This document shows positions 1-64,000 of a DNA stretch of 64,000 bases, piece by piece. A program made the translations under genes and the position numbers. Source of the stretch: an uncultured Methanolinea sp. (GTDB lineage Archaea > Halobacteriota > Methanomicrobia > Methanomicrobiales > Methanospirillaceae); the NCBI GenBank assembly GCA_964598545.1, contig CAZRCH010000003.1, positions 1,145 to 65,144 on the forward strand, written 5' to 3'. Numbering within the stretch: the first letter of the stretch is position 1; every line of letters starts with the position of its first letter. The notes beneath the pieces are model-generated. The model was not told the origin of the DNA and made no database searches. It saw nothing but the letters and a program-made list of their open reading frames with translations.

Positions 1-2
1 TG

Positions 3-384
3 TACTGCGACGGATGCATCGGACCCGATGAGAACAATCCCCGGCGGCTGGGGACGGCGCGCTGTCCCATCCGGGACTGTTGCTGAAAAAGGAATCGTTC
101 ATTGCGGGAAATGCGTGATATTTCCCTGAAAACTGGTGGAGAGACACCCGGCAACTGTAGAAACGGTTGTCACCAAAGCCCGCGAAATGCTGGCGCCGGA
201 AGAGTACCGGGATTTTGTGGCACCATATCTTTCCCGGGAATTTCTTTTCCGGAAGTTTTCGGGAGTGAACGTGCAAGGGATTTCTGCAGGATTCACGCTG
301 ATCAAACCCACGGCAACATTACTTTCACCCCACCCCCCTTTTACTTATAACCCCGGCCGTCCAAACAGACAGCAGAAAAGATGA
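3..384 (+). pseudogene. 3' part of a Cys-rich DUF3795-like gene that appears disrupted (frameshift near nt 81, in-frame TGA at 127-129). Alternative reading: an independent 82-aa GTG-initiated ORF at 136..384.
   Basis: Frame 3 (nt 3-83) reads YCDGCIGPDENNPRRLGTARCPIRDCC. Frame 1 (nt 82-126) continues AEKGIVHCGKCVIFP, then TGA where I recall a conserved Cys in this family. Frame 1 stays open to 384 and its TGA overlaps the mre11 ATG (ATGA). Confidence 0.3.
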
Positions 385-1523
385 AGCTGATCCACATCGC
401 CGACACCCACCTCGGCCTCTCGCAGTTCAACCGCCTCGATCCCGAATCGGGCCTGAACCTGCGGGAGAAGCAGATATATGAGAATTTTTTATCGTCTGTC
501 AATCAGATCATCGCTGCAAAACCTGATGTGATGGTTCATGCCGGGGACCTCTTTGACCAGGTAAAACCAAAGACCAGAGCCTACACGACCATCCTTGAAG
601 CACTCGATAAGCTCCATTGCGCAGGGATTCCCCTCGTCGTCATCGCGGGAAACCACAGCATGGTGAAGACAAGATACACGACATCTCCTTTCGAAGTGCT
701 TGTCTACCACCCCGGAGATATCTTTGCTGCCTACTCGTTCCGTTACGAGAAGAGAGAGATTGGAGACTGCATGTTCCACCTGATCCCGAACATGCTTCGC
801 GCCGAAGATTACCGGAGTGCGTACGATGCAGTGGATCTCTCGAATAGCCATCACAACGTGCTGGTGACCCACGGGCTTGCAACCCAGGTAAGGGACCGGA
901 GGCTGGCCACGGTCGCAGAGCATGAACTGGACAGCACCATCCTCTCTGACACGTTCGATTACATCGCCCTCGGCCACTACCATTGCCAGTCCCAGATAAC
1001 CAACAATGCCTGGTATTCTGGTTCCATCGAGTATCTCACATATGGGGAGATCTCTGATTCAAAGGGAGGCCTCCAGGTCAGTCTCGACTCCCATACTGTC
1101 ACGCGATACCCGCTTCCTCATACACCCATGTTCGATCTCGGGACGATATCCTGCGAAGGAGTCACTGCCGGCGAGATCACAGGCGAGATCGTCTTGCGGG
1201 TGGAAGAGAGGGATATTCCCCCTCTCTCCATGGCTCAGGTGACGCTCGACGGCCTCTCCCGCGAGCATGGAAAGGGGCCTGACACACGGGATCTTATTCC
1301 CGTCAGGGAAAGACTGCTGGACCTAAAGATCCGGGTCAGGGCATCCGATACAGGCCAGGCCGTCCCTCTCCAGCAGGATGTCCGCAGCATCGACTACCAA
1401 AAGGAGTTCTCCTTTTTTCTCGAAAAGCAGCAGATCCCTGCCGGCAAAAAGGAGTATGTCGGACGGTGCGGCCTCGCAGTCCTGGGTGCGGTGATGGAAC
1501 GGCACAGGGAGGATGCCGAGTGA
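381..1523 (+). CDS. mre11: DNA double-strand break repair nuclease Mre11
   Basis: Calcineurin-like phosphoesterase motifs in order: IADTHLG, HAGDLFD, IAGNHS, LVTHG, GHYH. Sits immediately upstream of rad50 and overlaps it. Confidence 0.92.
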   Translation: MKLIHIADTHLGLSQFNRLDPESGLNLREKQIYENFLSSVNQIIAAKPDVMVHAGDLFDQVKPKTRAYTTILEALDKLHCAGIPLVVIAGNHSMVKTRYTTSPFEVLVYHPGDIFAAYSFRYEKREIGDCMFHLIPNMLRAEDYRSAYDAVDLSNSHHNVLVTHGLATQVRDRRLATVAEHELDSTILSDTFDYIALGHYHCQSQITNNAWYSGSIEYLTYGEISDSKGGLQVSLDSHTVTRYPLPHTPMFDLGTISCEGVTAGEITGEIVLRVEERDIPPLSMAQVTLDGLSREHGKGPDTRDLIPVRERLLDLKIRVRASDTGQAVPLQQDVRSIDYQKEFSFFLEKQQIPAGKKEYVGRCGLAVLGAVMERHREDAE

Positions 1524-3958
1524 TCATCGACCGGCTCATCATGAAGAATTTCAAGCGATTCCGGGAGCAGGAGGTCCGTTTCAGGGACGGCATCACCGGA
1601 ATCCTCGGAAACAACGGGACCGGGAAGAGCAGCATCGTTGAGGCGATCTTCTTTGCCCTGTACGGCGTCCAGGCAACGGGTATCCTGTCTGAATACATCG
1701 TCTCCTCGTTTGCCGGCCCGAAGGAGAAGTGCGAGGTCCGGCTCGATTTCAGGGTTGGCGGTGACGAGTACACGGTCCTCCGCACGTTCAGGAAGGGAAA
1801 GGCCGTCCAGCATGATGCGACGTTTTACTGTGCAGGAAAACTACGTGCGACGGGCGTGAGCCAGGTGGAGACAGAGGTAAGGAGAACCCTTGGCATGGGG
1901 CCAATAGATTTCCGGAACACTGTCTATGCAGCCCAGAAGGACCTCCTCACCCTCCTCGAACACACTCCGGGGAAACGGAAGGAGTGGTTCCTGCGTGCAC
2001 TGGGCATCGACTACCTCAAGAATGAGAGCGACAGGCTCCTGAAAGAGCGGATCGATGCAAAGGAGCGGGAACTCCGGTTGCGGGAGGGCGAACTCAAAGG
2101 GCTCGTAGATCGGCATGATCCGGACGCCGGACGGCACCTGGCAGGCTCGGCGGAACAATGCAGGGTCACCCTCCGTGAGCTTGCGCGGGAGGTTGATGGC
2201 CATGCTACCCGGAGACAGGCGGTTGTCAGGGAAATGCAGGAGTTTTCTGAGAAGAAAACCAAGCATACCCAACTCGTGGAGCGGCACCGTTCGCTTCTCG
2301 CTGAAGTATCAGGGCTCCAACACCAGAAGGACCAGGTCACCGCAAAGGTTGCCGCCATAGCCGGCCAGGAACGGGAATACAGGCAGCTCGAGCACGACCT
2401 GACCGGTTTTGAAGTGAAGGTTCAGCGGCTCTCGGAATCACGTGAACTGAGGATAAAGTTCGATAGCCTGCGCTCCGATCGGCGGTTTGCCGAGCAGGAA
2501 TGCAGGGAAATCGAGGCAAGGATCGAACGAGAGCGCACAAAAAGAGAAGCACTTGATCGTGCCGCTGAAAGGCTTGCACTCCTTGAGAGGGGTGTCCGTG
2601 AACATCTCGGAATAGGGGCTGATGTTTTTGACCATGCCCTTGAAGAGGAGGTTGCATCGAAGGAGGCCCGGATCATTCATGCCATTGGGAATATCTCGGC
2701 GAGGCTTGAGCACCTGGTCAACGACAGGAGAACGATCGTATCTGACTGGAACATGATCGAGTATGCCGGCCCTGACGGGGTCTGCCCGCTCTGCCGCCAG
2801 AAACTCGGCACCCATTTCACAAGGATAGAGGATGAATTCTCATCACGACTTGAACAGGTCGAGGAGGATGCGCTCAGGGCATGCGGCGAAGAGGACCGCC
2901 TCAACAGGGAGAAGGAGCTTCTCATCAGGCAGAGGCCTGCCCTCCGGGAGATCCGTGAGATCACCGAAAGGCTGAAAGGCAGGGATCCCATTGATGCTGA
3001 ACTCCGTGAACTTTCCTCCCTTCTGCAGGAGAAAAAGGCATCCCTTGCCACCATCGACGATCGGATACGGAAGATGGAGTTCGATGAGGCCCGCCATGCA
3101 GTTGCCGAGAATGAGGTCGCGGAACTGGAACGCCTCCACCGGCGTTTCATCGAGATTGGCAGGATCATTGCGCACGCCGATGCCCTGAAGAACCAGGGGA
3201 TCGATCTTGATCTCCGCATTGGACGGAAGAAGGAAGAACTCACCACTGTCAAAGACCAGATAGACCAGTCTGGATTCAACCCGGATGAAGGGATCCGGCT
3301 CGAAGAGGCTCTTTCTGCGGTCGATTCTGCAACCCGTGCATCGGAAGCGGAGATGGTGCGCACCACGGAGAGGATCAGGTATCTTGAGGAGATGATCGAG
3401 AGGCACAGGAGCGAGGAGGCAGCAATCGCAGGCCTGAAAGAGCAGACCTCTGCACTTGGTGAAGAGGCGGGACTCCTCCGCCTCACCCGCACCGTGATCG
3501 GGGAGTATGTGCTCTACCTGATGCAGGTCGTCCGGAGCCGGATAGAGGTCGAAGTAAGCCTTGTACTCGGCGAGATCACGGGGGGCCGATACGAGCAGGT
3601 GCTGCTTGACGAGGACTTCAACCTTCTCGTCCGGGACATTGACAACGATTACCCTATCGAACGTTTCAGCGGCGGAGAGCAGGATGATATCGCTGTCGCG
3701 CTCAGGATCGCACTCTCACGATATCTCGCCGGGCTTCATCAGGTACACGAGAGCACCCTGCTGATATTTGACGAGATCTTCGGGAGCCAGGACGAGGAAC
3801 GGCGGAACAACCTCCTCTCCGCGCTCAGGACCCAGGAGTCGAGGTTTCCCCAGATCATCCTGATATCCCACATCCCTGACATCCAGGGGGAGTTCTCGAA
3901 CACGCTGATGGTGGAGATGGGAAGCGATCTTTCGAGCAGGGTACAGGAGGTAACGTGA
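1520..3958 (+). CDS. rad50: DNA double-strand break repair ATPase Rad50
   Basis: N-terminal VIIDRLIMKNFKRF plus Walker A GNNGTGKSS. Long charged coiled-coil with a CPLC zinc hook (nt 2783-2794). Signature FSGGEQD and Walker B LLIFDE. GTG at 1520 overlaps the mre11 stop (GTGA). The track ORF start at 1466 lies inside mre11 and is less likely. Confidence 0.92.
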   Translation: MIIDRLIMKNFKRFREQEVRFRDGITGILGNNGTGKSSIVEAIFFALYGVQATGILSEYIVSSFAGPKEKCEVRLDFRVGGDEYTVLRTFRKGKAVQHDATFYCAGKLRATGVSQVETEVRRTLGMGPIDFRNTVYAAQKDLLTLLEHTPGKRKEWFLRALGIDYLKNESDRLLKERIDAKERELRLREGELKGLVDRHDPDAGRHLAGSAEQCRVTLRELAREVDGHATRRQAVVREMQEFSEKKTKHTQLVERHRSLLAEVSGLQHQKDQVTAKVAAIAGQEREYRQLEHDLTGFEVKVQRLSESRELRIKFDSLRSDRRFAEQECREIEARIERERTKREALDRAAERLALLERGVREHLGIGADVFDHALEEEVASKEARIIHAIGNISARLEHLVNDRRTIVSDWNMIEYAGPDGVCPLCRQKLGTHFTRIEDEFSSRLEQVEEDALRACGEEDRLNREKELLIRQRPALREIREITERLKGRDPIDAELRELSSLLQEKKASLATIDDRIRKMEFDEARHAVAENEVAELERLHRRFIEIGRIIAHADALKNQGIDLDLRIGRKKEELTTVKDQIDQSGFNPDEGIRLEEALSAVDSATRASEAEMVRTTERIRYLEEMIERHRSEEAAIAGLKEQTSALGEEAGLLRLTRTVIGEYVLYLMQVVRSRIEVEVSLVLGEITGGRYEQVLLDEDFNLLVRDIDNDYPIERFSGGEQDDIAVALRIALSRYLAGLHQVHESTLLIFDEIFGSQDEERRNNLLSALRTQESRFPQIILISHIPDIQGEFSNTLMVEMGSDLSSRVQEVT

Positions 3959-4986
3959 TGGTGAAGGACTTCATTCTCGAGACTGCCGCAGAGGCTACGG
4001 CAAGGCGCATCCGGTCAATCGTCCCGGAAGACCTCGCCGATCGCTTCTGTCAGGAAGGAGGCCTGACAAAGGATGATTTCCGGCCCTTTTTCCCCATCCC
4101 ATGCCGGGAAGTATGTGCAGTGGACGGGAGCAACGCTCTCCTGCTTGAATCGGGGAGCATAGGAGTCGCGGTGTACCGTGCAGCCCAGAGCACCTTCTTT
4201 GACCGGGAGAGGGTCAAACGATCGCTCTCGCCCCTCCTCTTCTCTCTTATCGGTCCTGCCGAAGGTAACGAGGACTTCCCCGGGCTCTACGAGGAATGCT
4301 TCGGTCACGCGCCGGGGACACAGCTTGGAAACGATGACCGGACACGCACTGCAGGTGTGCTTCGTGACACCCTGGAGTACTGGATCACACAGCAGATGTC
4401 GCATTCCCTTTCACCGGGTGCCATACTCCTTCGCGACGGGCCGCTCCGGGTCTCCCACGCGAGCCATGACCCGGTCCTCTCACTGATCACCAGCACCTGC
4501 CGTGAAAGGCAGATCAAACTTGCAGGGGTGAGCAAGAGCACATCGGCCACCTGGGGAGGGGGATACCCGCTCCTGCCCTCGATCGCGGGCCTTGCAGAAA
4601 CATTCGGGATCCCGGCTCCCTGGTGGATACGGGTCGACCAGGACATGCTCGACCACACCCAGTACACCCAGTGGCAGCATGGCCAGGCATATGTCGTATG
4701 CCTTCACCGCAGGGCATTGTCGCCCCTCAAGGTGGACCTGGTGCCTGGGCTCCATGACCACCGGGTCTCCGAGATCATGAGCCGCCTCGCAGGGTGCTCG
4801 GGGGATGGCAGGGTTCCGGGGTATCCTTATCCCCTGCTCGATGCACACAGGACGGTCGTGCTGACCAGTGAGATCGTGGAGCAGGCAAGGTCTGACCTGA
4901 TGAGACACCTCGCCGCTTCCGGAATAAAACGACGAACGTATGAGATCCTGTTCGGAGATTATCATGATGAATTTGCGCGATATTGA
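3955..4986 (+). CDS. nurA: NurA-family 5'-3' nuclease
   Basis: 343-aa ORF between rad50 and herA with the N-terminal acidic motif CAVDGSN typical of NurA. GTG 3955 / ATG 3958 overlaps the rad50 stop. Confidence 0.8.
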   Translation: MMVKDFILETAAEATARRIRSIVPEDLADRFCQEGGLTKDDFRPFFPIPCREVCAVDGSNALLLESGSIGVAVYRAAQSTFFDRERVKRSLSPLLFSLIGPAEGNEDFPGLYEECFGHAPGTQLGNDDRTRTAGVLRDTLEYWITQQMSHSLSPGAILLRDGPLRVSHASHDPVLSLITSTCRERQIKLAGVSKSTSATWGGGYPLLPSIAGLAETFGIPAPWWIRVDQDMLDHTQYTQWQHGQAYVVCLHRRALSPLKVDLVPGLHDHRVSEIMSRLAGCSGDGRVPGYPYPLLDAHRTVVLTSEIVEQARSDLMRHLAASGIKRRTYEILFGDYHDEFARY

Positions 4987-6586
4987 CGGGAGCGACCCAT
5001 CGAAATACCGGTTGATTGGGCGATCGGTCCTCTCGTATAAGTTCATTGCCCCCTACGATGCAGCCCTCTACATCGGACAGATCAAGAAGATCACCGACAA
5101 CACGAAGAATGTGACCTTCTTTGCAAAGATCACCGATCTCTCCCATGACAGCAACTTTGCCGATTCCCGATGGGACACCCGGGTGTATGCCGAGGAGTTC
5201 TACGGCCTTGGGGAGGATGTCTTCCTCGCGGTGGATGCCGTCCCCCTAGGATTCGTTGAGAACTCAAGCGGGGCATTCCATAAGCCACGGACAATCCCCT
5301 CGAAATTCTCCCTTGTCGGTGATCCCGGTGCAGAGGACTTTTCATTCCTGACCGATCTCATGGGAGAGATCGAGGTTGGCCTCATGCGAAGCGGACAGGA
5401 CGTGATCCGCGATGTGGCCGTCCGTATTCCGAGCCGCATTCTCCCCCAGCACATGGGCGTCTTTGCGACGACCGGGATGGGCAAGAGTAACTTCATGAGG
5501 GTGTTCTGTGCTTCCTGCATGAAGGAGAGGAAATTCGGACTGCTCATCGTGGACCCCCACGGGGAGTATGTACGCGGCGGCAGATCATCCATAGGTGAGC
5601 CAACCTCCGGCCTTGTCCATTACACAGCAGGGAGGGAGGGACTCTCCATCTTCACCATTCGGGCCGAGGCTGACCGGAAGAAGTATGGGCTGAACCGGCT
5701 CTCCATCGAGCACGACGATTTCAGGATAGGGGACCTCGCCATCCTCTACGACCTCTCCGCAGCCCAGTCTGAGATCGTAGAGGCATTTTCAGGCGTCCCC
5801 GGAAGCGAGGTTGTCGGGTTCTTCAAATCCATCGATCCCGAGATCTTCCCCATAAAGGACCCGGTCGCTTCAGGGGTCAGCGAAGGGAGCCTCGCATGGA
5901 AGATACGCAACTCCATGGGCGGGCCGGTCCGGGTGATCAAGAGCCATATCGAGAACATCGTCAATGGCAACCGGTCCTTCTTCAAGCCGAAAGGATCGTC
6001 CATCCCAGAGATAATCGCCCATCTCCACGACAACCGCGTGGTCCTGGTCGATATCCCGGATATGAGCGAACGCAGCGAGCTCTTCGTCCTCTCGATCATC
6101 ACCCGCACCATCATGGAGCGCCACCGCTCTGATGCGCGGACATTCGGGATCGATGAACGGCAGGAGTCCACCCATCAGGTCCTCATCACGATCGAAGAGG
6201 CCCAGCGGGTGCTTGCAAGCGGCGGCGCCTCAACACAGGTCTTCCGCGAGTGTGCCATGGAAGGACGTAAATTCGGGGTCGGCCTCTGTGTCATCACCCA
6301 GCAGCCAAAGAACATCGATCCCAGGGTGCTCGCGCAAATCAACACCTTCGTGGTCATGGGCCTTGGTGACCGGGGCGATCGCGACATCATCATGGGCAGC
6401 GCAAAGCAGGACCTCTCTAGGATGGAGATCGAGATCCAGACCCTCGACCGCGGCGAGGCGATCATCAGCACCATCGGTATCCCGTTCCCGGTCAGTACCA
6501 GGATCCACAGGTTCGAGGATTATATCGGAGTGCTGAACAGGATCCAGGCCCCATCCATCACTGAAGGACTTGAAAGAGGGTTCTGA
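4964..6586 (+). CDS. herA: HerA-family hexameric DNA helicase/translocase (FtsK-HerA superfamily)
   Basis: Walker A ATTGMGKSN, hydrophobic strand plus acidic Walker B VVLVDIPDMSE, and ITQQP near the C-terminus. Overlaps the nurA 3' end. ATG 4964 is preferred over 4940. Confidence 0.88.
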   Translation: MMNLRDIDGSDPSKYRLIGRSVLSYKFIAPYDAALYIGQIKKITDNTKNVTFFAKITDLSHDSNFADSRWDTRVYAEEFYGLGEDVFLAVDAVPLGFVENSSGAFHKPRTIPSKFSLVGDPGAEDFSFLTDLMGEIEVGLMRSGQDVIRDVAVRIPSRILPQHMGVFATTGMGKSNFMRVFCASCMKERKFGLLIVDPHGEYVRGGRSSIGEPTSGLVHYTAGREGLSIFTIRAEADRKKYGLNRLSIEHDDFRIGDLAILYDLSAAQSEIVEAFSGVPGSEVVGFFKSIDPEIFPIKDPVASGVSEGSLAWKIRNSMGGPVRVIKSHIENIVNGNRSFFKPKGSSIPEIIAHLHDNRVVLVDIPDMSERSELFVLSIITRTIMERHRSDARTFGIDERQESTHQVLITIEEAQRVLASGGASTQVFRECAMEGRKFGVGLCVITQQPKNIDPRVLAQINTFVVMGLGDRGDRDIIMGSAKQDLSRMEIEIQTLDRGEAIISTIGIPFPVSTRIHRFEDYIGVLNRIQAPSITEGLERGF

Positions 6587-6743
6587 GGGTGATAATCCGT
6601 GGCTCCTGAACGATCGGGAAAAATTCACTCCCCATTACACGAATGGATATCGGGGGAGGAGCAGGGTGACTGGCAAATCCCCCCTTCCATAGGGCTCCTG
6701 ACCGGGTATCTTAAAGTCGGATCCTTCATATTCATATGGTGAT

Positions 6744-6929
6744 ATGGTGTCCAGACCGGCAATCGATGCGGTATTCGAGGCGATGTTCATCCTCACCGAC
6801 ATACGGGTGATGCTTCGGGAGACCGCCCCAGCACATGTCCTCTCGCCTGCCCAGCGGGAGGAGACGCTCGCACTGCTGGACGGCCTCGACGAGAGAGTGA
6901 AGACCCTGCGCCGGGAGCTCCTGCCATGA
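6744..6929 (+). CDS. small predicted-helical protein translationally coupled to SepCysS (possible stand-alone SepCysSn/SepCysE-N-like helper)
   Basis: 61-aa ORF whose TGA overlaps the SepCysS ATG (ATGA at 6926-6929). The sequence is Leu/Glu/Arg-rich and predicted helical. Confidence 0.45.
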   Translation: MVSRPAIDAVFEAMFILTDIRVMLRETAPAHVLSPAQREETLALLDGLDERVKTLRRELLP

Positions 6930-8104
6930 AGTGCGCAGGCGAGATCGATGTCAGGGACCTGGACGAGTCATACATCAACATCGACCCCATCCAGGTGGGA
7001 GGGCGTCTTACCCCTGAAGCCATGAAAGCGGTCATCGCGTACGGCGACGGGTACTCGGTCTGCGATCATTGCCGGAAACCCTTCCGGCTCGACTTTATCA
7101 AGACACCCCCTGTAGATGTCTTTTTCAGGGACCTTGCGGCATTCCTGCACATGGATGTCGCACGGGTGGTCCCCGGTGCCCGCCGCGGGTTCCAGGCAGT
7201 GGCGGACACCTGCGTCCAGAAGGGGGACCCCGTACTGATCACGGCCCTCTCCCATTACACCGAAGTGCTGGCCGTCGAGGCAAGGGGGGGTCTCATCAGG
7301 GAGATACCCAAGACTCCTGAAAACCTCATCACTCCCGATGCGGCGGCCGAGAAGATAGAGTCTGTAAAGAAGGAGACGGGAAAGGCACCCTCCCTCCTCT
7401 TCATCGACCAGGTCGACTACCAGTACGGAAACCTCCACCCTGTCAGGGAGATCACAAAAGTCGCCCACCAGTACGACATCCCGGTCCTCGTCAACGGGGC
7501 CTACACGGTCGGGATCATGGATGTGAACGGGAGGGATCTCGGCGCCGATTTCGTCGTGGGATCAGGGCACAAGAGCATGGCGTCCCCGGCGCCTTCCGGC
7601 GTTCTGGCCGCCACCTCCGAGTGGTCGAACCGGGTCTTTCGCACCACCACGGTAAAGACAGACGTGACGTCCCGGACGTTTGGGATCAAGGAGGTGGAGA
7701 TGATGGGCTGCACACTCATGGGAGTCACGCTTGTCGGGATGATGGCATCGTTTCCACGGGTGCGTGAGCGGGTGAAGCGCTGGGAAGAGGAGCTGGCGAA
7801 CGGTGCCCTGGTCGTCGATGCATTGAAACGAATAGAGGGGACAGAGATCCGGAGCGAATATCCCCGCAAGCATACCCTCTCCCGAGTGGATACGACGAAA
7901 TCCTTCGACATGGCGGCAAAGAACCACAAGAAACGCGGATATTTTCTCTCAAGCGCTCTCAGGGCCAGGGGCATTGCCGGCACAATACCTGGTGCGACAA
8001 AGGTGTGGAAGTTCAACACCTACGGCATGACGCGTGCGCAGGCCGGGCATGTCGCCTCCTCGCTCATCGAGATTGCAGCAGAGAACGGGCTCTCTGTCGG
8101 GTGA
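6926..8104 (+). CDS. pscS: O-phospho-L-seryl-tRNA:Cys-tRNA synthase (SepCysS)
   Basis: Full-length resemblance to archaeal SepCysS as I recall it: INIDPIQVGGRLT, GDGYSVCDHC, LVNGAYTVG, PLP-lysine context GSGHKSMA, MASFPRVRERVKRWEEE. Confidence 0.9.
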   Translation: MKCAGEIDVRDLDESYINIDPIQVGGRLTPEAMKAVIAYGDGYSVCDHCRKPFRLDFIKTPPVDVFFRDLAAFLHMDVARVVPGARRGFQAVADTCVQKGDPVLITALSHYTEVLAVEARGGLIREIPKTPENLITPDAAAEKIESVKKETGKAPSLLFIDQVDYQYGNLHPVREITKVAHQYDIPVLVNGAYTVGIMDVNGRDLGADFVVGSGHKSMASPAPSGVLAATSEWSNRVFRTTTVKTDVTSRTFGIKEVEMMGCTLMGVTLVGMMASFPRVRERVKRWEEELANGALVVDALKRIEGTEIRSEYPRKHTLSRVDTTKSFDMAAKNHKKRGYFLSSALRARGIAGTIPGATKVWKFNTYGMTRAQAGHVASSLIEIAAENGLSVG

Positions 8105-8146
8105 GCTATACCCCATGTGCCGGAAAGAGCGGTCTTTTACCTACTT

Positions 8147-8707
8147 TTACTCGCCGCACATCTCCAGGAATGCCTCCACCACGCGATCGTTGCGCACTTC
8201 AGGGTGGAACATCACCCCAAAACGCGGGTGATGGGGGTCGCGGATTGCCTGCACGAATGCAGACGAGACGGCGAGCGACTCCCACGCCGGAGGCGGCTCG
8301 CATGAGAAGGAATGAAGTTCGTATGCCTGGAATGACGGAGGCGGAGGGAGGATTGGATGTGGTACCGTGACATGGACCTCCGTCATCCCTATCCCGGACC
8401 CTACTTCAAGCGTTCCGCCAAACGCAAGACAGAGCACCTGCATGCCCGCGCAGATGCCGAGCACCGGAATTTCCGTCTTTTTCAGCCAGTCGAACCGATC
8501 GATCGCAGCGAGGAAACCGTTATCCTTCAGCGCAGTCCCGCAGATGATGACACCTTCGGTTCCCTCCGGGATTCCCCTCTCCATGTCAGTATAGTGCCGG
8601 CATCTCCATGTCCTTTCGCTCCGCTTCACGATTCGCCCGACAGGAAGCACAAATTCGTCCATGGAAAGGGACCCCGCCCGAAAGCCGGGATCAACGAGGA
8701 GGATCAT
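8147..8707 (-). CDS. class I glutamine amidotransferase (GMP synthase subunit A-like)
   Basis: GATase1 triad context: nucleophile elbow LGICAGMQ and C-terminal FHPEV. 186 aa. 4-nt overlap with the upstream Dph6-like gene. Confidence 0.55.
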   Translation of the reverse strand: MILLVDPGFRAGSLSMDEFVLPVGRIVKRSERTWRCRHYTDMERGIPEGTEGVIICGTALKDNGFLAAIDRFDWLKKTEIPVLGICAGMQVLCLAFGGTLEVGSGIGMTEVHVTVPHPILPPPPSFQAYELHSFSCEPPPAWESLAVSSAFVQAIRDPHHPRFGVMFHPEVRNDRVVEAFLEMCGE

Positions 8708-9498
8708 CGCTCCTCCAGGCGTGCCCGTTTCACTTCAAGGACACCCCTGTAGTTCCTGTACCAGGACCCCGATTCCTCGATCACGATCCTCCTGTGAAAA
8801 AATGGAGCATCCAGGACCAGTGTCTCGTACTCTCCACCCTCGCCCGTGAGGGTGATTCGAAAGTCCCTGGCATACTGCTTCAGCAGAGAGAGCGCGTCGA
8901 AGTCAAGCTCGCGCCCAAGCCACGAGGCATCAAATGGAGCAGAGAACACCCCTGATACAATCACACGGAACCCTGAGATGATCAGCCGTTCCATGTAAGG
9001 TTCCGGATCGCAATACCACAGGGGGTTGAAACACCAGAGATTGAGATCATGGCAGACACGCTGTATCCGGGTGGACTGGTATACCGACATGAGTGCGCCG
9101 GTCACCACTCCCTCGATACCATGTTGGTCGGCGGCAATCGAGAGCGCCCGGGAGAGGTCGCCGATCTCCTCCTCTTCGATTCCTGTTGTCATCTCCGAGA
9201 CGAGAGGCAGTCCTGCGGCCTTTGCCTGAAGGGGGACCATGTGCAGGTTCGGGGTATGGAAAAGGTAACTCTCGGGATTCTCCGGGACCAGGGTGACAAG
9301 GCAGGCGACCTCTTCCTTCTGCATTGCGCGATAGCAGGCATAGAGCGAGTCCTTCCCGCCTGAACAGAGTACCCCGAGTCTCACCGAATCTGCCCTCACC
9401 TTCACATTCTGGCGTTCGAGCAGAAGAAGGTCACGGGGAACAGCCAGAACGAAGCACCCGCGTAATGCCGAAAGAAGGGCATTCATCCCGAAGGTCAC
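8704..9498 (-). CDS. ATP-binding PP-loop protein, diphthine-ammonia ligase (Dph6/MJ0570)-like
   Basis: PP-loop LCSGGKDS about 40 aa into the ORF. The true start is probably an internal GTG near 9384-9405. Family call from the motif plus a typical length of about 225 aa. Confidence 0.6.
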   Translation of the reverse strand: MTFGMNALLSALRGCFVLAVPRDLLLLERQNVKVRADSVRLGVLCSGGKDSLYACYRAMQKEEVACLVTLVPENPESYLFHTPNLHMVPLQAKAAGLPLVSEMTTGIEEEEIGDLSRALSIAADQHGIEGVVTGALMSVYQSTRIQRVCHDLNLWCFNPLWYCDPEPYMERLIISGFRVIVSGVFSAPFDASWLGRELDFDALSLLKQYARDFRITLTGEGGEYETLVLDAPFFHRRIVIEESGSWYRNYRGVLEVKRARLEER

Positions 9499-9613
9499 TT
9501 ACGAAATCAAACCCCAAATCCTCATCAGGTTTCGGCACACACTCCTCCACAACCTGACCGGGGGATGATGCAGTACGGGAAAGAGTGCCGGGAGGGGGAC
9601 TATTACCCCCACG

Positions 9614-10999
9614 ATGCAGAGAGTCATCCTCTTCATCGCGGTTATCAGCAGTTTTATTACCCCTTTCGATGGGTCCGCGGTCAATATCGCACTCCCCGCA
9701 ATAGGCGATGAGTTCTCACTTGATGCGGTGACTCTCTCCTGGATCACCACATCATACCTCCTTGCCATTGCCATTCTCCTTGTGCCGTTTGGAAAACTTG
9801 CCGACATGAAGGGGAGGAAGCGGCTGTTCCTCATCGGGATCAGCACATTCTCCGCAGCATCGGTCCTGTTGCCATTCTCGGCCGACGCCGGGATGTTAAT
9901 TGGTCTGCGCCTCCTCCAGGGAGCCGGATGCGCGATGATATTCGGGACGAGTCTTGCTATCCTTTCCGCGGCCTATCCCCCGGGGGAGCGCGGAAAAGTG
10001 CTCGGGATCACCATTGCCGCAGTATACCTGGGGCTCTCGCTCGGCCCGTTTCTCGGGGGGCTCATGACCGAGAGGCTCGGGTGGAGGAGCATCTTCCTCG
10101 TGAATGCCCCGCTCGGCATCCTCTGTATCCTCTTTACCATCTGGAAACTCCCGCTTGAATGGAGGGATGAACCAGGCGAGCAGTTCGATATCGCGGGTTC
10201 GTTTCTCTGGGCGGTCTCTCTCATCGCCACTATCTACGGCTTGTCGATCCTTCCCTCACTTGCGGGGACGGCCCTGATATGCACGGGAATCGTACTCCTT
10301 GTTGCTTTTGGATTCTTCGAACTCCGCGTACCATCGCCCGTCATCAACATGCAGCTGTTCCTTGGGAACCGGGTGTTTGCCTTCTCGAACTTCGCCGCCC
10401 TGATCAGCTACAGCGCAACCTACGCGGTCACCTTCCTCCTCTCACTCTACCTCCAGGTCGCCAAGGGGTTCACCGCAGAGTATGCCGGGCTGATCCTCGT
10501 CGCCCAGCCCGCGATGCAGGCGCTCTTCTCCCCCCTGGCAGGAAAACTCTCTGACAAAATCGATCCTGGATACGTGGCCTCTGCAGGGATGGCATTAACG
10601 GTTGCGGGACTCTTTCTCCTCACGTTCCTCGATGCAGGCTCCTCTATCCCCTTTATCCTGGGCTGCCTTCTCTTTCTCGGGCTGGGTTTTGGGTTCTTCT
10701 CGTCACCGAACACCAATGCCATTCTCGGTTCGGTGGACCGGCGGTCCTACGGTGTCGCATCAGGCATGGTGGGCACAATGCGTCTTCTCGGGCAAATGCT
10801 CTCGATGGGGCTTGCAATGACCATCTTTGCGATCAATATCGGAAAGGTGGAGATCGGTGCGGGAAATATCCCTCAATTCATCGAAAGCATCCACGTCGCG
10901 TTCCTGCTCTTCTTTGCTCTCTGCGTCATTGGGCTTGCCTTCTCCCTGGTCCGGGGGAATAGTCGGGGCAAGGGGAACGAGAAACCCCGTGATCCCTGA
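9614..10999 (+). CDS. MFS transporter, 14-TMS drug:H+ antiporter (EmrB/QacA-like)
   Basis: 461 aa and highly hydrophobic. MFS loop motif GKLADMKGRKRLF between TM2 and TM3. Confidence 0.8.
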   Translation: MQRVILFIAVISSFITPFDGSAVNIALPAIGDEFSLDAVTLSWITTSYLLAIAILLVPFGKLADMKGRKRLFLIGISTFSAASVLLPFSADAGMLIGLRLLQGAGCAMIFGTSLAILSAAYPPGERGKVLGITIAAVYLGLSLGPFLGGLMTERLGWRSIFLVNAPLGILCILFTIWKLPLEWRDEPGEQFDIAGSFLWAVSLIATIYGLSILPSLAGTALICTGIVLLVAFGFFELRVPSPVINMQLFLGNRVFAFSNFAALISYSATYAVTFLLSLYLQVAKGFTAEYAGLILVAQPAMQALFSPLAGKLSDKIDPGYVASAGMALTVAGLFLLTFLDAGSSIPFILGCLLFLGLGFGFFSSPNTNAILGSVDRRSYGVASGMVGTMRLLGQMLSMGLAMTIFAINIGKVEIGAGNIPQFIESIHVAFLLFFALCVIGLAFSLVRGNSRGKGNEKPRDP

Positions 11000-11054
11000 C
11001 GTGCTGCATAAAAGGGAATACCGGATGCCGGCAGGAAAGGTAAGTGAGTAAGGA

Positions 11055-11573
11055 TCAGCGGGCGTCGTCCTTCTCTGCATCCTCGCGCTTCATGATCTTG
11101 AGTTCGCAGGTGCGGTCTCCGGTGCACATGCTTCTCACGAACCGCAGAGTGTACCCCGGGTTCAACGCCTCTACGGTCGCAATGGAGAACGAGAGGCAAC
11201 GGGAGAGCAGGTGATCGGAGCCTGTTCTCATCTCCATCTCGCGAAAGAGGAACGGGCATCGCTTGACCATCAGGACCGCCCGCTCGGGGTTGATAGGGAC
11301 CTTCTCCGTGCGGAGATCCGGACCGAAGAAGACCCCGAATATGACCCGGAGCGTGTCCATCAGGTCGCGTGCGTCGCGGGTGGGGAGGTTTGCGCTGTCT
11401 GCAAGGGCTTTAGCCTCGCGTGCGAGGTGCACCCATATATGCTGCTCGAGGTCATCATAGCGATCTCCCACCGCATCCCGGAAGGTGATGTCGTACATCA
11501 CCGGGAGGCTCGTGACCAGCCGGGACGTGACCTGCCACTTCATCTCCGGGGTGAGAGGGTCCCTTTCAGTCAT
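11055..11573 (-). CDS. conserved hypothetical protein (possibly ATC-hydrolase-like fold family)
   Basis: 172-aa ORF with coding-like composition and C-terminal Cys residues (CTGDRTC). The family assignment is weak recall only. Confidence 0.45.
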   Translation of the reverse strand: MTERDPLTPEMKWQVTSRLVTSLPVMYDITFRDAVGDRYDDLEQHIWVHLAREAKALADSANLPTRDARDLMDTLRVIFGVFFGPDLRTEKVPINPERAVLMVKRCPFLFREMEMRTGSDHLLSRCLSFSIATVEALNPGYTLRFVRSMCTGDRTCELKIMKREDAEKDDAR

Positions 11574-11596
11574 ATGGTGGTGTTGCCGGGCGGAAG

Positions 11597-12646
11597 TTAT
11601 ATGCCTTTTTGGTTCCCGCAGATCGATTCTGAAAACTTCCCCCTGTGAAGCAAGGCCTCAAACTTCCGGGCATTTTCTTCAACGGCCCGAGTAGACGCAT
11701 TCGCATAGCAGTAGCGGCAGAGGTGCATGCAGGTCGAATACTGCCCGATATCCTTGCTCGCGATGCACCCGCATACCCCTCTCTGTCCGGAATCCCTGAG
11801 GTGCCTGAACGGCGGACTGCCGGGCTCCTCCATCTTTTTTGTCTCCGGTTCGCCAAGGAACCGCATGAGTGCCTGATCGTGCCGGAACTCCTCCTTCATC
11901 AGGTCACCGCTGATGCACTGCCCCCTGCTGATGCCGAAGGACGAGAGATCTCGCGCCTCCCCGCAGGCAGAGAGGGAGAGGCCCCATTCTGCATTCATCT
12001 CGGACAGCCCGCTGCAGAAGAGGTCGACCTCCTGGTCAGAGAACTCCCGGACACCAGAAAAACCGCTCTTCGCGAGGTTCCTTTGGACTCTTGGATATTT
12101 TCCAATGTCAATGAAGCTGATCACCAGGCGGCGGGTATGGCGGTGCAGGCGGGAACCGATCTTCCCGACCCTCGAGAGGAGGTCATCTACACCAATAGAA
12201 TCCGAGAGGAGCAGCGGATCGAACCGCCAGACAACCCTTCCGGGCCCGATCATGCCGGATAGGTCAAAAAAAGTCTTCAACCTTTCGGACAGCTTTGGGA
12301 TACCAGGTTCGAGGCCTTCTGATTCGTAGTCGTTCAGGGTGAAGAGGAGATAAGAGGAGTAGCCCATCTCCCCGACTGAGTGCAGATGCGTCATGAACGG
12401 CCGCGGATTTTTGGACCAGAATGCGAATACCCGGGTGTGCGCGAACGAGACATAGCTCCCCCGCCCGGTCCAGGGGCTGATCCAGACCGCGTGTCCCCTC
12501 GCGAGCCGGTGAAGGAACCATTCTCCGAAGAATGCGGGGATGTCCGTCGATCGGCTGGCAGAGACGATCACAGGGGCAATTGCATCACGGCGGATCCCCT
12601 CGTCGTCGACGATCTCCACATGTTTCCAGCCTGCAAACCGCCCCAT
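11597..12646 (-). CDS. DUF1848 family protein (radical-SAM-related, Fe-S Cys cluster at the C-terminus)
   Basis: N-terminal VIVSASRSTDIPAFFGEWF, FWSKNPRP, and C-terminal CGCIASKDIGQYSTCMHLCRYCYAN, all hallmark DUF1848 motifs as I recall them. Confidence 0.7.
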   Translation of the reverse strand: MGRFAGWKHVEIVDDEGIRRDAIAPVIVSASRSTDIPAFFGEWFLHRLARGHAVWISPWTGRGSYVSFAHTRVFAFWSKNPRPFMTHLHSVGEMGYSSYLLFTLNDYESEGLEPGIPKLSERLKTFFDLSGMIGPGRVVWRFDPLLLSDSIGVDDLLSRVGKIGSRLHRHTRRLVISFIDIGKYPRVQRNLAKSGFSGVREFSDQEVDLFCSGLSEMNAEWGLSLSACGEARDLSSFGISRGQCISGDLMKEEFRHDQALMRFLGEPETKKMEEPGSPPFRHLRDSGQRGVCGCIASKDIGQYSTCMHLCRYCYANASTRAVEENARKFEALLHRGKFSESICGNQKGI

Positions 12647-12799
12647 ATGAACCCTTCTATGTGCATAGGCGGGACATGGTTATCAATTCCCCGACTACAC
12701 CAACGGTTCCGGCAATCCATTCTGGCAAGCTATATCAAAAATGAGGGTCAATATCAGTGATTGGAGTTATCCATACCATATAGAGACAAGGGACGGGCT

Positions 12800-14050
12800 A
12801 TGGGAATCCGGTTTTTCCAGGGACAGAAGATCAAGTACGAACATGAATTTTCCCAACTTCGCGAGATCGTCGAGATCCTTCGCAAAGAGTACCCAGCGGA
12901 GCCCATATATCTTCTCACCGGGGTACTCGTGGCAAACGGCCAGATAGACTGTGTCATCCTCACCAAGAACGGACCGCTCGTCCTTGACCTGAAGGCATTC
13001 AACGGTGAGATCGCGGGTGTCGAGAACGGGAACTGGGTGGCAAAGACAAAAGATGGCCCGATTCCCCTCCCCAATCTCTTTCTCCAGGCCAAGATACACC
13101 GGCAGGACTTCATCGACCGGCTGATACCAGTCTGCAGGCAGCATTTTCCGCACATTGGGGAGAAGAACCTGCGAAAGATAGGTTCCTGGCTTTACTTCTG
13201 CCGCGGGAGCACCTATGCGGAGGGGCAGATCGACTTTCGAAAAGTGAAGTGGTTCCGCATCGTCACTGCGGATGATCTCATCCAGAAGATTCGCTTTCTT
13301 GATTCCGGCTACACCTTGCGTATTCAGGACATGGATGCCATAGTCGAGGGACTTGGGCTCAAAGAATACACCTTTGAGGATGGAAGTGCGCGTGTTCCTG
13401 CTGCCCGGAGAATGAGAAGGCCGCTCCTCTCCCGGACCACCCTCATTATCCTCCTCTTAATATTCGGGGTATTTACCATCGGGATATTCGTCGTGGTCAC
13501 GTTTCCTGGCGCCAAAATGGCGGCGGCAAATGCCCTGCAGGGGGTGATCACGCTGGTGGGTGGATGGGTGCACCTCGTCACCCAGGAGACCGTCAAGAAA
13601 AATTCCACCCCTGAAGACAGCCAGCAGGCGATAATCTATCTTAACCGCTTCCGTGTTGCAGAGGGGATGTTTCCCATTGCCTACGACAGCCGGGCATACT
13701 CGCTTGCACTCGCACGGTCAGACGATATGGCAGAGTTCAGGTACCTCAACTATACCAATCCACAGACGGGCTCCTCGGCGCTGGCGCTGAAGCGATGGCA
13801 TGGTTTCTCAGAGAACGAGACCCTCCTCGAGACGCTTTACGGGCAGTGGACGGGGTACACTCCAGGAATCGAGCGCCAGGCAATCGATGCCTGGATCACA
13901 GATCCGGGGAATCGTCAGCGCCTCTTTTTTGCACAGGTATCCGGGGCAATCGCCTGTGCTGACGGGTACTGCTCGTATATCGGGGTCCGCCCGGCCCCAA
14001 TCGTCACAAACGAGAACCTGAATGCGACAGGAAGCCTCGCGGCGGTATGA
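12800..14050 (+). CDS. NERD domain - transmembrane helix - CAP/SCP(PR-1)-like domain fusion protein
   Basis: N-terminal NERD-like block (CVILTKNGPLVLDLKAFNGEI...NW). One TM helix (TLIILLLIFGVFTIGIFVVVTF). C-terminal CAP-like block (YLNRFRVAEGMFPIAYDSR...SENE...WITDPGNRQRLF). An alternative start lies at 12761. Confidence 0.6.
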   Translation: MGIRFFQGQKIKYEHEFSQLREIVEILRKEYPAEPIYLLTGVLVANGQIDCVILTKNGPLVLDLKAFNGEIAGVENGNWVAKTKDGPIPLPNLFLQAKIHRQDFIDRLIPVCRQHFPHIGEKNLRKIGSWLYFCRGSTYAEGQIDFRKVKWFRIVTADDLIQKIRFLDSGYTLRIQDMDAIVEGLGLKEYTFEDGSARVPAARRMRRPLLSRTTLIILLLIFGVFTIGIFVVVTFPGAKMAAANALQGVITLVGGWVHLVTQETVKKNSTPEDSQQAIIYLNRFRVAEGMFPIAYDSRAYSLALARSDDMAEFRYLNYTNPQTGSSALALKRWHGFSENETLLETLYGQWTGYTPGIERQAIDAWITDPGNRQRLFFAQVSGAIACADGYCSYIGVRPAPIVTNENLNATGSLAAV

Positions 14051-14062
14051 AAATGGGGGATA

Positions 14063-15265
14063 TCACTCTTTAACAAGAGTGCCGTTGAGCGCGCAGTATA
14101 CCTGCAGATTCTCCAGGACCGCGGAGACATGGGCATCCAGGCCAACCTCCTCATCCATGGCGATTATCTCATCGAGTCGTGATGCGGTTGCAGGTATCTT
14201 CGGGACCGCTGAACACGAAAGGTCACCCGGCTGCCGCTCGAACGTGCCTATCTTCTTCGCGAGGTCAACTGCCTCCTGCTTGTCGAAGGCTACCAGGGGG
14301 CGGATGAGTGGGACCGTCGCTGCCTCAGAGACAACCGCAATGTTGGCCATTGTCTGGGATGCAACCTGTCCTATGCTATCTCCTGTGCAGAGCGCAAGAT
14401 ACCCGTCACGTGCCGCAATCCTGCTCCCGAGGCGCACCATGAACCGCTTGCAGAGCACGCAGCGGAAACGCGGTTCTGCCTGCTGAACCAGTGTTTCGTA
14501 GAAATCCCCGGCATCCGCGAGATAGAGGGTGATGGGAAACCCGGCACACCATGACGAGAGCACAGACAGGTGGCGAAGGGTCGTCGCGCGCACGTCCGAT
14601 CCGGCGAACATCCCTGAATCCACATGCAACGCGTCCACCTCGCACCCTCTCCTCATCATCAGCCAGGTGGCAACCGGCGAATCGATGCCGGATGAGAGCA
14701 GCGCGAGGATTCTGCCCTGCGTTCCCCACGGGAGGCCTCCGGGCGCTGGGATGCGGGTGTCGTATACGAGTCCGCCGAAATCGCGGAGTTCTGCAAATAT
14801 TTCGTATTCGGGGCTTTTGAGGTCAACAGTCGCTGAAGGAATGGCATCGAGAATCGACGCTCCCACAGCCGCCCCGAGTTCCTGGCTGGTTATCCCTTCA
14901 ACCCCCTGCCGCCTCGCACGGACCGCAAACGTCCTCCCAGGCCCGAGTTTTCCGCAGGCCAGTGCAACCGCCGCATCTCTCACCGCCGAAGGTTCCGGTG
15001 TTGTCAGGGTACAGACCGACACGTCCACCACACCAAAGAGGCGGGACACTACCGATGCGATCTCTTCCGGCTGCGCACCATGGAGAATGATTCGCCCGCG
15101 GTGTACTTCGGCCCGGTGAGAAAACCCTGCGGCATCGAGCGCTCTTGCGCAGTTCCTGAGGAGGGTCCCCACGAAGTGCCGCTTGACCGGCTCGCTCTTG
15201 AGGAATATCTCTCCATAACGGAGCATGACTACCTGCTTCTTTTGGGATGACGCAAGGTGAACCAT
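14063..15265 (-). CDS. thiI: tRNA 4-thiouridine synthase / sulfurtransferase ThiI
   Basis: N-terminal MLRYGEIFLKS (ferredoxin-like/THUMP region) and PP-loop LLSSGIDSPVA. Length fits ThiI. ATG 15265 is preferred over the track start at 15346. Confidence 0.85.
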   Translation of the reverse strand: MVHLASSQKKQVVMLRYGEIFLKSEPVKRHFVGTLLRNCARALDAAGFSHRAEVHRGRIILHGAQPEEIASVVSRLFGVVDVSVCTLTTPEPSAVRDAAVALACGKLGPGRTFAVRARRQGVEGITSQELGAAVGASILDAIPSATVDLKSPEYEIFAELRDFGGLVYDTRIPAPGGLPWGTQGRILALLSSGIDSPVATWLMMRRGCEVDALHVDSGMFAGSDVRATTLRHLSVLSSWCAGFPITLYLADAGDFYETLVQQAEPRFRCVLCKRFMVRLGSRIAARDGYLALCTGDSIGQVASQTMANIAVVSEAATVPLIRPLVAFDKQEAVDLAKKIGTFERQPGDLSCSAVPKIPATASRLDEIIAMDEEVGLDAHVSAVLENLQVYCALNGTLVKE

Positions 15266-15560
15266 TCTTCCTGTATATTGGACGTGGTGGTTCATAAAAA
15301 AGGGAGATGCATGTGATGAATCCTCTGGCAAGAGCAATGATTCCAAAGGATTGAAGCTCTCTTTTAGCTATCCCTTGACATTGCTCCAGGGGATACTGCC
15401 CCTTCACAGGGTGCCAGACAACCGGTAAATGTTAAATCCACCGAAACCAAGAAATACAAAAATGAAAGGGCCATGAGAAGGAATTTTCGAAAAATCGAGC
15501 CATTCTCCTGGTGGAGGCGAAAGCCAATCGACCTTTCAGAGTATTCAGGGGGTCTCAGAC

Positions 15561-16430
15561 ATGTATGAAAACGTCCTCGTCCCGTTTGACTTCTCCGCCG
15601 ATTCCCGGCATGCGATAGAGTGCCTGAAACAGATCCCGGGACTTTCCCGTGTGGTGCTCCTCCATGTCATCTATACCAAATACCCCAAACCTGCTGCTGG
15701 ACTAATGGATCCATCGGTCGATTATGCCCGCCTGCGCCTTGAAGAGTATGCGAGATCGATCGACTGGGAAGGATTGTCCATACGCACCCGGATCGAGGCG
15801 ATCTCCGGCGGCGATATCTCTGTCGTGGTGAACCGTGTCGCGGCGGAAGAAAACGCATCGCTCGTTGTGATGGGAAGGAGGGGGATGGGTGTCATCGAGG
15901 CGCTTCTTCTCGGCAGTGTCGCATCTGAGGTGCTCCGGTACGGCGACCGCGACCTCCTCCTTGTACATGCCCCGCCGGCCCGGAAATCGGGGGCAAAGGA
16001 GCCCGGAGGAGGGCCCTCACTCTTCTCCCACCTCCTGGTCTGCACGGATTTCTCCGTACCGGACATTGTTGCGCTCTGCAAGGAGGAACTTCCCCCTGCA
16101 TCCCGGGTGACCCTTCTCCACGTTGTCAACACGGGCGACTCCAGGGAAGAGGTCCATCTCCATTCGAGTGATGCCTGGACAAGGCTCAAGGCACTCCGTG
16201 ATGAATATTCAAATCTCCATATCCCCGTCCGAGCAACGGTCTGCGAGGGGGATGCGGCAGAAGAGATCATCCGGCATGCCCGGGAGAATGATGTCTCCCT
16301 CATTGTCCTGAAATCCGCAGGAATGAGAGGGTTTATCAAAAATTTCCTGGGAAGTACCACCACGAATGTGACGCGGAATGCCGATGTCCCTGTACTGGTA
16401 CTGAAGCGTTTCGAACCCGGAACGAAATGA
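15561..16430 (+). CDS. tandem universal stress protein (2 x UspA domains)
   Basis: Two repeats, each starting with (VL)VPFDFS/LVCTDFS and ending with G(S/R)..G...LGS(V/T) motifs (MGRRGMGVIEALLLGSVA; SAGMRGFIKNFLGSTT). Confidence 0.85.
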   Translation: MYENVLVPFDFSADSRHAIECLKQIPGLSRVVLLHVIYTKYPKPAAGLMDPSVDYARLRLEEYARSIDWEGLSIRTRIEAISGGDISVVVNRVAAEENASLVVMGRRGMGVIEALLLGSVASEVLRYGDRDLLLVHAPPARKSGAKEPGGGPSLFSHLLVCTDFSVPDIVALCKEELPPASRVTLLHVVNTGDSREEVHLHSSDAWTRLKALRDEYSNLHIPVRATVCEGDAAEEIIRHARENDVSLIVLKSAGMRGFIKNFLGSTTTNVTRNADVPVLVLKRFEPGTK

Positions 16431-16564
16431 GGCGTTATGGACCGGCTCGCGCACCATGCACAAGGCGGATCTCCTTTGGACTCTTTTTTTTCCGGCTGGG
16501 CAAAGGTTGCGGCATGGTATCCATTCTCTCCTCCCGCTCGTGACCCTGCCGGGAGACTGCAGCG

Positions 16565-18160
16565 ATGATCTCCTGGGAACTCATCTTTGCAATCATCCCC
16601 GGCATCATCCTTTTCCTGTATGGAATCGAGCAGTTCTCACGGGAGTTCCAGGTTGCCGCGGGTGAACGGTTCCGTGCCCTGATCCAAAGGTTCACCAGCA
16701 CTCCTCTTCGGGGAACGATTGCCGGCGCGATCGTGACTGCTGTGGCCCAGTCGAGCACTGCGACCACAGTCATCACGGTAGGGCTCGTGAATGCCGGGAT
16801 CATCTCATTTACTGCGTCTCTTGGGATCATCATCGGTTCAAACATCGGGACCACATTTACCACCCAGCTGATCGCCCTCAACCTGACCGCTTTTGCTCCA
16901 GTCTTCATCCTCGCAGGATTTCTCATCGGGATAGTCGGGGGGAGATACAGGGTGTTCGGTCGTCCTATCTTTTACTTCGGACTGGTCTTCTTCAGCCTCT
17001 CCATGATTTCGACCATCATGGAGCCTTACCGGTTCGACCCCCAGCTCATCTCGCTCCTCTCCTTCCTCGACAATGTCTTTCTTGAGATTGCATTCGGTTT
17101 CCTCGTGACTACCATCTTCCAGTCTAGTGCCGTCACTACGGGCCTTGTCATTGTGCTGACTCAGAACGGGCTCGTCACACCCGACATGGCGATCCCCATA
17201 CTTCTCGGGGCGAACCTCGGCACGCCGACCACCTCGCTCCTTGTCGCATGGCGGATGAACACCGCGGCAAAGAGGGCAGCCATGGCCCATTTCCTCTTCA
17301 ACTTCCTCGGGGTCCTTATATTCCTCCCGTTCCTCGGGCCGTTTACTGACCTTGTGGTGGACCTGGGGGGGTCTCCCGGCCAGCAGGTGGCAAACGCTCA
17401 CCTAATCTTCAACCTCAGCTGCGCAGGAATATTCCTGGTCGCGATCCGGCCCTTCTCCTATCTCGTGCAGCGGGTCGTGCCGGGCAGGGATGACGATATC
17501 GTTTTCCTCCCTCGTTTTCTCAAAAAGCCCCTCCCAGATGATGCAGAAGCTGCGGTCCGGATGGTCGAGAAGGAGATCGACCACCTGCTGGAAACAGGCG
17601 GAGAGATGCTCAGGGAGTGCAACCACCTCCTCGATACGCCTGGTGCGTCTTTCCAGCGGGTGCAGCAGCTTCGGGAATACGCCCACTATCTGGACGACCA
17701 GATCGCTGATGCAATCCTCGAACTGTCCAGGAAGGACCTGGAGAGGGGTGATGCCGCCTACTATGCAGTGCTTCTCCGGATCTCGAGCCACGGAAAAGTG
17801 CTGGCAGATGAAGCGGGGGACTTTTCCGACATCTTGCTCCAGAACCGGGAGCGCGGACTGGAGCTCCCCTCTGATTCCGTGCTGATCCAAAAAGACATCC
17901 TGTCATCATGCGAACGGAATGTTGGGATGCTCCGGGACGCATTTCCCGATATATCCGACAAAGTCGACGCTGCCATGCGGTCCGTCGATGAGACACTCCG
18001 GGTTGAGATCACTCGGCACTACCACCAGCACGTCATCCGTATTTCCCGCGGAAAGAGCCCTGCCGGCAGCACGATCTCCCGGATGCTCTTTCATATCGAG
18101 GGGATGGCTGCGACCATCCGCGAGATGAGGAAGTCGACACGCCTGCTGCGTGTGGTCTGA
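16565..18160 (+). CDS. Na+/phosphate cotransporter family protein with a PhoU-like C-terminal domain
   Basis: N-terminal membrane domain with the repeated QSSTATT / QSSAVTT signature of Na/Pi cotransporters, followed by a helical soluble C-terminal half. Confidence 0.8.
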   Translation: MISWELIFAIIPGIILFLYGIEQFSREFQVAAGERFRALIQRFTSTPLRGTIAGAIVTAVAQSSTATTVITVGLVNAGIISFTASLGIIIGSNIGTTFTTQLIALNLTAFAPVFILAGFLIGIVGGRYRVFGRPIFYFGLVFFSLSMISTIMEPYRFDPQLISLLSFLDNVFLEIAFGFLVTTIFQSSAVTTGLVIVLTQNGLVTPDMAIPILLGANLGTPTTSLLVAWRMNTAAKRAAMAHFLFNFLGVLIFLPFLGPFTDLVVDLGGSPGQQVANAHLIFNLSCAGIFLVAIRPFSYLVQRVVPGRDDDIVFLPRFLKKPLPDDAEAAVRMVEKEIDHLLETGGEMLRECNHLLDTPGASFQRVQQLREYAHYLDDQIADAILELSRKDLERGDAAYYAVLLRISSHGKVLADEAGDFSDILLQNRERGLELPSDSVLIQKDILSSCERNVGMLRDAFPDISDKVDAAMRSVDETLRVEITRHYHQHVIRISRGKSPAGSTISRMLFHIEGMAATIREMRKSTRLLRVV

Positions 18161-18322
18161 TAATCTCCTGCGGTGAAGGGAGACATCCGGCCCCTTCCCC
18201 GCGAGAGTCATGGTCGAGGCTTGCTCTCCTCCCTTCCGAATTACCGAACTTTCTGCAGCGATTCTCTGGGAGAGATCCCTGTATTATTCCGATACACCTT
18301 TAAGATACAGGAGAAAACCTGT

Positions 18323-18961
18323 ATGACAATGGCAAAAAAGAAGGAGAAGGCGGCAAGTGCCGAAGAGCCGCTCAAATTGTTCTATATCTTCTATAACCAG
18401 GAGCGGTGGGACAACTGGATCAATACCCTGAGAGAGGCGAACTTCGAGGCCGGTCCCGACAGCGAGGAGATGCCGGATGGGTACACAACCCTCTACAACT
18501 TCTCAATGGACATCACCCTCTCGGTCTTGAAGATTATCAGGCTCTTCCAGAACGGCCGTTACACGAAGGAGGAGGCGCTCGATAAGCTGAACGCGGTCGA
18601 GGCCATCGTCATGGGGGAGTCCCGGGAGGATAACCTGGAGGAGTACGTCGAGTCTCTGCAGCTCTCGCTCCTGGTGCTCTTTGCAGGATGCCGGAAGTTC
18701 CTGGAAGGCGAGTTCAAGAATGATATCAAGGCGCTCGTAAAAGAGGGGAAGAAGAGCATCGAATCCGACATGGAGAAAGCGCTTGACATCGCCGCCGACA
18801 TCGCGGCAAACGTGATCAACGGTGCCTCCTGCTGCGCGAAATACGTAAAAGACGATATCGAGCAGCCTACGCTCTTTGACGAGTGGCTGATAGAGGTCGA
18901 GAGCATGGCAGAGGCGGTCTCTTCCCTGAAAAACTTTGACGAAGAAGCCGGAGAGACGTGA
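18323..18961 (+). CDS. DUF2150-like conserved methanogen protein
   Basis: ATG 18323 is preceded by caggagaaaac. The acidic helical protein (MTMAKKKEK...) is followed by a GTGA-overlapping partner gene. The DUF number is from memory. Confidence 0.55.
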   Translation: MTMAKKKEKAASAEEPLKLFYIFYNQERWDNWINTLREANFEAGPDSEEMPDGYTTLYNFSMDITLSVLKIIRLFQNGRYTKEEALDKLNAVEAIVMGESREDNLEEYVESLQLSLLVLFAGCRKFLEGEFKNDIKALVKEGKKSIESDMEKALDIAADIAANVINGASCCAKYVKDDIEQPTLFDEWLIEVESMAEAVSSLKNFDEEAGET

Positions 18962-19410
18962 TCGCCCAGAAAGCCCGGTTCCGTCACTCACGGAAACTGG
19001 AACGCCTGGCAGGTTATCGGCTCCCCGATCAGGCATTCCATGGCGCCACCCTTGAGGCGATCTCCTCCCGGCTCGATTATGGCCGTCTTGACCACACTCT
19101 GCACCAGCAGATTCTCAACTTCATCCACTCCTTCCTGCGTTGCACCTGCCGTGACGCCCCCATGTGCGGCTGCCCGGAGAAGAAGTTCTCCCGGGAGATC
19201 CTGGAACTCCGGGAGAATGGACTCGACCACCGCCAGATCGCCCAGTTCCTCCGCGAGGAGTACGGTATCGACCTCTATCCTGCGGACATCCTCTCCTTTC
19301 TCGAAGACTCCGTCCATGTCCTCGAGGCGATCCGGGACATCGCGAACCTCCAGGGAATGCCCGATCTCTGCAAGAACGCAGCTGCACATATCGAGCTCCT
19401 GGAAAGATGA
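18958..19410 (+). CDS. DUF5814-like Cys-cluster protein
   Basis: 150-aa ORF with CTCRDAPMCGCPEKKF. The GTG start overlaps the preceding stop. Family from memory. Confidence 0.5.
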   Translation: MIAQKARFRHSRKLERLAGYRLPDQAFHGATLEAISSRLDYGRLDHTLHQQILNFIHSFLRCTCRDAPMCGCPEKKFSREILELRENGLDHRQIAQFLREEYGIDLYPADILSFLEDSVHVLEAIRDIANLQGMPDLCKNAAAHIELLER

Positions 19411-19609
19411 ACACCGGGTTCATCCTCTCTTTTTTTCTCGCAACTTTGATATTCGATGACCCGCTGATTTCTGATATCATGCCTTGCCTGCAAAGCCGTG
19501 GAGACCCTGACGGAAGGAGACGCTCTCCAGGCGAGTGGTTTTTAGGCCTGCCGGAGGGAGTAATACCCTTCAATCCCCGGGTTGATCACATGGCAGCGGG
19601 GTCGTACTG

Positions 19610-20089
19610 ATGTCACGGACACTCACGGTGACATGGACACCCCGCGCCTGTGAACCTCATCCCTGCGCGGTCTGCAGTGATTCGGGCCTCTCTTTCCTCG
19701 AACTCCTCTCTTCTGTCATACCTATGCTGGAACGGGACGGCATCGAAGTATTCTTCGGCAAGGACCTTCCCGCCCCGGATGCCTCCCCGGATGACACGGG
19801 GTTCTTTCTCAACGACCGCCCCCTCGAAGACCTGCTCCGCGAGTGCGATCGGGCGCAGTTCATCTGCCACTCGTCCAGGTGCCAGACCTTTGTCCCTGCC
19901 GTCGAGATAGTGCGGGACGAGCGGGGAGCACGATGTATAAGGGCCCCCGAGATGCTCTTCCGGAAAGCGATCCTCATGTCACTGGAGAAAGAGCATCCTT
20001 CATCTGTGAAAGCAGAAGGGGGAGGATATGATTGCGCTTCCGGACGCGTGAATCAAGGAGGGGAGGACACGGGGGCGATCACCAGGTAA
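19610..20089 (+). CDS. DUF2703-like (thioredoxin-like fold) protein
   Basis: The N-terminal CxxC-like pair (CEPHPCAVCSDSG), GIEVFFGKDL and FLNDRPLEDLL resemble the DUF2703 pattern. Confidence 0.5.
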   Translation: MSRTLTVTWTPRACEPHPCAVCSDSGLSFLELLSSVIPMLERDGIEVFFGKDLPAPDASPDDTGFFLNDRPLEDLLRECDRAQFICHSSRCQTFVPAVEIVRDERGARCIRAPEMLFRKAILMSLEKEHPSSVKAEGGGYDCASGRVNQGGEDTGAITR

Positions 20090-20100
20090 AGAATGGCTGC

Positions 20101-21069
20101 CTATTGCTCCCACTCAACGGTCTCGTCCTTCTCTTCCGGTTTTTTGCCGCCAGTGTCGCGTCTCTTCTCCCGCTGGCCTCTTGCCACCGACTGGTCCTGT
20201 AGCTGCCGCGAGAGAGAGATTATCCCCGACGTGTCCCCGAGAGTCATAGTATCAAGGACAGAAGCCGGGACGATGACAAGGGTGGCCTTCTCCTTGAGGC
20301 CTTCGTAGAGCATGTTCATCGCCCGGAGGTGGAGGGCAGTCGGGTTGTCCTGGTAGGTCCTGGCCGCCTCCTCGAATTTTTCAGCCACCTGCCGCTCGGA
20401 GTCCCCAAGGATGACCCTGGCCTGGCGTTCGCGTTCAGCCTGCGCCTGCATTGACATCGCGTCCTGGAGTTCGGCAGGGATGAGCACGTCTCGTATCTCC
20501 ACCGATGAGACGTGAATGCCCCAGTGCTCGGCACGGCCCTCGATGATCCTCTGGAGCTCGAGGTCCAGTTTCTCCCTTCCTTCCAGCATCTCGGCAAGGT
20601 TCGACCTCCCGATCACCTCGCGAAGCGCAGTCTGGGCGGCCCAGCTCACGGCCGTCCGGTAGTCCTCGACCTCGAGTGCTGCCCGCTGCGGGTCGACCAC
20701 TTTCCAGAAGAGGACAGCCTCGACATCGACGGGAACGGTATCTTTCGTGAGGGTCTTTTCCGCCGTGAAGGACGTAGTAATGATACGGGTGTCTATCCAG
20801 TACGCGATCGTTTCGGCAAGAGGGGTGATGACAAACACCCCGGGGCCATAGAGCCCCTTGTATCTCCCGAGCCTGAGCACGACCGCTTTTTCCCACTGGT
20901 TGGCTATCTGGAGTGCCGCGGCAAGGTAAATGGCAATCACCAGTGCCGCAAGCGCAATTCCGAGATATATAGCCTGACCCGTGAAGGTATACAGCGAGTA
21001 CGCGGCCCAGAGTCCCAGCAGAAAGAGGATGAGAAAGACGGCTGCCTGGACAGGGTTTGGCTGTTTCAT
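20101..21069 (-). CDS. SPFH/band-7 (stomatin/slipin-like) membrane protein
   Basis: N-terminal TM segments, then VVLRLGRY...GPG..F..P, and the EAERERQARV-type coiled region typical of stomatin-like proteins. Confidence 0.85.
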   Translation of the reverse strand: MKQPNPVQAAVFLILFLLGLWAAYSLYTFTGQAIYLGIALAALVIAIYLAAALQIANQWEKAVVLRLGRYKGLYGPGVFVITPLAETIAYWIDTRIITTSFTAEKTLTKDTVPVDVEAVLFWKVVDPQRAALEVEDYRTAVSWAAQTALREVIGRSNLAEMLEGREKLDLELQRIIEGRAEHWGIHVSSVEIRDVLIPAELQDAMSMQAQAERERQARVILGDSERQVAEKFEEAARTYQDNPTALHLRAMNMLYEGLKEKATLVIVPASVLDTMTLGDTSGIISLSRQLQDQSVARGQREKRRDTGGKKPEEKDETVEWEQ

Positions 21070-21179
21070 ATCTCTGCACTCTTCCATTCTCATCCCATAA
21101 TGGTATGTATGCAGGAAACCAGATGGTTCTTTTTTTTAGAGAGATTGGTTTCCGGCGGTATGTTCCGGGCGCATCACTG

Positions 21180-21995
21180 TCAGGGGTCGGACTCGCTCTT
21201 CTGCTTCAGCAGGTCAAAGACGTATCGTGCCACCCCTGGCGCCACGTAACCGCAACGCCTGACCGTGCACACCCGAAGGTCTGCGTCTTCGTACTCCTTT
21301 GTGATGGCAGGGATCTGGGATGCACGCTTGAAGGTGTAAAAGTGGATCATCGCGCCTTCCCTGATATTCGGGAGGAGAGAAAAGAGCACCTGATCATATC
21401 CATATGGCGCCGGGACGATGGCCCGGTCAAACATTGCAGGGAGATCCGGGAGGATCTCCCCCACGTCACCTTCACGGATAACGACCCGTGAATCAACATG
21501 GTTGAGGATTGCATTCTCCCAAAGAAACCCGCAGGCCACCGGGTTTTTCTCAATCGCGGTCACGGTCGCACCACGGAATGCAGGCGGGATCACGAAAGGT
21601 CCGACCCCCGCAAACGGGACTATGACCTCTTCTTTGGGCTTTACCTGCATCCATACCCGGCAACGCTCGGATGCGAGCCTGGGCGAAAAGAATGTCTCCT
21701 TTATATTGAGACGATAGGAGAACCCGTACTCCCTGCTTACGGTGGTTGTTCCTCCACCCGCCAGCACCTCGATATCCGCCACCCGGAGATCACCCCTGGG
21801 GATCTCTGCCCTGCTGGCGATTGTGCGGATATTTCGGTGACGTGAGAGAAGTGCGCGTGCGAGATGGAACCTGACGTCATGCAGTTCCGGCGGGAGGGAA
21901 AGCACGGCAATGTCGCCGATGACCTGGAACCCGAATGGGATACCCCTTGCCTGTTCATCAAGGAGCAGACCCTGGAGTAGGTCTCTTGAGATCAT
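21180..21995 (-). CDS. Trm5/Taw22-family (Met-10+ like) SAM-dependent tRNA methyltransferase
   Basis: VIVPFAGVGPFVIP SAM-binding loop, AIEKNP, and a terminal VPAP in place of the NLP motif. Order and spacing are as in archaeal Trm5. Confidence 0.7.
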   Translation of the reverse strand: MISRDLLQGLLLDEQARGIPFGFQVIGDIAVLSLPPELHDVRFHLARALLSRHRNIRTIASRAEIPRGDLRVADIEVLAGGGTTTVSREYGFSYRLNIKETFFSPRLASERCRVWMQVKPKEEVIVPFAGVGPFVIPPAFRGATVTAIEKNPVACGFLWENAILNHVDSRVVIREGDVGEILPDLPAMFDRAIVPAPYGYDQVLFSLLPNIREGAMIHFYTFKRASQIPAITKEYEDADLRVCTVRRCGYVAPGVARYVFDLLKQKSESDP

Positions 21996-22094
21996 TGCAC
22001 CATAGGAGTGGATCTCTTACATTCCGGATAAATGCATGGAAAAGGGCCGACGGTTCTTCGAGAAGGATCCGTTCCCCCACTCCCGCGGCCGGTT

Positions 22095-22709
22095 TTATGA
22101 ACTGGTGAGATCTCGTGCCGGGTCAATTGTGATGGGGCCCATTTCCATGATCCTCCCCTCCTGGGAAAGGGTGGCAGAAGGCGGGGAATGGCCCTTCAGG
22201 TGTACTTTGAACTGGTAGGTGCGGGAAGTAAATTTTACCCAGGTCTCGCTCCCGCTGCAACGGACCGTATACAATCCCTGTGCCAGGACGTTCTCTCCCG
22301 AAAACTGCCCTTCTCTCTTGAAACTGAGATAAAATGAGCCGATTGTGACCTCCTCCCCTCCGAGGGTGGTCCTCTCCAGGATATGCATATCTACATCCTG
22401 GACGGCTATGTGGAATGGAGCGAGGAACTGCCTGAAGAAATCCACCTGGCACGCGAGATCATTATGTGAAATGACCTGGTGCGCAAGGAGAAACTGGAGC
22501 AGGATCTCCCCCATCCGGGAATCGCACCGTCCATTCACCGGTGTATCCCCCCAATCCCGGATTTCCATGCCCTGGGTGAAGGGGAGGCTGAAGTCATGAG
22601 TATACTCCCCACAGAAGTTGGTAGTGTCTGGTTCTTCCTGCATGATCGGCGAAGCATACTCTCTCCAGGGAACCCTGGCTCCAATGTGTGTATTGGGTGC
22701 AGGGGTCAA
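22095..22709 (-). CDS. hypothetical protein
   Basis: Longest ORF (204 aa) in this interval. No recognisable motifs. Shorter ORFs compete on the other strand. Confidence 0.35.
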   Translation of the reverse strand: MTPAPNTHIGARVPWREYASPIMQEEPDTTNFCGEYTHDFSLPFTQGMEIRDWGDTPVNGRCDSRMGEILLQFLLAHQVISHNDLACQVDFFRQFLAPFHIAVQDVDMHILERTTLGGEEVTIGSFYLSFKREGQFSGENVLAQGLYTVRCSGSETWVKFTSRTYQFKVHLKGHSPPSATLSQEGRIMEMGPITIDPARDLTSS

Positions 22710-22795
22710 TATTTATCACGGGGTTTCATATTCATCGCTGCGATGAATATTCATCATCACAATGAATGTGAATCTATTTGGCGATTCTTCTCCTC

Positions 22796-23719
22796 ATGGA
22801 ATATGCAGGATCATACCCCCATGAGGCTCCAGCACAGCATGAAAGGCGCTCCTTGTTTGAATTTCTCGAAAAAACCTGGGAATTCTTCCTCTACAGCTCA
22901 CTCTATCTCGGCGCAGCAGCGGTAGGAATGGCATACATCTCCTGCCTCATCCAGGGAGCCGGTTTTTCCCTTCCCGTCGCCTCGACACTCGGTCTCGTGG
23001 TCTTTTCGGTGTATAACCTGAACCGGAAGACGGACGAGGCCGAGGATGCGCTCAACCATGCCAGTCGTCACAGGATCACAAGCTCGTTCTCCCGGCCGCT
23101 CCTTGGAATGGCAATTGCCGCGTATGCGGCTGCCCTCTGCATCGCCGCATGTTCCGGAACCGCTGCCATTGCCATCGCCGTTCTGCCCCTCGTTGCAGGG
23201 TTGGTCTACAGCCTGCCGTTTCTTCCCAGGGCATCGGCATACCGGCGTATCAAGGAGATCCCGGTCTGCAAGAACCTTGTCGTCTCATTTGCCTGGGGGG
23301 TCACTTTCTCCCTTCTGCCTGTGGCGATGAACGGCATCGAAGCTGGACCCGTATCCCTTCTTGCATTCATCTTCATCTTCTCCTGGACCTTTATTGCATC
23401 CGTCATTCCCGACATAAGGGACAGGGCCGGCGATGCCGCAACGGGTGTGATGACGATCCCGGTCCTCTGTGGTGTTGAGGATACACGAACGCTCCTCTCT
23501 GCGTTCAACCTTCTGTCGGGGATTATCCTCGTAATCCTCGGAGCAGATCTCCTTTCCGCGGGCTCTGCGGCTGTGATCGCCTTTTCACTCCTCTACTCGC
23601 AGGCCTGCATCCTCGCCATTGGCCGCACGGACTATGATAGTTTCATCTGCGACGTGGTTTCAGACGGGCAGTTCCTTGTGATCGCACTTGCAGGGTTCAT
23701 TTTCATGCGGGGAATGTAA
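22796..23719 (+). CDS. UbiA-family prenyltransferase
   Basis: Polytopic membrane protein with two Asp-rich motifs (NLNRKTDEAED; DIRDRAGD). ATG 22796 or TTG 22778. Confidence 0.75.
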   Translation: MEYAGSYPHEAPAQHERRSLFEFLEKTWEFFLYSSLYLGAAAVGMAYISCLIQGAGFSLPVASTLGLVVFSVYNLNRKTDEAEDALNHASRHRITSSFSRPLLGMAIAAYAAALCIAACSGTAAIAIAVLPLVAGLVYSLPFLPRASAYRRIKEIPVCKNLVVSFAWGVTFSLLPVAMNGIEAGPVSLLAFIFIFSWTFIASVIPDIRDRAGDAATGVMTIPVLCGVEDTRTLLSAFNLLSGIILVILGADLLSAGSAAVIAFSLLYSQACILAIGRTDYDSFICDVVSDGQFLVIALAGFIFMRGM

Positions 23720-23819
23720 GACATGGGAATAGAATGGATATACTGAACCAGTGTAGTGCAGTTTTCTCCCGACACCGATCGAATGACATATTTTCCGGTT
23801 TGTGATATGTGTACCATGT

Positions 23820-24644
23820 ATGGATATCCTGGAGATTTACCATCAGCATTCCAGGCTGATCCACTCCATCTACAACTCGCGCCTTAAAATCCAGGTGCTG
23901 CTGACCCTGTGCCAGGGGAAGGCCTCGCTCTCGAAACTCCGGAGCATCACCGGGAGCACGTCCCAGGCCATTATTCCCAAGATCCGGAACCTCGAGGCGC
24001 TTGCGCTCGTGGAGGCGGAAGGGTATGAATACCGCCTGAGCACGCTCGGGCGAGTGGTTGCCAACGAAGTGAAGGCCTACGTGACCCTCATGGGGGGGAT
24101 CGCCTCTCACCAGCAGTTCTGGGTCACCCACGACCTCTCAGGGCTCCCTCCCCGGTTCCTTGCACGGATCGGCGACCTCCAGGGATCGCATATCCAGACC
24201 GATACGACCGTGGACATGTTCTCGGTCTACACCCATTACCTTGCCATTATCAAGGAGGCCCGCTATATCCATGGAATCTCCTCCGTCGCAAGCCCCGGTC
24301 TTGCGCAGTTCCTTGCTGAAAAGGTCAACGAGGGGGTGCCGGTCGAGCTCGTCGTCAACGAAGAGGTGATCGATATCCTGAAGCAGGAGCCCTATGCGGG
24401 CCATATGAAAGCCCTTGCCTCATCACAGAACTTCCATGTCTGGGTGACAGGGGAGTGCCTGAGGGTGGGGCTTACCGTGACCGACAGGAACCTCTCGCTC
24501 GGACTCTTCAAGAGGGAGAGCAACCTCTATGACAGCTCGTCCGACCTCTTCAGCGATGATCCCGAAGCAGTCGCCTGGGGCGAAGACCTCTTTTTATATT
24601 ACCGCAAGCGCAGTATACCCCTCGATATCTCATCCCTTTTTTGA
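23820..24644 (+). CDS. winged-helix transcriptional regulator with a DUF1724 C-terminal domain (FilR1-like)
   Basis: N-terminal wHTH (RLKIQVLLTLCQGKASLSKL...TSQAIIPKIRNLEALALV) plus a long C-terminal domain, as in methanogen DUF1724 regulators. Confidence 0.7.
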   Translation: MDILEIYHQHSRLIHSIYNSRLKIQVLLTLCQGKASLSKLRSITGSTSQAIIPKIRNLEALALVEAEGYEYRLSTLGRVVANEVKAYVTLMGGIASHQQFWVTHDLSGLPPRFLARIGDLQGSHIQTDTTVDMFSVYTHYLAIIKEARYIHGISSVASPGLAQFLAEKVNEGVPVELVVNEEVIDILKQEPYAGHMKALASSQNFHVWVTGECLRVGLTVTDRNLSLGLFKRESNLYDSSSDLFSDDPEAVAWGEDLFLYYRKRSIPLDISSLF

Positions 24645-24683
24645 AGCAGGACAAAAAGATTTGGCCAGGCGATATCCGCCTGT

Positions 24684-25310
24684 TCAGCCATCCAGGATCC
24701 ATGCACCAGCAGTCGCAAGGTAATAGGCACCAAAGGCCATGAGGAAGATCCCACAACCGCGCAGTACCCAGGCATACCTCCTCTCGTCAAAGACCCGCCG
24801 TCCCTGGTGGACGCTCGTCGAGACGATGGTGTACCACCCGAAGTCGGCCGACCAGTGCCCTATCAGGAACGCGAAGGCGAACGGAAACGCTTTCTGTGCT
24901 GCGGCAAGGACCAGTGCGCTTCCGACCGAGAACCACCACATCCAGAAGTACGGGTTCGAAACGCTGGTAAGGGCACCCGCCAGGTACGGGTTTATGAACG
25001 CCTGGTCAGCCTTCCCTTCAGGTATCGCCCTCCCCGCCCCCCTGATGGTCAGTATACCGAAGACCAGGAGCGCGACACCCCCGACTGCCGCTATGAACGT
25101 CGTATACTCCTGCAATGCGGTCACCGACCCGAGCCCGAGGATGATGAGGAGAAATATTGCTGCCTCGATGACTGCATGGCCTGCCATGACACGTGGGCCC
25201 GTGCTCCACCCGCCCCTTGCCGTTGAGTTGATTGTGGCAACGAGCGTGGGGCCGGGGACAAGCGCCCCGGTAAGGCCTATGACAAGGCCGAGGAGGAATG
25301 TCTGGAGCAT
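24684..25310 (-). CDS. LysE/RhtB-family amino-acid exporter
   Basis: 208 aa, six hydrophobic segments, N-terminal FLLGLVIGLTGALVPGP motif. Confidence 0.8.
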   Translation of the reverse strand: MLQTFLLGLVIGLTGALVPGPTLVATINSTARGGWSTGPRVMAGHAVIEAAIFLLIILGLGSVTALQEYTTFIAAVGGVALLVFGILTIRGAGRAIPEGKADQAFINPYLAGALTSVSNPYFWMWWFSVGSALVLAAAQKAFPFAFAFLIGHWSADFGWYTIVSTSVHQGRRVFDERRYAWVLRGCGIFLMAFGAYYLATAGAWILDG

Positions 25311-25556
25311 GGTGCGGTCTCTCTCCTGACTGGGTTTTGATGTTGGGAGATAATGGGATATTTGGTCTTCCAGTCATCAAAGAGGTGCCCCCCGTATCAT
25401 ACCTTCTGTACATCTCCCTGCTCCGGATCGAAGCATCCTTGCTTGATGGTATTCAACCAATTCCTCATGCACAGAAATCTGCCGGGTGCCATATCATCCG
25501 CCCACGCGACTTGCAGTCTGAGTATATCAGCCCGAATGCAGCCCGGGTGATGTCCC

Positions 25557-26168
25557 TTGCCTTTTGAGACTCCGGGCACCCTTCTTTTTGCGATGACAAC
25601 ACTTGCCGGGCAGATCGATTCCTGCCGGAAATGCGGGCTGGCTGTCTCGCGGACACAGACGGTTCCCGGCGAAGGCCCTGCCCCCTGCCGTGTGATGCTT
25701 ATAGGAGAGGGGCCGGGAAAAAAGGAGGATGAGTGCGGGAGACCTTTTGTGGGACGGGCAGGGGCGATCCTCTCTGACCTTCTCGCCCGAATCGACCTCT
25801 CGCGCGAAGAGGTGTTCATCACCAGCGTGGTGAAGTGCCGTCCGCCAGGAAACCGGGCCCCCGGAAAGGAGGAGATTGCTGCCTGTATGCCTTTCCTCGA
25901 TCGTCAGATAGCAATCCTCTCGCCGGTGATCCTCGTCCCCATGGGAAGGGTTGCTTCCACGGCGATCTTTTCGAGGTATGGCGTTGCCTTCCCTTCGTTC
26001 AAGGAAGTCAGGGGAAAGAGATTCCCTGTCAGTGAAAAGGAGACGGGACGGGAGATGAGCATCATCCCTGTCTATCACCCGGCAGTGATCACCCACAACC
26101 CCCCTGCCCGTGCAGCCCTGGAAGAAGACTTCATGAGGCTTGGAGAAATACTCCACACTCTCCATTGA
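25557..26168 (+). CDS. family 4 uracil-DNA glycosylase
   Basis: CRKCGL...GEGPGKKEDECGRPFVGRAG and the late PVYHPA motif. The start may instead be ATG 25593. Confidence 0.88.
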   Translation: MPFETPGTLLFAMTTLAGQIDSCRKCGLAVSRTQTVPGEGPAPCRVMLIGEGPGKKEDECGRPFVGRAGAILSDLLARIDLSREEVFITSVVKCRPPGNRAPGKEEIAACMPFLDRQIAILSPVILVPMGRVASTAIFSRYGVAFPSFKEVRGKRFPVSEKETGREMSIIPVYHPAVITHNPPARAALEEDFMRLGEILHTLH

Positions 26169-26354
26169 GAACGCGACTGCGCCAGATGCAGGAGCCGGCA
26201 CTCTTTCTTGATACATACTCCCAGTATTCTGCTGGTCAAAAAGTGCCGTTGAGTTTGGGAGTCCGTCCGGAACCCAGGAGATCCCGGTTTTCAAAACAAG
26301 GGTAACCTGAAAAGAATGATGGACCCGGGGGGGATGTCTCCCTTTTCCAGGTGT

Positions 26355-27143
26355 TCAGGGTAATTTCGCCGAGGCCTTTTTCGCCAGGTCAAATGCGAGG
26401 AGTTCGTCTGCATCGGTGCCGATGATCATGATAATCTCATACAGGTTTCCTTTTCCGAATATGACCAGGAATCCATGGAGCGGGGCTTCGGTTGAGGGGA
26501 ATTCGAAACGATACGCCACACTTGCATCGCCGAGGGCCGTCGCCGCAAGTTCGGCAGGGCTGCCTGCTGCAATCTCAGGGAACTGGTCCATCAGAACATC
26601 ATTCAGCGTCTCTTTGGTTGCAGTCAATGTATAGCGAGAGATCATCTGGTCAACGAGTGTAGTGTTCTGTGCATCCCCGGTGACCATCGAGATTGAATAG
26701 CCGCCGAGGTAGCAGAACTCGCCGGCTGGGCAGTCATCATCCCCGGGGAGCATCGCTCCTTCGTGAATCAGGGTATATCCTTCAGGAAAATCGGATGAGT
26801 TGAGGAGATATCCCTGCAATTCAGTTACCGCAGGAGGGGAAAGGTCAGGACTGTCAGGAGGAGTATCAACACCAGTCCCTGCAGGTTCTGCCTCTGGGAT
26901 AGGAGACACCGCGACGCCGGTGGTTGGAGGCAGGGTATGCGGGGATGTGGGTGGGGAAGGGGTATCAGGGGTCGCGATCTCGCCTGCCCCGGTTTGTTCC
27001 ACTGCAGGGACGGGAGATGTCGCAACACTCGTAGCCGGGGGCAGGGTGTGCGGGGTTGGAGAGGAATTCGTGGTGCACCCTGCTGCAAAAGCCAGGACTA
27101 CCGCAAGGAAGATGATAAGATTCAGACCGATTGCGTTTTTCAT
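26355..27143 (-). CDS. secreted lipoprotein-like protein with a Pro/Thr-rich tandem repeat linker
   Basis: Signal peptide plus lipobox-like AFAAGC, then two ~36-aa repeats (SP.PHTLPP.T.VA.SP.P...G.G), then a globular C-terminal domain. Confidence 0.7.
   Translation of the reverse strand: MKNAIGLNLIIFLAVVLAFAAGCTTNSSPTPHTLPPATSVATSPVPAVEQTGAGEIATPDTPSPPTSPHTLPPTTGVAVSPIPEAEPAGTGVDTPPDSPDLSPPAVTELQGYLLNSSDFPEGYTLIHEGAMLPGDDDCPAGEFCYLGGYSISMVTGDAQNTTLVDQMISRYTLTATKETLNDVLMDQFPEIAAGSPAELAATALGDASVAYRFEFPSTEAPLHGFLVIFGKGNLYEIIMIIGTDADELLAFDLAKKASAKLP
26843..27065. repeat. imperfect tandem duplication (~108 nt unit x2) encoding the Pro/Thr-rich linker
   Basis: Peptide repeat TPHTLPPATSVATSPVPAVEQTGAGEIATPDTPSP / SPHTLPPTTGVAVSPIPEAEPAGTGVDTPPDSPDL. 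Coordinates are approximate. Confidence 0.6.
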
Positions 27144-27320
27144 GTATGACCTCAGTTACAAAGGCATTTTTTTCGGTATAAAAATAGTTCGCTTTATTCC
27201 GGTATGTCTTTCACTTATCCCGCAGGAGCACGCGCTCTTTTCCGTGATTTGAATATGAACATCGTTCCTCCATTTTCATTTTTTATGCGTGTGTCTCGAT
27301 GAGAGTCATGTGATTTTTCT

Positions 27321-27944
27321 CTAGTCCATCACATGTGCCAGTATATCCGGCATGGCATCCGAGATCCCATTCAGGATGAACTGTATCGCAATGGCAAGGA
27401 CGAATACGGCAAGGAACTTGGTGATGATCCGCAGCTCCTGTTCGCCGATGAACCCAAGTATCCTCGATGAGTACTTCATCGCGATGTAAGATGCCCCGAT
27501 TGCGACCAGGACCGCGACGATCACCAGGAGGCTCTCGAGTATTCCCACAGCCTGTGACGAGATCAGTATCACTACCGTGATCGTCCCGGCACCGCAGGTG
27601 AGCGGAAATGCGAGCGGCACCACGGCAATGTTCTCGAGTTCATCAGGGGAATACACCTCCTTTTTTGCCGACAGCATCCCTGTTGCAAACGAGACGAGGA
27701 GGATACCCCCCGCAATCTTGAATGCAGGGAGAGTGAGCCCGAGGACAGTGAAGATTAACTGGCCGGTCAGAGCGAAGAATATCAGCACCACAACCGATAT
27801 CCGAAGCGAGTTGATCATCACCTCTCTCTGCTGCTCAGGGGTGAACCTCTCGGTCAGGATCGAGAAGACCGCCGCAGTGCTGACCGGGTTCATGATCGCG
27901 ATGACCGATGTGATTGCAACTATGAGAAACTCGACGGCCGACAT
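27321..27944 (-). CDS. MarC-family integral membrane protein
   Basis: 207 aa, six TM segments, N-terminal IAIMNPVSTAAVF motif typical of MarC/UPF0056. Confidence 0.8.
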   Translation of the reverse strand: MSAVEFLIVAITSVIAIMNPVSTAAVFSILTERFTPEQQREVMINSLRISVVVLIFFALTGQLIFTVLGLTLPAFKIAGGILLVSFATGMLSAKKEVYSPDELENIAVVPLAFPLTCGAGTITVVILISSQAVGILESLLVIVAVLVAIGASYIAMKYSSRILGFIGEQELRIITKFLAVFVLAIAIQFILNGISDAMPDILAHVMD

Positions 27945-28064
27945 GTCCAGGGTTTTACAAGGGCATGGATGGAAGAACAGATATACTTTCTGAGATACGG
28001 CATGCCATTACGGGCTAAAACCCGTAATGTGTGAAAAAAAAGGAATGGTTTCGAAGAGATCAGG

Positions 28065-28442
28065 TCAGGACTTCCCGAAGTACCTTTTCACGTTCGCCTG
28101 GAAGAGGTACCAGAGAATGATTCCCGAGATGATGATCCCGATCAGTGCTCCCATGCCACTGGTGAAAAGGTCAATAATCCCCATTACCAGGCTGATAATA
28201 GTGATGATGACCCCTACCGTCCATACCCAGCCCCATGCCTTGAAGCATCCGATACCGAGGATGATCTCGATAATTCCGACGATTATCAGGATAAAACCTA
28301 ATACAAGGCCGATTACCCCCCCGATCGGGCCTCCGATTACTGCACCGAATGCTGCGGCGCCGAGTCCGCCGAGCAGCATGATCAATCCCCCGATTATCCA
28401 GAGGATACCGATAATGGTGACTCCCAATGGTCTTTCTGCCAT
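28065..28442 (-). CDS. small 4-TM membrane protein, paralog A
   Basis: Starts MAERPLGVTIIGILWIIGGL and ends ILWYLFQANVKRYFGKS. Close paralog of the neighbouring gene. Confidence 0.7.
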   Translation of the reverse strand: MAERPLGVTIIGILWIIGGLIMLLGGLGAAAFGAVIGGPIGGVIGLVLGFILIIVGIIEIILGIGCFKAWGWVWTVGVIITIISLVMGIIDLFTSGMGALIGIIISGIILWYLFQANVKRYFGKS

Positions 28443-28560
28443 ATCTGTGGCTTTAATGAGGGAGATGATAAAGATATGGTCGATTCAGGCAAGACAGCGA
28501 ACCTTTTAGGTTACCGGGATGAGGATGGAGCAGGAGTGGTTTCCAGCCCCAGTGGTCCGA

Positions 28561-28917
28561 TCAGGTCTTCCCAAAGTATGCTTTCACATTAGGCCTGAAG
28601 AGATACCATAGGATGATTGCAGAGATAACGATACTGATGAGACCGGTAGAGAAGAAACTGGCGAATCCCATGATCAGGTCGATGATGGTGATAACAACCC
28701 CTGCGGTCCATACCCAACTCCATGCACTGAACGCACCAATGCCGAGAATGATTCCCAGTATTCCAAGAATCAGGTAGACAAAGCCGAATGGTTCCATGAG
28801 CGGACCAAGCGTCTCGCCGAAGAGAACCACAAAGCCGATTCCCCCAAACAGCGTGACCAGCCCGCCAATGATCCAGAGAATCGCAACAATCGTGACGCCT
28901 AACGGTCTTTCTGCCAT
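28561..28917 (-). CDS. small 4-TM membrane protein, paralog B
   Basis: Starts MAERPLGVTIVAILWIIGGL and ends ILWYLFRPNVKAYFGKT. Confidence 0.7.
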   Translation of the reverse strand: MAERPLGVTIVAILWIIGGLVTLFGGIGFVVLFGETLGPLMEPFGFVYLILGILGIILGIGAFSAWSWVWTAGVVITIIDLIMGFASFFSTGLISIVISAIILWYLFRPNVKAYFGKT

Positions 28918-29301
28918 AAATGAAGCATCACGATAAAAGCTGATAATAGTATGGGCTGAAGACGATATGAATATATAAATCGTTCCATTTTTCGAAAGGA
29001 GGGATCATTCCCCCATGATGTGTTGAAATTCCTGGAGTTACCCTGCTGGGTTGAAGCCATACACTAAAGAAATATATCCCTGCCGTCAATCGGAAATTTA
29101 TCATGTTCAAAACCTTATTTGGACACCTGCACCTGTTTCTATTATCGATTCAGAGAGTGAAAGAGCGATATATTGGAAGGTCACTTATTCTCTTTATTAT
29201 TAAAATAGATATGACAGTGAAGGGATCTTATTGTTCTTTCAGATAAGGACCTTTTCTTCGATAAATATCATATGGATTCAAGGGAAAGTGACAAAGGTTG
29301 A

Positions 29302-31137
29302 ATGTTGGACCGCATTAGGAGATTTATCCATACCATGACGACCAGGTTCATTCCTGGCAGGGGGGAGGAAGAGGCAGCCACTCGTTACTCCTGGGAAGAT
29401 TTCCTGTTTTTTATTCCGCTATTCAGGCCATATCTTGGCGCAATCGCCGTTATTCTCTTTTTAACAGTTATTCGTTCATTCTGCATGGCGTTCATCCCGT
29501 ATTCATCAAAGATCCTTATAGATTCGGTCTTTGGGAACAATCCGATCCAGATTCCGGCTTCCCTCGGGGGGATTTTGAGCCAGCCGGTGCATCAGGTCAT
29601 CACCTTCATGGGAAGTTCACTTTTTTCGTTTATTCTTGTAGTCATTATCGTAGGATTGGCCATCGGTGTTTTTGATATCATCCGCACTTACCTGACCATC
29701 AGGGTCAGGGAAGGTTTCATCATATCACTCCGAACCTCCCTTTACACCCACGTATTGTTTGTTCCCATCCGGTTCTTTCGATCCAAAAAGACCGGGGCAA
29801 TCATCTCCCGGATCTCATCGGACACCGCATACCTCCAGGGGATGGTCATCACACAGTTTCCACAGATCACCTCATCGGTGTTTACCCTCCTGTTCACCAT
29901 AGGGGCGATGATCCTCATCTCGCCAAATCTTACACTTGTATTCGCAGGTGTTTTTCCGATTATGGCGGTGATCAACTACCTCATTTCAGGAAAGATACGT
30001 GCATTGACGTATATGGAACTTGAAAGGCTCTCAGAGATCTTTGCCAGGATGGGTGAAGCAATTGCGGGGATAGAGATGGTAAAGAGCCACGGGGCAGAAC
30101 AGAGAGAAGCAGAAGAGATAGCAACCCAGGTCCGTGACCTGGGAGACACCAGGATCGGCAACAGCCTTCTCAGCGCCCTGGGGGAAAAGAGCCGTGCCCT
30201 CTTTGCAGGTGCAGCCTTTCTTATCATTCTCTGGATTGGTGGCAATCAGGTATTGAGCGGTATCATGTCTCTTGGGGATTTCGTGGCATTTATCGCCTTT
30301 CTTCCCATTGTCGGTGCTGCATTGCAATCCCTCCTCTCTTTCCCACTTCAGATGCAGGGAAGCATCGCAGCTGCAGGAAGGATAAAAGACCTCTTCTCAA
30401 TCCTGAAGGAATACGACCCTGCCGACCGGTCCGAGAGACCGAAGGCCGCTATCAGGGGAGAGATTATCTTTGAAAACGTCTCTTTCTCCTATGATCAGCG
30501 GAGAACTGTCCTTCACAACATTTCGTTGCACGTCGGGCAAGGAGAGATTATCGGGATCATCGGTGAGACTGGCGGAGGCAAGACGACGCTCATACAATTG
30601 ATCCTGAGGTTTTATCCTCCCACAAAAGGAAGAATCCTCCTTGACGGGATCGATATTTCGAAAATCCGGCATGACCACATCAGGATGCTGATCTCATTTA
30701 TCTCCCAGGATCTATTCTTGTTTCATGATACCATCAGGAATAATATACGCTATAGTATCCCCCACGCTACTGACGACGAGATCATTGCCGCCGCACAAGC
30801 TGCTCAACTCCATGAGACCATCCAGACGTTTCCTGAAGGGTACGACACTATTGTCGGAGAACGGGGCCTCCAGCTTTCGGCTGGTCAGCGGCAGCGGATC
30901 TCTCTCGCCCGTGCATTTCTCCGCAATGCACCGATCATGATTATGGACGAACCCAGTTCGTCGCTGGATCCGGAAACCGAATACCGGCTCCTTTCTATAC
31001 TCGCTGAAAAAGCACGCGGAAAAACCGTGATTATCATCACGCACCGCGAAAGTATCCTCCCGGTCTGTGATCGGGTTCTTCAGCTGGTCGATGGGGAACT
31101 TGTTGAAAGAAAGAACCATCACCGAAGAATTATCTGA
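29302..31137 (+). CDS. ABC exporter, fused transmembrane + ATPase domains (type I exporter), no N-terminal peptidase domain
   Basis: Six-TM N-terminal half. Walker A GETGGGKTT, signature LSAGQRQR, Walker B IMIMDEPSSSLD, H-loop ITHR. Confidence 0.88.
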   Translation: MLDRIRRFIHTMTTRFIPGRGEEEAATRYSWEDFLFFIPLFRPYLGAIAVILFLTVIRSFCMAFIPYSSKILIDSVFGNNPIQIPASLGGILSQPVHQVITFMGSSLFSFILVVIIVGLAIGVFDIIRTYLTIRVREGFIISLRTSLYTHVLFVPIRFFRSKKTGAIISRISSDTAYLQGMVITQFPQITSSVFTLLFTIGAMILISPNLTLVFAGVFPIMAVINYLISGKIRALTYMELERLSEIFARMGEAIAGIEMVKSHGAEQREAEEIATQVRDLGDTRIGNSLLSALGEKSRALFAGAAFLIILWIGGNQVLSGIMSLGDFVAFIAFLPIVGAALQSLLSFPLQMQGSIAAAGRIKDLFSILKEYDPADRSERPKAAIRGEIIFENVSFSYDQRRTVLHNISLHVGQGEIIGIIGETGGGKTTLIQLILRFYPPTKGRILLDGIDISKIRHDHIRMLISFISQDLFLFHDTIRNNIRYSIPHATDDEIIAAAQAAQLHETIQTFPEGYDTIVGERGLQLSAGQRQRISLARAFLRNAPIMIMDEPSSSLDPETEYRLLSILAEKARGKTVIIITHRESILPVCDRVLQLVDGELVERKNHHRRII

Positions 31138-31446
31138 TTTGAGCCCCCATGTCATCAGCGATGCATTCCGGGATAGGCTTTTTCTGTTACCTGTTCATCA
31201 TTGAAACCCGGGGGCTCGTCATATCTCTCTTTCGTGCAGGGAACCTACCTATGGGAAAACGCAATGTATCTTTCTCTCCTATCCCTGACAAACCGATTCG
31301 GATCGATGGAAAATTCAGACTGTTATCGAACCATCCGAAGAATAAATCAGGATTATTTGATAGGATCAAATCAAAAGAGGATACTCTCTGCGATTCACAG
31401 ATGTTCAAAAAACCCCTCTTATTTGTACTGAAGGTGTTGCCAGCAC

Positions 31447-34047
31447 ATGCCTCCCAATGACCTGACAACGTCCGGACTGGTCGAAAAATGGTCAGCAAGA
31501 AGTGCGGATTCTCCTGCAATTATCGATACATCGGGCATGGTAATCTCATATCGGGATCTTTCCGGAATCATCTCCTCGTGGAAACAGGCACTTATACGCC
31601 AGGGCATCGGTAACGGTTCCCGGGTCGCTGTTGTCCTCCCCAATGGATCGGACATGGCTACAACATTCCTCGGGATTACTGCTGTTGCGACCTGTGCTCC
31701 ATTAAACCCATATTATTCACGTGACGAGTTCTTCTTTTACTTACAGGACTCGGGGTGCGTTGGATTACTGGTCGGCGACAGCTGTCCGATCGCAGCAGAA
31801 GAGGCGGCACAGGATCTGGGAATCCCATGCTACAAGCTCCGACCAATCAAAGAGGTGCTCTCCGGCGTATCCCCGGTTTATGGAGAGGTACACTCACATA
31901 ATCCCATGATACCACCGGTCGTGCCGGATTCACACCCTGAAGACTCCGCCATTATCCTTCATACTTCCGGGACCACAGGGAAGCCTAAAAGGGTGCCGCT
32001 CAGGCAGGATCGCATCTGCAGGAATGCTGCCGCCATTGCAGGAACCCTGCACCTCACTCCTGCAGACCGGTGTCTCAACCTGATGCCGCTCTTTCACGTA
32101 CACGGACTGGTAGGCTGCCTCCTCGCAACCATCTATTCCGGGGGAGCGATCATCACCACCCCGGGCTTTCAGCCGGATAAAATTGCAGGCTGGTTGCGCG
32201 ACCTCGAACCCACCTGGCTTTCCGCAGTCCCTGCAATCCACCATTCACTCCTGCGGGTTGTCGGGAATTATGAAGAAATCACACACCATCTGCGGTTTAT
32301 CCGATCATGTTCGGCCCCGCTCCCCCCATCTCTGCTTCAGGATATGGAGGAGCGATTTAAAGTCCCTGTAATCGAAGCATACGGGATGACGGAGGCATCC
32401 CATCAGATCGCGTCGAACCCACTTCCCCCTGCCTCCCACAAACCCGGTTCGGTCGGTATACCTACCGGCTACACCATCAGGATCCAGGACCGGCGTGGCC
32501 AGGAATGCGATCCCGGCATGCGGGGAGAGGTCTGGATCTGCGGAGAGAATCTCTTCTCCGGATACGAGGATAATCCGGATGCGAATTCCGAAGATTTCAT
32601 GAGCGGTTTCTTCCGCACAGGAGATGAGGGATATGTCGATCCTGAGGGGTATCTGTTTCTCACCGGGCGATTAAAGGAATTGATCAACAAGGGGGGGGAG
32701 AAAGTCGCTCCCCGTGAGATAGAAGAAGTATTCCTGCACTACGCCGGCGTTGACCAGGCTGTCGCATTTGGCATCCCGCACAAAGAACTCGGGGAGGATA
32801 TCGGGCTCATCCTCGTTCCTTCCCCTGGGTACGAACTGGCAATAGCGAATCTCAAGCAGCATGCCCTCCAGCACCTTGCTCATTGGAAAGTCCCCTCAAA
32901 GATTAAAATCATGGACGAGGTTCCAAAAGGCCCGACAGGAAAGGTCAGGAGACGCGATCTTGCAGCGCTCCTATTGGATTTGGACAGGCACCCTGAACCA
33001 TTACCTCGGCATCGCGGGAATCACCCTTGCGAGTGGGAATCCCCTTCCGAACTTGAAGAACAGATCCAGAAAATCTGGGCGGATACACTCCAGAGTGGGC
33101 CTATAGGCCTTGATGAAGACTTCTTTTCTCTCGGGGGATACTCGCTCACTGCCCTGGGAATCACCACAGAACTCGAGCGATCATTTGCGGTCGAGCTCGC
33201 TCCCTCCATCCTCTTCAGTGCGCCTACAATCAGGGAGCTCGCCGAAGTGATAGCAAGGGAAAGATCCGGGGAGCCACTCCCGACTTTGGTCCCGTTCCGG
33301 AAAAAAGGAGACCGGGTCCCCCTCTTTCTCGTCCCGCCAGGGCATGGAAACGCATTTTTCTACCGGGAATTTGCCGCGCTCCTTGGATCGGATCAACCCT
33401 TCTACTCATTCTCCCGGTATCCGATGCCCACAGCTCCCGGCTCTATCGAGGGTATCGCAGCCAGGAATATCGATGAGATCCTTCGGATCAATCCTGAGGG
33501 ACCGTTCCTGGTCGGTGGTTATTGCTTTGGTGCTGTCGTCGCCCTTGAGATGGCTCACCGGTTGCAGGAACGGGGATTGGAAGTGCGGGGCCTGATGATT
33601 ATCGATCCCGACCAACTTCCAAATGGCCCTGATTGGACTTGGGAGCACCCGCAGCAGACCCGGAAAGAGTTCCTTCTATGGCTTATCCGGGGTGGCCCAC
33701 GGCGTTGGTATTGGTTTGTGCCCATTTACATCTCCCGTAAGATCCGCCCACCGCGATTCACTCCTGAAGATCAGAAGCAATTGGAGATCCTCCTCGCCAA
33801 CACCAGAATGCTCCGGGATTACCGCGCCAGGCCTTATAAGGGTCGTGCGATAGTGTTCCACCAGGAGAAGGCTGATAAAACAATGAGAAAACGGTGGGGG
33901 ATCATCCTTGGGGAGTCAGCAAAGTCCATAATTATTCCGGGCACGAAGCACAACGAAGTGCTGGATCGAGGAGGCAGGCGGATAGCGGACCAAATGAGAG
34001 ATTTTTCGAATCTCACAGATAATTATGACCAGATATCTAATCCGTAG
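31447..34047 (+). CDS. stand-alone adenylation - thiolation (carrier) - thioesterase protein (NRPS-like A-T-TE)
   Basis: ANL motifs LHTSGTTGKPKRV, LFHVHGL, EAYGMTEASH, FRTGDEGY...GRLKELINKGGEKV, PKGPTGKVRR. Carrier motif FFSLGGYSLTAL (Ser566, nt 33142-33144). Alpha/beta-hydrolase TE with GGYCFGAVVA (Cys693, nt 33523-33525) and a C-terminal GTKHNEV. Confidence 0.85.
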   Translation: MPPNDLTTSGLVEKWSARSADSPAIIDTSGMVISYRDLSGIISSWKQALIRQGIGNGSRVAVVLPNGSDMATTFLGITAVATCAPLNPYYSRDEFFFYLQDSGCVGLLVGDSCPIAAEEAAQDLGIPCYKLRPIKEVLSGVSPVYGEVHSHNPMIPPVVPDSHPEDSAIILHTSGTTGKPKRVPLRQDRICRNAAAIAGTLHLTPADRCLNLMPLFHVHGLVGCLLATIYSGGAIITTPGFQPDKIAGWLRDLEPTWLSAVPAIHHSLLRVVGNYEEITHHLRFIRSCSAPLPPSLLQDMEERFKVPVIEAYGMTEASHQIASNPLPPASHKPGSVGIPTGYTIRIQDRRGQECDPGMRGEVWICGENLFSGYEDNPDANSEDFMSGFFRTGDEGYVDPEGYLFLTGRLKELINKGGEKVAPREIEEVFLHYAGVDQAVAFGIPHKELGEDIGLILVPSPGYELAIANLKQHALQHLAHWKVPSKIKIMDEVPKGPTGKVRRRDLAALLLDLDRHPEPLPRHRGNHPCEWESPSELEEQIQKIWADTLQSGPIGLDEDFFSLGGYSLTALGITTELERSFAVELAPSILFSAPTIRELAEVIARERSGEPLPTLVPFRKKGDRVPLFLVPPGHGNAFFYREFAALLGSDQPFYSFSRYPMPTAPGSIEGIAARNIDEILRINPEGPFLVGGYCFGAVVALEMAHRLQERGLEVRGLMIIDPDQLPNGPDWTWEHPQQTRKEFLLWLIRGGPRRWYWFVPIYISRKIRPPRFTPEDQKQLEILLANTRMLRDYRARPYKGRAIVFHQEKADKTMRKRWGIILGESAKSIIIPGTKHNEVLDRGGRRIADQMRDFSNLTDNYDQISNP

Positions 34048-34671
34048 TTGTCTGATACCAGAAAAAATTTGAGATCCCGCCATCATTATTCTGCCTCCTT
34101 GCTGTTTTGTATATAGACTAAATTGAGGTTGTTGTCTCGCAAACCTATTCAGTCACAAACCGCCACCGGGGCGTCCCATCGGGGGGTGCGGTGTGAATCG
34201 CATACCAGGGTGGGGAGAAGGGAGCCCCTACAAAATTCATACGATTCGCCAATCCTGCCTATACCAGATAGCGAAGAGCTGTTTTCCTCTTACGCTTTAT
34301 AAAAACCGAAACTTATCGATTTGAGTGTCCATTAAAATAAGGTATTGTGAAGAGATACTGGTTGCAGGAATGGCAGCGGTGACCAGGGAGGGGGTGAATA
34401 GGCCAGGCAGCACTTTGGACCTGTGAAACTGGAACCACTGTGGGATACCCTAATTCATCGGCTGCATTCTTTCCCTCCCTCTACTTTTTAACATATTAAA
34501 AAAGGAAAAATCGATTCATTACAAATACCACGTATGGGAGATATTTAATTCGCAGTCTCGCCTACAAGACCTGCGATATCATTTGACCTATGCATAATAG
34601 ATGGCCTGGTTATTTCCTGGAGAACCAGGGGGCAATATATGAATGCAACAGTGTTGAAAAGATTTCAAGCA

Positions 34672-35145
34672 TTATTTTTGGATTTTTCCGTTCAAATGAA
34701 GGCTCAGCTTATCCCCGATGGCTATCCCATTCCTCTCGCAGTATCCCCCGTTCACTTCGATCAAATACGCAGAAACGGAATCTGACGTAATCATCTCTTT
34801 GCTCATGGGGATAAGGTCCCTTTTAATATCGACAACTGAAAGATCCGGTGAGATTATTATCATATCCAGTGGGATCAGAGTATTCTTCATCCAGAACCCA
34901 ATCTTGTGAGGTTTTTCAAATACAAAGATCATTCCGGAGTGTTCGGGAAGGCTCTTCTGGAACATCAGGCCTTTCGTCTTTTTTTGGGGTGTATCTGCAA
35001 TTTTTAGATTGATTCTTCGGTGATTTCCATGCTGGCTGGAAATGATGGCATAAGGTTGTGTTCGAAAATACCTTCTGTATATCAGAAATAGGCCTATGCT
35101 AATGCCTAGGCATATGAATATGGCGATATCCAAATCCATGAACAA
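34672..35145 (-). CDS. DUF192 family protein with an N-terminal membrane anchor
   Basis: TM helix (IAIFICLGISIGLFLIY), then ADTPQKKTKGLMFQKSLPEHSGMIFVF...IGFWMKNTLIPLDMIIIS, the DUF192 core pattern. Confidence 0.7.
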   Translation of the reverse strand: MFMDLDIAIFICLGISIGLFLIYRRYFRTQPYAIISSQHGNHRRINLKIADTPQKKTKGLMFQKSLPEHSGMIFVFEKPHKIGFWMKNTLIPLDMIIISPDLSVVDIKRDLIPMSKEMITSDSVSAYLIEVNGGYCERNGIAIGDKLSLHLNGKIQK

Positions 35146-35217
35146 CGATCATAGGATATTTACCATCCTATTTTGATAAAGATCTCTTCGAGCCATTATC
35201 CCAGAATAGACCACAAT

Positions 35218-35236
35218 CTATATTAGCCTTTAAAAT
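35218..35236 (+). promoter_or_regulatory. AT-rich TATA-box-like elements upstream of the 56-aa ORF (possible leaderless transcript)
   Basis: ctatatta (35218-35225) and tttaaaat (35229-35236) lie 15-33 nt upstream of ATG 35251. No Shine-Dalgarno-like GGAGG in between. Confidence 0.3.
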
Positions 35237-35250
35237 CTTTTTACATTTAT

Positions 35251-35421
35251 ATGGCATACGAGAAACCCAGACTGATTGATCTGAGTGCGCATCCTGAAAC
35301 AGGACATGGTCAGATGAGGGAATGCAAATCAGGGAGTGGTGCAGCTGGACCCTGTATTGGCGGTTCAGGCCCCGGTGTTGATATTTGTACAGCGGGGCAG
35401 GGCGGATTCAGGCCACCTTAA
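35251..35421 (+). CDS. candidate RiPP precursor peptide, 56 aa, Gly/Cys-rich core with three CxxGxG units
   Basis: My translation: MAYEKPRLIDLSAHPETGHGQMRECKSGSGAAGPCIGGSGPGVDICTAGQGGFRPP*. The ORF is below the 60-aa cutoff of the supplied track. It has a charged N-terminal 'leader' and a Gly-rich C-terminal half with Cys25/35/46. It lies inside the rSAM/PqqD cluster, flanked by AT-rich spacers. Confidence 0.6.
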   Translation: MAYEKPRLIDLSAHPETGHGQMRECKSGSGAAGPCIGGSGPGVDICTAGQGGFRPP

Positions 35422-35471
35422 ATACGTATCTAATATTACAGCGTTAATTTAACAAATTTCAAACATATTCA

Positions 35472-35484
35472 TTTTTTATCTTTT
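35472..35484 (+). terminator. oligo-T tract(s) downstream of the peptide ORF (archaeal-type terminator candidate)
   Basis: attttttatctttt lies about 50 nt after the TAA. Confidence 0.25.
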
Positions 35485-35726
35485 CAGAATTCATATCCAT
35501 TAAATAACTTTTTCAAATTATCATAATAATTAAAGGATAGCGTCTCATTGCCATGGTATATCTCTAACCCAGAATAAGAAATGAAATTCCAGGATCCGAC
35601 AGGAGTCAGGGTGCAAAGAAGAGGTATATGAACGTATACTACTCGTACTAAGGATTGTTCGGAAAAACTATTCATCGAAAAAAGTAGTTCACATAGGAAT
35701 ATCCCTGGAAATTAAACTACATCATT

Positions 35727-36971
35727 ATGGTCACACGACTGATTGATCAAAATAATAAATATATATCGTTCGATCAACCGGAGGTTCCTGGCTTTCTGTT
35801 TACTTCATGCCCCCCACTTCTTTCCCTTATTCAACTATTGAATCGGAATAGATTGCATAATGAACCATTTCCTAATGATTCATGGAATAATATCGTTCAT
35901 TTTGCACAAAAAATGCATTTGACACCCCTTCTCTATTCTACACTTAAATCTAAAGAAAATGTTATTCCTCCTCCTGAAATTTTCATGCAATTGAAATCGT
36001 TCTATCAAGCAAATGCGGCCCGAAATCTTTTTTTCACTCATAGCCTGCTTGTTTTGTTAACCGAATTAGGGAAAAAAAACATACAGGCTATACCATTGAA
36101 AGGGATATATCTTGCCAATTGCGTGTATGATAATCCCTCTGCAAGACAGATGAACGACCTGGACATCATGGTCCGTTGGGAGGATGTTCCAGCTGCGTGG
36201 GGTATCGTTGAGAACCTGGGATTCAAAGCTTCCGACACGTTCCATCTTGATGATACCTATCGTCGGATAAAGCACCATGCGCCTGATTTTCTTCATCCAT
36301 CCGGAACCAGAGCGGAAATTCACTGGAATATTCTCTCTCCGAATGGTGGCAATAGAGGGAAAAGTCTGGAAGACATGATCTGGCTTCACACTATGCCAGG
36401 AGAGATCTTGGGAAAAAAAGCACTTTTTTTAAGACCGGAACTATCCATACTTCATTCTACGATTCATCTGACATTCCTTCACATGTTTAACTCCGGGATC
36501 CGCGATATTTATGATATCGATAATATTCACAGGAAATTCCGTGGTACTATTGACTGGGAATTTCTCATGGCTTTTTCGAAGAGGTTCAGGTTTGAACGGG
36601 CACTACACCTTGTTCTTGCTCTTACCGATATCATCACAGGCTCAGATATTTCAGGTGAATTGAATAAAAATGGCCTTCATCTTGAAATTCCCGATAGCAT
36701 TCTCATTTTTGCGGTGAATGAGATTATACGGGGAGGTTCAAATGACAGCCTTTCAATAAAGTTATTGACATCAAATCCAGGCCCTTTTGTAACAACACGT
36801 GCATTGGTGAACTGGTTTTTCCCCGGTCGTGACGAGATAAGAGACAAATATCATGTACCTCCGGGTCCTTTTGGGGTGTATCGTTGTTATCCAATCCTCA
36901 ATTACTATCGAGTTACCCATTTTGACAAGATAGTACGCGATTTTTCCTTTGGCAGATGGATGAACGGGTGA
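35727..36971 (+). CDS. uncharacterised nucleotidyltransferase family protein (PF14907/NTP_transf_5-like)
   Basis: LKGIYLANCVYDNPSARQMNDLDIMV matches the family hallmark (KG..L...Y.....R...D.D.lV). Followed by the typical HH..D / EIHW region. 414 aa. Confidence 0.7.
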   Translation: MVTRLIDQNNKYISFDQPEVPGFLFTSCPPLLSLIQLLNRNRLHNEPFPNDSWNNIVHFAQKMHLTPLLYSTLKSKENVIPPPEIFMQLKSFYQANAARNLFFTHSLLVLLTELGKKNIQAIPLKGIYLANCVYDNPSARQMNDLDIMVRWEDVPAAWGIVENLGFKASDTFHLDDTYRRIKHHAPDFLHPSGTRAEIHWNILSPNGGNRGKSLEDMIWLHTMPGEILGKKALFLRPELSILHSTIHLTFLHMFNSGIRDIYDIDNIHRKFRGTIDWEFLMAFSKRFRFERALHLVLALTDIITGSDISGELNKNGLHLEIPDSILIFAVNEIIRGGSNDSLSIKLLTSNPGPFVTTRALVNWFFPGRDEIRDKYHVPPGPFGVYRCYPILNYYRVTHFDKIVRDFSFGRWMNG

Positions 36972-37064
36972 CATACAGCTCTTTAAATGAAAGAAGAAAA
37001 AAATATTACCATCAATTTGCTTAAGATATTTCATTCATTTTTTGATCTGTCCTCTCACTCATCA

Positions 37065-38222
37065 TCACCCGAAAAGCCTTGTTCCGGGGAACAGCCCGGC
37101 CTCTGCAGCATCCTCACAGAACTTATGCCCTGCGAGGAGATCGTGATATACATAATAATTCCCTGCAATACACTGACCGAGGCATATGTTCTTCATGAGG
37201 CATCGCGCACAGATACCCTTCAGGCCGTCGGGAAGGTGTTCCCGCAAATCGTTGAGTTCACGGGAATTTTCCCAGATGTCCCTGATATTATCATCTTTTG
37301 CGTGACCGAAACAGAGCTCGGGGACATTCTTTCCTATCCCGCAAAGGGCAAACGTTCCATCGTGAAGCACTCCGAGGATCGTGAAGATACCGCATCCACC
37401 ACAGGCATTGTCCAAATCGAACATTGCCGAGAGCGGAATAAAAGCCTTCGGGATGTTGGTCAACAGGGGAATCCCAATCTCTTGGCGGAGCTCTTTTATG
37501 ATCCAGTTCGACAATGCGATTTGCTCCTGCACCGTCACCGTCTCTCCCTTCTGCTCCATCACCTCCCCCCGCACCGTGGGGGTGATAAAATTGTATTTCA
37601 CCGATGAGGCACCCAGATCGCGGGCATACCGGGCAAGGCTCTCGATTTCATCCCCGTTCCGGCCGGCAACTGCCATGATCACCTGTGGATGGATCCCGGT
37701 CTCGACGAGTGTCCTGACTCCCTGGGACGCCCTCTCGAAGGAGCCGGAGACCCCCCTCATCCACTCGTGATTCTGTTTCATGCCATCGATACTGATCGAG
37801 ATAAAATGGCCCTTGCAGGACTTGATGAGATCCGCGATGTGGGGTGTCATGGCAACCCCGTTGGATTCAATGGAGAGCGCAAGCCCTTCGTCCCTGATAA
37901 AACGAAGGATCGGAATAATGTCCGGGTGGATCAAAGGCTCTCCCCCGGTCAGTTTCACTGTAGTAAGCCCAATCTCTTTTGCCTCCGTCACAATTTTTTT
38001 GAAGAGCGCGAAGGGAAGCGCCTTTTTTGAAGTATCGGCATTCAGGAAGTCGGGGGCAATCCAGCAGTGCCGGCATGCCATGTTGCAGTCCCCTGTGAGG
38101 TAAAAATAGAGAGTCCGGAGTGGAGGTATGATCTTTTTTTCTTCCGGACTCGTGAGAGCATCACTTGCGTCCATACTCATCAGAACAATTAAAGGGCAGG
38201 ATGCCCCCCACGTATATTCCAT
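37065..38222 (-). CDS. radical SAM enzyme with a C-terminal SPASM domain (PqqE-like peptide maturase), copy 2
   Basis: CxxxCxxC = CNMACRHC. GGEPL. SPASM: CGGCG...GTFALCG and CARCLMKNICLGQC (CxxCx5Cx3C). Confidence 0.88.
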   Translation of the reverse strand: MEYTWGASCPLIVLMSMDASDALTSPEEKKIIPPLRTLYFYLTGDCNMACRHCWIAPDFLNADTSKKALPFALFKKIVTEAKEIGLTTVKLTGGEPLIHPDIIPILRFIRDEGLALSIESNGVAMTPHIADLIKSCKGHFISISIDGMKQNHEWMRGVSGSFERASQGVRTLVETGIHPQVIMAVAGRNGDEIESLARYARDLGASSVKYNFITPTVRGEVMEQKGETVTVQEQIALSNWIIKELRQEIGIPLLTNIPKAFIPLSAMFDLDNACGGCGIFTILGVLHDGTFALCGIGKNVPELCFGHAKDDNIRDIWENSRELNDLREHLPDGLKGICARCLMKNICLGQCIAGNYYVYHDLLAGHKFCEDAAEAGLFPGTRLFG

Positions 38223-38268
38223 CTCATCGTATCTGTCATCCGATACAGAGAGTATCCGTCCATGATCT

Positions 38269-39393
38269 TCATTTCTGCGATTCCTTTGGCAGGTTGACGA
38301 TTCGCCCTCCGTGTTCCAGGAACCGTTTCAGGCAGCCGTCTGGGCTTGGGGCAAATACATTCCCGGTTCGGGTATAGCTGCTTGCCGGGCAGTTCCCCGT
38401 GCATGCCATCTGCCATGGACAATCGGCACATTCGGGAAACGTGGAGAGCGGGATTGTATAGCGGTTTCTTAAACGGTTCAATTCAGGATGATCCTGCCAA
38501 ATTCTAAGTAAACGGTCACGATTAATCCGACCCAGTTCGATGTGGGCGAGCATGTTGCAGGGTACAATCACTCCGTCCGGGCGGACAGCGAGCTTGCCCC
38601 ACATGCACCCGCACCCTGCCAGGTAGCCCCTTCCAGGGATTGCCCGCCCTTCGGCTCGTGCCTTCTCCATCTCCTGGAAAGTTCTGCCCAGTGCCAGGGG
38701 ACCGTCTGCAGCACTTATCCGCCCGTGATAGTGTTCTGCCAGGAGAAGGGATCTCATCATCGCATCGCAAAACTCGGCCGGCGTCAACCCGACTTCATCG
38801 GGATTCTCCCGGGCAACTCCAAGGTAACAGGTGCTGTTGGTGGAAATGGAGGGCATGCCAATCTCATCGAGAAGGAGGTGGACAGTATTTTCAAGATCAT
38901 CAAGGTTGTACCGGTGAATGGTAATCCTTGACGTGATGGGAACGTTCGCATCCTGGAGCGTTCGAACTCCCCTCATCGCTGCTGCAAAGGAACCTGGGCC
39001 TCTCAGGGAATCATGCGTCTCGGAGCAGGACCCATCAACCGAGATCTGCACGTAGTCACAGCGGCCGGTAGACGCAATAAATTCAGCGTGTTCGGGACGG
39101 ATGAGCCCCCCGTTTGAGAGGATCGAGAACCGCATGCGGTTTTCCACGACCGCTTCGATGATATCCAGTAAATCATCCCTGATGAATGGTTCCCCGCCTC
39201 CAATACAGACAGACATCACCGCGCAGTCACCGAGTTCCCTGCAAAACGCAGCCCATTCATCAGTGGGGAGTTCAGTTTTGGTATCAGTCGGACTGGTCCT
39301 CTGATAACAATATTTACATTTCAGATTGCATCGAGAGGTGATGTCCAGGTCCATGCTTTTTGGAGACTTCATCAGCTTTCTCGATTCAACCAT
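38269..39393 (-). CDS. radical SAM enzyme with a C-terminal SPASM domain (PqqE-like peptide maturase), copy 1
   Basis: CxxxCxxC = CNLKCKYC. GGGEPF. SPASM: GCGCMWGKLAVRPDGVIVPC and CADCPWQMACTGNC. Confidence 0.88.
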   Translation of the reverse strand: MVESRKLMKSPKSMDLDITSRCNLKCKYCYQRTSPTDTKTELPTDEWAAFCRELGDCAVMSVCIGGGEPFIRDDLLDIIEAVVENRMRFSILSNGGLIRPEHAEFIASTGRCDYVQISVDGSCSETHDSLRGPGSFAAAMRGVRTLQDANVPITSRITIHRYNLDDLENTVHLLLDEIGMPSISTNSTCYLGVARENPDEVGLTPAEFCDAMMRSLLLAEHYHGRISAADGPLALGRTFQEMEKARAEGRAIPGRGYLAGCGCMWGKLAVRPDGVIVPCNMLAHIELGRINRDRLLRIWQDHPELNRLRNRYTIPLSTFPECADCPWQMACTGNCPASSYTRTGNVFAPSPDGCLKRFLEHGGRIVNLPKESQK

Positions 39394-39660
39394 TATTCAC
39401 CGGTCCTATAACCTTCCCACCTGTTCCGTCCATGTCACCGTATTCTCTTCATGAAAGAGAACAATGCTTTTCCTCTTGATAATACGGCATCCGGGTTGTT
39501 GATTACCAAAAATGGAGGGCTATCATATTATAAAGGATCGTATAATTCCAAGGAATAACTCCATTCTTATTCCTGACACGGCATTCACACTGGACTGATA
39601 ACAGGGCTCTGCCGGGAGGGCATGCTCCAATCGTTCCCACTCCCCGCTCAAAAATGCCGA

Positions 39661-40518
39661 TTAAGACAGGTACTCCCAGAATGATCCATCAAGGGCAGCT
39701 CGAAGGATACCACAGGATAAATGTGATACCGCATCACAGCTGCGATGGAAGAGTCCCATATGCCAATCAGCATAGGTATCGTCATTATTTTCTTTTCGAA
39801 GGCAGATGCTGCTCACCTGGACTGCAGACTGATAGAGAAGGGATGCGGCCTGGCCTTTCCCAATGGGGACAGCCTGGTCTTGTTCCCCATGTTCAAGGAA
39901 CCAGATCCCTGTCACCGGAACGGCATACCCTACGTCCCATCTCCGGTCAGACAAATCCCGGATAAGAAAATCACTCCATGTGGGAAGAGGGTGAGCATAA
40001 TAGATTCCTCCGGCCGGTACAAGGAGCACGGCATCATCACACAAGGCATGCCATGGCGGAGGGACACGGCTTGCACATGTGGATTTCCCTGTTGCCCCGG
40101 GAGCTGCGATCATTATTGCCTCCCCATCCCGCTCGAGAAGTGCTGCATGGACGGGAATGCCACCAAACGGCCAGATCGCGAGGTAGAGGGTCTGGATGGC
40201 GAGCATCATCCTCACGATATCCTCTTTTGGGTCCCCGCGTTCGAAGGGAATAATCTCAGTGACGAGATCGGTTCCATCTGTTTTTGCATAGCTGTTCATC
40301 CAGCGCGATCGTGAAGTTACCCAGCATCCACGATGAAATAATGGTGCACCCGAATCCTGGAAACAAAACCTCCAGGAAGGACCAATTCTCCCCCTTTCTA
40401 CTTCACGAAGCATCAGGATGTGTGCAAAGTCCTGCAACCAGTCCTCAAGATCGGCGGAAGCTTCCAATGCCCATCGCTGACCGTTCCGAATGACGAGTTC
40501 GTAGGATTCTCTGGTCAT
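39661..40518 (-). CDS. P-loop HPr-kinase-related protein (SynChlorMet ScmC-like)
   Basis: The Walker A-like loop IAAPGATGKSTCA in the C-terminal half, followed by LCDD..., resembles HprK C-terminal-domain-related proteins found in RiPP clusters. Confidence 0.6.
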   Translation of the reverse strand: MTRESYELVIRNGQRWALEASADLEDWLQDFAHILMLREVERGRIGPSWRFCFQDSGAPLFHRGCWVTSRSRWMNSYAKTDGTDLVTEIIPFERGDPKEDIVRMMLAIQTLYLAIWPFGGIPVHAALLERDGEAIMIAAPGATGKSTCASRVPPPWHALCDDAVLLVPAGGIYYAHPLPTWSDFLIRDLSDRRWDVGYAVPVTGIWFLEHGEQDQAVPIGKGQAASLLYQSAVQVSSICLRKENNDDTYADWHMGLFHRSCDAVSHLSCGILRAALDGSFWEYLS

Positions 40519-40643
40519 GGGGATATCCTGTCTTTTCCCGATTCCTTGAAAATGACCGTTCTATCCTTTCTCATTGCTTTTATAATCATTCCTGTCATGG
40601 GATTCACGACGTGACTGCGAAATGAACTCGAATCCCTTTTCAT
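40515..40643 (-). CDS. possible 42-aa coupled ORF upstream of the HprK-like gene
   Basis: MKRDSSSFRSHVVNPMTGMIIKAMRKDRTVIFKESGKDRISP*. Its TGA overlaps the ATG of the downstream gene (ATGA). No Cys and no recognisable family. Confidence 0.25.
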   Translation of the reverse strand: MKRDSSSFRSHVVNPMTGMIIKAMRKDRTVIFKESGKDRISP

Positions 40644-40690
40644 ACTCGAGAGAGTAATAATTCCGCTATCGGGATCCTCTTCAATAGGGA

Positions 40691-41389
40691 TCAATTACTT
40701 CGTTCACCTCCTGGATAGGTTGGCTGATTCTCATCGATGACTGAGTGTTGCGTCCCTTTGAATGCGCTATTATCACATTCCGCCGGACAATCCGGGAGAT
40801 GCCCCCGATCAATGAACAGCCGGTAGGGTGGGAGAATTGTCCAATCCCGGTCCTTTTCTCCTTTCCACCCGACAAGTCTCCTTCCTAAGTACACCTGGAG
40901 ATCGTATCCTTCATGTGTCTTTACGAGGACCAACCGCTGCTGATACCGCTCCGGAACCATACGGCAAATGAATTTTATCTGTGATATTTTCCAGTAAGGC
41001 TTCGCAAAAAAATGTTCAAACCGTGTGAGTAGTTTTACCCGTTGTTGTGCATATTGGTGATGCCTCATGCCAGCTGATCCCATAGAAACAACCATAGGCC
41101 GATCCTCACGGATACCTCCGGTCACCACTCCCATGATTTCAGAGTGCATGACAGGATGCATGTCATTGAATAGCATGTTGTCACCCCGTGTGCAATACGA
41201 TCCATCAGGGTATTTGATGACGACACGATGAATGATGAGACAACCGGTATTTGCAGGATCACGAAAAATAATCACATCGCCAGGAACAGGTAAACGTTCA
41301 GATACAGGCACCCACTCCAGAATATCATCCTGGAGCAACGCAGGATTCATGCTGGATCCCACATATCTGATCTGCCGGTTACTCTTCAT
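40691..41389 (-). CDS. Sec11/archaeal-type S26 signal-peptidase-like protease lacking a membrane anchor, with a ~130-aa C-terminal extension
   Basis: Motif order GSSMNP ... GDVIIF ... IIHRVV ... TRGDN..FND mirrors archaeal/eukaryal SPase I (SGSMEP / GD / HRV / TKGDNN..D). No hydrophobic N-terminal helix (starts MKSNRQIRYVGSSM). Confidence 0.65.
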   Translation of the reverse strand: MKSNRQIRYVGSSMNPALLQDDILEWVPVSERLPVPGDVIIFRDPANTGCLIIHRVVIKYPDGSYCTRGDNMLFNDMHPVMHSEIMGVVTGGIREDRPMVVSMGSAGMRHHQYAQQRVKLLTRFEHFFAKPYWKISQIKFICRMVPERYQQRLVLVKTHEGYDLQVYLGRRLVGWKGEKDRDWTILPPYRLFIDRGHLPDCPAECDNSAFKGTQHSVIDENQPTYPGGERSN

Positions 41390-41458
41390 GGAAACCGAAA
41401 AATAGTCAGATTTCTCCCGGATAAACCTTTTTATCCCACAATCTCCAATAACGGATCT

Positions 41459-41752
41459 ATGGAATCAAGCAAAACCGCGTCGGGAAGGAGTGTCCTTCGA
41501 AAGAAGGATCAGATAGTACTCAGGGAGGAATTTGATGACTGGGCTCTCCTCTTTGATCCGGATACTGGCATGGTCTGCGGTGTCAATCCTGTCGGCGTGC
41601 AGGCCTGGATGATGATTGACGGGAAACGTACGGTTCAGGATATCAGCAGGATGATCCGGGATTCCTATCCCGATGCACCCGATTCAGTGATTGATGATAT
41701 TACAGATTTTATGAATGAAATAAATGAAAAAGGATATGTCACTTTCATTTGA
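41459..41752 (+). CDS. PqqD-family protein (RiPP recognition element)
   Basis: 97 aa. LFDPDTGMVCGVNPVGVQAWMMIDGKRTVQDISRMI...DDITDFMNEINEKGYV is the canonical PqqD layout. Confidence 0.85.
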   Translation: MESSKTASGRSVLRKKDQIVLREEFDDWALLFDPDTGMVCGVNPVGVQAWMMIDGKRTVQDISRMIRDSYPDAPDSVIDDITDFMNEINEKGYVTFI

Positions 41753-42006
41753 ATACTATTTTCTGCCTGGCACATACACCAAATTCCGGCGAATTTTCCG
41801 TATGTCATCTCCTTTAAGGAGGTGTTGATATTCCTGGGGCATGTATGTATCTGTTTGAAAAAGATAGGGCTATCCTTTTGCCAGGAAATCTGAAGTTTGA
41901 ATACAATGAATCATAAGAGTCACTGGGAGATCAAATCAGGAGACATCCGCTTCATCCAAGTCAGATCCACCTCTGGGACTTTGAGATTCCGGATGAATTT
42001 AGAATA

Positions 42007-42600
42007 ATGAGGGAATATCCAGATGGCCCTGGTGATGAGATGGAATTATATCCTTCCAGGGGTCTGGCCAGGATTTTTCCTAAAGTTGTCCTGCATCGTC
42101 TCAGGTCTTACATCCTTGCATCTTACCTCTCCTGCAATCCTGGGAAAGTACGGCTTTCATACGGACAATATGGACAACCCATTATTGACACTCCTTCCTG
42201 TCCATATACCTTTTCAACGTCTTATTCAGATAAAAATTGGATGCTGGTTATCAGTCACGAAAACCTTGTTGGAGCCGATATTGAGCAAATCAAGGAAAGA
42301 CCAGGACTCAATGCAATTGCACACCGCCTATTTCATGCAGAGGAATTGAGCCATATCAGATTGCTTCCTCGCATTGAACAGATACAGGCATTCTTTCACC
42401 TCTGGACACTCAAAGAAGCATACCTGAAAGGAACCGGGAAAGGGTGGTCGGGCTGGGAATCCCTCCCGGATATGACTCGATGCATCTCCGTGGATTCAAC
42501 AGGTTCTTCGTGGACATGCCCCCGTGTCGAAAAACATCATGCATTCCTGATGACCAGCTCAATGATGTCCAGGGCACTTGTATACGGCACCTCGCGGTAG
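42007..42600 (+). CDS. Sfp-type 4'-phosphopantetheinyl transferase (5' end problematic)
   Basis: LVGADIE (GxDxE) and WTLKEAYLKGTGKG (W..KEA..K). RLRSYILASYL..NPGKVRLSYGQYGQP aligns with HetI-like PPTases. The conserved N-terminal IHLW motif is encoded in frame upstream of ATG 42007 (41917-42006), where no ATG/GTG/TTG exists. Confidence 0.7.
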   Translation: MREYPDGPGDEMELYPSRGLARIFPKVVLHRLRSYILASYLSCNPGKVRLSYGQYGQPIIDTPSCPYTFSTSYSDKNWMLVISHENLVGADIEQIKERPGLNAIAHRLFHAEELSHIRLLPRIEQIQAFFHLWTLKEAYLKGTGKGWSGWESLPDMTRCISVDSTGSSWTCPRVEKHHAFLMTSSMMSRALVYGTSR

Positions 42601-42849
42601 GGATACTATCAAAACCTGGTAAAAGAGAAGTTTAGTCGACCCTCTCCTAAAAATCAGAGTTTAATTCGTTATCCTTGAGAAGATACTACTGTCACCAATA
42701 TCTGATGCTTTATACAAATAAACAGGGTTAACCCCTTTCCGAAATTACCATTCAACCAAGGCCTTTAATTGCTTCTTTGACTGAATGCCGCTCAAAATGC
42801 ACATTGAAGCTAATTAAGGGGGGGGAGATGGATCTGTCCCTGATTAGGG

Positions 42850-43554
42850 TCAGAGATCCCGGATCATCAGGGTTATTCCTCCGGGAATCCCGGCAAAGAA
42901 TGCCTGACCGCTGACAATGAAGTCATCATAGGTAACATATGCCGCACCAGAGAACCCGCATTGTTCACAAGCGCGTCGCGAACCCGGGCCGGTACAGTCC
43001 GCAATTACCCTGGAATACCCCCGGTGCAATGCCAGGGAGAGGATTCTGCTGACCAGGCGGATGGCAATTCCCCTGCCGCGTTCGGTCTCCCTCACCCCGA
43101 GCTGGAAGAGGTGGAGCACCGTCCCGGGTTCCGGATATGCCAGATCCGGGCAGCGTGATTCCACCTCTCCGAGGATCTCCATGCTCTCGGAAAAAAAGGA
43201 GAGAAGCGTGGAGATACCGGGAGAAACCGAACTCCAGTCGGTGGCAAGGTCGCTGCAGAGCGCGAACCCGACCACGTCTCCCGTATCGCATTCGGCCGCG
43301 ATGACGCTCATGCCCTGATCCGCACAGAAATGGAGGTATTCCCGTGCAAAGGGCGAAAACTTGGCAGGATCGATCCCATGGCGACGGGTCATCGGTTCGT
43401 CGTTGAGGAAGACATGGGCATAAAGTGCTGCAGTCTCATCTGCAGTCTCATGGGTGAGTGGTAAAAGGCGTTCTCTCTCTTCATGAACCAATCTTTCGGG
43501 CGGGACCCCGACAACCCGGCCCTTTCCCGAACCTTTCATGGCACAATCACGCAC
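42850..43554 (-). CDS. GNAT-family N-acetyltransferase
   Basis: Acetyl-CoA motif A RGRGIAIRLVSRIL. Overlaps the 3' end of the upstream AI-2E gene, so probably in an operon with it. An alternative start lies at 43539. Confidence 0.7.
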   Translation of the reverse strand: MRDCAMKGSGKGRVVGVPPERLVHEERERLLPLTHETADETAALYAHVFLNDEPMTRRHGIDPAKFSPFAREYLHFCADQGMSVIAAECDTGDVVGFALCSDLATDWSSVSPGISTLLSFFSESMEILGEVESRCPDLAYPEPGTVLHLFQLGVRETERGRGIAIRLVSRILSLALHRGYSRVIADCTGPGSRRACEQCGFSGAAYVTYDDFIVSGQAFFAGIPGGITLMIRDL

Positions 43555-44593
43555 TCCCAGTCTCCCCCCCGAATATCCGGTCCACTCCGAGCAGGATGTT
43601 CACCCATGCCAGGTCGTCGCTGAACTGGATTGCGATGAGCACCATCAGGGTGAGAGGGACTGCAAAGACCATCCCCGCAATCCCAAGAAGCCACCCCCAG
43701 AATATGACGGAGAGTATCACGAGCAGCGCAGGGATCTCGAACTTTCGTGCGGCAAAGTAGGAGAATACGGGGTTCTCCACGACGAGGTTCAGGATGCAGA
43801 CAATCGCGATGACTGCCGCGGCGCCCCAAAGGCCGAACTGCAGCCAGGCAAAGAAGATGGCCGGGATTGCCGCGATGATGAGGCCGATGAACGGGATATA
43901 CGCGAGGACGAAGGTCAGGACCCCCCATAACATGGCGGCGTGGACCCCCATGGCATAGAGAGATCCCCCAAAGAGCACTCCGTGGACCAGGTTCGTCTCA
44001 GTCCTGACCACCACGAAGTCTATCATGTAGCCACTCATGCGCGAGAGACGGGCCATTTTTTCCGGATCGATCCTGGGAAGGCGGGTGAGTCTCTCTGCCA
44101 GGCGGGGTGCCTCGAGAAGCATGAAAAACGTGGTGACCGCGATGAAGAAGAGGTAGAGGAGGAGGTCAGAGAGGTTCATCACGGAAGAGAGGATGAGGCC
44201 GACAAGGGAGCCAAGGTCGGGAGAAGAGGGGATGACACCCGTCGGGAGTCCGTGGCCGGCGAGCATCCCCGAGATATGCGCCAGCCGCTGGTTGAGTTCC
44301 GCCTGGTAGAGTGGGAGATCATGCATCAGGACCCCAAACGAGTAGAGAGCGATGCCGATGAGGGCGAGGACTGCCGCTATTGCAGCAAGAGTCAGGATGG
44401 TCACCGAGACGATATCGGGAATTCCCCTCTTTCTCATCCGGTCCATTGCAGGGCAGGCGATGAGGGTGAGGATGAGGGAGATGACGATGATCGTGACAAC
44501 GTACGCACAGAACTTGAGGCCGATGATCACGAGAAAGAAAAATCCTGCAAGTACAAGGGCCCGGGAACCGGATGGCCACTCTTCAGGGAGCAT
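43547..44593 (-). CDS. AI-2E family transporter (PerM-like permease)
   Basis: 348 aa and polytopic. The C-terminal IPFIGLIIAAIPA...FWGWLLGIAGMVFAVPLT pattern is typical of the AI-2E/UPF0118 family. Confidence 0.8.
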   Translation of the reverse strand: MLPEEWPSGSRALVLAGFFFLVIIGLKFCAYVVTIIVISLILTLIACPAMDRMRKRGIPDIVSVTILTLAAIAAVLALIGIALYSFGVLMHDLPLYQAELNQRLAHISGMLAGHGLPTGVIPSSPDLGSLVGLILSSVMNLSDLLLYLFFIAVTTFFMLLEAPRLAERLTRLPRIDPEKMARLSRMSGYMIDFVVVRTETNLVHGVLFGGSLYAMGVHAAMLWGVLTFVLAYIPFIGLIIAAIPAIFFAWLQFGLWGAAAVIAIVCILNLVVENPVFSYFAARKFEIPALLVILSVIFWGWLLGIAGMVFAVPLTLMVLIAIQFSDDLAWVNILLGVDRIFGGETGSA

Positions 44594-44759
44594 TCATGAG
44601 AAGATATCTCTTTCATCCCTTTCAAATGTTCCATCTAAAAGAAGCCGGGATATGGACATTCATCACAGGGTCGCAGGATGAGCCATGCCGGATGCTGAAG
44701 AGGCGGGCATCCCGGAAGAAAATGTAAGCGAACCCGTTTCGCCCACCTCTGTCTTCACC

Positions 44760-45263
44760 TTATAGTGACTTCTCCATCCAGACCGAATCAAAGAAAAGCC
44801 CCTGCTTCTTTCCTGCTCCGTGGAACCGTCCCACCTCAGAGAACCCATGTCTTTCGTGGAACCGGAGGCTCCCTTCGTTTCGGGAGGATATATGGGCGAG
44901 GATGAGAGAGATGCCCTGCTTCTTTCCATGCGCCTCAAGATGACGGAGCATTGCGGTCCCGATTCCCCTGCTGGTCATGTCGGATCTGACGAAATATGTG
45001 ACTTCGGCCGTATGAGCAAACGCAGGCAGAGGGTTATGGGGGCGAAGCATTCCAAACCCCGCCAGTACTCCATCCCTGTCACGGGCAGCAACCGCAGGGT
45101 ATCCACGGGCTGCCTGCATCATCCTGTCAAAGAATTCATCCGGGACCGGTTTCTCCGGAAAGGCCCCAAAACTGGTCCTGACGTAATAATTGAAGATATC
45201 GATAACTTCGGATCCATCGGATCCGGTAAGAGGCAGGAGGGTGATGTCAGACATTTTCCTCAT
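44760..45263 (-). CDS. GNAT N-acetyltransferase (phosphinothricin acetyltransferase-like)
   Basis: FNYY...SFGAFPEKPV, then RGIGTAMLRHLE motif A and ISSRNEGSLRFHERHGF, typical of PAT-like GNATs. Confidence 0.75.
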   Translation of the reverse strand: MRKMSDITLLPLTGSDGSEVIDIFNYYVRTSFGAFPEKPVPDEFFDRMMQAARGYPAVAARDRDGVLAGFGMLRPHNPLPAFAHTAEVTYFVRSDMTSRGIGTAMLRHLEAHGKKQGISLILAHISSRNEGSLRFHERHGFSEVGRFHGAGKKQGLFFDSVWMEKSL

Positions 45264-45500
45264 TCCTTATTGGAGTAAAGGTGGGGTATCCAACCCTGAT
45301 ATGCAATGTGGTCCTTTGGATGTATCTGCAAAAAAATACCCGTTCTTCTTTAACAGGCTTCCATGCTCCTTGAAAATGCCAAAAATATTTTTCACTCCCG
45401 GTGCCTTCCGTTCTGGAATTTCCAGAATACCTCATGGTAATCACGCAGTGATTCTCAATCAGGAATGAAGTATGCCAAATTTTCGCGCAATCCGTTGCGA

Positions 45501-46427
45501 TTATCTCTGGATAGTGGTCACGGTCATGGTTTCTGATGCGACAATGATCGTCTCCTCTGTTTCAAGCGCGGCCAAAATCAGCTCGCTCAACCGCGAACGA
45601 AGTATCCTCCGTGTCCGTGTGTCGGCAACGTACCGCGCTTCGAGCAGGATCCAGTTATCCGTGAGCGAGAGGTAGACGGAAGGTTCGACCACTTTCCTTG
45701 GGAGGAAATACTTCTCCCCAATCCGCTCGATCTCGGCCTCAGCCAGCTCGGTCATGGCATCGGTCTCCCGTTTCAGTATTAAAAGGATGATGTCACGGGC
45801 CTTTCTCCAGTCGCTCTCATAGGTGAGAGGGATCGAGATCTCGTCCCAGACAAACGAGTGGTCCCGGGTATAGTTGAAGAAGACTTGGTTGATCACCTGG
45901 GCATTCGGGACGACGACGAGCCTCCCTGATGGCTGATCGCCCTTCACCCATCCCCGGATCTCCATCATCGTCGTGTTCATGATCCCGATGTCCATGACAT
46001 CTCCTACATTATCGCCAATTGAGATGCGGTCGCCGACCCTGAAATACCCAGATACAATGATCAGGATACCCCCGACAAAATTTTTGAAGACATCCTGGAC
46101 CGCGAATGCGAGCGCAGCCCCAATGATCCCGTACGATACGATAAGCGACGAGGTGTCAGTGATCCAAATCCGGAGGCTCGCGACAAGGATCACCACGATC
46201 GAGAGGATGGAGAGGACCTTTCGTGCGGTATACCTTGTCTTCTGGTCCTGGATGCGCCTGACCATCAGCTGGCCGAGAAGTACGGAAAAGACCAGGTACG
46301 AAACGGCAAGAACGAGCGAGGTGAGGAAGAGATTTGTGACCGCGAGGTCATTGAGCAGGTAGTGTGCAACGCAAAGGAGCGCCGACAACAGGATAAGAGC
46401 CCCGGAGATCAGGATCTGCTGCTTCAT
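45501..46427 (-). CDS. small-conductance mechanosensitive channel (MscS family)
   Basis: Three N-terminal TM segments, then FKNFVGGILIIVSGYFRVGDRISIGDNVGDVMDIGIMNTTM, the MscS pore/beta-domain signature. Confidence 0.85.
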   Translation of the reverse strand: MKQQILISGALILLSALLCVAHYLLNDLAVTNLFLTSLVLAVSYLVFSVLLGQLMVRRIQDQKTRYTARKVLSILSIVVILVASLRIWITDTSSLIVSYGIIGAALAFAVQDVFKNFVGGILIIVSGYFRVGDRISIGDNVGDVMDIGIMNTTMMEIRGWVKGDQPSGRLVVVPNAQVINQVFFNYTRDHSFVWDEISIPLTYESDWRKARDIILLILKRETDAMTELAEAEIERIGEKYFLPRKVVEPSVYLSLTDNWILLEARYVADTRTRRILRSRLSELILAALETEETIIVASETMTVTTIQR

Positions 46428-46621
46428 GCGCGGTTACCATTGCGTTTACTCTCCAATTATTTAGAGGAGACTGTTTTCCCACTTCCTTCACTCAGTGTCG
46501 TCCACTAAAATCGCAAATATCACTCATGGCCGGGCACGTTGATAAAATTGAAATGATGCACGGGAACTTGCATGAACCTCTGGCCTCATCGCCTGCCGCG
46601 AAAGAGATGTGCACCCCTTTT

Positions 46622-47014
46622 TTAGATCAGGTTTCCGAACCGCGAAGCGCATGCGTCCTTATACGCCCCCTCGACGTCCGAATCAGGCGGAGTATAGGAT
46701 TTGGGGATATACCCCAGGATCGCACGAATCATCCTCCGGGCCGAATCCTCCCTCTGACCGACAAGCATCTCCTGCGCCTCGCACCCTGCAGGGAGATCGT
46801 GGAGGTCGTCGTGGCAGCGGGAGCAGAGGACCAGCAGCCAGCCTTCAAGATCCTCGGCTGGCAGCGCCCCTTCCCTATCCTCATTGACAAACGCATGCAC
46901 TTCGAGACTGTCGGCTTCCTCGGCCTTCCCACAGAGTTCGCACTTTGATCCGACCGCCTCTTTCACCTTCCTGGCCCTGATGGGGTGTTCGAGCAGGAAC
47001 CGCGGTGTCGACAT
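46622..47014 (-). CDS. small HNH-type zinc-finger protein
   Basis: CELCGK...H...CSRCHDDLH arrangement. ATG 47014 is chosen over the long track ORF start at 47203. Confidence 0.45.
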   Translation of the reverse strand: MSTPRFLLEHPIRARKVKEAVGSKCELCGKAEEADSLEVHAFVNEDREGALPAEDLEGWLLVLCSRCHDDLHDLPAGCEAQEMLVGQREDSARRMIRAILGYIPKSYTPPDSDVEGAYKDACASRFGNLI

Positions 47015-47236
47015 CCAGCTGCATCTCCCATTTCCCGGGATGGCAGTGCAGGATAATAAGGATTGGGTTTGGGGGTGTTTTCGGGTCAGGGGGCACCCAG
47101 GGGATTGCCTTTTCTCACTGCAAGAACAGGCTTGATGGGATAGGCCTGTACATTCAGCTTCAATACCCTGCCGTGCGTCATTCACACTCCCCGAAGTCTG
47201 CACACTTTATACCCGGGCCCCGCCCTACATTTCATC

Positions 47237-47980
47237 ATGGACCCGGTCATCACTCGTATCCGAAAGGAACTTTCAGAACATGCGGACCCCGAAATACAGA
47301 AGAACTCGCAGCGGTTCTTCAAGGAAGAGATCAAGTGTTACGGGATGAAGACTGCCGTGGTGATTGGAATTGCGAAGCAATACTGGAAAGAGGTCAAATC
47401 AAGGGATAAACGGGAAATTTTTGCACTCTGCGAGGAGCTTTACCGATCGGGCTACATGGAAGAGTCGTTCATTGTGTCAGAGTGGGTGCAGCGGCTCTCG
47501 GGGAACTACGAATGGGGGGATCTTGCGGTATTCAGGCACTGGATCGAAACGTACATCACCAACTGGGCCTCCTGCGACGGGTTCTGCAACCACACGATGG
47601 GGACATTCGTCGGGCAGTATCCCGATACAATCGACGAACTGAAGCGCTGGACCCGGTCAGAAAACCGCTGGATGCGCAGGGCGGCAGCAGTCTCGCTGAT
47701 CATACCGGCGAAGCACGGGAAGTTCCTTGAAGAATCGCTTGCAGTCGCCGACCTTCTCCTCACTGACAGTGATGACCTGGTGCAGAAAGGCTATGGCTGG
47801 CTCCTGAAAGAGGCGAGCCGGGTGCATGCGGGGGAGGTCTTCTCCTTCGTGATGCAACGAAAGAGGAATATGCCCAGGACAGCGCTCCGCTACGCAATCG
47901 AGCTGATGCCAAAGGAGTTAAAGAACGCGGCGATGAAGAAGGACTGGGAACGCACAGGCAATCGTCGCGCTGCGGACTGA
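47237..47980 (+). CDS. DNA alkylation repair protein (AlkC/AlkD-like HEAT-repeat family)
   Basis: The N-terminal ADPEIQKNSQRFFKEEIKCYGMK and later W....NRWMRRAAAVSLI are hallmarks of the 'DNA alkylation repair enzyme' family. Confidence 0.75.
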   Translation: MDPVITRIRKELSEHADPEIQKNSQRFFKEEIKCYGMKTAVVIGIAKQYWKEVKSRDKREIFALCEELYRSGYMEESFIVSEWVQRLSGNYEWGDLAVFRHWIETYITNWASCDGFCNHTMGTFVGQYPDTIDELKRWTRSENRWMRRAAAVSLIIPAKHGKFLEESLAVADLLLTDSDDLVQKGYGWLLKEASRVHAGEVFSFVMQRKRNMPRTALRYAIELMPKELKNAAMKKDWERTGNRRAAD

Positions 47981-48033
47981 CCGCCTTCATTGTTCATAAC
48001 CTCTTTCGTGGTATACCACAAAATATTCTGTTC

Positions 48034-48882
48034 GTGACTGCCGAGAGCAGGCCGGTCGTACTGGTTCACGGCTGGAAGAGCCATCCCGGGATCTGGGACC
48101 GGCTCGTGGAGGGCCTGGATGGAAGATCAATCCTCCCCTGGACGTTCGATCACTCCAGGATCCGCGGGGCTGGAGTCGATTCGCTTGCCACTCTCCTGCA
48201 GGAGTTCATTCGGGACCAGAGGGCTGATGCGGGGTACTGCGGACCGGTCGACATGGTCTGCCACTCCATGGGGACGGGGATCGCCCGGTATCTCCTCGAA
48301 GTCCTCGACAAAAACGCAAGAAGTGAGAAGGTTCGGCTCCTCGTTGGACTCGGGCCGCCCAACAATGGCTCGTCGCTTGCAGAACTCTTCTTTGATCCAG
48401 TTCACTCGCCGCGCATTTTAAAGAGCCTTGGCGGGGTCTTCGTGCCCAGACGGTTCAATCCTGCAGACGATGTCATCGTCCGGCAGTTCAGACCCGGGAG
48501 CAATACGATGGCTGCACTCCGTGCTGCAGGGATCCGAGACGATATCAGATACCGGTTCATCCTGACCGGAAACTGCAACGCTGACCCGGAGTTCTTCTCT
48601 CCCTTCCATGGGAAGACCTGGGTCATGACCGGGAATGGCTGGGAGACGACATATGCGGGGGACGGAATCGTCCCCCACGCTGACTCCTGGCTACCCGGCG
48701 CAGGATTCGATGTCTTCCCTCTCGATCCCGCCTCGCTTTCCCGCTCCCCCGATCTCTACTGCCACCTGCACCTGCCGAAAAACCCGGAGATAATCGAAAG
48801 ACTACTCGACTACCTCTCCGATCCGGAAGCCTGCCCGGGGACCGGCTGCCCCGAATGCCTGGCCATGTACAGGCACCTTTAA
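48034..48882 (+). CDS. alpha/beta hydrolase (lipase/PGAP1-like)
   Basis: VVLVHGW oxyanion region and nucleophile elbow VCHSMGTG. GTG start. Confidence 0.7.
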   Translation: MTAESRPVVLVHGWKSHPGIWDRLVEGLDGRSILPWTFDHSRIRGAGVDSLATLLQEFIRDQRADAGYCGPVDMVCHSMGTGIARYLLEVLDKNARSEKVRLLVGLGPPNNGSSLAELFFDPVHSPRILKSLGGVFVPRRFNPADDVIVRQFRPGSNTMAALRAAGIRDDIRYRFILTGNCNADPEFFSPFHGKTWVMTGNGWETTYAGDGIVPHADSWLPGAGFDVFPLDPASLSRSPDLYCHLHLPKNPEIIERLLDYLSDPEACPGTGCPECLAMYRHL

Positions 48883-48967
48883 CGAGAGCGCGCGGGGATC
48901 AGGAGTCGCAGCGGGCTTCTTCACCCTTATGGAGTAATTTATCCTATCCGAAGAGAGATGATCCTCC

Positions 48968-50833
48968 ATGTATGGCTGGACCGGGACCACTCTCTGGATA
49001 GATCTCACCACCTCCTCAATCGAGCGGCGCACCCTTGACGCTGGCAGGGCGCGGAAATTCCTGGGCGGAAGGGGTTTCAACTCAAGGGTGCTCTGGGAGG
49101 AGGTAGCTCCCGGGACAGATCCCCTTGGCCCGGGAAACGTCCTCTGTTATGCCCCGGGTATGCTTACGGGCACCCCGCTTGCGCTGACGGGGAGAGTCTC
49201 GGTCAGCACGCTCTCGCCGCTTGGCGGGATTCTGGGGGACGGGAGCGGTGGCGGGGAATTTGCGTGGCAGCTCAAGCGTGCGGGTTACGACCAGCTCGTC
49301 GTGGCGGGCCGATCTCCACACCCCTGCGTTCTCTCCATCGATGACGACAGGGTAGAGATCCGTGACGCCGGATCACTCTGGGGGCTGGACACCTGGGAGA
49401 CTACCAACCGTCTCAGGTCAGATCTCAATGCAGACACGAGCGTCGCCTGTATAGGGCCTGCGGGGGAGCGCCTGGTCCGCTTCGCCTCCACTATCATTGA
49501 CAAGTATGCCTCGGCAGCTATCGGGAGCGGGGCGGTCGCTGGCTCAAAGAACCTGAAAGCCGTTGCGGTCAGGGGTTCGGGCCACCCCGAACTTGCCGAT
49601 CCCGATAGATTCCGTGACCTGGCAAGGCTTGACCGGGAAATATTCAGAAATGACCCGTTCTTCCGCGACATCGTCAGCAAGTACGGTTCCATCATCGGGG
49701 TGGAGGACTGGGGGCCGGGCTTTCGAAACAGCCAGAAGCGATGGACCGGCGCTGATGTCCCTCTGGCGCTGCGGAGGGATGCGTGGAAGGAGTACGAGAT
49801 CGGCCATACCGGGTGCCATGGCTGCCCGCTCCAGTGCAAGAACGTCATCCGGATCCCGGAGGGACCACGGAAGGGCGAGGTGGGCGAAGGGCTTGAATAC
49901 GAGGCCATTCACTGGCTTGGAATCAACAGCGGGATACTGGATCCCATTGCCATCATGGAGATGTCAAATTATGCCGACCAGCAGGGCATGGACGTGATCG
50001 GGCTCGGGAGCGTGGTTGGATTCGCAAAGGAACTCTACGAGCAGGGTATCATCACCACTGATGACACAGGTGGGATCTCCCTTGACTGGGAGGATTATCC
50101 ATCCCAGAAACTTCTCATCACCATGACTGCGGAGAGGAAGGGTTTTGGGGACCTCCTTGCACTCGGCATGGCCGGCCTTGCAGAAAAACTCGGCGAAGAT
50201 GCAGCCCGCTATTGCTTCGACGTCAAGGGAGTGACCCGGGGAGTGTATCCCTCCGGGATTTACAGCCTTGCCCATGCCACGTCTACCCGCGGCGCAGACC
50301 ACCTCAGGGGGAGGACGTGGGCAGGCGGCGAGAACGAGGAAGGCCTCTACCGGGACCTCGTGAGGGAAGGACATATTCCCACCGGTCCGGCAGAGGCGCT
50401 CATCGTGGGAGAGCGAGCCACGACGCTTGCCGATGCGTTGGGCAGGTGCAAGGGTGCGGTGAACAGTTGGAACTCCTCGGTGCCGCTGGTCCGAAAGTAT
50501 CCTCTCTGGGGAGGGGCAATCCGCCTCATCAGGGCCGCAACAGGAATCGATTACACTCCCCGGGAACTGGAGGATGCACTCGACAGGATATACCTCCAGG
50601 AGATGGCATTCAATGTGCGGCACGGGATGACCCGTGCAGATGACCGGATGCCGCAGCGCCCTGAAATTGCCGGGACCCACAGGGGAAAAGAAGACCTGGC
50701 CCGCCACGAGGCACTCCTGGATGCCTATTACTCCCTCCATGGCTGCAACCCCCAAACCTGCATCCCGGACCGGACAGAACTCGAACGGCTCGGCCTTCGG
50801 GACGTGGCAGATGCGCTGCACATGGAGAATTGA
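48968..50833 (+). CDS. aor: aldehyde:ferredoxin oxidoreductase family (tungstopterin enzyme)
   Basis: 621 aa. N-terminal MYGWTGTTLWIDLT...RKFLGGRG, Fe-S ligating C..C...C region (HTGCHGCPLQC), and a DxxGL/HxxRG-type pterin-binding segment (STRGADHLRG). Confidence 0.88.
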   Translation: MYGWTGTTLWIDLTTSSIERRTLDAGRARKFLGGRGFNSRVLWEEVAPGTDPLGPGNVLCYAPGMLTGTPLALTGRVSVSTLSPLGGILGDGSGGGEFAWQLKRAGYDQLVVAGRSPHPCVLSIDDDRVEIRDAGSLWGLDTWETTNRLRSDLNADTSVACIGPAGERLVRFASTIIDKYASAAIGSGAVAGSKNLKAVAVRGSGHPELADPDRFRDLARLDREIFRNDPFFRDIVSKYGSIIGVEDWGPGFRNSQKRWTGADVPLALRRDAWKEYEIGHTGCHGCPLQCKNVIRIPEGPRKGEVGEGLEYEAIHWLGINSGILDPIAIMEMSNYADQQGMDVIGLGSVVGFAKELYEQGIITTDDTGGISLDWEDYPSQKLLITMTAERKGFGDLLALGMAGLAEKLGEDAARYCFDVKGVTRGVYPSGIYSLAHATSTRGADHLRGRTWAGGENEEGLYRDLVREGHIPTGPAEALIVGERATTLADALGRCKGAVNSWNSSVPLVRKYPLWGGAIRLIRAATGIDYTPRELEDALDRIYLQEMAFNVRHGMTRADDRMPQRPEIAGTHRGKEDLARHEALLDAYYSLHGCNPQTCIPDRTELERLGLRDVADALHMEN

Positions 50834-50968
50834 AGGCAGTGCGATCGTCTTTTTCTGTTCCGCGAGCGATTTGAGAGCCCGGCAACCAAGAAGGACGCCC
50901 CCGGTATCTCCCCTGATGAAGCATGCTGGCTACGCAAGGTATAAGTGAGATAATCTGGATTCTACCTG

Positions 50969-51511
50969 ATGAGTACAATGGCCGATGAACCACATTCAGG
51001 GGAAGGGATGGATGAGAGGTCTCCTGCTCCCCCAACTGAAAAGAAGATTCCCAGGTTCTACCTGATCGCGGGAGCGGTAATCGGCATCCTCGTCATCCTG
51101 ATCATCGCCGCATTCCTTACCCTTTCCGTCCAGGCAGATCTCCCGCCGGAACCTGGGACTGTCTATCCCTATACCACGACGTATGCCGTCCTGATTCCTG
51201 ATGGGCTGCCGATAAGGATTGCGGGAACTCCGATCCTTGTTCTTACCTCGGGCGACGAGTTGATTATGAAGATCGGGGACCAGAACGAGAAGTTCGTCGC
51301 CGGGCAGACAAAGACCATCTCCGAACGGAGGGCCGAGTTCAGGGCACTCGGGATTCCGCTCCTCTCCACAAACTACCTGATAGAAGCGACGTACCGGGGG
51401 CGTTCCGGCCCGAATGCGGACTTCTTCCTGATCGTCCGCACCTCGCGCCAGGTCCCCTCGTTCCTCATCGAACGGATTCTTCCCGCTGAGATCCAGGCGA
51501 GGCCGGCCTGA
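50969..51511 (+). CDS. hypothetical membrane-anchored protein
   Basis: 180-aa ORF with one TM helix (FYLIAGAVIGILVILIIAAFLTL) and an extracytoplasmic beta-rich domain. Confidence 0.55.
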   Translation: MSTMADEPHSGEGMDERSPAPPTEKKIPRFYLIAGAVIGILVILIIAAFLTLSVQADLPPEPGTVYPYTTTYAVLIPDGLPIRIAGTPILVLTSGDELIMKIGDQNEKFVAGQTKTISERRAEFRALGIPLLSTNYLIEATYRGRSGPNADFFLIVRTSRQVPSFLIERILPAEIQARPA

Positions 51512-52022
51512 TCTCCCGGGTTTATTTGCTCTCTGCCATCACGTATGGGCAGGATTGACGAATCGAATACATTTTTTGGGGATGTCCGTCCCCACACTCC
51601 TGTATGCGATGCACGCCGCCGCTCCCGAAATTACCGCGAAAGTTCCACCAAATCGATCCTGGAAGCAGCACTTCGGTCGCCATTGGTACTTTCAGGGATG
51701 CAAGAATGAGTTCGGCACTATGATTCGGATCGTGGAAACGGCGGCGGTTCATTGACTGAACAGGTATGCGAGACAACAATCCAGATTCAGTCCCCCACAC
51801 AACACAGCGAGGAGGCTTTTTTTATGCCTGCAGCGCTCTGCCAGTGTCCCGTAATCCCTTCCGGGCTCCCTCAAATTTTTTGATCTTTTATCCTGGTGCG
51901 TCACATGCCTGGAAATGGGATTCATGGGTTTTTCCCGGCAACCGGAACCTTTCACTTATTCCCGGTCGCATCAAAGAGCAAAGTCAACGGTTTTTCATCT
52001 CTTGCGCCAATCACTCTGAAGG

Positions 52023-52766
52023 ATGTTGGTTACATTCCTTGGGACAAACGGGTGGTATGATACCCTCACCGGGAATACCTGCTCGGTTCTGGTCCAGTCC
52101 GGAGACTATAACGTGATCCTTGATGCTGGCAACGGCATCGCAAAGGCTGACCGGTATCTCGACCAGGAGTTGCCCACGTTCCTTTTTATCAGTCATTGCC
52201 ACCTTGACCACATCACGGGGCTGCACACCCTCAATAAATTCAGGTTCAGTCATCCCCTGCACATCTGCGGCCAGAAAGGTATCTCCCGGGAGCTCCATTC
52301 GATTGTTCGGGAGCCATTCACTGTGCCATTCGACCAGCTGCCTTTTCCTGTCAGGTTCGTCGAGCTTGACGGGGGAACCTATGAGATCCCTTTTCCAATC
52401 GAGTGCCGGCCGCTGGTTCACACTGCCCCGTGTGTCGGGTACGCGCTGACACTGGATGGAAAGAAGATCGCGTATTGTACCGACACGGGGTTCTGCGAGA
52501 ATGCCGTCATGCTTGCACGGGGCGCAGACCTCCTCATCACCGAGTGCGGGCTTAAACCGGGCAAGGAGAGCCCGGAATGGCCGCACCTGAATCCCGGGGA
52601 TGCAATACGTATTGCACGTGAAGCACGTGCGAAACGGCTCGCCCTGATTCATTTTGCCGCCCACACCTACACCACACTCGAAGAGAGGTTCGAAATTGAG
52701 AGTATGTATAAAGAAGAGTGCCCTGGACTCGTTGCTGCCATCGATGGGCTGTCAATCGAGGTGTGA
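52023..52766 (+). CDS. MBL-fold metallo-hydrolase (RNase Z/ElaC-like short form)
   Basis: HxHxDH motif (SHCHLDHITG), a later CTDTG, and a terminal HF..H. Confidence 0.8.
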   Translation: MLVTFLGTNGWYDTLTGNTCSVLVQSGDYNVILDAGNGIAKADRYLDQELPTFLFISHCHLDHITGLHTLNKFRFSHPLHICGQKGISRELHSIVREPFTVPFDQLPFPVRFVELDGGTYEIPFPIECRPLVHTAPCVGYALTLDGKKIAYCTDTGFCENAVMLARGADLLITECGLKPGKESPEWPHLNPGDAIRIAREARAKRLALIHFAAHTYTTLEERFEIESMYKEECPGLVAAIDGLSIEV

Positions 52767-52867
52767 AATATATCGTTCTTCTCTGCAGGGAGATTCCAGG
52801 TATGTATCATCGGTTCATGGCCCTTCAAGTGAGAACACAGGCATAACTGTTCATTGGGAACAGAAAG

Positions 52868-53509
52868 ATGACTGACACGTTGAATGCACGTTTTATCCGC
52901 GAACTCAACAGTTTTTACCTGATCACTCTCATGAACGTGGTCTTCGGGGCACTGGCGATCGCGTTCGGGGTGCAGTATCTGGTATCTTCTGTGCTTGGCC
53001 TGGCGGACGGAGGGGCCTTCTCACTGTTACGTATGGCAACCGCCGCCTTCTCAATGACCGGGTTCGGCCTCGGCCTCTCCTGGATCATATCAAGCGTGAA
53101 GATTATGGGTGGCCTTCACGATATCCGGAGTGCATGCAAAGAGCAGAAATCCCCTGTCCCTGGAGAGGTCGCAACACGCGGGATCATCAGGATGATCGCC
53201 CATTACCGCAGGAATAAAAAGACCATTAGGATCATGATCCTTGTCTGCACGCTCGGGGGGTACTGCTTTCTTGCCCTTGGAATCTTCAGCAGCATCGAAT
53301 TTTTCTCGTTCAGCCTCACTTCGGGTACGATCACGATGGACAGCGCGGCCCTGATCCCCCCGGTTCTCCTTGCCCTCAGTATTGCCATCGTGAGCCTTGC
53401 GAGTTCCTTCTACTTTATCAAGTTTTCAAAGGCATGGGATGTCCGTGAGAGTGAGATTTCCCGGGCGGAACAGGTGCTCGCGGATACGCTGGAGCGGGGC
53501 TCCCGATGA
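52868..53509 (+). CDS. hypothetical 4-TM membrane protein
   Basis: 213-aa ORF with four hydrophobic segments. Its stop overlaps the next gene's ATG (ATGA). Confidence 0.55.
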   Translation: MTDTLNARFIRELNSFYLITLMNVVFGALAIAFGVQYLVSSVLGLADGGAFSLLRMATAAFSMTGFGLGLSWIISSVKIMGGLHDIRSACKEQKSPVPGEVATRGIIRMIAHYRRNKKTIRIMILVCTLGGYCFLALGIFSSIEFFSFSLTSGTITMDSAALIPPVLLALSIAIVSLASSFYFIKFSKAWDVRESEISRAEQVLADTLERGSR

Positions 53510-53784
53510 ACGCCGAGCGCCGCACACCGTATGAGATCTACTGGGAGATCCTCGTTTTCTGTAAAACTCCGCGGTCGTTCACTTCGGTTGTCCACCGCTG
53601 CAACCTCAACTCGAAAACCGGGCAGGACTATCTCGGTTTTCTCACTGACAGGGGATATCTCTCCCGGAGAATCGACGGTGAGAAGACCACCTACGTTGCA
53701 ACGGCACGTGCCGGTGAATACACGGCTCTCTTTGCCAAATTGTACCAGACATTATTCGATACGGGCCCGGGCTTCAGGCTGTAA
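53506..53784 (+). CDS. small winged-helix DNA-binding protein
   Basis: 92 aa. EIYWEILVFCKTPRSFTSVVHRCNLNSKTGQDYLGFLTDRGYL fits a wHTH layout. Confidence 0.6.
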   Translation: MNAERRTPYEIYWEILVFCKTPRSFTSVVHRCNLNSKTGQDYLGFLTDRGYLSRRIDGEKTTYVATARAGEYTALFAKLYQTLFDTGPGFRL

Positions 53785-53892
53785 TTTTTCGGGACTCTTT
53801 GCCCGGAATGATTGTATCTCTCATGGCACAGGATGTTTACCTTCACTCACAAGTCCTGCCTTTTTATTTCGCTTGAGAAGACACGATCATCT

Positions 53893-54483
53893 ATGCACGA
53901 GCTTGCCATCGTCTGGACCGAACGGAAAGGGCTCGCGTGGATTGCCGCGACGGCACTTTTCTATGCGCTGATCCTGATCCCATTCAACCAGCTCGGCTTG
54001 ACCGTGGCAGGGATATCCATTCGGCCGGGGGCAGCCCTCCCGGTACTCTTTGGGATCCTCTTTGGCCCTGCTGCCGCATGGGGTCTTGCCATAGGGAACA
54101 TTGCCGGCGACTTCTATGGTTCCTGGTCCCCGATGAGTACCTTCGGGTTTCTCACGAATTTTCTCATGCCGTATCTCTCATACCTGCTCTGGCACAGGCT
54201 GATGAAAAACCACGAGATACGGGTGGACAAGAAGAGTACTGGTTTCTTCCTGCTGGTCTCATTTGTGGTCATTCTTGCCTGCATGCTCCTTCTTGCCGCG
54301 TGCGGGACATTCTTCTTCGGGCGCCCCTTCGAGAGCAAGTTCATCAGCTACTTCGGAAACAACATCCTGTGGGCGCTCACGGTAGGGCTCGTTCTTTTCT
54401 GGCTGGTCCTTGAGCCGGCGGCAAGGAGCGGATACGTATATGGCCGGGAATGGGCGAGGCGAAGGACCATCCAAAAGTGCTAG
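53893..54483 (+). CDS. QueT/ECF-S-component-like membrane protein
   Basis: IRPGAALPVLFGILFGPAAAWGLAIGNIAGDF resembles the QueT/S-component signature. Five or six TM segments. Confidence 0.45.
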   Translation: MHELAIVWTERKGLAWIAATALFYALILIPFNQLGLTVAGISIRPGAALPVLFGILFGPAAAWGLAIGNIAGDFYGSWSPMSTFGFLTNFLMPYLSYLLWHRLMKNHEIRVDKKSTGFFLLVSFVVILACMLLLAACGTFFFGRPFESKFISYFGNNILWALTVGLVLFWLVLEPAARSGYVYGREWARRRTIQKC

Positions 54484-54642
54484 AGCGCATCATTCGCGAG
54501 GATTGATCGCCAGAAGGTCATCGGGAACAGGGATGCCGTTGGAGGACACACGGGAGTGGTGACCACACGATCAAAATGTCCAGGTCAGGGAAGCGATCAC
54601 AACAACCAACACCTCTGATTCCCCATGGTGAGTTGAAAAGAA

Positions 54643-55842
54643 ATGACCAAGGATCATCCACTCGCCACCTCGCTTGGACCGTTTCACCTGGAGAACCCGT
54701 TCCTGCTCTCATCCGCTCCCCCCACTGCATCGTATGAACAGATACGGAGAGCGTTCTCGGTTGGCTGGGCCGGGGCCGTGATCAAGACCATCCGTCCTGA
54801 CGGAATGGTCATCGAGGATGTTTCCCCCCGATTTCACGCGATAAAGGGGAGCAATGGCGATATCCAGGGATTCGAGAACATCGAGCTGCTCAGCAAGAAG
54901 ACCGTCTCTTACTGGACTTCACAGATCCCAAGGATCAAACGCGAATTCCCGGAGAAACTGCTGATCGCAAGCATCATGGGGACTCCCGAACCGGAGGAGT
55001 GGAGGAGCCTTGCCAGCCAGGTCGAAGAAGCAGGTGCGGATGCCATCGAGATGAATGTCTCGTGCCCTCATGGGATGCCCGAGCAGGGGGTGGGTGCGGC
55101 CATCGGGCAGAATCCGGAGATGGTCCGGGCCCTGACGCGGGCTGTCAAGAGCGCTGTCGAGATCCCGGTGATTGTCAAGCTCACCCCTAACGTGACCGAC
55201 ATTCTTCCGATCGCACGCGCTGCTGATGGCGGCGGGGCCGATATGATCTCGGCGATCAACACAGTCCAGTGCCTCTCGGGGATTGACCTCGAAACCTACG
55301 AACCACTTCCCTCTGTTGCCGGGTATTCGACTTATGGCGGTTACTCGGGCCCGGCGGTCAAACCCATAGGATTGCGGGTCGTCTCGCAGGTTGCATCCAC
55401 TGTCGACCTGCCGGTGATCGGTATCGGTGGCATATCCGGGTGGCGCGACGCTGCAGAGTACCTCCTGGCCGGCGCCTCCGCGGTCCAGGTCTGCACCGCG
55501 GTCATGTGGCACGGTTTTGGAATCGTGAAGGAGATGCAGTCGGGGCTCTCCACCCACCTCTTCAAAAAGGGATTCTCCTCCCCGGACCAGCTCAGGGGCC
55601 TTTCGCTCGGGAGACTTCAATCCCACCAGTCGCTTGACCGGGCTGCCAGGATCTTCCCAACCCTCTCTTCACGTGATGCGTGCACGTCCTGCGGAAGCTG
55701 CGCCATTGCGTGCAGGGATGGGGGATACCAGGCCATTGCCCTCCATGACGGTAAGCCCGAATTCGATTATGCGCGGTGTGACGGGTGCTCGCTGTGTTCC
55801 CATGTCTGTCCCGAAGGCGCCATCATACTTTCAAGGGAGTGA
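54643..55842 (+). CDS. dihydroorotate/dihydropyrimidine dehydrogenase-like flavoprotein with a C-terminal 2x[4Fe-4S] ferredoxin domain (PreA-like)
   Basis: TIM-barrel DHOD-like motifs (NVSCPH, VKLTPN, GIGGI) plus CTSCGSCAIAC and CDGCSLCSHVCP. Confidence 0.8.
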   Translation: MTKDHPLATSLGPFHLENPFLLSSAPPTASYEQIRRAFSVGWAGAVIKTIRPDGMVIEDVSPRFHAIKGSNGDIQGFENIELLSKKTVSYWTSQIPRIKREFPEKLLIASIMGTPEPEEWRSLASQVEEAGADAIEMNVSCPHGMPEQGVGAAIGQNPEMVRALTRAVKSAVEIPVIVKLTPNVTDILPIARAADGGGADMISAINTVQCLSGIDLETYEPLPSVAGYSTYGGYSGPAVKPIGLRVVSQVASTVDLPVIGIGGISGWRDAAEYLLAGASAVQVCTAVMWHGFGIVKEMQSGLSTHLFKKGFSSPDQLRGLSLGRLQSHQSLDRAARIFPTLSSRDACTSCGSCAIACRDGGYQAIALHDGKPEFDYARCDGCSLCSHVCPEGAIILSRE

Positions 55843-55852
55843 TGAATTGATC

Positions 55853-56338
55853 ATGTTTAATCCCGGACCGAGAGGATCCGACCGGGTGGGAAAGCTCATG
55901 GGATGGGAGTACGAGATTACCCAGCGGGGGACTCTCATTATCGGAGCAGTCCTGGCGGTGATCCTTATCATCGTCGCATCGATCTTCGTGTTTGGTGCCG
56001 TTTGGGTCACAGTACTGGTAATTGGCATCATGATCCTTGCACTCGCAATCTTCTCGACGCTGACGGTGTCGGTGCGACAGGATGCGCTGCGGATCTGGTT
56101 TGGGCCTATACGGCTGATCAAGAAGAGCTGGCCAATATCTGATATAGCCACAGTGACGACGGTCACCAACCCCTGGTACTATGGTTGGGGCATCCGCTGG
56201 ACTCCACATGGCCCGCTCTACAATGTTGCAGGGTTCCAGGCAGTGGAGGTGACGCTGGTCTCGGGAAAGAAGTTCAGGATTGGGACTGATCAGCCGGAAG
56301 AACTTAAACGCGCGATCGAGAAGGCGCAGTATGGCTGA
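55853..56338 (+). CDS. hypothetical membrane protein (2 TM + small soluble domain)
   Basis: In-frame ATGs at 55853 and 55898. Two TM helices, then WFGPIRLIKKSWPISDI... The track ORF start at 55634 overlaps the PreA-like gene and is unlikely. Confidence 0.5.
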   Translation: MFNPGPRGSDRVGKLMGWEYEITQRGTLIIGAVLAVILIIVASIFVFGAVWVTVLVIGIMILALAIFSTLTVSVRQDALRIWFGPIRLIKKSWPISDIATVTTVTNPWYYGWGIRWTPHGPLYNVAGFQAVEVTLVSGKKFRIGTDQPEELKRAIEKAQYG

Positions 56339-56419
56339 CATTGTTACGGCTGACCGGCAGAGATGATATCGCAGCCTTTTAAGCCTTTATAGTCAGAATC
56401 CTGTTCCAGAGACCTGTCC

Positions 56420-56857
56420 ATGCGAACCATTCGTTCCGAAATCCGGATTAGCGCACCTGATGATGTTGTATGGAAAGCCCTCCTCGCATCGAATGCTATT
56501 TCTCCGGAGATTGGGGATGCTGTTCACGAAATGAGGATTGGACAGCCTTTCAGGGTCGTGATGCGCAGCGGAGGAAGGAACATGGCCCTGACGGTGACGC
56601 TCCTCGCCGCAACCCCATTCCGGCACATCCGTTGGAAAGGATGCCTCTGGATTCCGGGACTCTTTGATGGTGAACACCATTTTGAGATAAGCGAGGAATC
56701 CAGAGAGTGTTCCCGGCTAACCCAGCACGAAAAATTCTCCGGGATACTCGTTCCATTTCTCTCTCGCACAATTAATCAGACAAAGGAGAAGTTCGAAGAG
56801 GTGAATGCAGCCGTTAAATCCCTGGCAGAACAGGAATATGCACGAAGGAAACCATAA
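56420..56857 (+). CDS. SRPBCC (START/Bet v1-like) superfamily protein
   Basis: 145 aa. The I.I.AP.D.VW..L start and overall length fit polyketide-cyclase/SRPBCC-like proteins. Confidence 0.6.
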   Translation: MRTIRSEIRISAPDDVVWKALLASNAISPEIGDAVHEMRIGQPFRVVMRSGGRNMALTVTLLAATPFRHIRWKGCLWIPGLFDGEHHFEISEESRECSRLTQHEKFSGILVPFLSRTINQTKEKFEEVNAAVKSLAEQEYARRKP

Positions 56858-57075
56858 GTGGTCTTTTGGTTTGTTCCACCGTATCTTTAGAGAGCACCCA
56901 TCTTTCCATCCCAAAATTATTTCCTTTTGACCGCGAGCGTTTTCCGCCAAGGAATCCCGAATGGGGCAAAGACGGATCGCATCCAGACCATATCCGGCCT
57001 CTTCTCCACCAGGGTCTATCCCCCCAACAAGAGACATGTTTATTTCCCTTTATCGTATATGCAATACTTGGCATC

Positions 57076-57567
57076 ATGGCGGGCAGTCATTACCGGGGTA
57101 ACGCAGTCGAAGACCCCGTGGTCTGGAAGAGCTCGGGGAACAAGTTCTTCAAGAAAGGACTCTACGGGATTGCACTCAGGTTCTATGCAAGGGCGATCCA
57201 GCTGAACCCCGACTTCATCGAGGCATGGAACAATATCGGGCTCTCATTTCTGAAACTGGGAAGGGTCGATGAGGCGAGACGGTGCAATGAGAAAGTGAGG
57301 GAGCTGAGGATGAGATCGGGCAATCCTCTCGACCCGGTAGGCAGAGCCACCCGGGTTCGCACCGCCGCATCAGGTTCTCTCCTCAACGACAATTTCTGGT
57401 ATGCGTTATGCATCGCGGTCCTGGTTGGGATCAGCCTCACCATCCTGACGTTTGATCCCGGCTCCACAGGTCCATTCCAGGCGCTTGCGTTCATCTGGGG
57501 ATTATCCCTGGTGTGGTTTGTAATCGCTTTCCTGCTCCTCCAGTATGTTTTTCATCGCCCGAAATAG
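57076..57567 (+). CDS. TPR-repeat protein with C-terminal TM helices
   Basis: GIALRFYARAIQLNPDFIEAWNNIGLSFLKLGRVDEARRC is a canonical TPR pair. The C-terminus has two hydrophobic segments. Confidence 0.65.
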   Translation: MAGSHYRGNAVEDPVVWKSSGNKFFKKGLYGIALRFYARAIQLNPDFIEAWNNIGLSFLKLGRVDEARRCNEKVRELRMRSGNPLDPVGRATRVRTAASGSLLNDNFWYALCIAVLVGISLTILTFDPGSTGPFQALAFIWGLSLVWFVIAFLLLQYVFHRPK

Positions 57568-57779
57568 CGAGGATCATGACTTCGCCATAGTCCGGCATCC
57601 CTCCGCCTCCTGTTGGTGCACTAAAAAGAACGCATCAACAGTGTGTTCCCCTGATTTGAACCTATCAAGATTGTGGTGCGAATAACGGCCTCTGGAATTA
57701 TGCACGGGACTGCCCAATCACCACTGGATAGGGATGAATACCCCCGCCATCCTGTGATATATCGAGGGAGGAACAAAAA

Positions 57780-58412
57780 TTGAGAGAGAACGGTTGGAAG
57801 GTTGCAAATGACTACGACAAAGAGGCAGCCGCAATCGGCTGGGATGCCCCTGCAATCGTGTATACACTCGCATTGCCGTATACCCGCCCAGGACAGGAGA
57901 TAATCGATATCGGCATCGGCACCGGGCTTGGTTCCGAATTATTCCATTACGCCGGCATGTGCGTGGTCGGCCTGGACATCTCCGAGGAGATGCTCGACGC
58001 ATGCCGTGCCAAGGGCTGCGCAGAACGCCTTGTCCGTCATGATCTCACCGTATTCCCGTATCCTTTCGAGGATGGTTCTTTCGACCATGCGGTCTCAACG
58101 GGGGTATTCCAGTTCTTCGAAAACCTCGCGCCGATATTTCAGGAAGTGAACCGCATTCTGAAGAGCGGCGGGATTTTTGTGTTCGTGACCGGCGACCGGC
58201 GCCAGGATGAGGATGCTGCAGCAGTTGTCCCTCCCGAACATTCCCGAACAACGGCGTCCGTCAGGATGTATCGCCATTCATCCCTGGAAGTTCATCCCTG
58301 GCTGGAAGAATCCGGTTTCCACCTTTTTGAAACCCGCGAATTTTCGGTCTGGATTGACACCACCAGATCAGGTCTTTTCTTTTTGCGTGCGTACCTTGCG
58401 TGCAAATCCTGA
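57780..58412 (+). CDS. class I SAM-dependent methyltransferase
   Basis: Motif I IIDIGIGTGLG and post-I/II spacing. TTG start as given in the track. Confidence 0.7.
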   Translation: MRENGWKVANDYDKEAAAIGWDAPAIVYTLALPYTRPGQEIIDIGIGTGLGSELFHYAGMCVVGLDISEEMLDACRAKGCAERLVRHDLTVFPYPFEDGSFDHAVSTGVFQFFENLAPIFQEVNRILKSGGIFVFVTGDRRQDEDAAAVVPPEHSRTTASVRMYRHSSLEVHPWLEESGFHLFETREFSVWIDTTRSGLFFLRAYLACKS

Positions 58413-58584
58413 AGGCCGGGATTATTGTTTTTCTCTGACTACCTGGCAGGTTAGGCCGCAGGAATTTTTCACAATAATGTGAGCCCAGGTGAGAACCGCC
58501 TCTTTCCCGGGACTGTTTCTAAACCCTTATCTTGTCTGTCTTTAAATACCTGACACGGTGAAGGGCAGGGGTCGTGCCCATTCC

Positions 58585-59538
58585 ATGCATGCCATTGAGG
58601 TGAAAGGTCTCGAGAAACGGTTCGGCGAGATCCTCGCGCTCGACCGCGTCAGTTTCACCGTTGAGACAGGAGAGGTCTTCGGCTATCTCGGCCCAAACGG
58701 TGCAGGCAAGACTACCACGATCCGAATCCTGACAGGAATCACCGCTCCTACGGGGGGGTCCGCCACCATCTTTGGATGGGACATTGTCAGGGACACGATA
58801 CGCGCGAGAAGGAAAATGGGGATCGTATACGAGACCTCGAACGTCTACGACGACATCAACGCCTGGCAGAACATGATGTTTGCAGGGGAGCTCTACCATG
58901 TCGGAAGGATCGATCGCGAAGAACGAGGCAAAGAACTTCTTGAGATCTTCGGCCTCTGGGACCGCCGTGCGAGCAGGGTAAAGGGATTTTCGAAGGGGAT
59001 GAAGCGGCGCCTCACCCTTGCGATGGGCCTCATCAATGACCCGACGCTCCTCTTCCTCGACGAACCGACCTCCGGTCTTGATGTCCAGAGCAACCTGATC
59101 ATCCGCGACGTGCTCCACTCTCTGACAGAACGGGGGGTGACCGTCTTTTTGACCACGCACAATATCGAGGAGGCAAACCAGACCTGCGACAGGGTCGCAA
59201 TCATCAACAGGGGCCAAATCGCGGCGATCGATTCTCCCGAGCGTCTGAAGAAGACCATCCAGAGCGTCCAGTCTGTCGAGGTGGCATTTGAGGGAGGAGG
59301 TGCACGAGCGCTCTCCGAACTTGCGGGCCTGCCGATGGTGAGCGAGGGGAGGAAAGTCGGGGACAAGGTACGGTTCTACACGGAAGACCCGGGAGGCCTT
59401 CTCCGTGAGATCGTCTCCTACGCGGATTCCCATCAGGACCGGGTGGTGAGCGCTACGACATTCGGACCCACGCTTGAGGACGTTTTCATACGACTGACGG
59501 GCCTCAGGCGCCCGAAAAACGGAGTGGAAGAGCAGTGA
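58585..59538 (+). CDS. ABC transporter ATP-binding protein (ABC-2/DrrA-like)
   Basis: Walker A GPNGAGKTT, signature FSKGMKRRL, Walker B LLFLDEPTSGLD, H-loop TTHN. The long antisense ORF 58519..59598 is rejected. Confidence 0.88.
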   Translation: MHAIEVKGLEKRFGEILALDRVSFTVETGEVFGYLGPNGAGKTTTIRILTGITAPTGGSATIFGWDIVRDTIRARRKMGIVYETSNVYDDINAWQNMMFAGELYHVGRIDREERGKELLEIFGLWDRRASRVKGFSKGMKRRLTLAMGLINDPTLLFLDEPTSGLDVQSNLIIRDVLHSLTERGVTVFLTTHNIEEANQTCDRVAIINRGQIAAIDSPERLKKTIQSVQSVEVAFEGGGARALSELAGLPMVSEGRKVGDKVRFYTEDPGGLLREIVSYADSHQDRVVSATTFGPTLEDVFIRLTGLRRPKNGVEEQ

Positions 59539-60293
59539 ATACGGGCTTTGACAGGAACCAGCTCGCTGCTGAGGCGGTTGCTGCCTGGGCGATTGCAAAG
59601 AAGGACATGATCATTTATTACCTGAAGCCAAACATCATCATCGCCGGGCTCCTCTTTCCCCTCTTCATGTTCCTCGCGTTCGCAGCCGGAAAGAACGTCC
59701 TGCTCGGCGCCCTTATACCGGGCCTCATCTCGGTGACCATCCTCTTCTCCTCATCCTCAATCGAGCCGGTATCCATCCCGATCGAGCGGAGGACGAAGAC
59801 GTTCGAGCGTCTCCTCTCGGCTCCGGTCTCTCTTCACGCCATCGTCGTCGGGGAGAGCCTCTCCGGGTTCCTGTACAGCATCGGCATCGCGCTCCTCCCC
59901 CTCATCGTGGGGATTATCGCGTTTGGGAACACCATATCCTCTCCCCTTGCGCTCATGGCAGGAATGCTCCTCTCCGCGCTCTGCTTCTCCACCATGGGGA
60001 CACTGTTTGCCGCCTATCCGACCGAGAGCCCCGGAGACATCATGTCGATGCTGAACCTCGTCCGCCTCCCGCTCATCTTTATCTCTGGGACATTCATCCC
60101 CCTCGACGCCATGCCACCTGCCGGTATGGCAATTGCATACATCTCCCCACTTACCTACGGCAATGACCTCATCCAGTGCGCCTACGGGAACCCGGCATCA
60201 TTTGACCCCCTCATTGACGTGGCAATGCTCGTGTGCTTCTTCGTGATATTCCAGCTCATCGCCCACCGGCTGTATGCGCACTTCAACGAATGA
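59535..60293 (+). CDS. ABC-2 type transporter permease
   Basis: 252 aa with six TM segments. The GTG start overlaps the ATPase stop. Confidence 0.8.
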   Translation: MNTGFDRNQLAAEAVAAWAIAKKDMIIYYLKPNIIIAGLLFPLFMFLAFAAGKNVLLGALIPGLISVTILFSSSSIEPVSIPIERRTKTFERLLSAPVSLHAIVVGESLSGFLYSIGIALLPLIVGIIAFGNTISSPLALMAGMLLSALCFSTMGTLFAAYPTESPGDIMSMLNLVRLPLIFISGTFIPLDAMPPAGMAIAYISPLTYGNDLIQCAYGNPASFDPLIDVAMLVCFFVIFQLIAHRLYAHFNE

Positions 60294-60560
60294 GAAACGG
60301 TTCACCAGAAGCCCTCCGAAGGGCGTCCCGGCGACAGTTCAAAAACATTCGTATTGGCGCAAAAAAAATTATCAGTGGATATTTACAAAACAGCAAGAAA
60401 CCCGCCTCACTGAATGGGATCATCCATATAGTTCGAAAAAATGCGGGTGGCCTGATTGCCCCTATACCCTTATGACTCCGGATGAATCATCCAGGACGCA
60501 AATACCATCCCGGTGCGGGAATACTCATCTCGGGTTCAAACTTCCAGATACATCGGGGGG

Positions 60561-60821
60561 TCAGTCCCGGCTTACCGTGCCGCCGCCAGCCCGGACGGCT
60601 TCCTCGATGGCGGTGAGAAGCTCTTCATCCGCGAGCGCAAAATCCAGGAAATCATACTTGTTCACCAGTGCGATGGGCTTGAGGATGGCAACCGGCCTCT
60701 TCCCATCGGTCTCTCCCTTGTAATCCTTTGGTACCAATGTGATCGTATCGTCAGCCCACACTGCGATATTTCCGTGTCCGGCCTCGTCCCAGAGTCTCTT
60801 CACGATATCCTGTGTTTTCAT
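60561..60821 (-). CDS. hypothetical small protein
   Basis: 86-aa ORF with coding-like composition. No family recognised. Confidence 0.4.
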   Translation of the reverse strand: MKTQDIVKRLWDEAGHGNIAVWADDTITLVPKDYKGETDGKRPVAILKPIALVNKYDFLDFALADEELLTAIEEAVRAGGGTVSRD

Positions 60822-60929
60822 TCCATGTCACTCCTTTTGCCTGGAACAGGATATGAACTGCAGTGTATTTAACCGGGATTGATATGGCATTGAAAGAGAT
60901 CGACAAGGGCAAACGTTCTGAGATGATAC

Positions 60930-61694
60930 ATGTACCCGAATATGCCTCTTCCACTTGATGCTGCAATCAGCTCTCTCGCTTTCTCGATGGGGGCCGACTT
61001 TTACGGGGTTGCGGATCTTGGTCCGGCCAGGGACTTTGTCTCCAGGCAGGGTGGCGAACGCATTGCCAGGTATCCCATTGTCGTAGCGGTCGGAATCCAG
61101 CTGTCAGATGACCTCGTTAACCTTCTGCCGGACAAAGATCATGAGGGTGCGATCCTCTACCTGCACAACGGCTACGAGGTCACAAACCAGTTACTCGACC
61201 AGATCGCGGTTCGCCTGGCAGGCGTTCTCCAACGAGAAGGCCACCATGCATTTCCTGTTCCTGCATCCAGGCGTATAAATGACGAAGAAATACGTGCGGT
61301 CTTCTCGCACAAGATTGCCGCTCACCTCGCGGGTCTCGGGTGGATAGGAAAGAGCTGCCTCCTTGTCACACCGGATCACGGTCCCCGTGTCAGGTGGGTG
61401 AGCGTACTCACCGATGCGCCTCTCACGCCTTCCGGGTCGCCGATGACCTCACGCTGCGGCGATTGCACGGCATGTGTCGATATCTGCCCTCAGCAGGCCT
61501 TCACGGGGCGAATGTTCGAGCCGGAAGAGCCCCGGGAGGCGCGGTTCGATGCTGCGGCATGCGACAGGTATTTTGCGGAACTGCAAGAGTCAGGCGGAGA
61601 TGCGGTCTGCGGGCTGTGCCTGTATATTTGCCCGTATGGAAAAAGGAAGGCGCCAGCGCGTCCTGGTATCAAAGAAAGCCCGGGATCTGTCTAA
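60930..61694 (+). CDS. 4Fe-4S double-cluster protein, epoxyqueuosine reductase (QueG)-like
   Basis: HKIAAHLAGLGWIGKSCLL, CGDCTACVDICP and CGLCLYICPYG. Confidence 0.6.
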   Translation: MYPNMPLPLDAAISSLAFSMGADFYGVADLGPARDFVSRQGGERIARYPIVVAVGIQLSDDLVNLLPDKDHEGAILYLHNGYEVTNQLLDQIAVRLAGVLQREGHHAFPVPASRRINDEEIRAVFSHKIAAHLAGLGWIGKSCLLVTPDHGPRVRWVSVLTDAPLTPSGSPMTSRCGDCTACVDICPQQAFTGRMFEPEEPREARFDAAACDRYFAELQESGGDAVCGLCLYICPYGKRKAPARPGIKESPGSV

Positions 61695-61936
61695 ATATTG
61701 GATATCCCCTTTCAGGAGATTATAGGCACCATGCCGGGATGGATCTCCTCCAATTTTTTTGCACATGGCAGGTCATTTCTTCGAACTAATAACCCCAACC
61801 TAAATTCCCCTCGTAACTCGCATGCAAAAACAATCCAGTCAGGGAGAGAGGCATCCACTGATAGAAAGGCCTTGTCCTATGATGTATGGTCTTCAATCTC
61901 AAAATTTATATAATCGGTATGCCATTTCTTTCTCTC

Positions 61937-62239
61937 ATGAGAAAGAATACATACTTCATTGCAGCCTTCCTGCTGGCAGTCGCGGTTCTCGTGGCTCCTG
62001 TGGCAGCCGGATTCATCGTCCCGGCGAAGAGCAACCTGCCTCAAATCTCTGCGCCGAGGACTTTTCTGTCCGGCTTTGACGTGAAGGACTCTTCGACATT
62101 CCACCAGTTCCAGGTGCAGATCCAGGGAATGAACCTGACACCCCCACCCATACCTCAGATGTCCCTGAAATCAAATGATGGGAAATGGGACTATAACTGG
62201 GGAACCGCACGGTTTAACCCCGGCGGTTATTGGCTATAA
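61937..62239 (+). CDS. hypothetical secreted protein
   Basis: MRKNTYFIAAFLLAVAVLVAPVAAG signal-like N-terminus. Confidence 0.45.
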   Translation: MRKNTYFIAAFLLAVAVLVAPVAAGFIVPAKSNLPQISAPRTFLSGFDVKDSSTFHQFQVQIQGMNLTPPPIPQMSLKSNDGKWDYNWGTARFNPGGYWL

Positions 62240-62462
62240 GGATGGGATACCAGTGCAGAGATTAAGAACTGTCTCTTTTTTTTCTTAAACGTTGGGAATT
62301 CGGACACGTCATCGCGAATGTCGGTTTAATGCAACTTCTCTAAAAAATTTCCGCATGACTCCTGTTCTCAACAATAAGGAATATTCCGGAGGGTCGTGAA
62401 CAGCTATAATTCCATATAATAGGGATATGGTTTATCTCTTTTCACATCGGAATCCACGAATA

Positions 62463-62897
62463 ATGAAAACAATTCTCTATGCGGGTATTCTTGTGATACT
62501 GGCGATACTCATCTGTGGATGCACAACTACGCCACCCCCTGAAGAAAAACCCCTGATGACACCAAAGATTCCGAACATCCTTGGCAACTGGTCCGGTAAT
62601 ATGACTGGATATGTGGATGGCCAGGGATTTACTGACTATTCCGGCACGCAAATAACGATGGTGGTCACAGACCAGAAAGACCGGATATTCACGGGAAAAT
62701 TCGTATACACAGAAGTAACCTGGGAGCCCACGAGTTTTGCAGGTGTGATCGGCCCAGACGGGATGACCCTCACCATCGTCGAACAGGAGGGGGGATACAA
62801 TTTTGGCACATTTATCAGCCCGGATGAGATCGATCTGGTGTATGCGGATAATCGCGAACCTTTCAATGTTGCGATCGATTCTCTCCGGAGGGATTGA
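62463..62897 (+). CDS. hypothetical lipoprotein-like protein
   Basis: MKTILYAGILVILAILICGC signal/lipobox-like N-terminus, then a beta-rich domain. Confidence 0.5.
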   Translation: MKTILYAGILVILAILICGCTTTPPPEEKPLMTPKIPNILGNWSGNMTGYVDGQGFTDYSGTQITMVVTDQKDRIFTGKFVYTEVTWEPTSFAGVIGPDGMTLTIVEQEGGYNFGTFISPDEIDLVYADNREPFNVAIDSLRRD

Positions 62898-63058
62898 AAA
62901 ATCCATCGCTTTTTTTAAAAAAAGACGCACATCCGTCATTCTTTCCCGGATTTCTGCATCCTTTTATGCATAGCGATGGCTGACAATACCCAACTCTCCC
63001 TTTCTGATAACAAAATGCCTTGACGGTGAGTGATTGCCGGGAAATGCAGGGGGAGATG

Positions 63059-63721
63059 TTATGCCTTCACCGCGGTGAGATAGAGTCCTGAAAATCCCCC
63101 AGGATGAGCCGGATCCCGTACCTGTTCTCTTGTCTGAACTAAAAATCCTCCACGACTGACAAGGTCGCACAGCGACCTTTCCGTATACAGGACAGTGCCC
63201 GGCTGCCTGAATCGCCCAAACACTCTTTTATTGCGAAGGACAGTGCGCAGGATATCTGATATTCGGAGACCATCTGTGACAGGAGTGACTATGAGAAGCC
63301 TTCCGCCAGGGGTAAGGATGCGGTACATCTCGGCAAGGGTCGCCGGGCCGTCAACCATGTGGAAGGTAAGACCAAAAAAAGCAGTATCAAAGGACGAGGA
63401 AGGAAAGGTAGTCTTTTCGCAGTTCTCTCTCTGCACTGTCACCGTGGGAAAGCCGAGGATCCGCTTCCGCGTCCGTTCGAGCATCTCTTCGACAATGTCG
63501 GTCGCAACCACACTCCCAGCCACCTCTGCAAGGAGCGATGTATAATAGCCGGTACCGCAGCCGAACTCTGCGGTCCTGCCAAGGTTTGACTCCCGCTTCA
63601 AGGCTTCCAGGAGGATCTGCCGCATGGAATTCCCAAAAACGTAATCTATTCCATCATCGTAGACGCTGGCCGCATGAGCCCAGAATCTCTCCGCATCAGC
63701 CATAAGTGAAATAATTGACAC
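63059..63721 (-). CDS. class I SAM-dependent methyltransferase
   Basis: Motif I AEFGCGTGYYT, then LTPGGRLLIV. Confidence 0.75.
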   Translation of the reverse strand: MSIISLMADAERFWAHAASVYDDGIDYVFGNSMRQILLEALKRESNLGRTAEFGCGTGYYTSLLAEVAGSVVATDIVEEMLERTRKRILGFPTVTVQRENCEKTTFPSSSFDTAFFGLTFHMVDGPATLAEMYRILTPGGRLLIVTPVTDGLRISDILRTVLRNKRVFGRFRQPGTVLYTERSLCDLVSRGGFLVQTREQVRDPAHPGGFSGLYLTAVKA

Positions 63722-63860
63722 AAATGATCTTGAATTTTATGAAAAAACCCGGTTGGGAATACTCCCCTGGTCCTCCTGAAATCACATAGTCCGACAGCAT
63801 ATTTATCATGTATTTCATACAAATATGATTGAGTGATAAATATGAGGGGAATGATAAATC

Positions 63861-64000
63861 ATGTTTGAAAGCGGCCATGAAGGGAAGCATATCTTCGGTA
63901 CCGTAAAGGTGGGCGAAAGGGGACAGATCGTCATCCCAAAGAAAGCCCGGGAGATCTTCTCGATCCAACCCGGTGATACGCTCCTTGTCCTGGGAGACGA
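63861..64000 (+). CDS. AbrB/MazE/SpoVT-family DNA-binding protein (3' end truncated by the window)
   Basis: GTVKVGERGQIVIPKKAREIFSIQPGDTLLVLGD is the swapped-hairpin AbrB motif. Confidence 0.65.
   Translation, partial: MFESGHEGKHIFGTVKVGERGQIVIPKKAREIFSIQPGDTLLVLGD

Follow-up and report, generated by a model that had tools for sequence, protein, structure and literature searches.

Proteins that combine an adenylation (A), a carrier (T) and a thioesterase (TE) domain in one module without a condensation domain are known from fungal and bacterial quinone and furanone synthetases such as TdiA, AtrA and RalA, whose substrates are 2-oxo acids instead of amino acids and whose product formation depends on the TE. 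These enzymes have NRPS-type A domains that accept aryl-pyruvates, and the TE dimerises two units. Carrier-dependent acylation also occurs on ribosomal peptides, as in the lipolanthines, goadvionins and selidamides; the RiPP acylations known to us involve GNAT enzymes and fatty or polyketide chains. Acyl transfer by a TE to an acceptor other than water is possible, as in Pks13.

The oxalate-CoA ligases AAE3 and Pcs60 (EC 6.2.1.8; PDB 5IE0-5IE3, 6QJZ, 8AFF) are stand-alone proteins, about 515 aa long, whose product is oxalyl-CoA. In AtAAE3 the oxalate pocket comprises V215, H216, C288, S289, A313, M314, H319 and K500, with S289 and H319 described as specific to oxalyl-CoA synthetases (OCS), and the oxalate-specific enzymes disfavour malonate and succinate by a factor of about 10^4 (PMC8905533). 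Among methanogens, Methanobrevibacter ruminantium has carrier-dependent synthetases together with a 4'-phosphopantetheinyl transferase (PPTase), all thought to be bacterial acquisitions (PMC2812497).

The present study examined a window of 64,000 nucleotides from an uncultured Methanolinea sp. (GCA_964598545.1, CAZRCH010000003.1:1145-65144), in which an A-T-TE gene lies beside a SynChlorMet (SCM) peptide cassette. The favoured reading, given a probability of roughly 45%, is that this gene specifies a functional carrier-protein enzyme, complete in itself, that acts as an accessory module of the SCM peptide cluster, for the loading and transfer of a small, oxalate-like acid. Literature searches found no experiment on any member of the A-T-TE family and no paper on the product of the SCM cassette.

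Architecture and conservation of the A-T-TE protein

The A-T-TE gene (31447-34047, + strand) was listed as an ORF of 866 aa with an ATG start. The original prediction of a complete ANL domain in a stand-alone A-T-TE protein agrees with the Pfam matches, all above curated cut-offs, and with the full-length AlphaFold model (pLDDT 79.7), whose whole-length Foldseek matches were the NRPS termination modules AB3403, EntF and SrfA-C, the A-T-TE parts of these and of ObiF1 being among the top hits. The A domain (31447-32982, aa 1-512), of OCS type by sequence and fold matches, is covered by AMP-binding (PF00501, aa 13-373, E = 3e-66, 224 bits) and AMP-binding_C (PF13193, aa 424-499, 46 bits), and carries the features of the ANL superfamily: TSGTTGKPK (aa 173-181), YGMTE (aa 312-316), FRTGD (aa 389-393), GRLKE (aa 407-411) and K499. 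Each of the motifs quoted at the outset was found in the translation, namely LFHVHGL (aa 215-221), LRFIRSCSAPLP (aa 282-293), EAYGMTEASH (aa 310-319), SNPLPP..HKPGSVG (aa 323-337), GRLKELINKGGEKV (aa 407-420) and GGYS (aa 563-566).

The carrier (T/PCP) domain (33049-33267, + strand, aa 535-607) matches PP-binding (PF00550, aa 538-602, E = 4e-13, 49.8 bits) and is modelled as a helical bundle with helices at aa 535-548, 566-580, 588-591 and 595-607. Its predicted phosphopantetheine site, Ser566 (codon 33142-33144), lies in the motif LGGYSL, and Pfam match, serine and helix positions are all those of NRPS/PKS carrier domains. Ser566 was invariant among the 26 homologues aligned, so the sequence lends no support to the refuting case of a T region without a modifiable serine.

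The TE domain (33280-34011, + strand, aa 612-855) is a type-I (NRPS/PKS) thioesterase, with matches to Pfam Thioesterase (PF00975, aa 625-720, E = 2e-20, 74 bits) and to Abhydrolase_6, which runs on to residue 848. Its predicted type-I-like nature was upheld by Pfam and by the PDB match, whereas a GxSxG nucleophile was not found, the motif being GYCFG. The predicted triad consists of Cys693 (33523-33525), Asp720 (33604-33606) and His835 (33949-33951); in the model, Cys693 occupies the strand-turn-helix position after strand 687-692, Asp720 follows strand 713-719, and His835 lies between strand 826-830 and helix 838-855. The best PDB match was the TE of AB3403 (GWCFG), which likewise uses a cysteine nucleophile (PMC11298585). 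Cysteine held this position in all 11 archaeal-clade sequences of the 26-sequence alignment, and a rough regular-expression count over the first 120 homologues gave Cys in 86 and Ser in 21, with 13 unscored. The TE also bears the subfamily motif DPDQLPNGPDW (aa 720-730); among 384 proteins compared, its general form DPxxxxNGP[GD]W was confined to the archaeal clade, to P0329, which is a C-terminal fragment, and to P0013, the only full-length protein with it outside that clade.

No match to the condensation domain (PF00668) was found in the protein or its neighbours. This absence, together with A-domain scores favouring OCS, makes "NRPS-like" the correct label on predicted domain content and rules out an NRPS proper, the A domain not being of the amino-acid type. 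The archaeal origin of the window, as first proposed, is corroborated by genes for Mre11/Rad50/HerA, SepCysS, an FilR1 regulator and Taw2, and its SepCysS and AFOR cluster at 90% identity or more with proteins named "Methanoregulaceae archaeon PtaB.Bin152" and "Methanolinea sp.". The A-T-TE module itself was probably acquired from a bacterial source; its architecture is abundant in bacteria.

Purifying selection acts on the A-T-TE gene, with dN/dS values of 0.18 (A), 0.13 (T) and 0.27 (TE) against locus L006 and of 0.16 against L004. An ORF of 103 aa at 31149-31460, earlier regarded as a gene, proved spurious: its dN/dS against the L006 counterpart was 1.06, differences were spread 19/16/18 across codon positions, and neither Pfam nor NCBIfam gave a match. 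The spacer concerned (31138-31446) is non-coding and corresponds to the position of a BKACE gene (for a beta-keto-acid cleavage enzyme) in related loci, of which tblastn found no remnant there. The loss of BKACE from the window's lineage, a stop codon in the PPTase of sister loci and IS elements beside the reduced cassette of L132 could suggest that A-T-TE was acquired horizontally and is now decaying without any function, but this is scarcely credible given the unbroken 866-codon frame, the retention of all catalytic residues, the low dN/dS over three domains in two comparisons beside that of the spurious neighbour, and the intact PPTase of the window.

Adenylation pocket and likely substrate

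The expectation that the A domain would resemble AAE3/Pcs60 and not the amino-acid-activating NRPS A domains was confirmed by the PDB search and by the retained oxalate-pocket residues. The best PDB sequences were oxalate-CoA ligases at E-values of 1e-105 to 5e-103 (AtAAE3, 5ie0, at 1e-105; LsOCS, 6qjz; Pcs60, 8aff), whereas NRPS A domains reached only about 1e-51; in bit scores, the A domain obtained about 357 with OCS against about 177 with NRPS A domains. The fold of the A part gave the same picture, the top Foldseek matches being AtAAE3 (TM 0.89 on target) and Pcs60. When the pocket was mapped on AtAAE3 (PMC8905533), the lining residues were H217, V218, H219, C288, S289, G313, M314, H319 and K499; seven of the eight AtAAE3 residues, including S289 and H319, have identical counterparts (V218 to K499), the sole exception being A313G. 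The hinge lysine, Lys410, is also of OCS type.

On these grounds, oxalate or a similarly tiny acid is probably loaded by the A domain onto its own carrier domain. The A313G exchange occurred in all prokaryotic proteins examined, and therefore the substrate need not be oxalate itself. A long fatty acid, as in the initially suggested "lipo-" option, is disfavoured because the pocket is of the closed, OCS type. A lipo-RiPP route, in which a FadD-type A domain would load a medium or long chain and the peptide would be lipidated, takes some encouragement from the existence of RiPPs acylated with carrier-bound fatty acids and from the best NCBIfam models, "FadD7 family fatty acid--CoA ligase" (363 bits) and "long-chain-fatty-acid--CoA ligase" (310 bits). 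It is nevertheless highly improbable, as these scores lie far under the cut-offs of 650 and 476, respectively, the pocket lining equals that of the oxalate-specific enzymes, and about 510 columns align with AtAAE3 without a large insertion. On the same scores and alignment, assignment to the fatty acyl-AMP or FadD-type ligases was rejected.

The A domain is fused to T and TE and is thus not a free enzyme acting on CoA. Of 1.84e9 representative proteins searched with the A domain alone, the 150 best had the lengths of A-T-TE, A-T or multi-domain NRPS-type proteins, with one 407-aa fragment and none of free-ligase length; judged by length and by seven Pfam scans, all seven of which revealed a carrier, these relatives appear carrier-linked. 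A further search returned about 8,000 homologues at E <= 1e-20, and all 120 examined among the matches listed were A-T-TE or similar carrier-linked proteins. Owing to the T/TE fusion and to these apparently carrier-linked relatives, the protein falls outside the CoA-ligase enzyme class as defined, although its predicted first half-reaction is OCS-like.

Primary-metabolic or detoxifying handling of oxalate, with the T-TE part passing oxalyl to CoA or hydrolysing it and the peptide being unrelated, would be compatible with the OCS-type pocket, with the JGI annotation of several homologues as "oxalate--CoA ligase" and with one bacterial homologue standing alone among unrelated genes. Hydrolysis would, however, merely consume ATP in a futile cycle; neither an oxalyl-CoA decarboxylase nor a formyl-CoA transferase was found in the window region examined; the dedicated PPTase and the conservation of the cassette context speak for a biosynthetic role; and A domains of this type stand at the start of NRPS assembly lines (A-T-C-A-T), all of which leaves this explanation highly improbable.

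Genomic setting and proposed role

The predicted surroundings, an exporter upstream and a RiPP-type cassette with an Sfp-type PPTase downstream, were recovered in full. The ABC exporter, with fused membrane and ATPase domains (29302-31137, + strand, 611 aa; ABC_membrane E = 1e-42, ABC_tran E = 2e-32), is the first gene of a putative ABC/A-T-TE transcription unit and shows 88% amino acid identity and a dN/dS of 0.10 against L006. Downstream of A-T-TE lies a gene for a DUF192 (COG1430) protein (34672-35145, - strand, 157 aa; Pfam E = 3e-29), which adjoins A-T-TE in the Methanolinea loci L002, L003 and L005-L008 as well. It is followed by the ScmA precursor peptide (35251-35421, + strand, 56 aa; SCM_precur_ScmA of NCBIfam, E = 5e-4, 20 bits, below the cut-off of 35), with a leader YEKPRLIDL and a core rich in Cys, Gly and Ser; homologous small ORFs were found by jackhmmer beside most SCM cassettes. 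An NTP_transf_5 nucleotidyltransferase-like protein (35727-36971, + strand, 414 aa; PF14907, E = 1e-49), also encoded in many bacterial SCM loci, precedes two radical SAM/SPASM maturase genes on the - strand (37065-39393): ScmF (37065-38222; TIGR04251, 449 bits, cut-off 400) and ScmE (38269-39393; TIGR04250, 505 bits, cut-off 400).

The cassette continues with ScmC, a P-loop protein related to HprK kinases with an invariant GKST P-loop (39661-40518, - strand; TIGR04249, 196 bits, cut-off 125), an S26 (signal-peptidase-I-like) protein (40691-41389, - strand; sigpep_I_arch, E = 9e-11, below cut-off), which is a candidate leader peptidase and whose gene adjoins ScmC in most SCM loci, and ScmD, a PqqD-like peptide-binding protein (41459-41752, + strand; TIGR04248, 91.8 bits, slightly under the cut-off of 100). 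The intact Sfp-type PPTase (42007-42600, + strand, 197 aa; Pfam ACPS, 57 bits; best NCBIfam matches HetI and AcpT) is encoded directly downstream of ScmD on the same strand. A GNAT gene (42850-43554) is restricted to the lineage of the window, without being conserved alongside the cluster. ScmA, ScmC, ScmD, ScmE and ScmF together identify the neighbours as SynChlorMet, of which A-T-TE is not itself a defining member.

The same gene order recurs in the Methanolinea loci L002 and L005-L008, the last four representing one conserved locus in several samples, and the same exporter gene precedes A-T-TE in L001, L002, L004-L008, L051 and L131. In L001 a ScmA gene lies 119 bp downstream of A-T-TE, and in L004 (66% identity) the locus is rearranged with A-T-TE still adjacent to the cassette. 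P0013 (40% identity), which joins the archaeal clade in 171 of 200 bootstraps, is encoded in the order A-T-TE, 52-aa ORF, a group of PPTase, radical SAM, radical SAM-SPASM and PqqD genes, 222-aa ORF, NTP_transf_5, ScmC and ABC. The cassette was thus seen in the P0013 locus and in every Methanoregulaceae locus retrieved through A-T-TE that extended far enough, which disposes of the possibility that the gene never co-occurs with the cassette elsewhere. Conversely, for 36 ScmC loci of other genomes, which were both bacterial and archaeal (Methanotrichaceae, Methanomicrobiales, Methanospirillum and one Methanoregulaceae fragment), no OCS-type A domain, T-TE or PPTase was present within the up to 10 kb inspected on each side, several contigs being short, and a close archaeal cassette (L132-L134; 83% identity in ScmE, 85% in ScmF, 66% in ScmC) lacks A-T-TE, ABC, NTP_transf_5 and PPTase. 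Because of these absences A-T-TE is, as far as gene content tells, an optional add-on outside the core SCM cassette, most SCM cassettes working without it. Other bacterial A-T-TE relatives occur in PKS/NRPS clusters, with a PPTase only, or alone.

In the proposed module, Ser566 would be converted to its phosphopantetheine form by the cluster's PPTase, and the A domain would adenylate a very small polar acid, most likely oxalate and otherwise a C2-C3 2-oxo or 2-hydroxy acid, which would be thioesterified onto the T domain and not onto CoA. The acyl group would then pass to Cys693 of the TE and be released by transfer to a nucleophile other than water. As A-T-TE is wired into the cassette, sharing a putative transcription unit with a cassette-type exporter, having scmA as the next same-strand gene and the PPTase after ScmD, the likeliest acceptor would be an amine or hydroxyl on the peptide that derives from ScmA and is matured by ScmC, ScmD, ScmE and ScmF, so that the cluster may make an acylated peptide, of a small-acyl (oxalyl) type, leaving through the ABC transporter. 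Several observations weigh against this role: the ScmA cores compared share no conserved acceptor residue, the L005-L008 PPTase, in the same place, has an in-frame TGA at codon 150, the BKACE gene of most archaeal relatives points to small-molecule chemistry, and we know of no TE acting as a transferase on a RiPP.

The main competitor, possible though less likely than the module, is an independent pathway in which ABC, A-T-TE and, where present, BKACE form a self-contained operon exporting a separate small molecule, the activated small acid possibly being handled alongside a BKACE acting on CoA esters, with the cassette merely on the same acquired island. Such an island fits the G+C content of 0.40-0.53 over 28-44 kb against 0.55-0.60 in the flanks, and the operon fits the tight, co-directional ABC-BKACE-A-T-TE arrangement in four archaeal contigs (L001, L004, L051 and L131), the occurrence of the family in bacteria without SCM genes and that of SCM cassettes, one of them close, without A-T-TE. 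On the other hand, the PPTase is separated from A-T-TE by the cassette in the window, and the P0013 locus has it in one gene string with the two radical SAM genes; A-T-TE is followed on its strand by scmA, both in the window and in L001, and probably also in the P0013 locus; the adjacency has outlasted both the rearrangement in L004 and the 60% sequence divergence of P0013; and A-T-TE remains under purifying selection where BKACE has been lost. Fused exporters of this type also accompany many SCM cassettes without A-T-TE, and the exporter is therefore more likely the cassette's own.

A more specific proposal, in which the carrier domain, via the cysteine TE, would furnish these methanogens' SCM peptide with an oxalyl (or other C2-C3 oxo-acid) cap, is speculative and on balance unlikely. 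If true, it would represent the first TE-mediated, carrier-dependent acylation of a ribosomal peptide and the first oxalate-loading NRPS-like enzyme, and the prokaryotic OCS-type A domains, a large group that includes NRPS A-T-C starter modules, would define an "oxalyl starter unit" of non-ribosomal and hybrid peptides that has so far gone unrecognised.

Comparison with known systems

TdiA, AtrA and RalA share with this protein the single A-T-TE module without a condensation domain; the Methanolinea protein differs in its OCS-type A domain with a tiny pocket, its Cys TE and its RiPP-type cluster. AAE3/Pcs60 provide the best A-domain match (39% identity) and have the pocket, including Ser289 and His319, and the hinge lysine in common with it, but they carry Ala313, replaced by Gly in the prokaryotic relatives examined, and lack the carrier and TE present here, where the activity is predicted. 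Since the A domain is fused to its own carrier, the acceptor would be a tethered pantetheine.

Among terminal modules with a Cys TE, namely AB3403 (4ZXH), ObiF1 (6N8E) and SulM, the T-TE part is most similar to AB3403, with GYCFG in place of GWCFG and the Asp after strand beta6 in common. These modules are C-A-T-TE or larger and act on aminoacyl or peptidyl chains, whereas the protein described here has no C domain. For AB3403 itself, the product is poorly defined. NRPS starter modules (A-T-C-A-T...) share the OCS-type pocket (H-I/V-H, C/S-S, G-M, H, K) and its fusion to a T domain, and this A-domain type would therefore supply an acyl cap for amide formation; there, a condensation domain transfers the acyl group onto an aminoacyl thioester, whereas the present protein offers a TE alone, with a ribosomal peptide as presumed acceptor. 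To our knowledge, none of these OCS-type starters has been characterised.

With regard to the peptide cassette, ScmC, ScmE and ScmF exceed the cut-offs of the SynChlorMet models (TIGR04248-04252) and ScmD and ScmA fall just below; the cassette as defined includes neither A-T-TE nor PPTase, and most cassettes lack both. Lipolanthines, goadvionins and selidamides share the logic of a carrier-made acyl group placed on a ribosomal peptide. Finally, the Methanobrevibacter ruminantium NRPSs are multi-module enzymes of amino-acid type in the Methanobacteriales (PMC2812497), whereas the present locus has a single OCS-type module, in the Methanomicrobiales, tied to a radical-SAM peptide cassette.

The protein and its oxalyl-CoA-synthetase-like adenylation domain

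The reading frame at 31447-34047 (+) starts with ATG and encodes 866 residues, in which all motifs quoted in the original prediction were found. The adenylation (A), carrier (T) and thioesterase (TE) domains it proposed were confirmed by Pfam, all far above curated cut-offs, with AMP-binding at residues 13-373 (E 3e-66), AMP-binding_C at 424-499, PP-binding at 538-602 and Thioesterase at 625-720, an alpha/beta-hydrolase match reaching residue 848. The AlphaFold2 model of this A-T-TE protein (26 homologues as input; mean pLDDT 79.7) had Arabidopsis AAE3 as its top Foldseek match in the PDB (5IE3; TM 0.89 on target, 39% identity), followed by yeast Pcs60, and about 890 columns matched the A-T-TE parts of the termination modules AB3403, EntF, SrfA-C and ObiF1. 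Against the sister locus L006, dN/dS was 0.18 for the A domain, 0.13 for the T domain and 0.27 for the TE domain, with 0.10 and 0.13 for the neighbouring ABC exporter and ScmE genes; against L004, a related locus whose A-T-TE is 66% identical, the whole gene gave 0.16. These ratios show purifying selection acting to keep the gene, and the range of 0.13-0.27 across its domains speaks against gene decay, a minor alternative.

The A domain had been described as resembling oxalyl-CoA synthetases (OCS; AAE3/Pcs60) rather than NRPS A domains, and both PDB sequence ranking and pocket residues upheld this. Among all PDB sequences, AtAAE3 (E 1e-105), grass-pea OCS (2e-103) and Pcs60 (5e-103) ranked first, followed by malonyl-CoA synthetase MatB (~1e-55) and NRPS A domains (~1e-51). 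The oxalate pocket of AtAAE3 is formed by V215, H216, C288, S289, A313, M314, H319 and K500, S289 and H319 being conserved in oxalyl-CoA synthetases only, and the OCS enzyme favours oxalate over malonate and succinate by approximately 10^4-fold (PMC8905533). The counterparts in the present protein, located by HMMER alignment and by our own alignment, are V218, H219, C288, S289, G313, M314, H319 and K499; seven of the eight are identical, the sole change being Ala to Gly at 313, and the unusual hinge lysine K410 is retained. Across prokaryotic relatives, which include NRPS starter modules, the pattern H-V/I-H, C/S/A-S, G-M, H, K was present in 36 of 38 tabulated first-A-domain sequences. With Gly in place of Ala universal among them, a somewhat different C2-C3 acid of the oxo or hydroxy type could also fit. 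Judged from the pocket, the substrate is likely to be a small polar acid, oxalate foremost, which preserves one half of the predicted "small (di)carboxylic or fatty acid" and makes a long fatty acid unlikely. The highest NCBIfam model for the domain was nominally one of fatty-acid activation, the FadD7 family, at 363 bits against a cut-off of 650; since such scores lie far under the cut-offs, the fatty-acid names are not to be trusted, and fatty-acid loading is a minor alternative that the OCS-type pocket also disfavours.

A word-indexed search returned 7,999 proteins at E <= 1e-20. Among the best 120 of these, 119 have the same four Pfam domains and the remaining one is A-A-T-C; a close clade of 11 sequences shows 54-100% identity and the others ~36-44%, their source names outside the close clade, where given, being bacterial (Binatia, a cyanobacterium). 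The A domain alone was also searched exhaustively with HMMER against 1.84 billion cluster representatives, and the best 150 matches, examined by length, comprised A-T-TE (~830-900 aa), A-T (613-640 aa) and multi-domain proteins plus one 407-aa fragment, with none of free-ligase length (~520 aa). Seven matches scanned with Pfam had the architectures A-T, A-T-C, A-T-C-C, A-T-C-A-T, A-A-T-C and A-A-T-TE. The A domain is thus OCS-type in pocket and fold, and is one member of a large, uncharacterised group predicted to load carriers, not CoA. Neighbour joining recovered the archaeal clade as monophyletic (200/200 bootstraps) with the homologous protein P0013 as its sister (171/200), and plant and yeast OCS formed one group (186/200); the split of carrier-linked prokaryotic A domains, as one monophyletic group, from eukaryotic OCS received only 8/200, so neither form is claimed as ancestral.

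Literature searches returned no paper on any member of this carrier-loading OCS-type group, nor on oxalyl-loading, carrier-linked adenylation domains. The sequence family is not itself new, because automated pipelines label its members 'AMP-binding protein' or 'oxalate--CoA ligase'; novelty lies in recognising a carrier-loading OCS-type group, its Cys-TE subfamily linked with the SynChlorMet (SCM) radical-SAM peptide cassette, and its occurrence in a methanogen together with a dedicated PPTase. A GTDB genome scan with the protein as single query found nothing, and the window species is apparently not among the GTDB representatives that carry the gene. Scanning metagenomes with a T-TE alignment gave almost exclusively canonical NRPS T-TE ends, the sole relevant match being the contig L051, and the listed matches of a T-TE profile search were short T-TE fragments and unrelated T-TE proteins, which added only the fragment P0329 to the SCM-linked subfamily.

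The carrier motif is LGGYSL, and its serine, Ser566, is invariant in an alignment of 26 homologues, so that the T region would retain the modifiable residue expected of a carrier. The nearest solved relative of the T-TE part is AB3403 of Acinetobacter (E 6e-24). A cysteine nucleophile is the less common form in NRPS thioesterases, with ObiF, SulM and AB3403 the only solved examples named, and the AB3403 TE retains the Asp after strand beta6 (PMC11298585). In the AlphaFold2 model, the predicted Cys693 follows strand 687-692, Asp720 follows strand 713-719, and His835 is flanked by strand 826-830 and the final helix, a modelled placement that corresponds to canonical TE topology. Most A-T-TE homologues have Cys as nucleophile and some have Ser. 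Common to the archaeal clade and P0013 are a shorter TE lid and, directly after the TE Asp, the motif DPxxxxNGP[GD]W, which was absent from every further full-length protein among 384 compared, its only other carrier being the C-terminal fragment P0329.

A carrier system within an archaeal SynChlorMet block

The archaeal setting of the gene was borne out by the Mre11-Rad50-HerA set, SepCysS, a FilR1-type methanogenesis regulator, Taw2/TYW2 and a tungsten-type aldehyde:ferredoxin oxidoreductase (AFOR) in the window, all typical of archaea; SepCysS and AFOR cluster at 90% identity or above with proteins named 'Methanoregulaceae archaeon PtaB.Bin152' and 'Methanolinea sp.', which makes the host a methanogen of the Methanolinea type from anaerobic digesters. 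The DNA-end-resection cluster at 381-8104 consists of a Mre11-like phosphoesterase, a Rad50-like SMC ATPase, a 343-aa ORF and a HerA helicase, and SepCysS follows it. To our knowledge, phosphopantetheine carrier proteins are almost never used in archaea. The classic archaeal case is a pair of NRPS genes with a PPTase in Methanobrevibacter ruminantium (PMC2812497).

The predicted upstream exporter and downstream RiPP-type cassette and Sfp-type PPTase are all present in a block of ~29.3-42.6 kb. The ABC exporter (29302-31137, +) is separated by a 309-bp spacer (31138-31446) from A-T-TE, which is followed by DUF192 (34672-35145, -), the ScmA precursor (35251-35421, +), NTP_transf_5 (35727-36971, +), ScmF (37065-38222, -), ScmE (38269-39393, -), ScmC (39661-40518, -), an S26-like peptidase (40691-41389, -), the PqqD-like ScmD (41459-41752, +) and the PPTase (42007-42600, +). 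ScmC, ScmE and ScmF exceed the curated NCBIfam SynChlorMet cut-offs, and the genes adjoining A-T-TE are a bona fide SCM cassette. We know of no product for this type of radical-SAM peptide cluster, and a literature search on SynChlorMet found no paper. A jackhmmer search over small ORFs placed ScmA-like genes beside most SCM cassettes. Their leader reads YEKPxLxDL, and the core, rich in Cys, Gly and Ser, repeats Cys-x-x-Gly-Ser/Thr-like units. Three paralogues occur in L004, precursors longer than 100 aa occur in some bacteria, and the window ScmA scores under the cut-off of the NCBIfam model. The G+C content at 28000-44000 is 0.40-0.53, with its minimum at 34-36 kb, against 0.55-0.60 in the flanks, consistent with a horizontally acquired island.

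Several further features of the block were considered. A 103-aa ORF at 31149-31460 (+), which overlaps the A-T-TE start and is 84% identical to L002 as DNA, matched no family model; it was rejected as a small partner protein (dN/dS 1.06 against L006, with 19/16/18 differences over codon positions) and as a remnant of the gene for BKACE (a beta-keto-acid cleaving enzyme) that occupies this position in related loci (BLASTP E 0.03; tblastn of BKACE on the window empty), and is spurious. A 206-aa ORF at 36987-37607 (+), antisense to ScmF and without family match, is probably spurious as well. An Rfam scan across the whole window gave no match. In all four Methanolinea loci L005-L008, the PPTase gene (~6795-7420, -) is interrupted in frame by TGA at the codon that is TGG (Trp150) in the window; the stop falls 3' of the VGxD and WxxKEAxxK motifs, and the gene could encode a shortened enzyme that may still be active, be a pseudogene or undergo recoding. 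Directly after the PPTase lies a GNAT acetyltransferase (42850-43554, -; PF00583, 35 bits). Acyl transfer in known acylated RiPPs is carried out by GNATs, so this one may matter in the window lineage; as the acyl-transfer enzyme of the system it was rejected, being a ~970-bp insertion missing from the collinear sister loci and all other loci fetched, so that the system cannot require it.

An optional module of one cassette sub-lineage

The survey of co-occurrence with the cassette gave mixed results: A-T-TE accompanies it in L002, L004-L008 and the P0013 locus, but was found neither within at most 10 kb of ScmC in 36 loci of other genomes nor in the archaeal loci L132-L134. The window gene order recurs in L002 and in L005-L008, which have one conserved order. 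L004 is rearranged, reading ABC, BKACE, A-T-TE, an AsnB-like gene and three scmA genes, then ScmF, ScmE, ScmC, NTP_transf_5, the S26-like gene and ScmD, and the A-T-TE and SCM parts are still adjacent. Its AsnB-type asparagine synthase (6863-8842, -; TIGR01536, 360 bits), between A-T-TE and the scmA genes, also has a sub-threshold match to lasso-peptide cyclases. In L001, a same-strand scmA begins 119 bp downstream of A-T-TE. P0013, from a contig of JGI 3300075153, shares just 40% identity with the window protein (A domain 47%, T-TE 30%); its locus shows, in order, a 279-aa ORF that may be BKACE, A-T-TE and a 52-aa ORF that may be ScmA, and on the opposite strand PPTase, rSAM, rSAM/SPASM and PqqD form one tight string, followed by a 222-aa ORF, NTP_transf_5, ScmC, a 74-aa ORF and ABC. 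In two divergent lineages, then, the PPTase adjoins cassette genes or forms a single string with them, and the DPxxxxNGP[GD]W motif tracks the association of A-T-TE with SCM.

The 36 ScmC loci, taken from GTDB species genomes (Desulfobacterota, Syntrophales, Chlorobiaceae, Acidobacteriota, Omnitrophota, Methanotrichaceae, Methanomicrobiales, Methanospirillum and others), covered at most 10 kb on each side, several contigs being only 2-9 kb long, and no OCS-type A domain, T-TE, PPTase or DUF192 turned up within that range. About two thirds have ScmE and ScmF, most of these also ScmD and the S26-like gene, with NTP_transf_5 and a fused ABC exporter frequent among them. A close archaeal cassette in L132-L134 (ScmE 83%, ScmF 85%, ScmD 75% and ScmC 66% identical to the window; ScmC at 10001-10855) contains ScmD, the S26-like gene, ScmC, ScmE, ScmF and an scmA-like ORF, with no A-T-TE, ABC exporter, NTP_transf_5 or PPTase gene within 10 kb; in L132 the core is flanked by IS1595 and DDE transposases. 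The core may represent a minimal cassette or else a broken-up one. In L013, from a Methanospirillum MAG, a ScmC homologue (10001-10537; 60% identity) was detected over its C-terminal two thirds only, with no further SCM gene within 10 kb, and this piece is possibly a stray fragment. Three other A-T-TE homologues were found in a PKS/NRPS cluster, beside a PPTase only, and alone. Within the DNA covered, presence in some SCM loci and absence from others therefore make A-T-TE with its PPTase an optional module of one cassette sub-lineage, not a core SCM component.

A possible acylation route and its relation to known systems

In the route that we propose, the PPTase would prime Ser566, the A domain would adenylate oxalate or a near relative and load it onto the T domain, and the acyl group would pass to Cys693, from which the TE would hand it to a nucleophile. 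A ScmA-derived peptide is the favoured acceptor, tentatively and at a probability of roughly 0.45, because A-T-TE shares a transcription unit with the exporter, scmA is the next gene on the same strand, and the PPTase is placed with the cassette. A conserved acceptor residue (e.g. Lys) was looked for in the ScmA cores of A-T-TE-linked cassettes and none was found.

The main rival, in which the ABC/(BKACE)/A-T-TE unit makes an independent small-molecule product, is less probable and on balance unlikely. It draws on the BKACE gene (PF05853) that lies between exporter and A-T-TE in four archaeal contigs, L001 (9095-9949), L004 (2993-3838), L051 (~384-1220) and L131 (2358-3245), and whose best NCBIfam models, Kce and 3-oxoadipate:acetyl-CoA acetyltransferase, both score under cut-off. 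BKACEs convert a beta-keto acid and acetyl-CoA into acetoacetate and a shortened acyl-CoA, and take substrates as small as malonate semialdehyde (PMC11961710). By analogy, and speculatively, oxaloacetate would yield oxalyl-CoA, and one possibility is that BKACE supplies or converts a C2 thioester. In the window lineage BKACE is gone without trace by tblastn, while A-T-TE stays under selection.

Within a radical-SAM peptide cluster, a methanogen lineage frequent in anaerobic digesters retains a carrier system that is minimal but complete, consisting of PPTase and A-T-TE and kept by purifying selection. The group to which its A domain belongs is very large and unstudied, extends to NRPS starter modules, and is OCS-like and carrier-loading, so knowing the substrate of this small, soluble-looking enzyme would annotate thousands of proteins. 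Should the acyl group reach the ScmA peptide, this would be a new RiPP tailoring route and the first handle on the SynChlorMet system; failing peptide acylation, it would still be a clean case of bacterial-to-archaeal transfer of secondary-metabolic parts.

Among known systems, OCS would share the first half-reaction, as judged from the pocket; OCS is a CoA ligase, whereas the window domain, being fused to a carrier and a TE, falls outside that class, and oxalate housekeeping is a minor alternative for its role. The TE compares with that of AB3403, whose nucleophile motif is GWCFG where the window protein has GYCFG. NRPS-like A-T-TE enzymes have the same architecture, but the window protein differs from them in its unrelated type of A domain and its TE cysteine, and without a C domain it is not an NRPS proper.

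Follow-up and report, generated by a model that had tools for sequence, protein, structure and literature searches.

Positions 29302–42600 of the 64,000-nt stretch of archaeal DNA analysed here (the window) probably form a single ribosomal-peptide biosynthetic gene cluster of the SynChlorMet (Scm) type, belonging to a Methanoregulaceae-specific subtype with a recruited carrier-protein acylation module. A sequence-only reading had noted seven linked elements, flanked by an ABC exporter, an A-T-TE protein and a PPTase, and ORF translations and family scans found all of these intact. It had recognised the core as a SynChlorMet cassette, and ScmE, ScmF and ScmC indeed score above the NCBIfam equivalog cut-offs, while ScmD matches just below its own (NCBIfam/TIGRFAMs models TIGR04248 for ScmD, TIGR04249 for ScmC, TIGR04250 for ScmE, TIGR04251 for ScmF and TIGR04252 for ScmA). 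The cassette start that it had placed at 34672 shifts, as the functional unit reaches further left, to about 29302. Because the same set of genes recurs in dozens of unrelated genomes, the association is far beyond chance. NCBI already labels 90%-identical proteins 'SynChlorMet cassette ... ScmE [Methanolinea sp.]', and the 90%-identity clusters of window proteins carry the names Methanolinea sp. or Methanoregulaceae archaeon, which makes the host a member of a methanogen lineage. What is new here is the Methanoregulaceae-specific addition of an A-T-TE protein and an Sfp-type PPTase to an otherwise database-defined cassette.

Enzymes of the Scm core

ScmE (374 aa; 38269–39393, minus strand) and ScmF (385 aa; 37065–38222, minus strand) are radical SAM/SPASM enzymes that score 505 bits against TIGR04250 and 449 bits against TIGR04251, respectively (cut-off 400 for each); ScmF also matches PF04055 and PF13186. 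The translation of ScmE contains CNLKCKYC and CADCPWQMACTGNC, and that of ScmF contains CNMACRHC and CARCLMKNICLGQC. In addition, both enzymes carry the upstream CX10-11GX4C element and the final Cys, which makes the SPASM set full. The proposed pair of PqqE-like radical SAM enzymes, each with CxxxCxxC and a complete SPASM signature, is thereby confirmed by motifs and model scores alike, and both proteins have their best matches in the ScmE and ScmF equivalogs, ahead of sulfatase maturases and of haem or PQQ enzymes. Among solved structures, ScmE is closest to SkfB, PqqE, CteB and SuiB, while the next-best matches of ScmF are AhbD/NirJ/BlsE-like enzymes. Neither enzyme has an N-terminal leader-recognition domain (RRE) of its own, since the CxxxCxxC motifs begin at residues 22 and 46. 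The stand-alone PqqD-type RRE protein, correctly picked out from the letters, is ScmD (97 aa; 41459–41752, plus strand), which scores 43.6 bits against PF05402 and 91.8 bits against TIGR04248, just under the cut-off of 100.

ScmC (285 aa; 39661–40518, minus strand) scores 196.5 bits against TIGR04249 (cut-off 125) and contains the P-loop GATGKST, of which G144, K145, S146 and T147 are invariant. Its AF2 model (pLDDT 86.6) confidently predicts a PEPCK/HprK-like kinase fold. The earlier description of ScmC as HprK-related stands at the level of fold and P-loop but not of closer kinship. Specifically, Foldseek places PEP carboxykinases first (E=5e-7, TM ~0.5 normalised to query), whereas HprK_rel_A is matched weakly (26 bits) and HPrK structures give E=0.24. 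The predicted PF14907 (NTP_transf_5) nucleotidyltransferase-fold protein (414 aa; 35727–36971, plus strand) is present with 169.5 bits, and a G-x(n)-DLD motif is seen in its translation.

The S26 (Sec11/SipW-type Ser/His) peptidase (232 aa; 40691–41389, minus strand) keeps the boxes GxSMxP, HR and GD(N), with G11, S13, M14, P16, H54, R55, G69 and D70 invariant among archaeal and bacterial homologues. It lacks an N-terminal hydrophobic anchor, in agreement with its description as a membrane-anchor-less enzyme, although its family score (TIGR02228, 41.9 bits, E=8.9e-11) falls below the cut-off of 51.85; the weak matches to TIGR02754 and SipW are below cut-off as well. No relative of its conserved C-terminal domain of ~110 residues was detectable, and its AF2 model is poor (pLDDT 57). 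On the strength of the motifs and the sub-threshold HMM match, this protein is a candidate cytoplasmic leader peptidase.

Co-occurrence was counted over 42 non-redundant Scm-related loci, in which ScmD is present in 26, ScmE in 23, ScmF in 24, the S26 peptidase in 24, the PF14907 protein in 14 and the ABC exporter in 14. The S26 peptidase, PF14907 protein and exporter, at first taken for extras, are therefore regular companions of the wider cassette, in archaea as well as bacteria, and like ScmC they recur with it in different phyla. The S26 gene adjoins ScmC in its 24 loci, while the position of the PF14907 gene varies among its 14. The DUF192 protein (34672–35145, minus strand; PF02643, 101.5 bits), which has an N-terminal membrane segment, exists as reported, but the comparison puts its membership of the cassette in doubt. 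It is found just in the window and in its close relative L005, one of the 42 related loci, and the two copies share 59% amino-acid and 69% nucleotide identity, against ~84% for neighbouring genes. Being rare and poorly conserved, it is probably a bystander outside the system.

A putative acylation module joined to the cassette

The left part of the cluster encodes an ABC exporter with fused transmembrane and ATPase domains (611 aa; 29302–31137, plus strand; PF00664, 146.7 bits; PF00005, 113.3 bits) and the A-T-TE protein (866 aa; 31447–34047, plus strand; PF00501, 224 bits; PF00550, 49.8 bits; PF00975, 74.4 bits). The latter is composed of an acyl-AMP ligase, a carrier domain (GGYSL, Ser566) and a thioesterase with a Cys nucleophile (GYCFG, Cys693). 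GYCFG is kept in all 11 of 11 archaeal orthologues, and the carrier Ser motif is also intact and conserved. Of the structures solved, oxalate--CoA ligase 5ie0 is closest to the A domain (356 bits), followed by malonyl-CoA synthetase. At the right end lies an Sfp/HetI-type 4'-phosphopantetheinyl transferase (PPTase; 197 aa; 42007–42600, plus strand; PF01648, 57 bits), which matches the HetI and AcpT models below cut-off and adjoins ScmD in the window, L004, L005 and L007.

The physical union of Scm genes with A-T-TE and PPTase is not accidental, as the junction is conserved across a Methanoregulaceae subclade. Five different gene orders bring A-T-TE next to Scm genes, one of them shared by the window and L005. 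L048 reads ABC-BKACE-ATTE-<AsnB-three ScmA-<ScmF<ScmE<ScmC<NTP5<S26-ScmD; L047 and L049 have ScmA ~120 nt behind A-T-TE on the same strand; L052 reads ABC-BKACE-ATTE and then reaches the contig end; and in L053 ScmD is immediately upstream of A-T-TE. Exporter orthologues of 67–88% identity precede A-T-TE in L005, L047, L048, L049 and L052. BKACE and AsnB, both found in sister loci, are absent here.

An unlikely but substantial alternative is that two independent neighbours have been taken for one: the Scm cassette (ScmA, ScmC–F, S26 and PF14907) would make its peptide alone, and the exporter, A-T-TE and PPTase, with BKACE in relatives, would belong to another pathway, for a small molecule or a lipid, that has stayed adjacent by descent. 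A-T-TE has thousands of bacterial homologues at ~40% identity, and in bacteria it forms, with the PPTase directly behind it, a self-contained module with no Scm genes nearby. Conversely, A-T-TE never adjoins the cassette in the 36 loci, bacterial and other, that were reached via ScmC, and one Methanoregulaceae-type Scm cassette (L001–L003) lacks A-T-TE, PPTase, PF14907 and ABC. The core chemistry thus does not depend on the acyl module, and conservation of the neighbourhood inside one family could stem partly from shared ancestry. Against separate pathways, however, the two sets have stayed together through at least five rearrangements and down to 54% A-T-TE identity, and ScmA or its pseudogene immediately follows A-T-TE in the same orientation, while in L053 ScmD immediately precedes it. 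Furthermore, PPTase and A-T-TE do not sit together but bracket the Scm genes, and the cluster's sole exporter lies at the A-T-TE end.

The precursor peptide and its decayed copy

The unannotated 56-aa Gly/Cys-rich ORF of the earlier reading is a genuine family member: it fits the ScmA precursor family, a conserved small ORF present in most of the homologous neighbourhoods. ScmA (35251–35421, plus strand) matches TIGR04252 with E=4.6e-4 and 20.4 bits (cut-off 35), and consists of the leader AYEKPRLIDL, a GHG motif and three Cys modules, CKSGSGA, CIGGSGP and CTAGQGG. The family has a (K)YEKPxLxxL leader and a core of 3–16 modules of ~10 residues each, C-x-x-G-[S/T/N/G]-x-A. In 33 peptides from independent loci (146 Cys), Cys–Cys spacing is 9–13 (mode 10), and Gly occupies +3 in 80% and Ala +6 in 41% of modules. 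Position +4 is S/T/N in just about half of the modules, and Gln in the third module of the window; given this variability, a fixed Cys-to-(+4) acceptor stays hypothetical.

Compared with L005, ScmA has 15 synonymous and 9 non-synonymous codon differences, keeps every Cys and retains a TATA-like sequence upstream; an oligo-T tract follows its stop codon. As judged from this alignment, the substitution pattern is of coding type and the upstream region is conserved and promoter-like. A second copy (34285–34401, plus strand; tblastn with window ScmA, E=1.4e-5) lies in the 624-nt gap directly downstream of A-T-TE. It is a pseudogene with three in-frame stops (SSYAL*KPKLIDLSVH*NKVL*RDTGCRNGSGDQGGGE*), at the site that an intact ScmA occupies in L047 and L049. 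In bacteria, ScmA is nearly always between ScmF and ScmC, and Syntrophales loci have up to three long precursors, each followed by its own ScmC paralogue.

The precursor family also bears on whether the product might be a cofactor made from the peptide and kept inside the cell, or a metal-binding peptide rich in Cys, of the PQQ/mycofactocin kind, with the S26 peptidase and ABC protein serving maturation or trafficking. The PqqE-like ScmE and ScmF, the PqqD-like ScmD, the secondary matches to PQQ and mycofactocin models, the Cys/Gly-rich cores and the strictly anaerobic, metalloenzyme-rich hosts are compatible with such a role. Cofactor precursors, however, have a short invariant target motif, whereas the 3–16 modules of ScmA, with hypervariable inter-Cys residues and several paralogues per locus, are typical of secreted RiPPs. 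In addition, the 42 loci commonly include an exporter and a leader peptidase of their own, and no conserved partner oxidoreductase was found in the neighbourhoods compared, making a cofactor improbable. It is hardly credible that the cluster is now the degenerating relic of an island gained by horizontal transfer, with no product: a GC content of 0.40–0.52 against 0.55–0.59 in the flanks, the ScmA pseudogene, the missing BKACE and AsnB, IS insertions in L001 and a lone ScmC fragment in L012 would suit it, but all twelve ORFs are full length with intact catalytic motifs, the remaining ScmA shows the substitution pattern given above, and the whole cluster is collinear, at ~84% nucleotide identity, with a related genome.

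Comparison with known systems

The window subtype shares with the SynChlorMet cassette, a family whose definition comes without known chemistry, two PqqE-like radical SAM/SPASM enzymes, a PqqD homologue, ScmC and a small Cys-containing precursor. It differs by the added A-T-TE(Cys) and PPTase and by the move of ScmA from the usual ScmF–ScmC site to beside A-T-TE.

Like ranthipeptide and sactipeptide systems (PapB/freyrasin, CteB/SCIFF, SkfB and AlbA), the cassette combines a radical SAM/SPASM maturase and an RRE with Cys-containing cores. Freyrasin reportedly contains repeated CX3D modules, of which the one-Cys modules of ScmA are reminiscent. The PapB, StsB and AlbA models, however, match only secondarily (80–107 bits against cut-offs of 340–850), the ScmA module C-x-x-G-[S/T/N/G]-x-A has no acidic acceptor, and the Scm thioether is a prediction. 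Moreover, each Scm cassette has two different radical SAM enzymes and a separate RRE protein, and those systems have no counterparts of ScmC or the S26 peptidase.

In lasso peptides, an HPr-kinase homologue and a nucleotidyltransferase phosphorylate a precursor Ser and then place hexose onto the phosphate (PMC8498205). The pair in paeninodin (PadeK) and pseudomycoidin (PsmN) shares with Scm a P-loop HprK-like protein, a nucleotidyltransferase fold and a PqqD-type RRE, whereas ScmC resembles HprK at P-loop and fold level alone, the cluster has no lasso cyclase or protease, and ScmA has no conserved C-terminal Ser. PsmN is presumably a PF14907 member.

In goadvionins, an ACP-bound acyl unit is moved onto a RiPP (PMC8784127), and acylated RiPP hybrids have been called rare (bioRxiv 10.1101/2023.10.25.564083). 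Goadvionins, lipolanthines, selidamides and lipoavitides share with the window subtype the joining of a RiPP cluster to acyl-activating/carrier-protein machinery. Goadvionin-type hybrids are bacterial lanthipeptide/avionin-type peptides, GNAT-acylated with fatty or polyketide chains, whereas the Scm subtype has an archaeal host, a radical SAM-modified peptide, a hypothetical acylation and an activating domain of oxalate/malonate-ligase type. No conserved GNAT is present in the subtype, whose sole candidate transferase is the Cys-thioesterase.

The S26 protein shares GxSMxP, HR, GDN and the Ser/His dyad with cytoplasmic S26 pro-peptide proteases (NiSOD maturation, TIGR02754) and archaeal/Sec11–SipW signal peptidases, and differs in its added C-terminal domain and its presumed substrate, the ScmA leader. 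The nickel-SOD maturation protease likewise has no membrane anchor.

A proposed pathway

The searchable literature yielded no paper that names the cassette and no characterised product or enzyme from any Scm cassette, so every chemical step below is one that we infer. The best reading of the sequences is a leader-guided, radical SAM cross-linked (probably thioether) Cys-repeat peptide that would then receive a phosphate or be derivatised in another way, be cleaved and exported, and possibly be acylated. ScmD would very probably bind the YEKPxLxxL leader and present the core to ScmE and ScmF, and one or both of these would iterate over the C-x-x-G-[S/T/N]-x-A modules. The most likely chemistry, in which we place middling confidence, would be a small Cys-derived thioether ring per module, ranthipeptide- or sactipeptide-like; ScmF, given its AhbD/NirJ/BlsE-like next-best matches, may do a second chemistry. 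In parallel with the lasso-peptide pair, ScmC might tentatively be assigned an ATP-dependent activation of the precursor, by phosphorylation or otherwise, and the PF14907 protein the elaboration of the group so added. Cytoplasmic removal of the leader by the S26 peptidase, possibly by a cut behind the conserved G-x-G that immediately precedes the first Cys, has an even chance of being right, and the ABC transporter would probably export the product. Somewhat doubtfully, the PPTase would prime Ser566, the A domain would load a small carboxylic acid, and the Cys-thioesterase would hand it on, either to the peptide or to an intermediate of the pathway. The joining of a carrier-protein acyl-loading enzyme to Scm genes in an archaeal lineage suggests an undescribed ribosomal-peptide/acyl hybrid product.

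Gene content assigns the region to the SynChlorMet cassette type

The sequence-only reading had described a SynChlorMet-like (Scm) cassette with extra tailoring genes in this region, and our ORF and translation analysis recovered every gene it listed, together with the motifs it quoted (CNLKCKYC, CNMACRHC, CADCPWQMACTGNC, CARCLMKNICLGQC and GATGKST). The forward strand encodes an ABC exporter (29302–31137; Pfam ABC_membrane and ABC_tran), an acyl-AMP ligase–carrier–thioesterase protein (A-T-TE; 31447–34047; AMP-binding, PP-binding and Thioesterase, all above cut-off), the 56-aa ORF of the candidate precursor ScmA (35251–35421), a nucleotidyltransferase-fold protein (35727–36971; PF14907, NTP_transf_5, 169.5 bits against a gathering score of 31.2, spanning model positions 3–245 of 249), the PqqD-type RRE protein ScmD (41459–41752) and an ACPS-family 4′-phosphopantetheinyl transferase within the cluster (PPTase; 42007–42600; ACPS). 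The reverse strand encodes a DUF192 protein (34672–35145; DUF192), the radical SAM (rSAM)/SPASM enzymes ScmF (37065–38222) and ScmE (38269–39393), both matching Radical_SAM (PF04055) and SPASM (PF13186), the P-loop protein ScmC (39661–40518) and an S26-like peptidase (40691–41389; GxSMxP, [HK]R and GDN boxes).

The NCBIfam models assign the core genes to the Scm type. ScmE scores 505 bits against TIGR04250 (cut-off 400; residues 10–365 align to 1–357 of 358), and ScmF scores 449 bits against TIGR04251 (cut-off 400; residues 34–383 align to 2–353 of 353). ScmC scores 196.5 bits against TIGR04249 (cut-off 125), and its homologues carry PF27840:ScmC. ScmD reaches 91.8 bits against TIGR04248 (cut-off 100), leading its next match by 64 bits, and 43.6 bits against PF05402 (cut-off 23.4). 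The alternative that the two rSAM proteins belong to non-RiPP SPASM families, which the sequence-only reading had named as what would speak against its proposal, falls away, since the AhbD, NirJ, sulfatase maturase and MoaA models score 300–400 bits below the Scm models on these proteins. The ranthipeptide and sactipeptide models PapB, StsB, AlbA and SkfB (NCBIfam) likewise score far under cut-off.

In addition to CxxxCxxC and the quoted SPASM motif, ScmE and ScmF each contain a CX10-11GX4C element upstream and a final Cys, which gives both proteins the full seven-Cys SPASM signature, bearing out the earlier claim of a complete one. The nearest solved relatives, all distant, are SkfB, PqqE, CteB and SuiB for ScmE, and BlsE, PqqE and SkfB for ScmF. 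Neither enzyme has space for an N-terminal RRE, consistent with ScmD as a separate protein. Features of an rSAM RiPP pathway are present, comprising rSAM/SPASM maturase motifs, a leader-bearing precursor (YEKPxLxxL) and a PqqD RRE.

The 90%-identity clusters that hold the window proteins bear the names Methanolinea sp. or Methanoregulaceae archaeon, placing the host in a hydrogenotrophic methanogen lineage. Part of the cassette annotation is already public, one cluster member bearing the name 'SynChlorMet cassette radical SAM/SPASM protein ScmE'. The closest ScmC among GTDB representative genomes is 65% identical to that of the window.

Cassette membership across related loci

We searched 42 non-redundant ScmC loci with the window proteins by tblastn, counting a gene when it lay ≤8 kb from ScmC. 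The loci come from Desulfobacterota/Syntrophia, Chlorobiaceae, Omnitrophota, Aminicenantes, Acidobacteriota, Methanotrichaceae, Methanomicrobiales and others, and the counts are lower bounds because many contigs are incomplete. ScmD was found in 26/42 loci, ScmF in 24, ScmE in 23, the S26 peptidase in 24, and PF14907 and the ABC exporter in 14 each. The S26 and PF14907 genes, which had been taken for extras of this locus, are therefore ordinary members of the wider Scm system, as is the exporter. The PPTase was found in three loci, A-T-TE in two and DUF192 in just one, the closest relative, at 69% nucleotide identity versus about 84% for neighbouring genes.

Signs of cassette erosion are seen in relatives. 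In locus L001, transposases of the IS1595 and DDE types have inserted next to the Scm core (13562–14416, 16990–17988), and all that a Methanospirillum MAG (L012, 10001–10537) retains of the Scm genes is a C-terminal piece of ScmC.

A precursor family with repeated one-cysteine modules

The only NCBIfam match of the 56-aa ORF is to the ScmA model TIGR04252, at 20.4 bits (cut-off 35, E=4.6e-4). When the peptide was compared with every small ORF in 49 related loci, the weak matches lay almost entirely in the ScmF–ScmC gap of bacterial cassettes, and a leader-motif scan recovered a coherent precursor family with the leader (K/R)YE(K/R)PxLxxL and a core of 3 to 16 modules with one Cys each. Across 33 peptides and 146 Cys, the Cys–Cys spacing is 9–13 with a mode of 10, position +3 of the module is Gly in 80%, position +4 is mostly Ser, Gly, Thr or Asn, and position +6 is Ala in 41%. 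The window ScmA, with leader AYEKPRLIDL and modules CKSGSGA, CIGGSGP and CTAGQGG, has its leader and module motif in common with the 32 other peptides.

Comparison with the orthologue in L005, the window's close relative, revealed 15 synonymous and 9 non-synonymous codon differences, with every Cys kept. In addition, the 45 nt upstream of ScmA are conserved with L005, including the TATA-like CTATATTA/TTTAAAA, and there is an oligo-T tract after the stop codon. Together with the family fit, these features argue that the ScmA ORF is a real gene. Annotation overlooked it owing to the narrowness of TIGR04252, a model whose cut-off excludes all 10 of the other positionally supported ScmA-like peptides.

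A second, decayed ScmA copy lies at 34285–34401 (+), in the 624-nt gap directly downstream of A-T-TE. This pseudogene has three in-frame stops, and its reading includes KPKLIDLSVH*NKVL*RDTGCRNGSGDQG. The corresponding position is occupied by an intact ScmA in loci L047 and L049.

Peptides of the archaeal clade have a G-x-G motif (GHG, GFG or GYG) 3–5 residues ahead of the first Cys, where a peptidase favouring small residues at −1 and −3 could plausibly cut. As to the chemistry of the core, we considered a lanthipeptide-like route, in which ScmC would phosphorylate Ser/Thr, followed by elimination and Cys addition. We judge this route unlikely because Asn, Gly or Gln often occupies position +4, and there is neither a lyase nor a cyclase.

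Nine ScmC loci (L024, L031, L032, L034, L037 and L043–L046) have no tblastn match to ScmE or ScmF within 10 kb. In four of them (L031, L037, L043 and L044), ScmC is nevertheless closely preceded by ScmA-like precursors, so ScmA and ScmC may work as a pair with other maturases.

ScmC and the S26-like peptidase

The predicted structure of ScmC (pLDDT 86.6) resembles PEP carboxykinases (Foldseek E about 5e-7, query-normalised TM about 0.5), a fold class that also includes the HPr kinase catalytic domain. The sequence-only reading had called this protein HprK-related. The PEPCK/HprK-type P-loop fold is borne out by the model, but family membership is not: HprK_rel_A gives 26 bits (cut-off 200), and the match to HPrK in the PDB by profile is non-significant (E=0.24). 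With only sub-threshold HprK matches and a PEPCK-like fold, ScmC appears to be a P-loop phosphotransferase-like protein that lies outside the HprK family.

Three Syntrophaceae/Syntrophales loci (L021, 9599–13722; L039, 6532–10564; L042, 392–5028) encode long ScmA peptides of 110–130 aa with 14–16 Cys, each with an ScmC paralogue of its own immediately behind it and with up to three ScmA–ScmC pairs per locus. This pairing of each long precursor with its own paralogue argues for precursor-specific recognition by ScmC.

The S26-like protein has invariant G11-S13-M14-P16, H54-R55 and G69-D70, with S13, H54 and D70 found in 13 archaeal and bacterial homologues, and it has a conserved C-terminal domain. 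Peptidase S26 HMM scores are sub-threshold, a shallow-alignment AF2 model (pLDDT 57) has no Foldseek match at E≤1e-3, and PDB sequence searches with this protein and with the PF14907 protein gave no match. The S26-like protein has no membrane anchor and, judged by its conserved residues, is probably a Ser/His peptidase of the Sec11/SipW type. The 219-aa gene call P0183 (NCBI and Logan listing) starts at Met14, which would drop the invariant catalytic Ser13 of the box GSSMNP; the conserved form is 232 aa.

An A-T-TE/PPTase module adjoins Scm genes in one archaeal clade

The A domain of the A-T-TE protein most resembles oxalate--CoA ligases (356 bits) and malonyl-CoA synthetases, and the motif GGYSL contains the carrier Ser. 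In 11/11 archaeal orthologues the thioesterase has Cys (GYCFG, residues 691–695) rather than Ser as its nucleophile; Cys is also found in most bacterial homologues inspected, and GxSxG in a few.

Close A-T-TE orthologues (54–79% identity) form a small archaeal group, and every one with informative flanks adjoins Scm genes. Specifically, the L005 A-T-TE region is collinear with the window, and in L053 a ScmD sharing 58% identity with that of the window stands directly upstream of A-T-TE. L047 and L049 have ABC–BKACE–A-T-TE followed by a same-strand ScmA ~120 nt on, while L048 has ABC–BKACE–A-T-TE, an AsnB homologue, three ScmA, ScmF, ScmE, ScmC, PF14907, S26 and ScmD. The L052 contig stops 130 nt past A-T-TE, so its downstream side is uninformative. 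In L004 and L007, the PPTase adjoins ScmD, and ScmC is 56–64% identical to the window's. Against an obligatory link, one bacterial A-T-TE homologue forms an autonomous A-T-TE–PPTase pair, and L001–L003 have the Scm core without the module. On balance, gene neighbourhood makes a functional link between the A-T-TE/PPTase module and the Scm genes somewhat probable; that the module actually acylates the peptide we rate as less likely than not.

L047, L048, L049 and L052 carry a gene for BKACE (beta-keto acid cleavage enzyme) between ABC and A-T-TE; in L048, BKACE and AsnB, a glutamine-dependent Asn-synthase homologue, are at, for example, 2993–3838 and 6863–8842. A search of the window for BKACE and AsnB remnants found none, so the 103-aa ORF at 31149–31460 is probably spurious.

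A GNAT gene (42850–43554, −) lies between the PPTase and an AI-2E transporter gene, an intriguing position, as GNATs acylate RiPPs elsewhere. We considered it as the missing acyltransferase and rejected it as a conserved member: it is absent from the collinear L005 and all other loci, and its 8-nt overlap with the transporter gene suggests co-transcription with the transporter.

Genomic context of the cluster

GC content is 0.40–0.52 across 28–42 kb versus 0.55–0.59 in the flanks. The cluster shows 83–84% nucleotide identity to L005, whereas the collinear flank past the PPTase is mostly at 86–90%, with one 568-nt block at 80%. The low GC and lower identity are compatible with an acquired or faster-evolving island; a search for tRNA genes, Rfam families and flanking repeats as boundaries found none. 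In the low-GC zone just upstream of the exporter, tandem paralogous genes (28065–28442 and 28561–28917, −), with 76% nucleotide identity over an 85-nt repeat at their starts, encode small membrane proteins of 125 and 118 aa with a weak DUF7144 match, which could be immunity or accessory proteins.

Proposed pathway and implications

From the gene content, we infer a pathway in which ScmD would present the leader, ScmE and ScmF would modify every Cys module, ScmC and PF14907 would add a phosphate-based decoration, the S26 peptidase would take off the leader, and the ABC transporter would export the product; in the Methanoregulaceae clade, the primed A-T-TE would supply a small acyl group. Freyrasin-type one-Cys repeat modules offer a precedent for the modular core. 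Phosphate decoration has precedents in lasso-peptide HPr-kinase homologues and the pseudomycoidin nucleotidyltransferase (PMC8498205), and acylation in the ACP-to-peptide acyl transfer of goadvionin (PMC8784127). In its most far-reaching form, which we consider rather unlikely, the Methanoregulaceae subtype would make a hybrid: an rSAM-cross-linked Cys-repeat peptide acylated with a small oxalate- or malonate-like acid, with a self-loading A-T-TE whose Cys-thioesterase serves as the peptide acyltransferase.

We found no publication on the Scm cassette, which is known as a database-defined kind. It is nevertheless widespread, with 2518 ScmC representatives at 50% identity (E≤1e-3) and 872 at E≤1e-30. 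New here are a defined precursor family, a corrected list of accessory genes and the conserved Methanoregulaceae A-T-TE(Cys)/PPTase subtype; with the precursor family (leader plus C-x-x-G-[S/T/N]-x-A repeats) and the accessory set spelled out, what was an orphan entry in a database becomes a RiPP class open to direct testing. Among archaeal RiPPs, those characterised to date are almost exclusively haloarchaeal lanthipeptides, archaeal rSAM RiPPs being predicted and uncharacterised (PMC12144867), and RiPP hybrids are described as rare (bioRxiv 10.1101/2023.10.25.564083). An rSAM RiPP from a methanogen, above all one with a carrier-protein acyl module, would extend the natural-product chemistry of archaea and add to the few RiPP hybrids. 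Syntrophic Desulfobacterota/Syntrophia and methanogens both carry the cassette, and a role in anaerobic consortia is a speculative suggestion. The hybrid, if real, would represent the first case in Archaea of RiPP acylation that depends on a carrier protein, and a new RiPP/NRPS-like logic; its makers would be methanogens living with syntrophic bacteria that carry the sister cassette.

Follow-up and report, generated by a model that had tools for sequence, protein, structure and literature searches.

A short ScmA-like gene as the probable precursor peptide gene of a SynChlorMet cassette in a methanogenic archaeon

The 56-codon open reading frame at positions 35251-35421 of the window, by which we mean the whole 64,000-nucleotide stretch of DNA that was analysed, is a conserved protein-coding gene under purifying selection, and the gene is always found beside the genes for ScmD, ScmE and ScmF. 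We consider it very probable that it encodes the precursor peptide of a SynChlorMet (SCM) cassette in a Methanoregulaceae-like methanogen, and that this peptide depends on a RiPP recognition element (RRE) and is modified by the radical SAM/SPASM enzymes ScmE and ScmF, a degree of confidence that extends to the precursor assignment and leaves aside any specific chemistry or cut site. A sequence-only reading of the same DNA had already proposed the frame as a precursor for the adjacent radical SAM and PqqD genes. That proposal is borne out by synteny, purifying selection and a sub-cutoff match to the ScmA model, while the SynChlorMet identity of the cassette, and its kinase/peptidase module resembling that of the linear polyphosphorylated peptides (LPPs), had gone unrecognised.

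The precursor reading frame and its flanks

35251..35421, + strand: ScmA-like precursor peptide gene, 56 amino acids plus stop (TIGR04252 at 20.4 bits, dN/dS, synteny, family logos)
35209..35250, + strand: conserved block GACCACAATCTATATTA...TTTTTACATTTAT, (nearly) invariant in three lineages, putative promoter
35473..35484, + strand: candidate archaeal oligo-T terminator by sequence, T6 plus T4
34285..34462, + strand: decayed second scmA paralog (pseudogene), recognised by nucleotide identity to the copy in locus L089

The frame translates to MAYEKPRLIDLSAHPETGHGQMRECKSGSGAAGPCIGGSGPGVDICTAGQGGFRPP followed by a stop codon, exactly as first read, and Cys25, Cys35 and Cys46 each begin one of three C-x-x-G-x-G units. 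When shuffling is restricted to the Gly-rich C-terminal 36 residues, three CxxGxG arise by chance with P = 1.8e-4 and three CxxG with P = 0.014; at least three CxxGxG occur in only 3 of the 32,427 stop-to-stop segments drawn from the window and 80 loci. The spacer had rightly been described as AT-rich: its GC content is 0.305, against 0.54 for the frame itself and a window mean of 0.543. Between the frame and its counterparts in two homologous lineages, dN/dS is 0.12 (L081) and 0.26 (L089), and substitutions at codon positions 1, 2 and 3 number 6, 8 and 21. In the alignment (A1), the block from promoter to stop codon is kept and the flanks have diverged, as has the sequence upstream of the promoter block.

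One might still suppose that the frame arose by chance in AT-rich spacer DNA, or that the element is non-coding, given that it has only 56 codons, lacks a Shine-Dalgarno sequence, carries no annotation in the source record and scores under the cutoff of the curated HMM. Such an origin is contradicted by a dN/dS of 0.12-0.26, by the composition island, by the motif statistics, by synteny across archaea and four bacterial phyla and by a family of 622 members, and we regard its probability as negligible; dN/dS, motif statistics and family size rule out the chance frame. As for a non-coding RNA, Rfam gave no match to the frame, returning just a 19-bit snoRNA-like chance match outside it. The frame had also been called unlisted, and the identical peptide (P0005) is indeed present only in Logan assemblies, in 17 contigs, and absent from the NCBI-sourced proteins of the contig that carries ScmE, ScmF and NTP5.

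The TATA-like box, the downstream T-runs and the orientation toward a nucleotidyltransferase gene, all of them remarked upon earlier, are where they were said to be. The box (TATATTA, 35219-35225) is centred 29 nt upstream of the ATG, a distance implying that the mRNA has little or no leader; the T-runs occupy 35473-35478 and 35481-35484, about 52 nt past the peptide stop codon; and the frame points toward the NTP_transf_5 gene at 35727-36971. The pseudogene upstream shares 80% nucleotide identity with the intact second copy in L089 (551-718) and reads S-Y-A-L-stop-K-P-K-L-I-D-L-S-V-H-stop...C-R-N-G-S-G-D-Q-G-G-G-E-stop; six extra nucleotides interrupt YEKP, four stops lie in frame, the second Cys codon is gone and one nucleotide is deleted. 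The precursors are multi-copy and readily pseudogenised.

Neighbouring genes and SynChlorMet identity

29302..31137, + strand: MsbA-related ABC exporter, transmembrane domain plus ATPase (PF00664, PF00005)
31447..34047, + strand: NRPS-like tridomain protein (A-T-TE) with FadD-like adenylation, thiolation and thioesterase domains (Pfam AMP-binding, PP-binding, Thioesterase)
34672..35145, - strand: DUF192 protein, its gene adjoining the precursor gene and divergent from it (PF02643, 101.5 bits)
35727..36971, + strand: NTP_transf_5 nucleotidyltransferase (PF14907, 169.5 bits), downstream of the precursor gene and in the same direction
37065..38222, - strand: ScmF, radical SAM/SPASM enzyme (TIGR04251, 449.1 bits; cutoff 400)
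38269..39393, - strand: ScmE, radical SAM/SPASM enzyme without a fused RRE (TIGR04250, 505 bits; cutoff 400)
39661..40518, - strand: ScmC, HprK-related P-loop protein, candidate peptide kinase (TIGR04249, 196.5 bits; cutoff 125)
40691..41389, - strand: S26 protein like the archaeal type of signal peptidase I (SpI), with no membrane anchor, candidate leader peptidase (TIGR02228)
41459..41752, + strand: ScmD, discrete PqqD-family RRE (PF05402, 43.6 bits; TIGR04248, 91.8 bits)
42007..42600, + strand: 4'-phosphopantetheinyl transferase (PPTase; PF01648, 57 bits)

The SCM models of TIGRFAMs/NCBIfam comprise ScmA (TIGR04252), ScmC (TIGR04249), ScmD (TIGR04248), ScmE (TIGR04250) and ScmF (TIGR04251). 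The peptide gene and those for ScmC, ScmD, ScmE and ScmF cluster within 35251-41752, and the clustering is repeated in related loci, where the ScmE proteins carry that name at NCBI and JGI. The peptide is the best match to TIGR04252 (SCM_precur_ScmA), aligned end to end (residues 3-52 against profile positions 1-47 of 49), with E = 4.6e-4 and a bit score that does not reach the cutoff of 35. Close relatives of the peptide score 13-20 bits, and only 8 of 42 family peptides match the model at all, so the curated model spans a small corner of the family. The window peptide is a ScmA homolog by position and architecture and not a member by curated score, the comparison being with the profile only. 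When we sought a sequence passing TIGR04252 on the contigs of named ScmE proteins, the peptides of L091 (70 aa) and L093 (145 aa) gave no match to the model and no peptide was found in L092.

Both radical SAM enzymes have a CxxxCxxC motif, at residue 46 in ScmF, and a complete set of SPASM cysteines. Residues 10-365 of ScmE align to positions 1-357 of the 358-position TIGR04250 profile, and its alignment to SkfB, CteB and SuiB opens at about residue 10 of ScmE versus residues ~96-124 of those enzymes; neither the domain scan nor the structure-relative alignment found an RRE domain in ScmE or ScmF. For ScmD, the Pfam PqqD cutoff (23.4) is exceeded and TIGR04248 is by far the top-scoring family, and among solved structures 9x8z_B, from the PqqD family, and the lasso RRE TbiB1 come closest; matches to 'Cake' designer proteins, with no significant stretch, were set aside as spurious. 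ScmC matches HprK_rel_A (E = 4e-6) and has a Walker-A-like APGATGKST in its translation. The S26 protein matches TIGR02228 with E = 8.9e-11 at 41.9 bits, under the 51.85 cutoff, and its GxS13MxP, H54 and D76 are invariant in the homologs of L002 and L004. Solved-structure searches with ScmC, NTP_transf_5 and the S26 protein gave no useful match.

Around this core, the NTP_transf_5 gene is kept in L081-L088 and in L002 stands in line with ScmE-F-C-S26, and the DUF192 gene adjoins the peptide gene in L003 and L081-L090. The exporter scores 359 bits against MsbA_rel and the A-T-TE protein 363 bits as FadD7-like, both under cutoff. The A-T-TE protein, whose adjacency is kept in L084, L085, L088 and L089, possibly belongs to the same cluster, and a link between it and the peptide is conjecture; the PPTase, which resembles HetI and AcpT, both under cutoff, presumably serves it.

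Synteny and the peptide family

The gene order is repeated in every one of the 11 related archaeal contigs in which the peptide has a close homolog. More broadly, ScmA-like frames adjoin ScmD-E-F in L001-L006, L081-L091 and L093 and show synteny with orthologous cassettes both in archaea and in four phyla of bacteria; no peptide was found in L007 or in L008, the latter of which stops at ScmF. The sequence-only reading had proposed looking for syntenic relatives beside orthologous cassettes, and there the same leader and Cys pattern is found, whereas it is absent from 72 of 72 control loci with other radical SAM genes.

The family, defined by a leader Y-x-x-P-x-[AIV]-x-D-L-S...[AV]-x-G and C-x-x-G repeats, numbers 622 cluster representatives at E <= 1e-3, and its two-part architecture is common to hundreds of relatives. 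Members carry 2-11 repeats, and about 25 or more in fusions; among the short family matches, 132 of 133 have [YF]xxP, and 83% of their cysteines lie in CxxG. In the cores, Cys spacing is always 9-14 residues, and in the family logo Cys is the sole invariant reactive side chain, the rest of the core consisting of small residues. Natural fusions of PqqD to precursor (leader and core) occur, as does a fusion of SpI-like peptidase to PqqD, located between ScmF and two precursors, and these fusions tie the leader to the RRE.

Leader handling

The LPPs of Bacillota (Nat Commun 2026, PMC13381572) offer an experimentally dissected precedent. In that system, a discrete RRE binds a YxxP leader and passes it to an HprK-like kinase as well as to an SpI-like peptidase, the latter cutting 16 residues past the leader Tyr; the leader consensus is YxxPxVLxHQxIxFET, and the phospho-acceptor is a Ser at core +3 (PMC13381572). 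Since the LPP core gene set is present in the cluster, it provides a tested model for leader handling, with the caveat that the LPP main text (PMC13381572) does not name the PF14907 protein found here, whose equivalence to LppN, the uncharacterised NTP transferase of the LPP system, is assumed. The tentative likening in the earlier reading of the YEKPxLxxL-type start to known leaders was right in substance, as Y-x-x-P-x-[L/V/I] is the motif bound by the discrete PqqD-like RREs of lasso and LPP systems (PMC13381572). Placed in the LPP register, the SCM family has [A/V] at position 14 (81%) and G at position 16 (90%), from which we predict a leader M1-G18 (35251-35304) and a core H19-P56 (35305-35418). 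The window peptide has Glu at the -3 residue of this predicted site, where the family typically has Ala or Val, and it has neither HQxIxFET nor a Ser at core +3.

This resemblance raises the question of whether the peptide is a substrate of the LPP-like module only, ending as a linear phosphorylated peptide, with the radical SAM enzymes working on something else, for instance what the A-T-TE protein makes. The cluster has all five LPP core genes if NTP_transf_5 is taken as LppN, and leader and cut-site register fit the LPPs (PMC13381572). Nonetheless, in the bacterial cassettes L005 and L006 the peptide gene comes immediately after ScmD-E-F, the bacterial loci examined have no A-T-TE, the curated cassette is built around the radical SAM pair, and the conserved C-x-x-G repeats would be left without a role; we judge such an outcome very improbable.

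A proposed pathway and the chemistry of the core

Regardless of the specific chemistry, a general pathway for a peptide modified by ScmE and ScmF can be proposed. The peptide gene's own TATA promoter would give rise to an mRNA without a leader. The segment Y3-E-K-P6-R-L-I-D-L-S12 would bind the standalone PqqD-family RRE ScmD, both radical SAM enzymes having no RRE of their own, and ScmD would hand the peptide to ScmE and ScmF, which would modify the three C-x-x-G-x-G units. Following the LPP precedent, a Ser of the core may be phosphorylated by the HprK-like ScmC. The soluble SpI-like enzyme would then cut the conserved small-x-small site 16 residues past the Tyr, after G18, to release the 38-residue H19-P56, and the MsbA-like ABC pump would export the product.

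As to what ScmE and ScmF make, we lean tentatively, by analogy with other Cys-rich SPASM substrates and at somewhat less than an even chance, toward one Cys-derived thioether ring per unit, with an acceptor 3-6 residues downstream. Among the nearest enzymes of solved structure are thioether formers (SkfB, CteB) as well as C-C formers (PqqE, SuiB), at similarly low scores. It is also possible, and clearly below an even chance in our estimation, that the same precursor receives a non-thioether change on its C-x-x-G units: crosslinks of the C-C or C-O type, epimerisation, or a Cys (or the invariant Gly) turned into another residue, with each of the two enzymes perhaps catalysing a different reaction on every repeat. 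Identity between ScmE and ScmF is only about 25%, yet the pair always occurs together, even with a single precursor, which suggests two distinct steps; the nearest solved structures extend to the decarboxylase BlsE; and the residue best conserved alongside Cys is Gly at +3 (87%), which is not, to our knowledge, a typical thioether acceptor. Against a non-thioether change, Cys alone is an invariant reactive side chain in a core of small residues, and the Cys-rich repeat cores of characterised SPASM enzymes that we know of (sactipeptides, ranthipeptides, NxxC) are all thioether donors.

The fate of the product deserves the same scrutiny. A discrete PqqD with a PqqE-like radical SAM enzyme is the architecture of PQQ and mycofactocin, both of which are among the secondary profile matches, and Cys/Gly-rich peptides can bind metals, so that one could imagine an intracellular cofactor or metal-binding, metallothionein-like peptide that is not exported. 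We find this very improbable in a cluster with an MsbA-like exporter. Moreover, the core varies from 2 to more than 25 repeats, which fits a product modified repeat by repeat and does not fit a single excised cofactor, and multi-copy, easily pseudogenised precursors are typical of natural products.

An exported peptide modified on its C-x-x-G units leads to a broader speculation, one that we would call rather unlikely: SCM peptides may form a distinct RiPP class in which an LPP/lasso-type leader module (RRE, HprK-like kinase, SpI peptidase and NTP transferase) is combined with two dissimilar radical SAM/SPASM enzymes that install new chemistry on each C-x-x-G, such as a C-alpha sactionine ring spanning four residues from Cys to Gly, together with a second modification, and the Methanoregulaceae product may possibly be acylated by the conserved FadD-like A-T-TE/PPTase pair. 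If so, no radical-SAM RiPP, and possibly no lipopeptide, would have been defined from a methanogen before it.

SynChlorMet has been in TIGRFAMs/NCBIfam for years, and metagenomic ScmE orthologs number in the thousands, while the substrate family has been nearly invisible to annotation: the named members are all 'hypothetical', and none of those tested was reached by the curated ScmA model. The leader logo, the C-x-x-G repeat rule and the predicted cut site now provide a usable definition of the precursor family, and the link to the experimentally dissected LPP system turns an orphan radical SAM pair into a directly testable biochemical problem. Methanogenic archaea are thereby flagged as hosts of a multi-enzyme RiPP pathway.

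Relation to known systems

This kind of system is already catalogued in the SynChlorMet models, and it is the window member that the curated models miss. All five components are clustered, and ScmC, ScmE and ScmF exceed their curated cutoffs, but the peptide (20.4 of 35 bits) and ScmD (91.8 of 100) fall under theirs, and the window locus adds the SpI-like peptidase, NTP_transf_5, DUF192, the MsbA-like exporter, A-T-TE and PPTase. Literature searches for 'SynChlorMet', TIGR04250-52 and ScmE/ScmF yielded no relevant paper and no chemistry, and the radical SAM RiPP surveys covered do not mention SynChlorMet; a search for radical SAM enzymes with HPr kinase or signal peptidase yielded the LPP paper alone, itself without a radical SAM enzyme.

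The likeness to LPPs lies in the cluster of SpI-like peptidase, RRE, HprK-like protein, presumed NTP transferase counterpart and MsbA-like exporter, in a leader opening YxxPx[hydrophobic], in a conserved cleavage-type site 16 residues past the Tyr with a small -1 residue, and in variable-length precursors present in one to three copies. S13, H54 and D76 of the S26 protein are spaced like the triad S29/H68/D93 of the LPP peptidase LppS (PMC13381572). At the same time, the SCM cassette has two radical SAM/SPASM enzymes, and none is mentioned for LPPs; its core is a Cys/Gly repeat rather than a variable linear peptide with Ser+3; the distal HQxIxFET of the LPPs is replaced by D-L-S...[AV]-x-G; and its hosts are archaea and Gram-negative bacteria. 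In paeninodin-type lasso clusters, a Y/WxxP leader is likewise read by a discrete PqqD-like RRE, and an HprK-like kinase and a nucleotidyltransferase serve in tailoring (PMC13381572). The SCM locus shares the leader motif, the discrete RRE, with ScmD resembling TbiB1, and the HprK-like and nucleotidyltransferase genes, but its core has no lasso features. We rejected a lasso peptide cluster for want of a cyclase and a B2 protease: neither a macrolactam synthase nor a B2 cysteine (transglutaminase-like) protease was among the large reading frames scanned over ~27-46 kb.

Ranthipeptides and sactipeptides (PapB/freyrasin, CteB/SCIFF, SkfB, AlbA) share with the SCM system radical SAM/SPASM maturases and Cys-bearing cores, and SkfB and CteB are among the nearest solved relatives of ScmE. 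Freyrasin-type precursors bear repeated short Cys motifs. The SCM system differs in having its RRE as a separate protein and not an N-terminal domain, in having two dissimilar radical SAM enzymes per cassette, and in pairing Cys with Gly at +3 and not with Asp, Glu or Thr; the AlbA, StsB, PapB and SkfB models score 80-107 bits against cutoffs of 300-850. With PQQ and mycofactocin (PqqA/D/E; MftA/B/C), whose PqqE and MftC models score well under cutoff, the SCM system has in common a small peptide, a standalone PqqD-family chaperone and a PqqE-like radical SAM/SPASM enzyme without a fused RRE, but the SCM core is built of repeats, and the cassette brings a second radical SAM gene together with peptidase, kinase-like and exporter genes.

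Cassette identity and an unnamed precursor gene

The 35251-35421 ORF is an unannotated, sub-threshold ScmA-family precursor in a neighbourhood that NCBIfam scores identify as a SynChlorMet cassette.

SynChlorMet genes and associated features of the window
31447-34047 (+): NRPS-like A-T-TE gene; adenylation domain FadD-like, of the carboxylic or fatty-acid type
34285-34462 (+): pseudogenised second scmA copy, flanked by A-T-TE and DUF192
35251-35421 (+): window peptide; TIGR04252 (SCM_precur_ScmA), 20.4 bits, cutoff 35
37065-38222 (-): ScmF; TIGR04251, 449 bits, cutoff 400
38269-39393 (-): ScmE; TIGR04250, 505 bits, cutoff 400
39661-40518 (-): ScmC; TIGR04249, 196.5 bits, cutoff 125
40691-41389: S26-like protein; sigpep_I_arch E = 8.9e-11, S13/H54/D76 invariant
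41459-41752 (+): ScmD; TIGR04248, 91.8 bits, cutoff 100
42007-42600 (+): PPTase, flanking the RiPP cassette together with A-T-TE

SCM_precur_ScmA is the peptide's sole NCBIfam match (E = 4.6e-4; Tyr3 to residue 52 on profile positions 1-47 of 49), and since it scores under the curated value it is left unnamed by that model. Close ScmE relatives from Methanoregulaceae and Methanolinea are named 'SynChlorMet cassette radical SAM/SPASM protein ScmE' by NCBI and JGI, so the SynChlorMet kind, predicted precursor included, is already catalogued. A literature search found no publication on the system, a known kind, biochemically uncharacterised, to which the ORF adds a new member. The sequence-only reading had proposed the ORF as an rSAM precursor; its observation is confirmed and its interpretation supported. 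Antisense to ScmF lies a 206-aa ORF, 36987-37607(+), with no family match, which is probably not a gene.

Evidence for a constrained gene with predicted transcription signals

Translation of 35251-35421(+) gives MAYEKPRLIDLSAHPETGHGQMRECKSGSGAAGPCIGGSGPGVDICTAGQGGFRPP and a stop, exactly the peptide read earlier, in which Cys 25, 35 and 46 each open a C-x-x-G-x-G unit. Of the 32,427 segments running stop to stop in the window and in 80 fetched loci, only 3 have three or more CxxGxG motifs, and three arise with P = 1.8e-4 when the shuffle is confined to the 36 Gly-rich residues at the C-terminus. The ORF has a GC content of 0.54 (window mean 0.543), versus 0.305 in the spacers on both sides, and an Rfam scan of the region gave no significant match. 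Homolog searches recovered P0001 (55 aa, 84% identity, 30 contigs), P0002 (70% identity across the shared part) and the exact peptide, P0005, in 17 Logan contigs; P0005 is missing from the protein set that NCBI supplies for the 65.7-kb contig holding the window cassette, as expected of an ORF described as unlisted.

By its pattern of substitution, the ORF is a real gene. Nei-Gojobori comparison with locus L081 gives dN 0.12, dS 0.98 and dN/dS 0.12 (6/8/21 differences at codon positions 1/2/3), and with L089 dN 0.28, dS 1.08 and dN/dS 0.26 (13/14/23). In a three-lineage nucleotide alignment the conserved block begins abruptly about 43 nt 5' of the ATG (GACCACAATCTATAT...TTTAC.TTTAT-ATG) and spans the ORF, while the outer sequence diverges. 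The dead copy at 34285-34462 is a useful contrast: it shares 80% nucleotide identity with an intact second copy (L089 551-718; another is in L090), its YEKP is broken by a 6-nt insertion, four stops interrupt the frame, one Cys codon is gone and 1 nt is deleted. A 63-aa spacer ORF, 35484-35675(-), has no family match, lies in poorly conserved sequence and is probably not a gene.

The TATA-like box and downstream T-runs proposed earlier correspond to TATATTA at 35219-35225, invariant in the three-lineage alignment with its centre 29 nt ahead of the ATG, and to T6 and T4 runs about 52 nt past the stop; both remain predicted signals. A Shine-Dalgarno sequence is absent before the gene. Given the established archaeal distance from TATA box to transcription start, this placement implies an mRNA that would be leaderless or nearly so, as had been suggested.

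Synteny in close and distant loci

The order DUF192(-), peptide(+), NTP_transf_5(+), ScmF(-), ScmE(-) is that of the window in all ten contigs encoding P0001 or P0002, with the A-T-TE gene upstream wherever the contig extends far enough. A ScmE scan at one genome per species yielded 8 orthologous loci, plus 72 carrying rSAM/SPASM genes of other kinds, and ScmA-like ORFs were sought by profile and motif across all their six-frame segments. The synteny asked of the peptide was borne out: ScmA-like ORFs lie directly beside ScmD-E-F in 6 of the 8 (three copies in L003, two in L004, one each in L001, L002, L005 and L006; adjacency mapped by tblastn) and in none of the 72 controls. The same search found none in L007 or L008; L008 stops at ScmF, leaving L007 the sole absence without explanation.

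Loci reached through named ScmE proteins add a 70-aa, 3-Cys form directly after ScmF on a 3.9-Mb uncultured Methanospirillum contig and a 145-aa form in a deltaproteobacterium; ScmD-E-F-C on a 3.3-Mb bacterial contig (L092 8714-12326) has no ScmA-like ORF within 9 kb either side. On a Methanospirillum contig an IS1634-like transposase (L091 11845-13386(-)) adjoins the cassette, which may be truncated, since no ScmC, peptidase or NTP transferase was called nearby. ScmF of L003, 618-1675(+), occupies two reading frames (618-779 and 773-1675), reflecting either a frameshift or a MAG assembly error. Unrelated Cys/Gly-repeat peptides beside other rSAM/SPASM genes, L013 775-1059(+) and L063 9037-9705(+), with units CGTGLxCSGGGGQ and CGSSYDCSGGGGK, are probably precursors of other systems.

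The ScmA-like family

Exhaustive HMMER searching of 1.84 billion representatives returned 622 at E <= 1e-3, of which 79 reach E <= 1e-10; a word-indexed profile search gave 38 clusters, all named ones 'hypothetical'. [Y/F]xxP stands close to the N-terminus in 132 of the 133 short hits, and C-x-x-G units account for 623 of their 750 Cys.

Leader logo (177 members, Tyr = position 1)
1: Y, 98%
4: P, 100%
6: A/I/V, 83%
8: D/N, 90%
9: L, 83%
10: S, 84%
14: A/V, 81%
16: G, 90% (G/A/S 96%)
17: Q, 57%

On this numbering, the core's first Cys is mostly found at 22-26. Across 242 core Cys, Gly occupies Cys+3 in 87%, Ser/Gly/Thr Cys+4 and +5, and Ala/Pro/Val Cys+6 in 68%; Cys-Cys distances are strictly 9-14 residues, with at least six residues beyond the last Cys. 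Free peptides carry 2 to 11 repeats, the window peptide (3 units, 56 aa) being the short extreme. TIGR04252 matches only 8 of 42 members even at E <= 0.1, and short archaeal forms reach 13-20 bits, so the curated model covers very little of the family.

Radical SAM enzymes and neighbouring genes

ScmE and ScmF, about 25% identical and always co-occurring, each carry CxxxCxxC and a full seven-Cys SPASM signature. Their closest solved relatives mix thioether and C-C formers at low scores. Cys is the core's only invariant reactive residue, with Gly at +3 and at least six further residues. In sactipeptides, ranthipeptides and NxxC peptides the rings are Cys-derived thioethers, and on that analogy we tentatively favour one such ring per repeat.

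The cluster appears to span an ABC gene (29302) to the PPTase, with MarC, GNATs, an AI-2E transporter and MscS outside. DUF192 (34672-35145(-)) is a constant divergent neighbour in Methanoregulaceae-type loci (L003, L081-L090), and A-T-TE adjoins the cassette in four such contigs (L084, L085, L088, L089). Conceivably A-T-TE and PPTase acylate the peptide, or they may form an unrelated small pathway. A 103-aa ORF, 31149-31460(+), without Pfam or NCBIfam match, shares 14 nt with the start of A-T-TE, an arrangement suggestive of translational coupling.

Leader recognition and the LPP comparison

Unlike SkfB, CteB and SuiB, ScmE and ScmF carry no fused RRE: Radical_SAM (Pfam) begins at residue 18 in ScmE and 42 in ScmF, and residue ~10 of ScmE falls opposite residues ~96-124 of those enzymes. 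ScmD is a standalone PqqD-family protein, closest by sequence among solved structures to 9x8z_B, a PqqD family protein, and to the lasso RRE TbiB1. Four proteins of the exhaustive search (P0076, P0126, P0142, P0185; 395-514 aa) join a PqqD domain, a Y-x-P-P-Q-V-x-D-F-G leader and ~25 C-x-x-G-[ST]-x-P repeats, and in a Desulfuromonadaceae MAG an SpI::PqqD fusion (L004 12140-13006(+)) has ScmF on one side and two precursor genes on the other, with an HprK/ScmC-like gene after it. Such fusions speak independently, at the genome level, for joint action of RRE, leader and peptidase.

In linear polyphosphorylated peptides (LPPs) the leaders carry YxxPxVLxHQxIxFET, and RRE binding requires its YxxP; core Ser3 is polyphosphorylated by the kinase, and the RRE presents the leader to a peptidase (triad S29/H68/D93) that cuts 16 residues past Tyr, poorly when the precursor is unphosphorylated (PMC13381572, Nat Commun 2026). 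The ScmA-like family's [A/V]14-x-G16 is a small-x-small site exactly in the LPP register, and on that basis the leader would be cut after G18 of the window peptide, giving core H19-P56; here, however, the -3 residue is Glu rather than A/V, and the core has no Ser at +3, where LPP has Ser3. ScmC contains a Walker-A-like APGATGKST, and in L002 ScmE-ScmF-ScmC-S26-NTP_transf_5 form a single co-directional block. To the catalogued cassette our analysis adds a definition of the peptide family, a predicted boundary between leader and core, and a connection to the LPP machinery, all five gene types of which (S26-like, ScmD, ScmC, NTP_transf_5 as the putative LPP-type NTP transferase, and MsbA-related ABC) are present in the window cluster.
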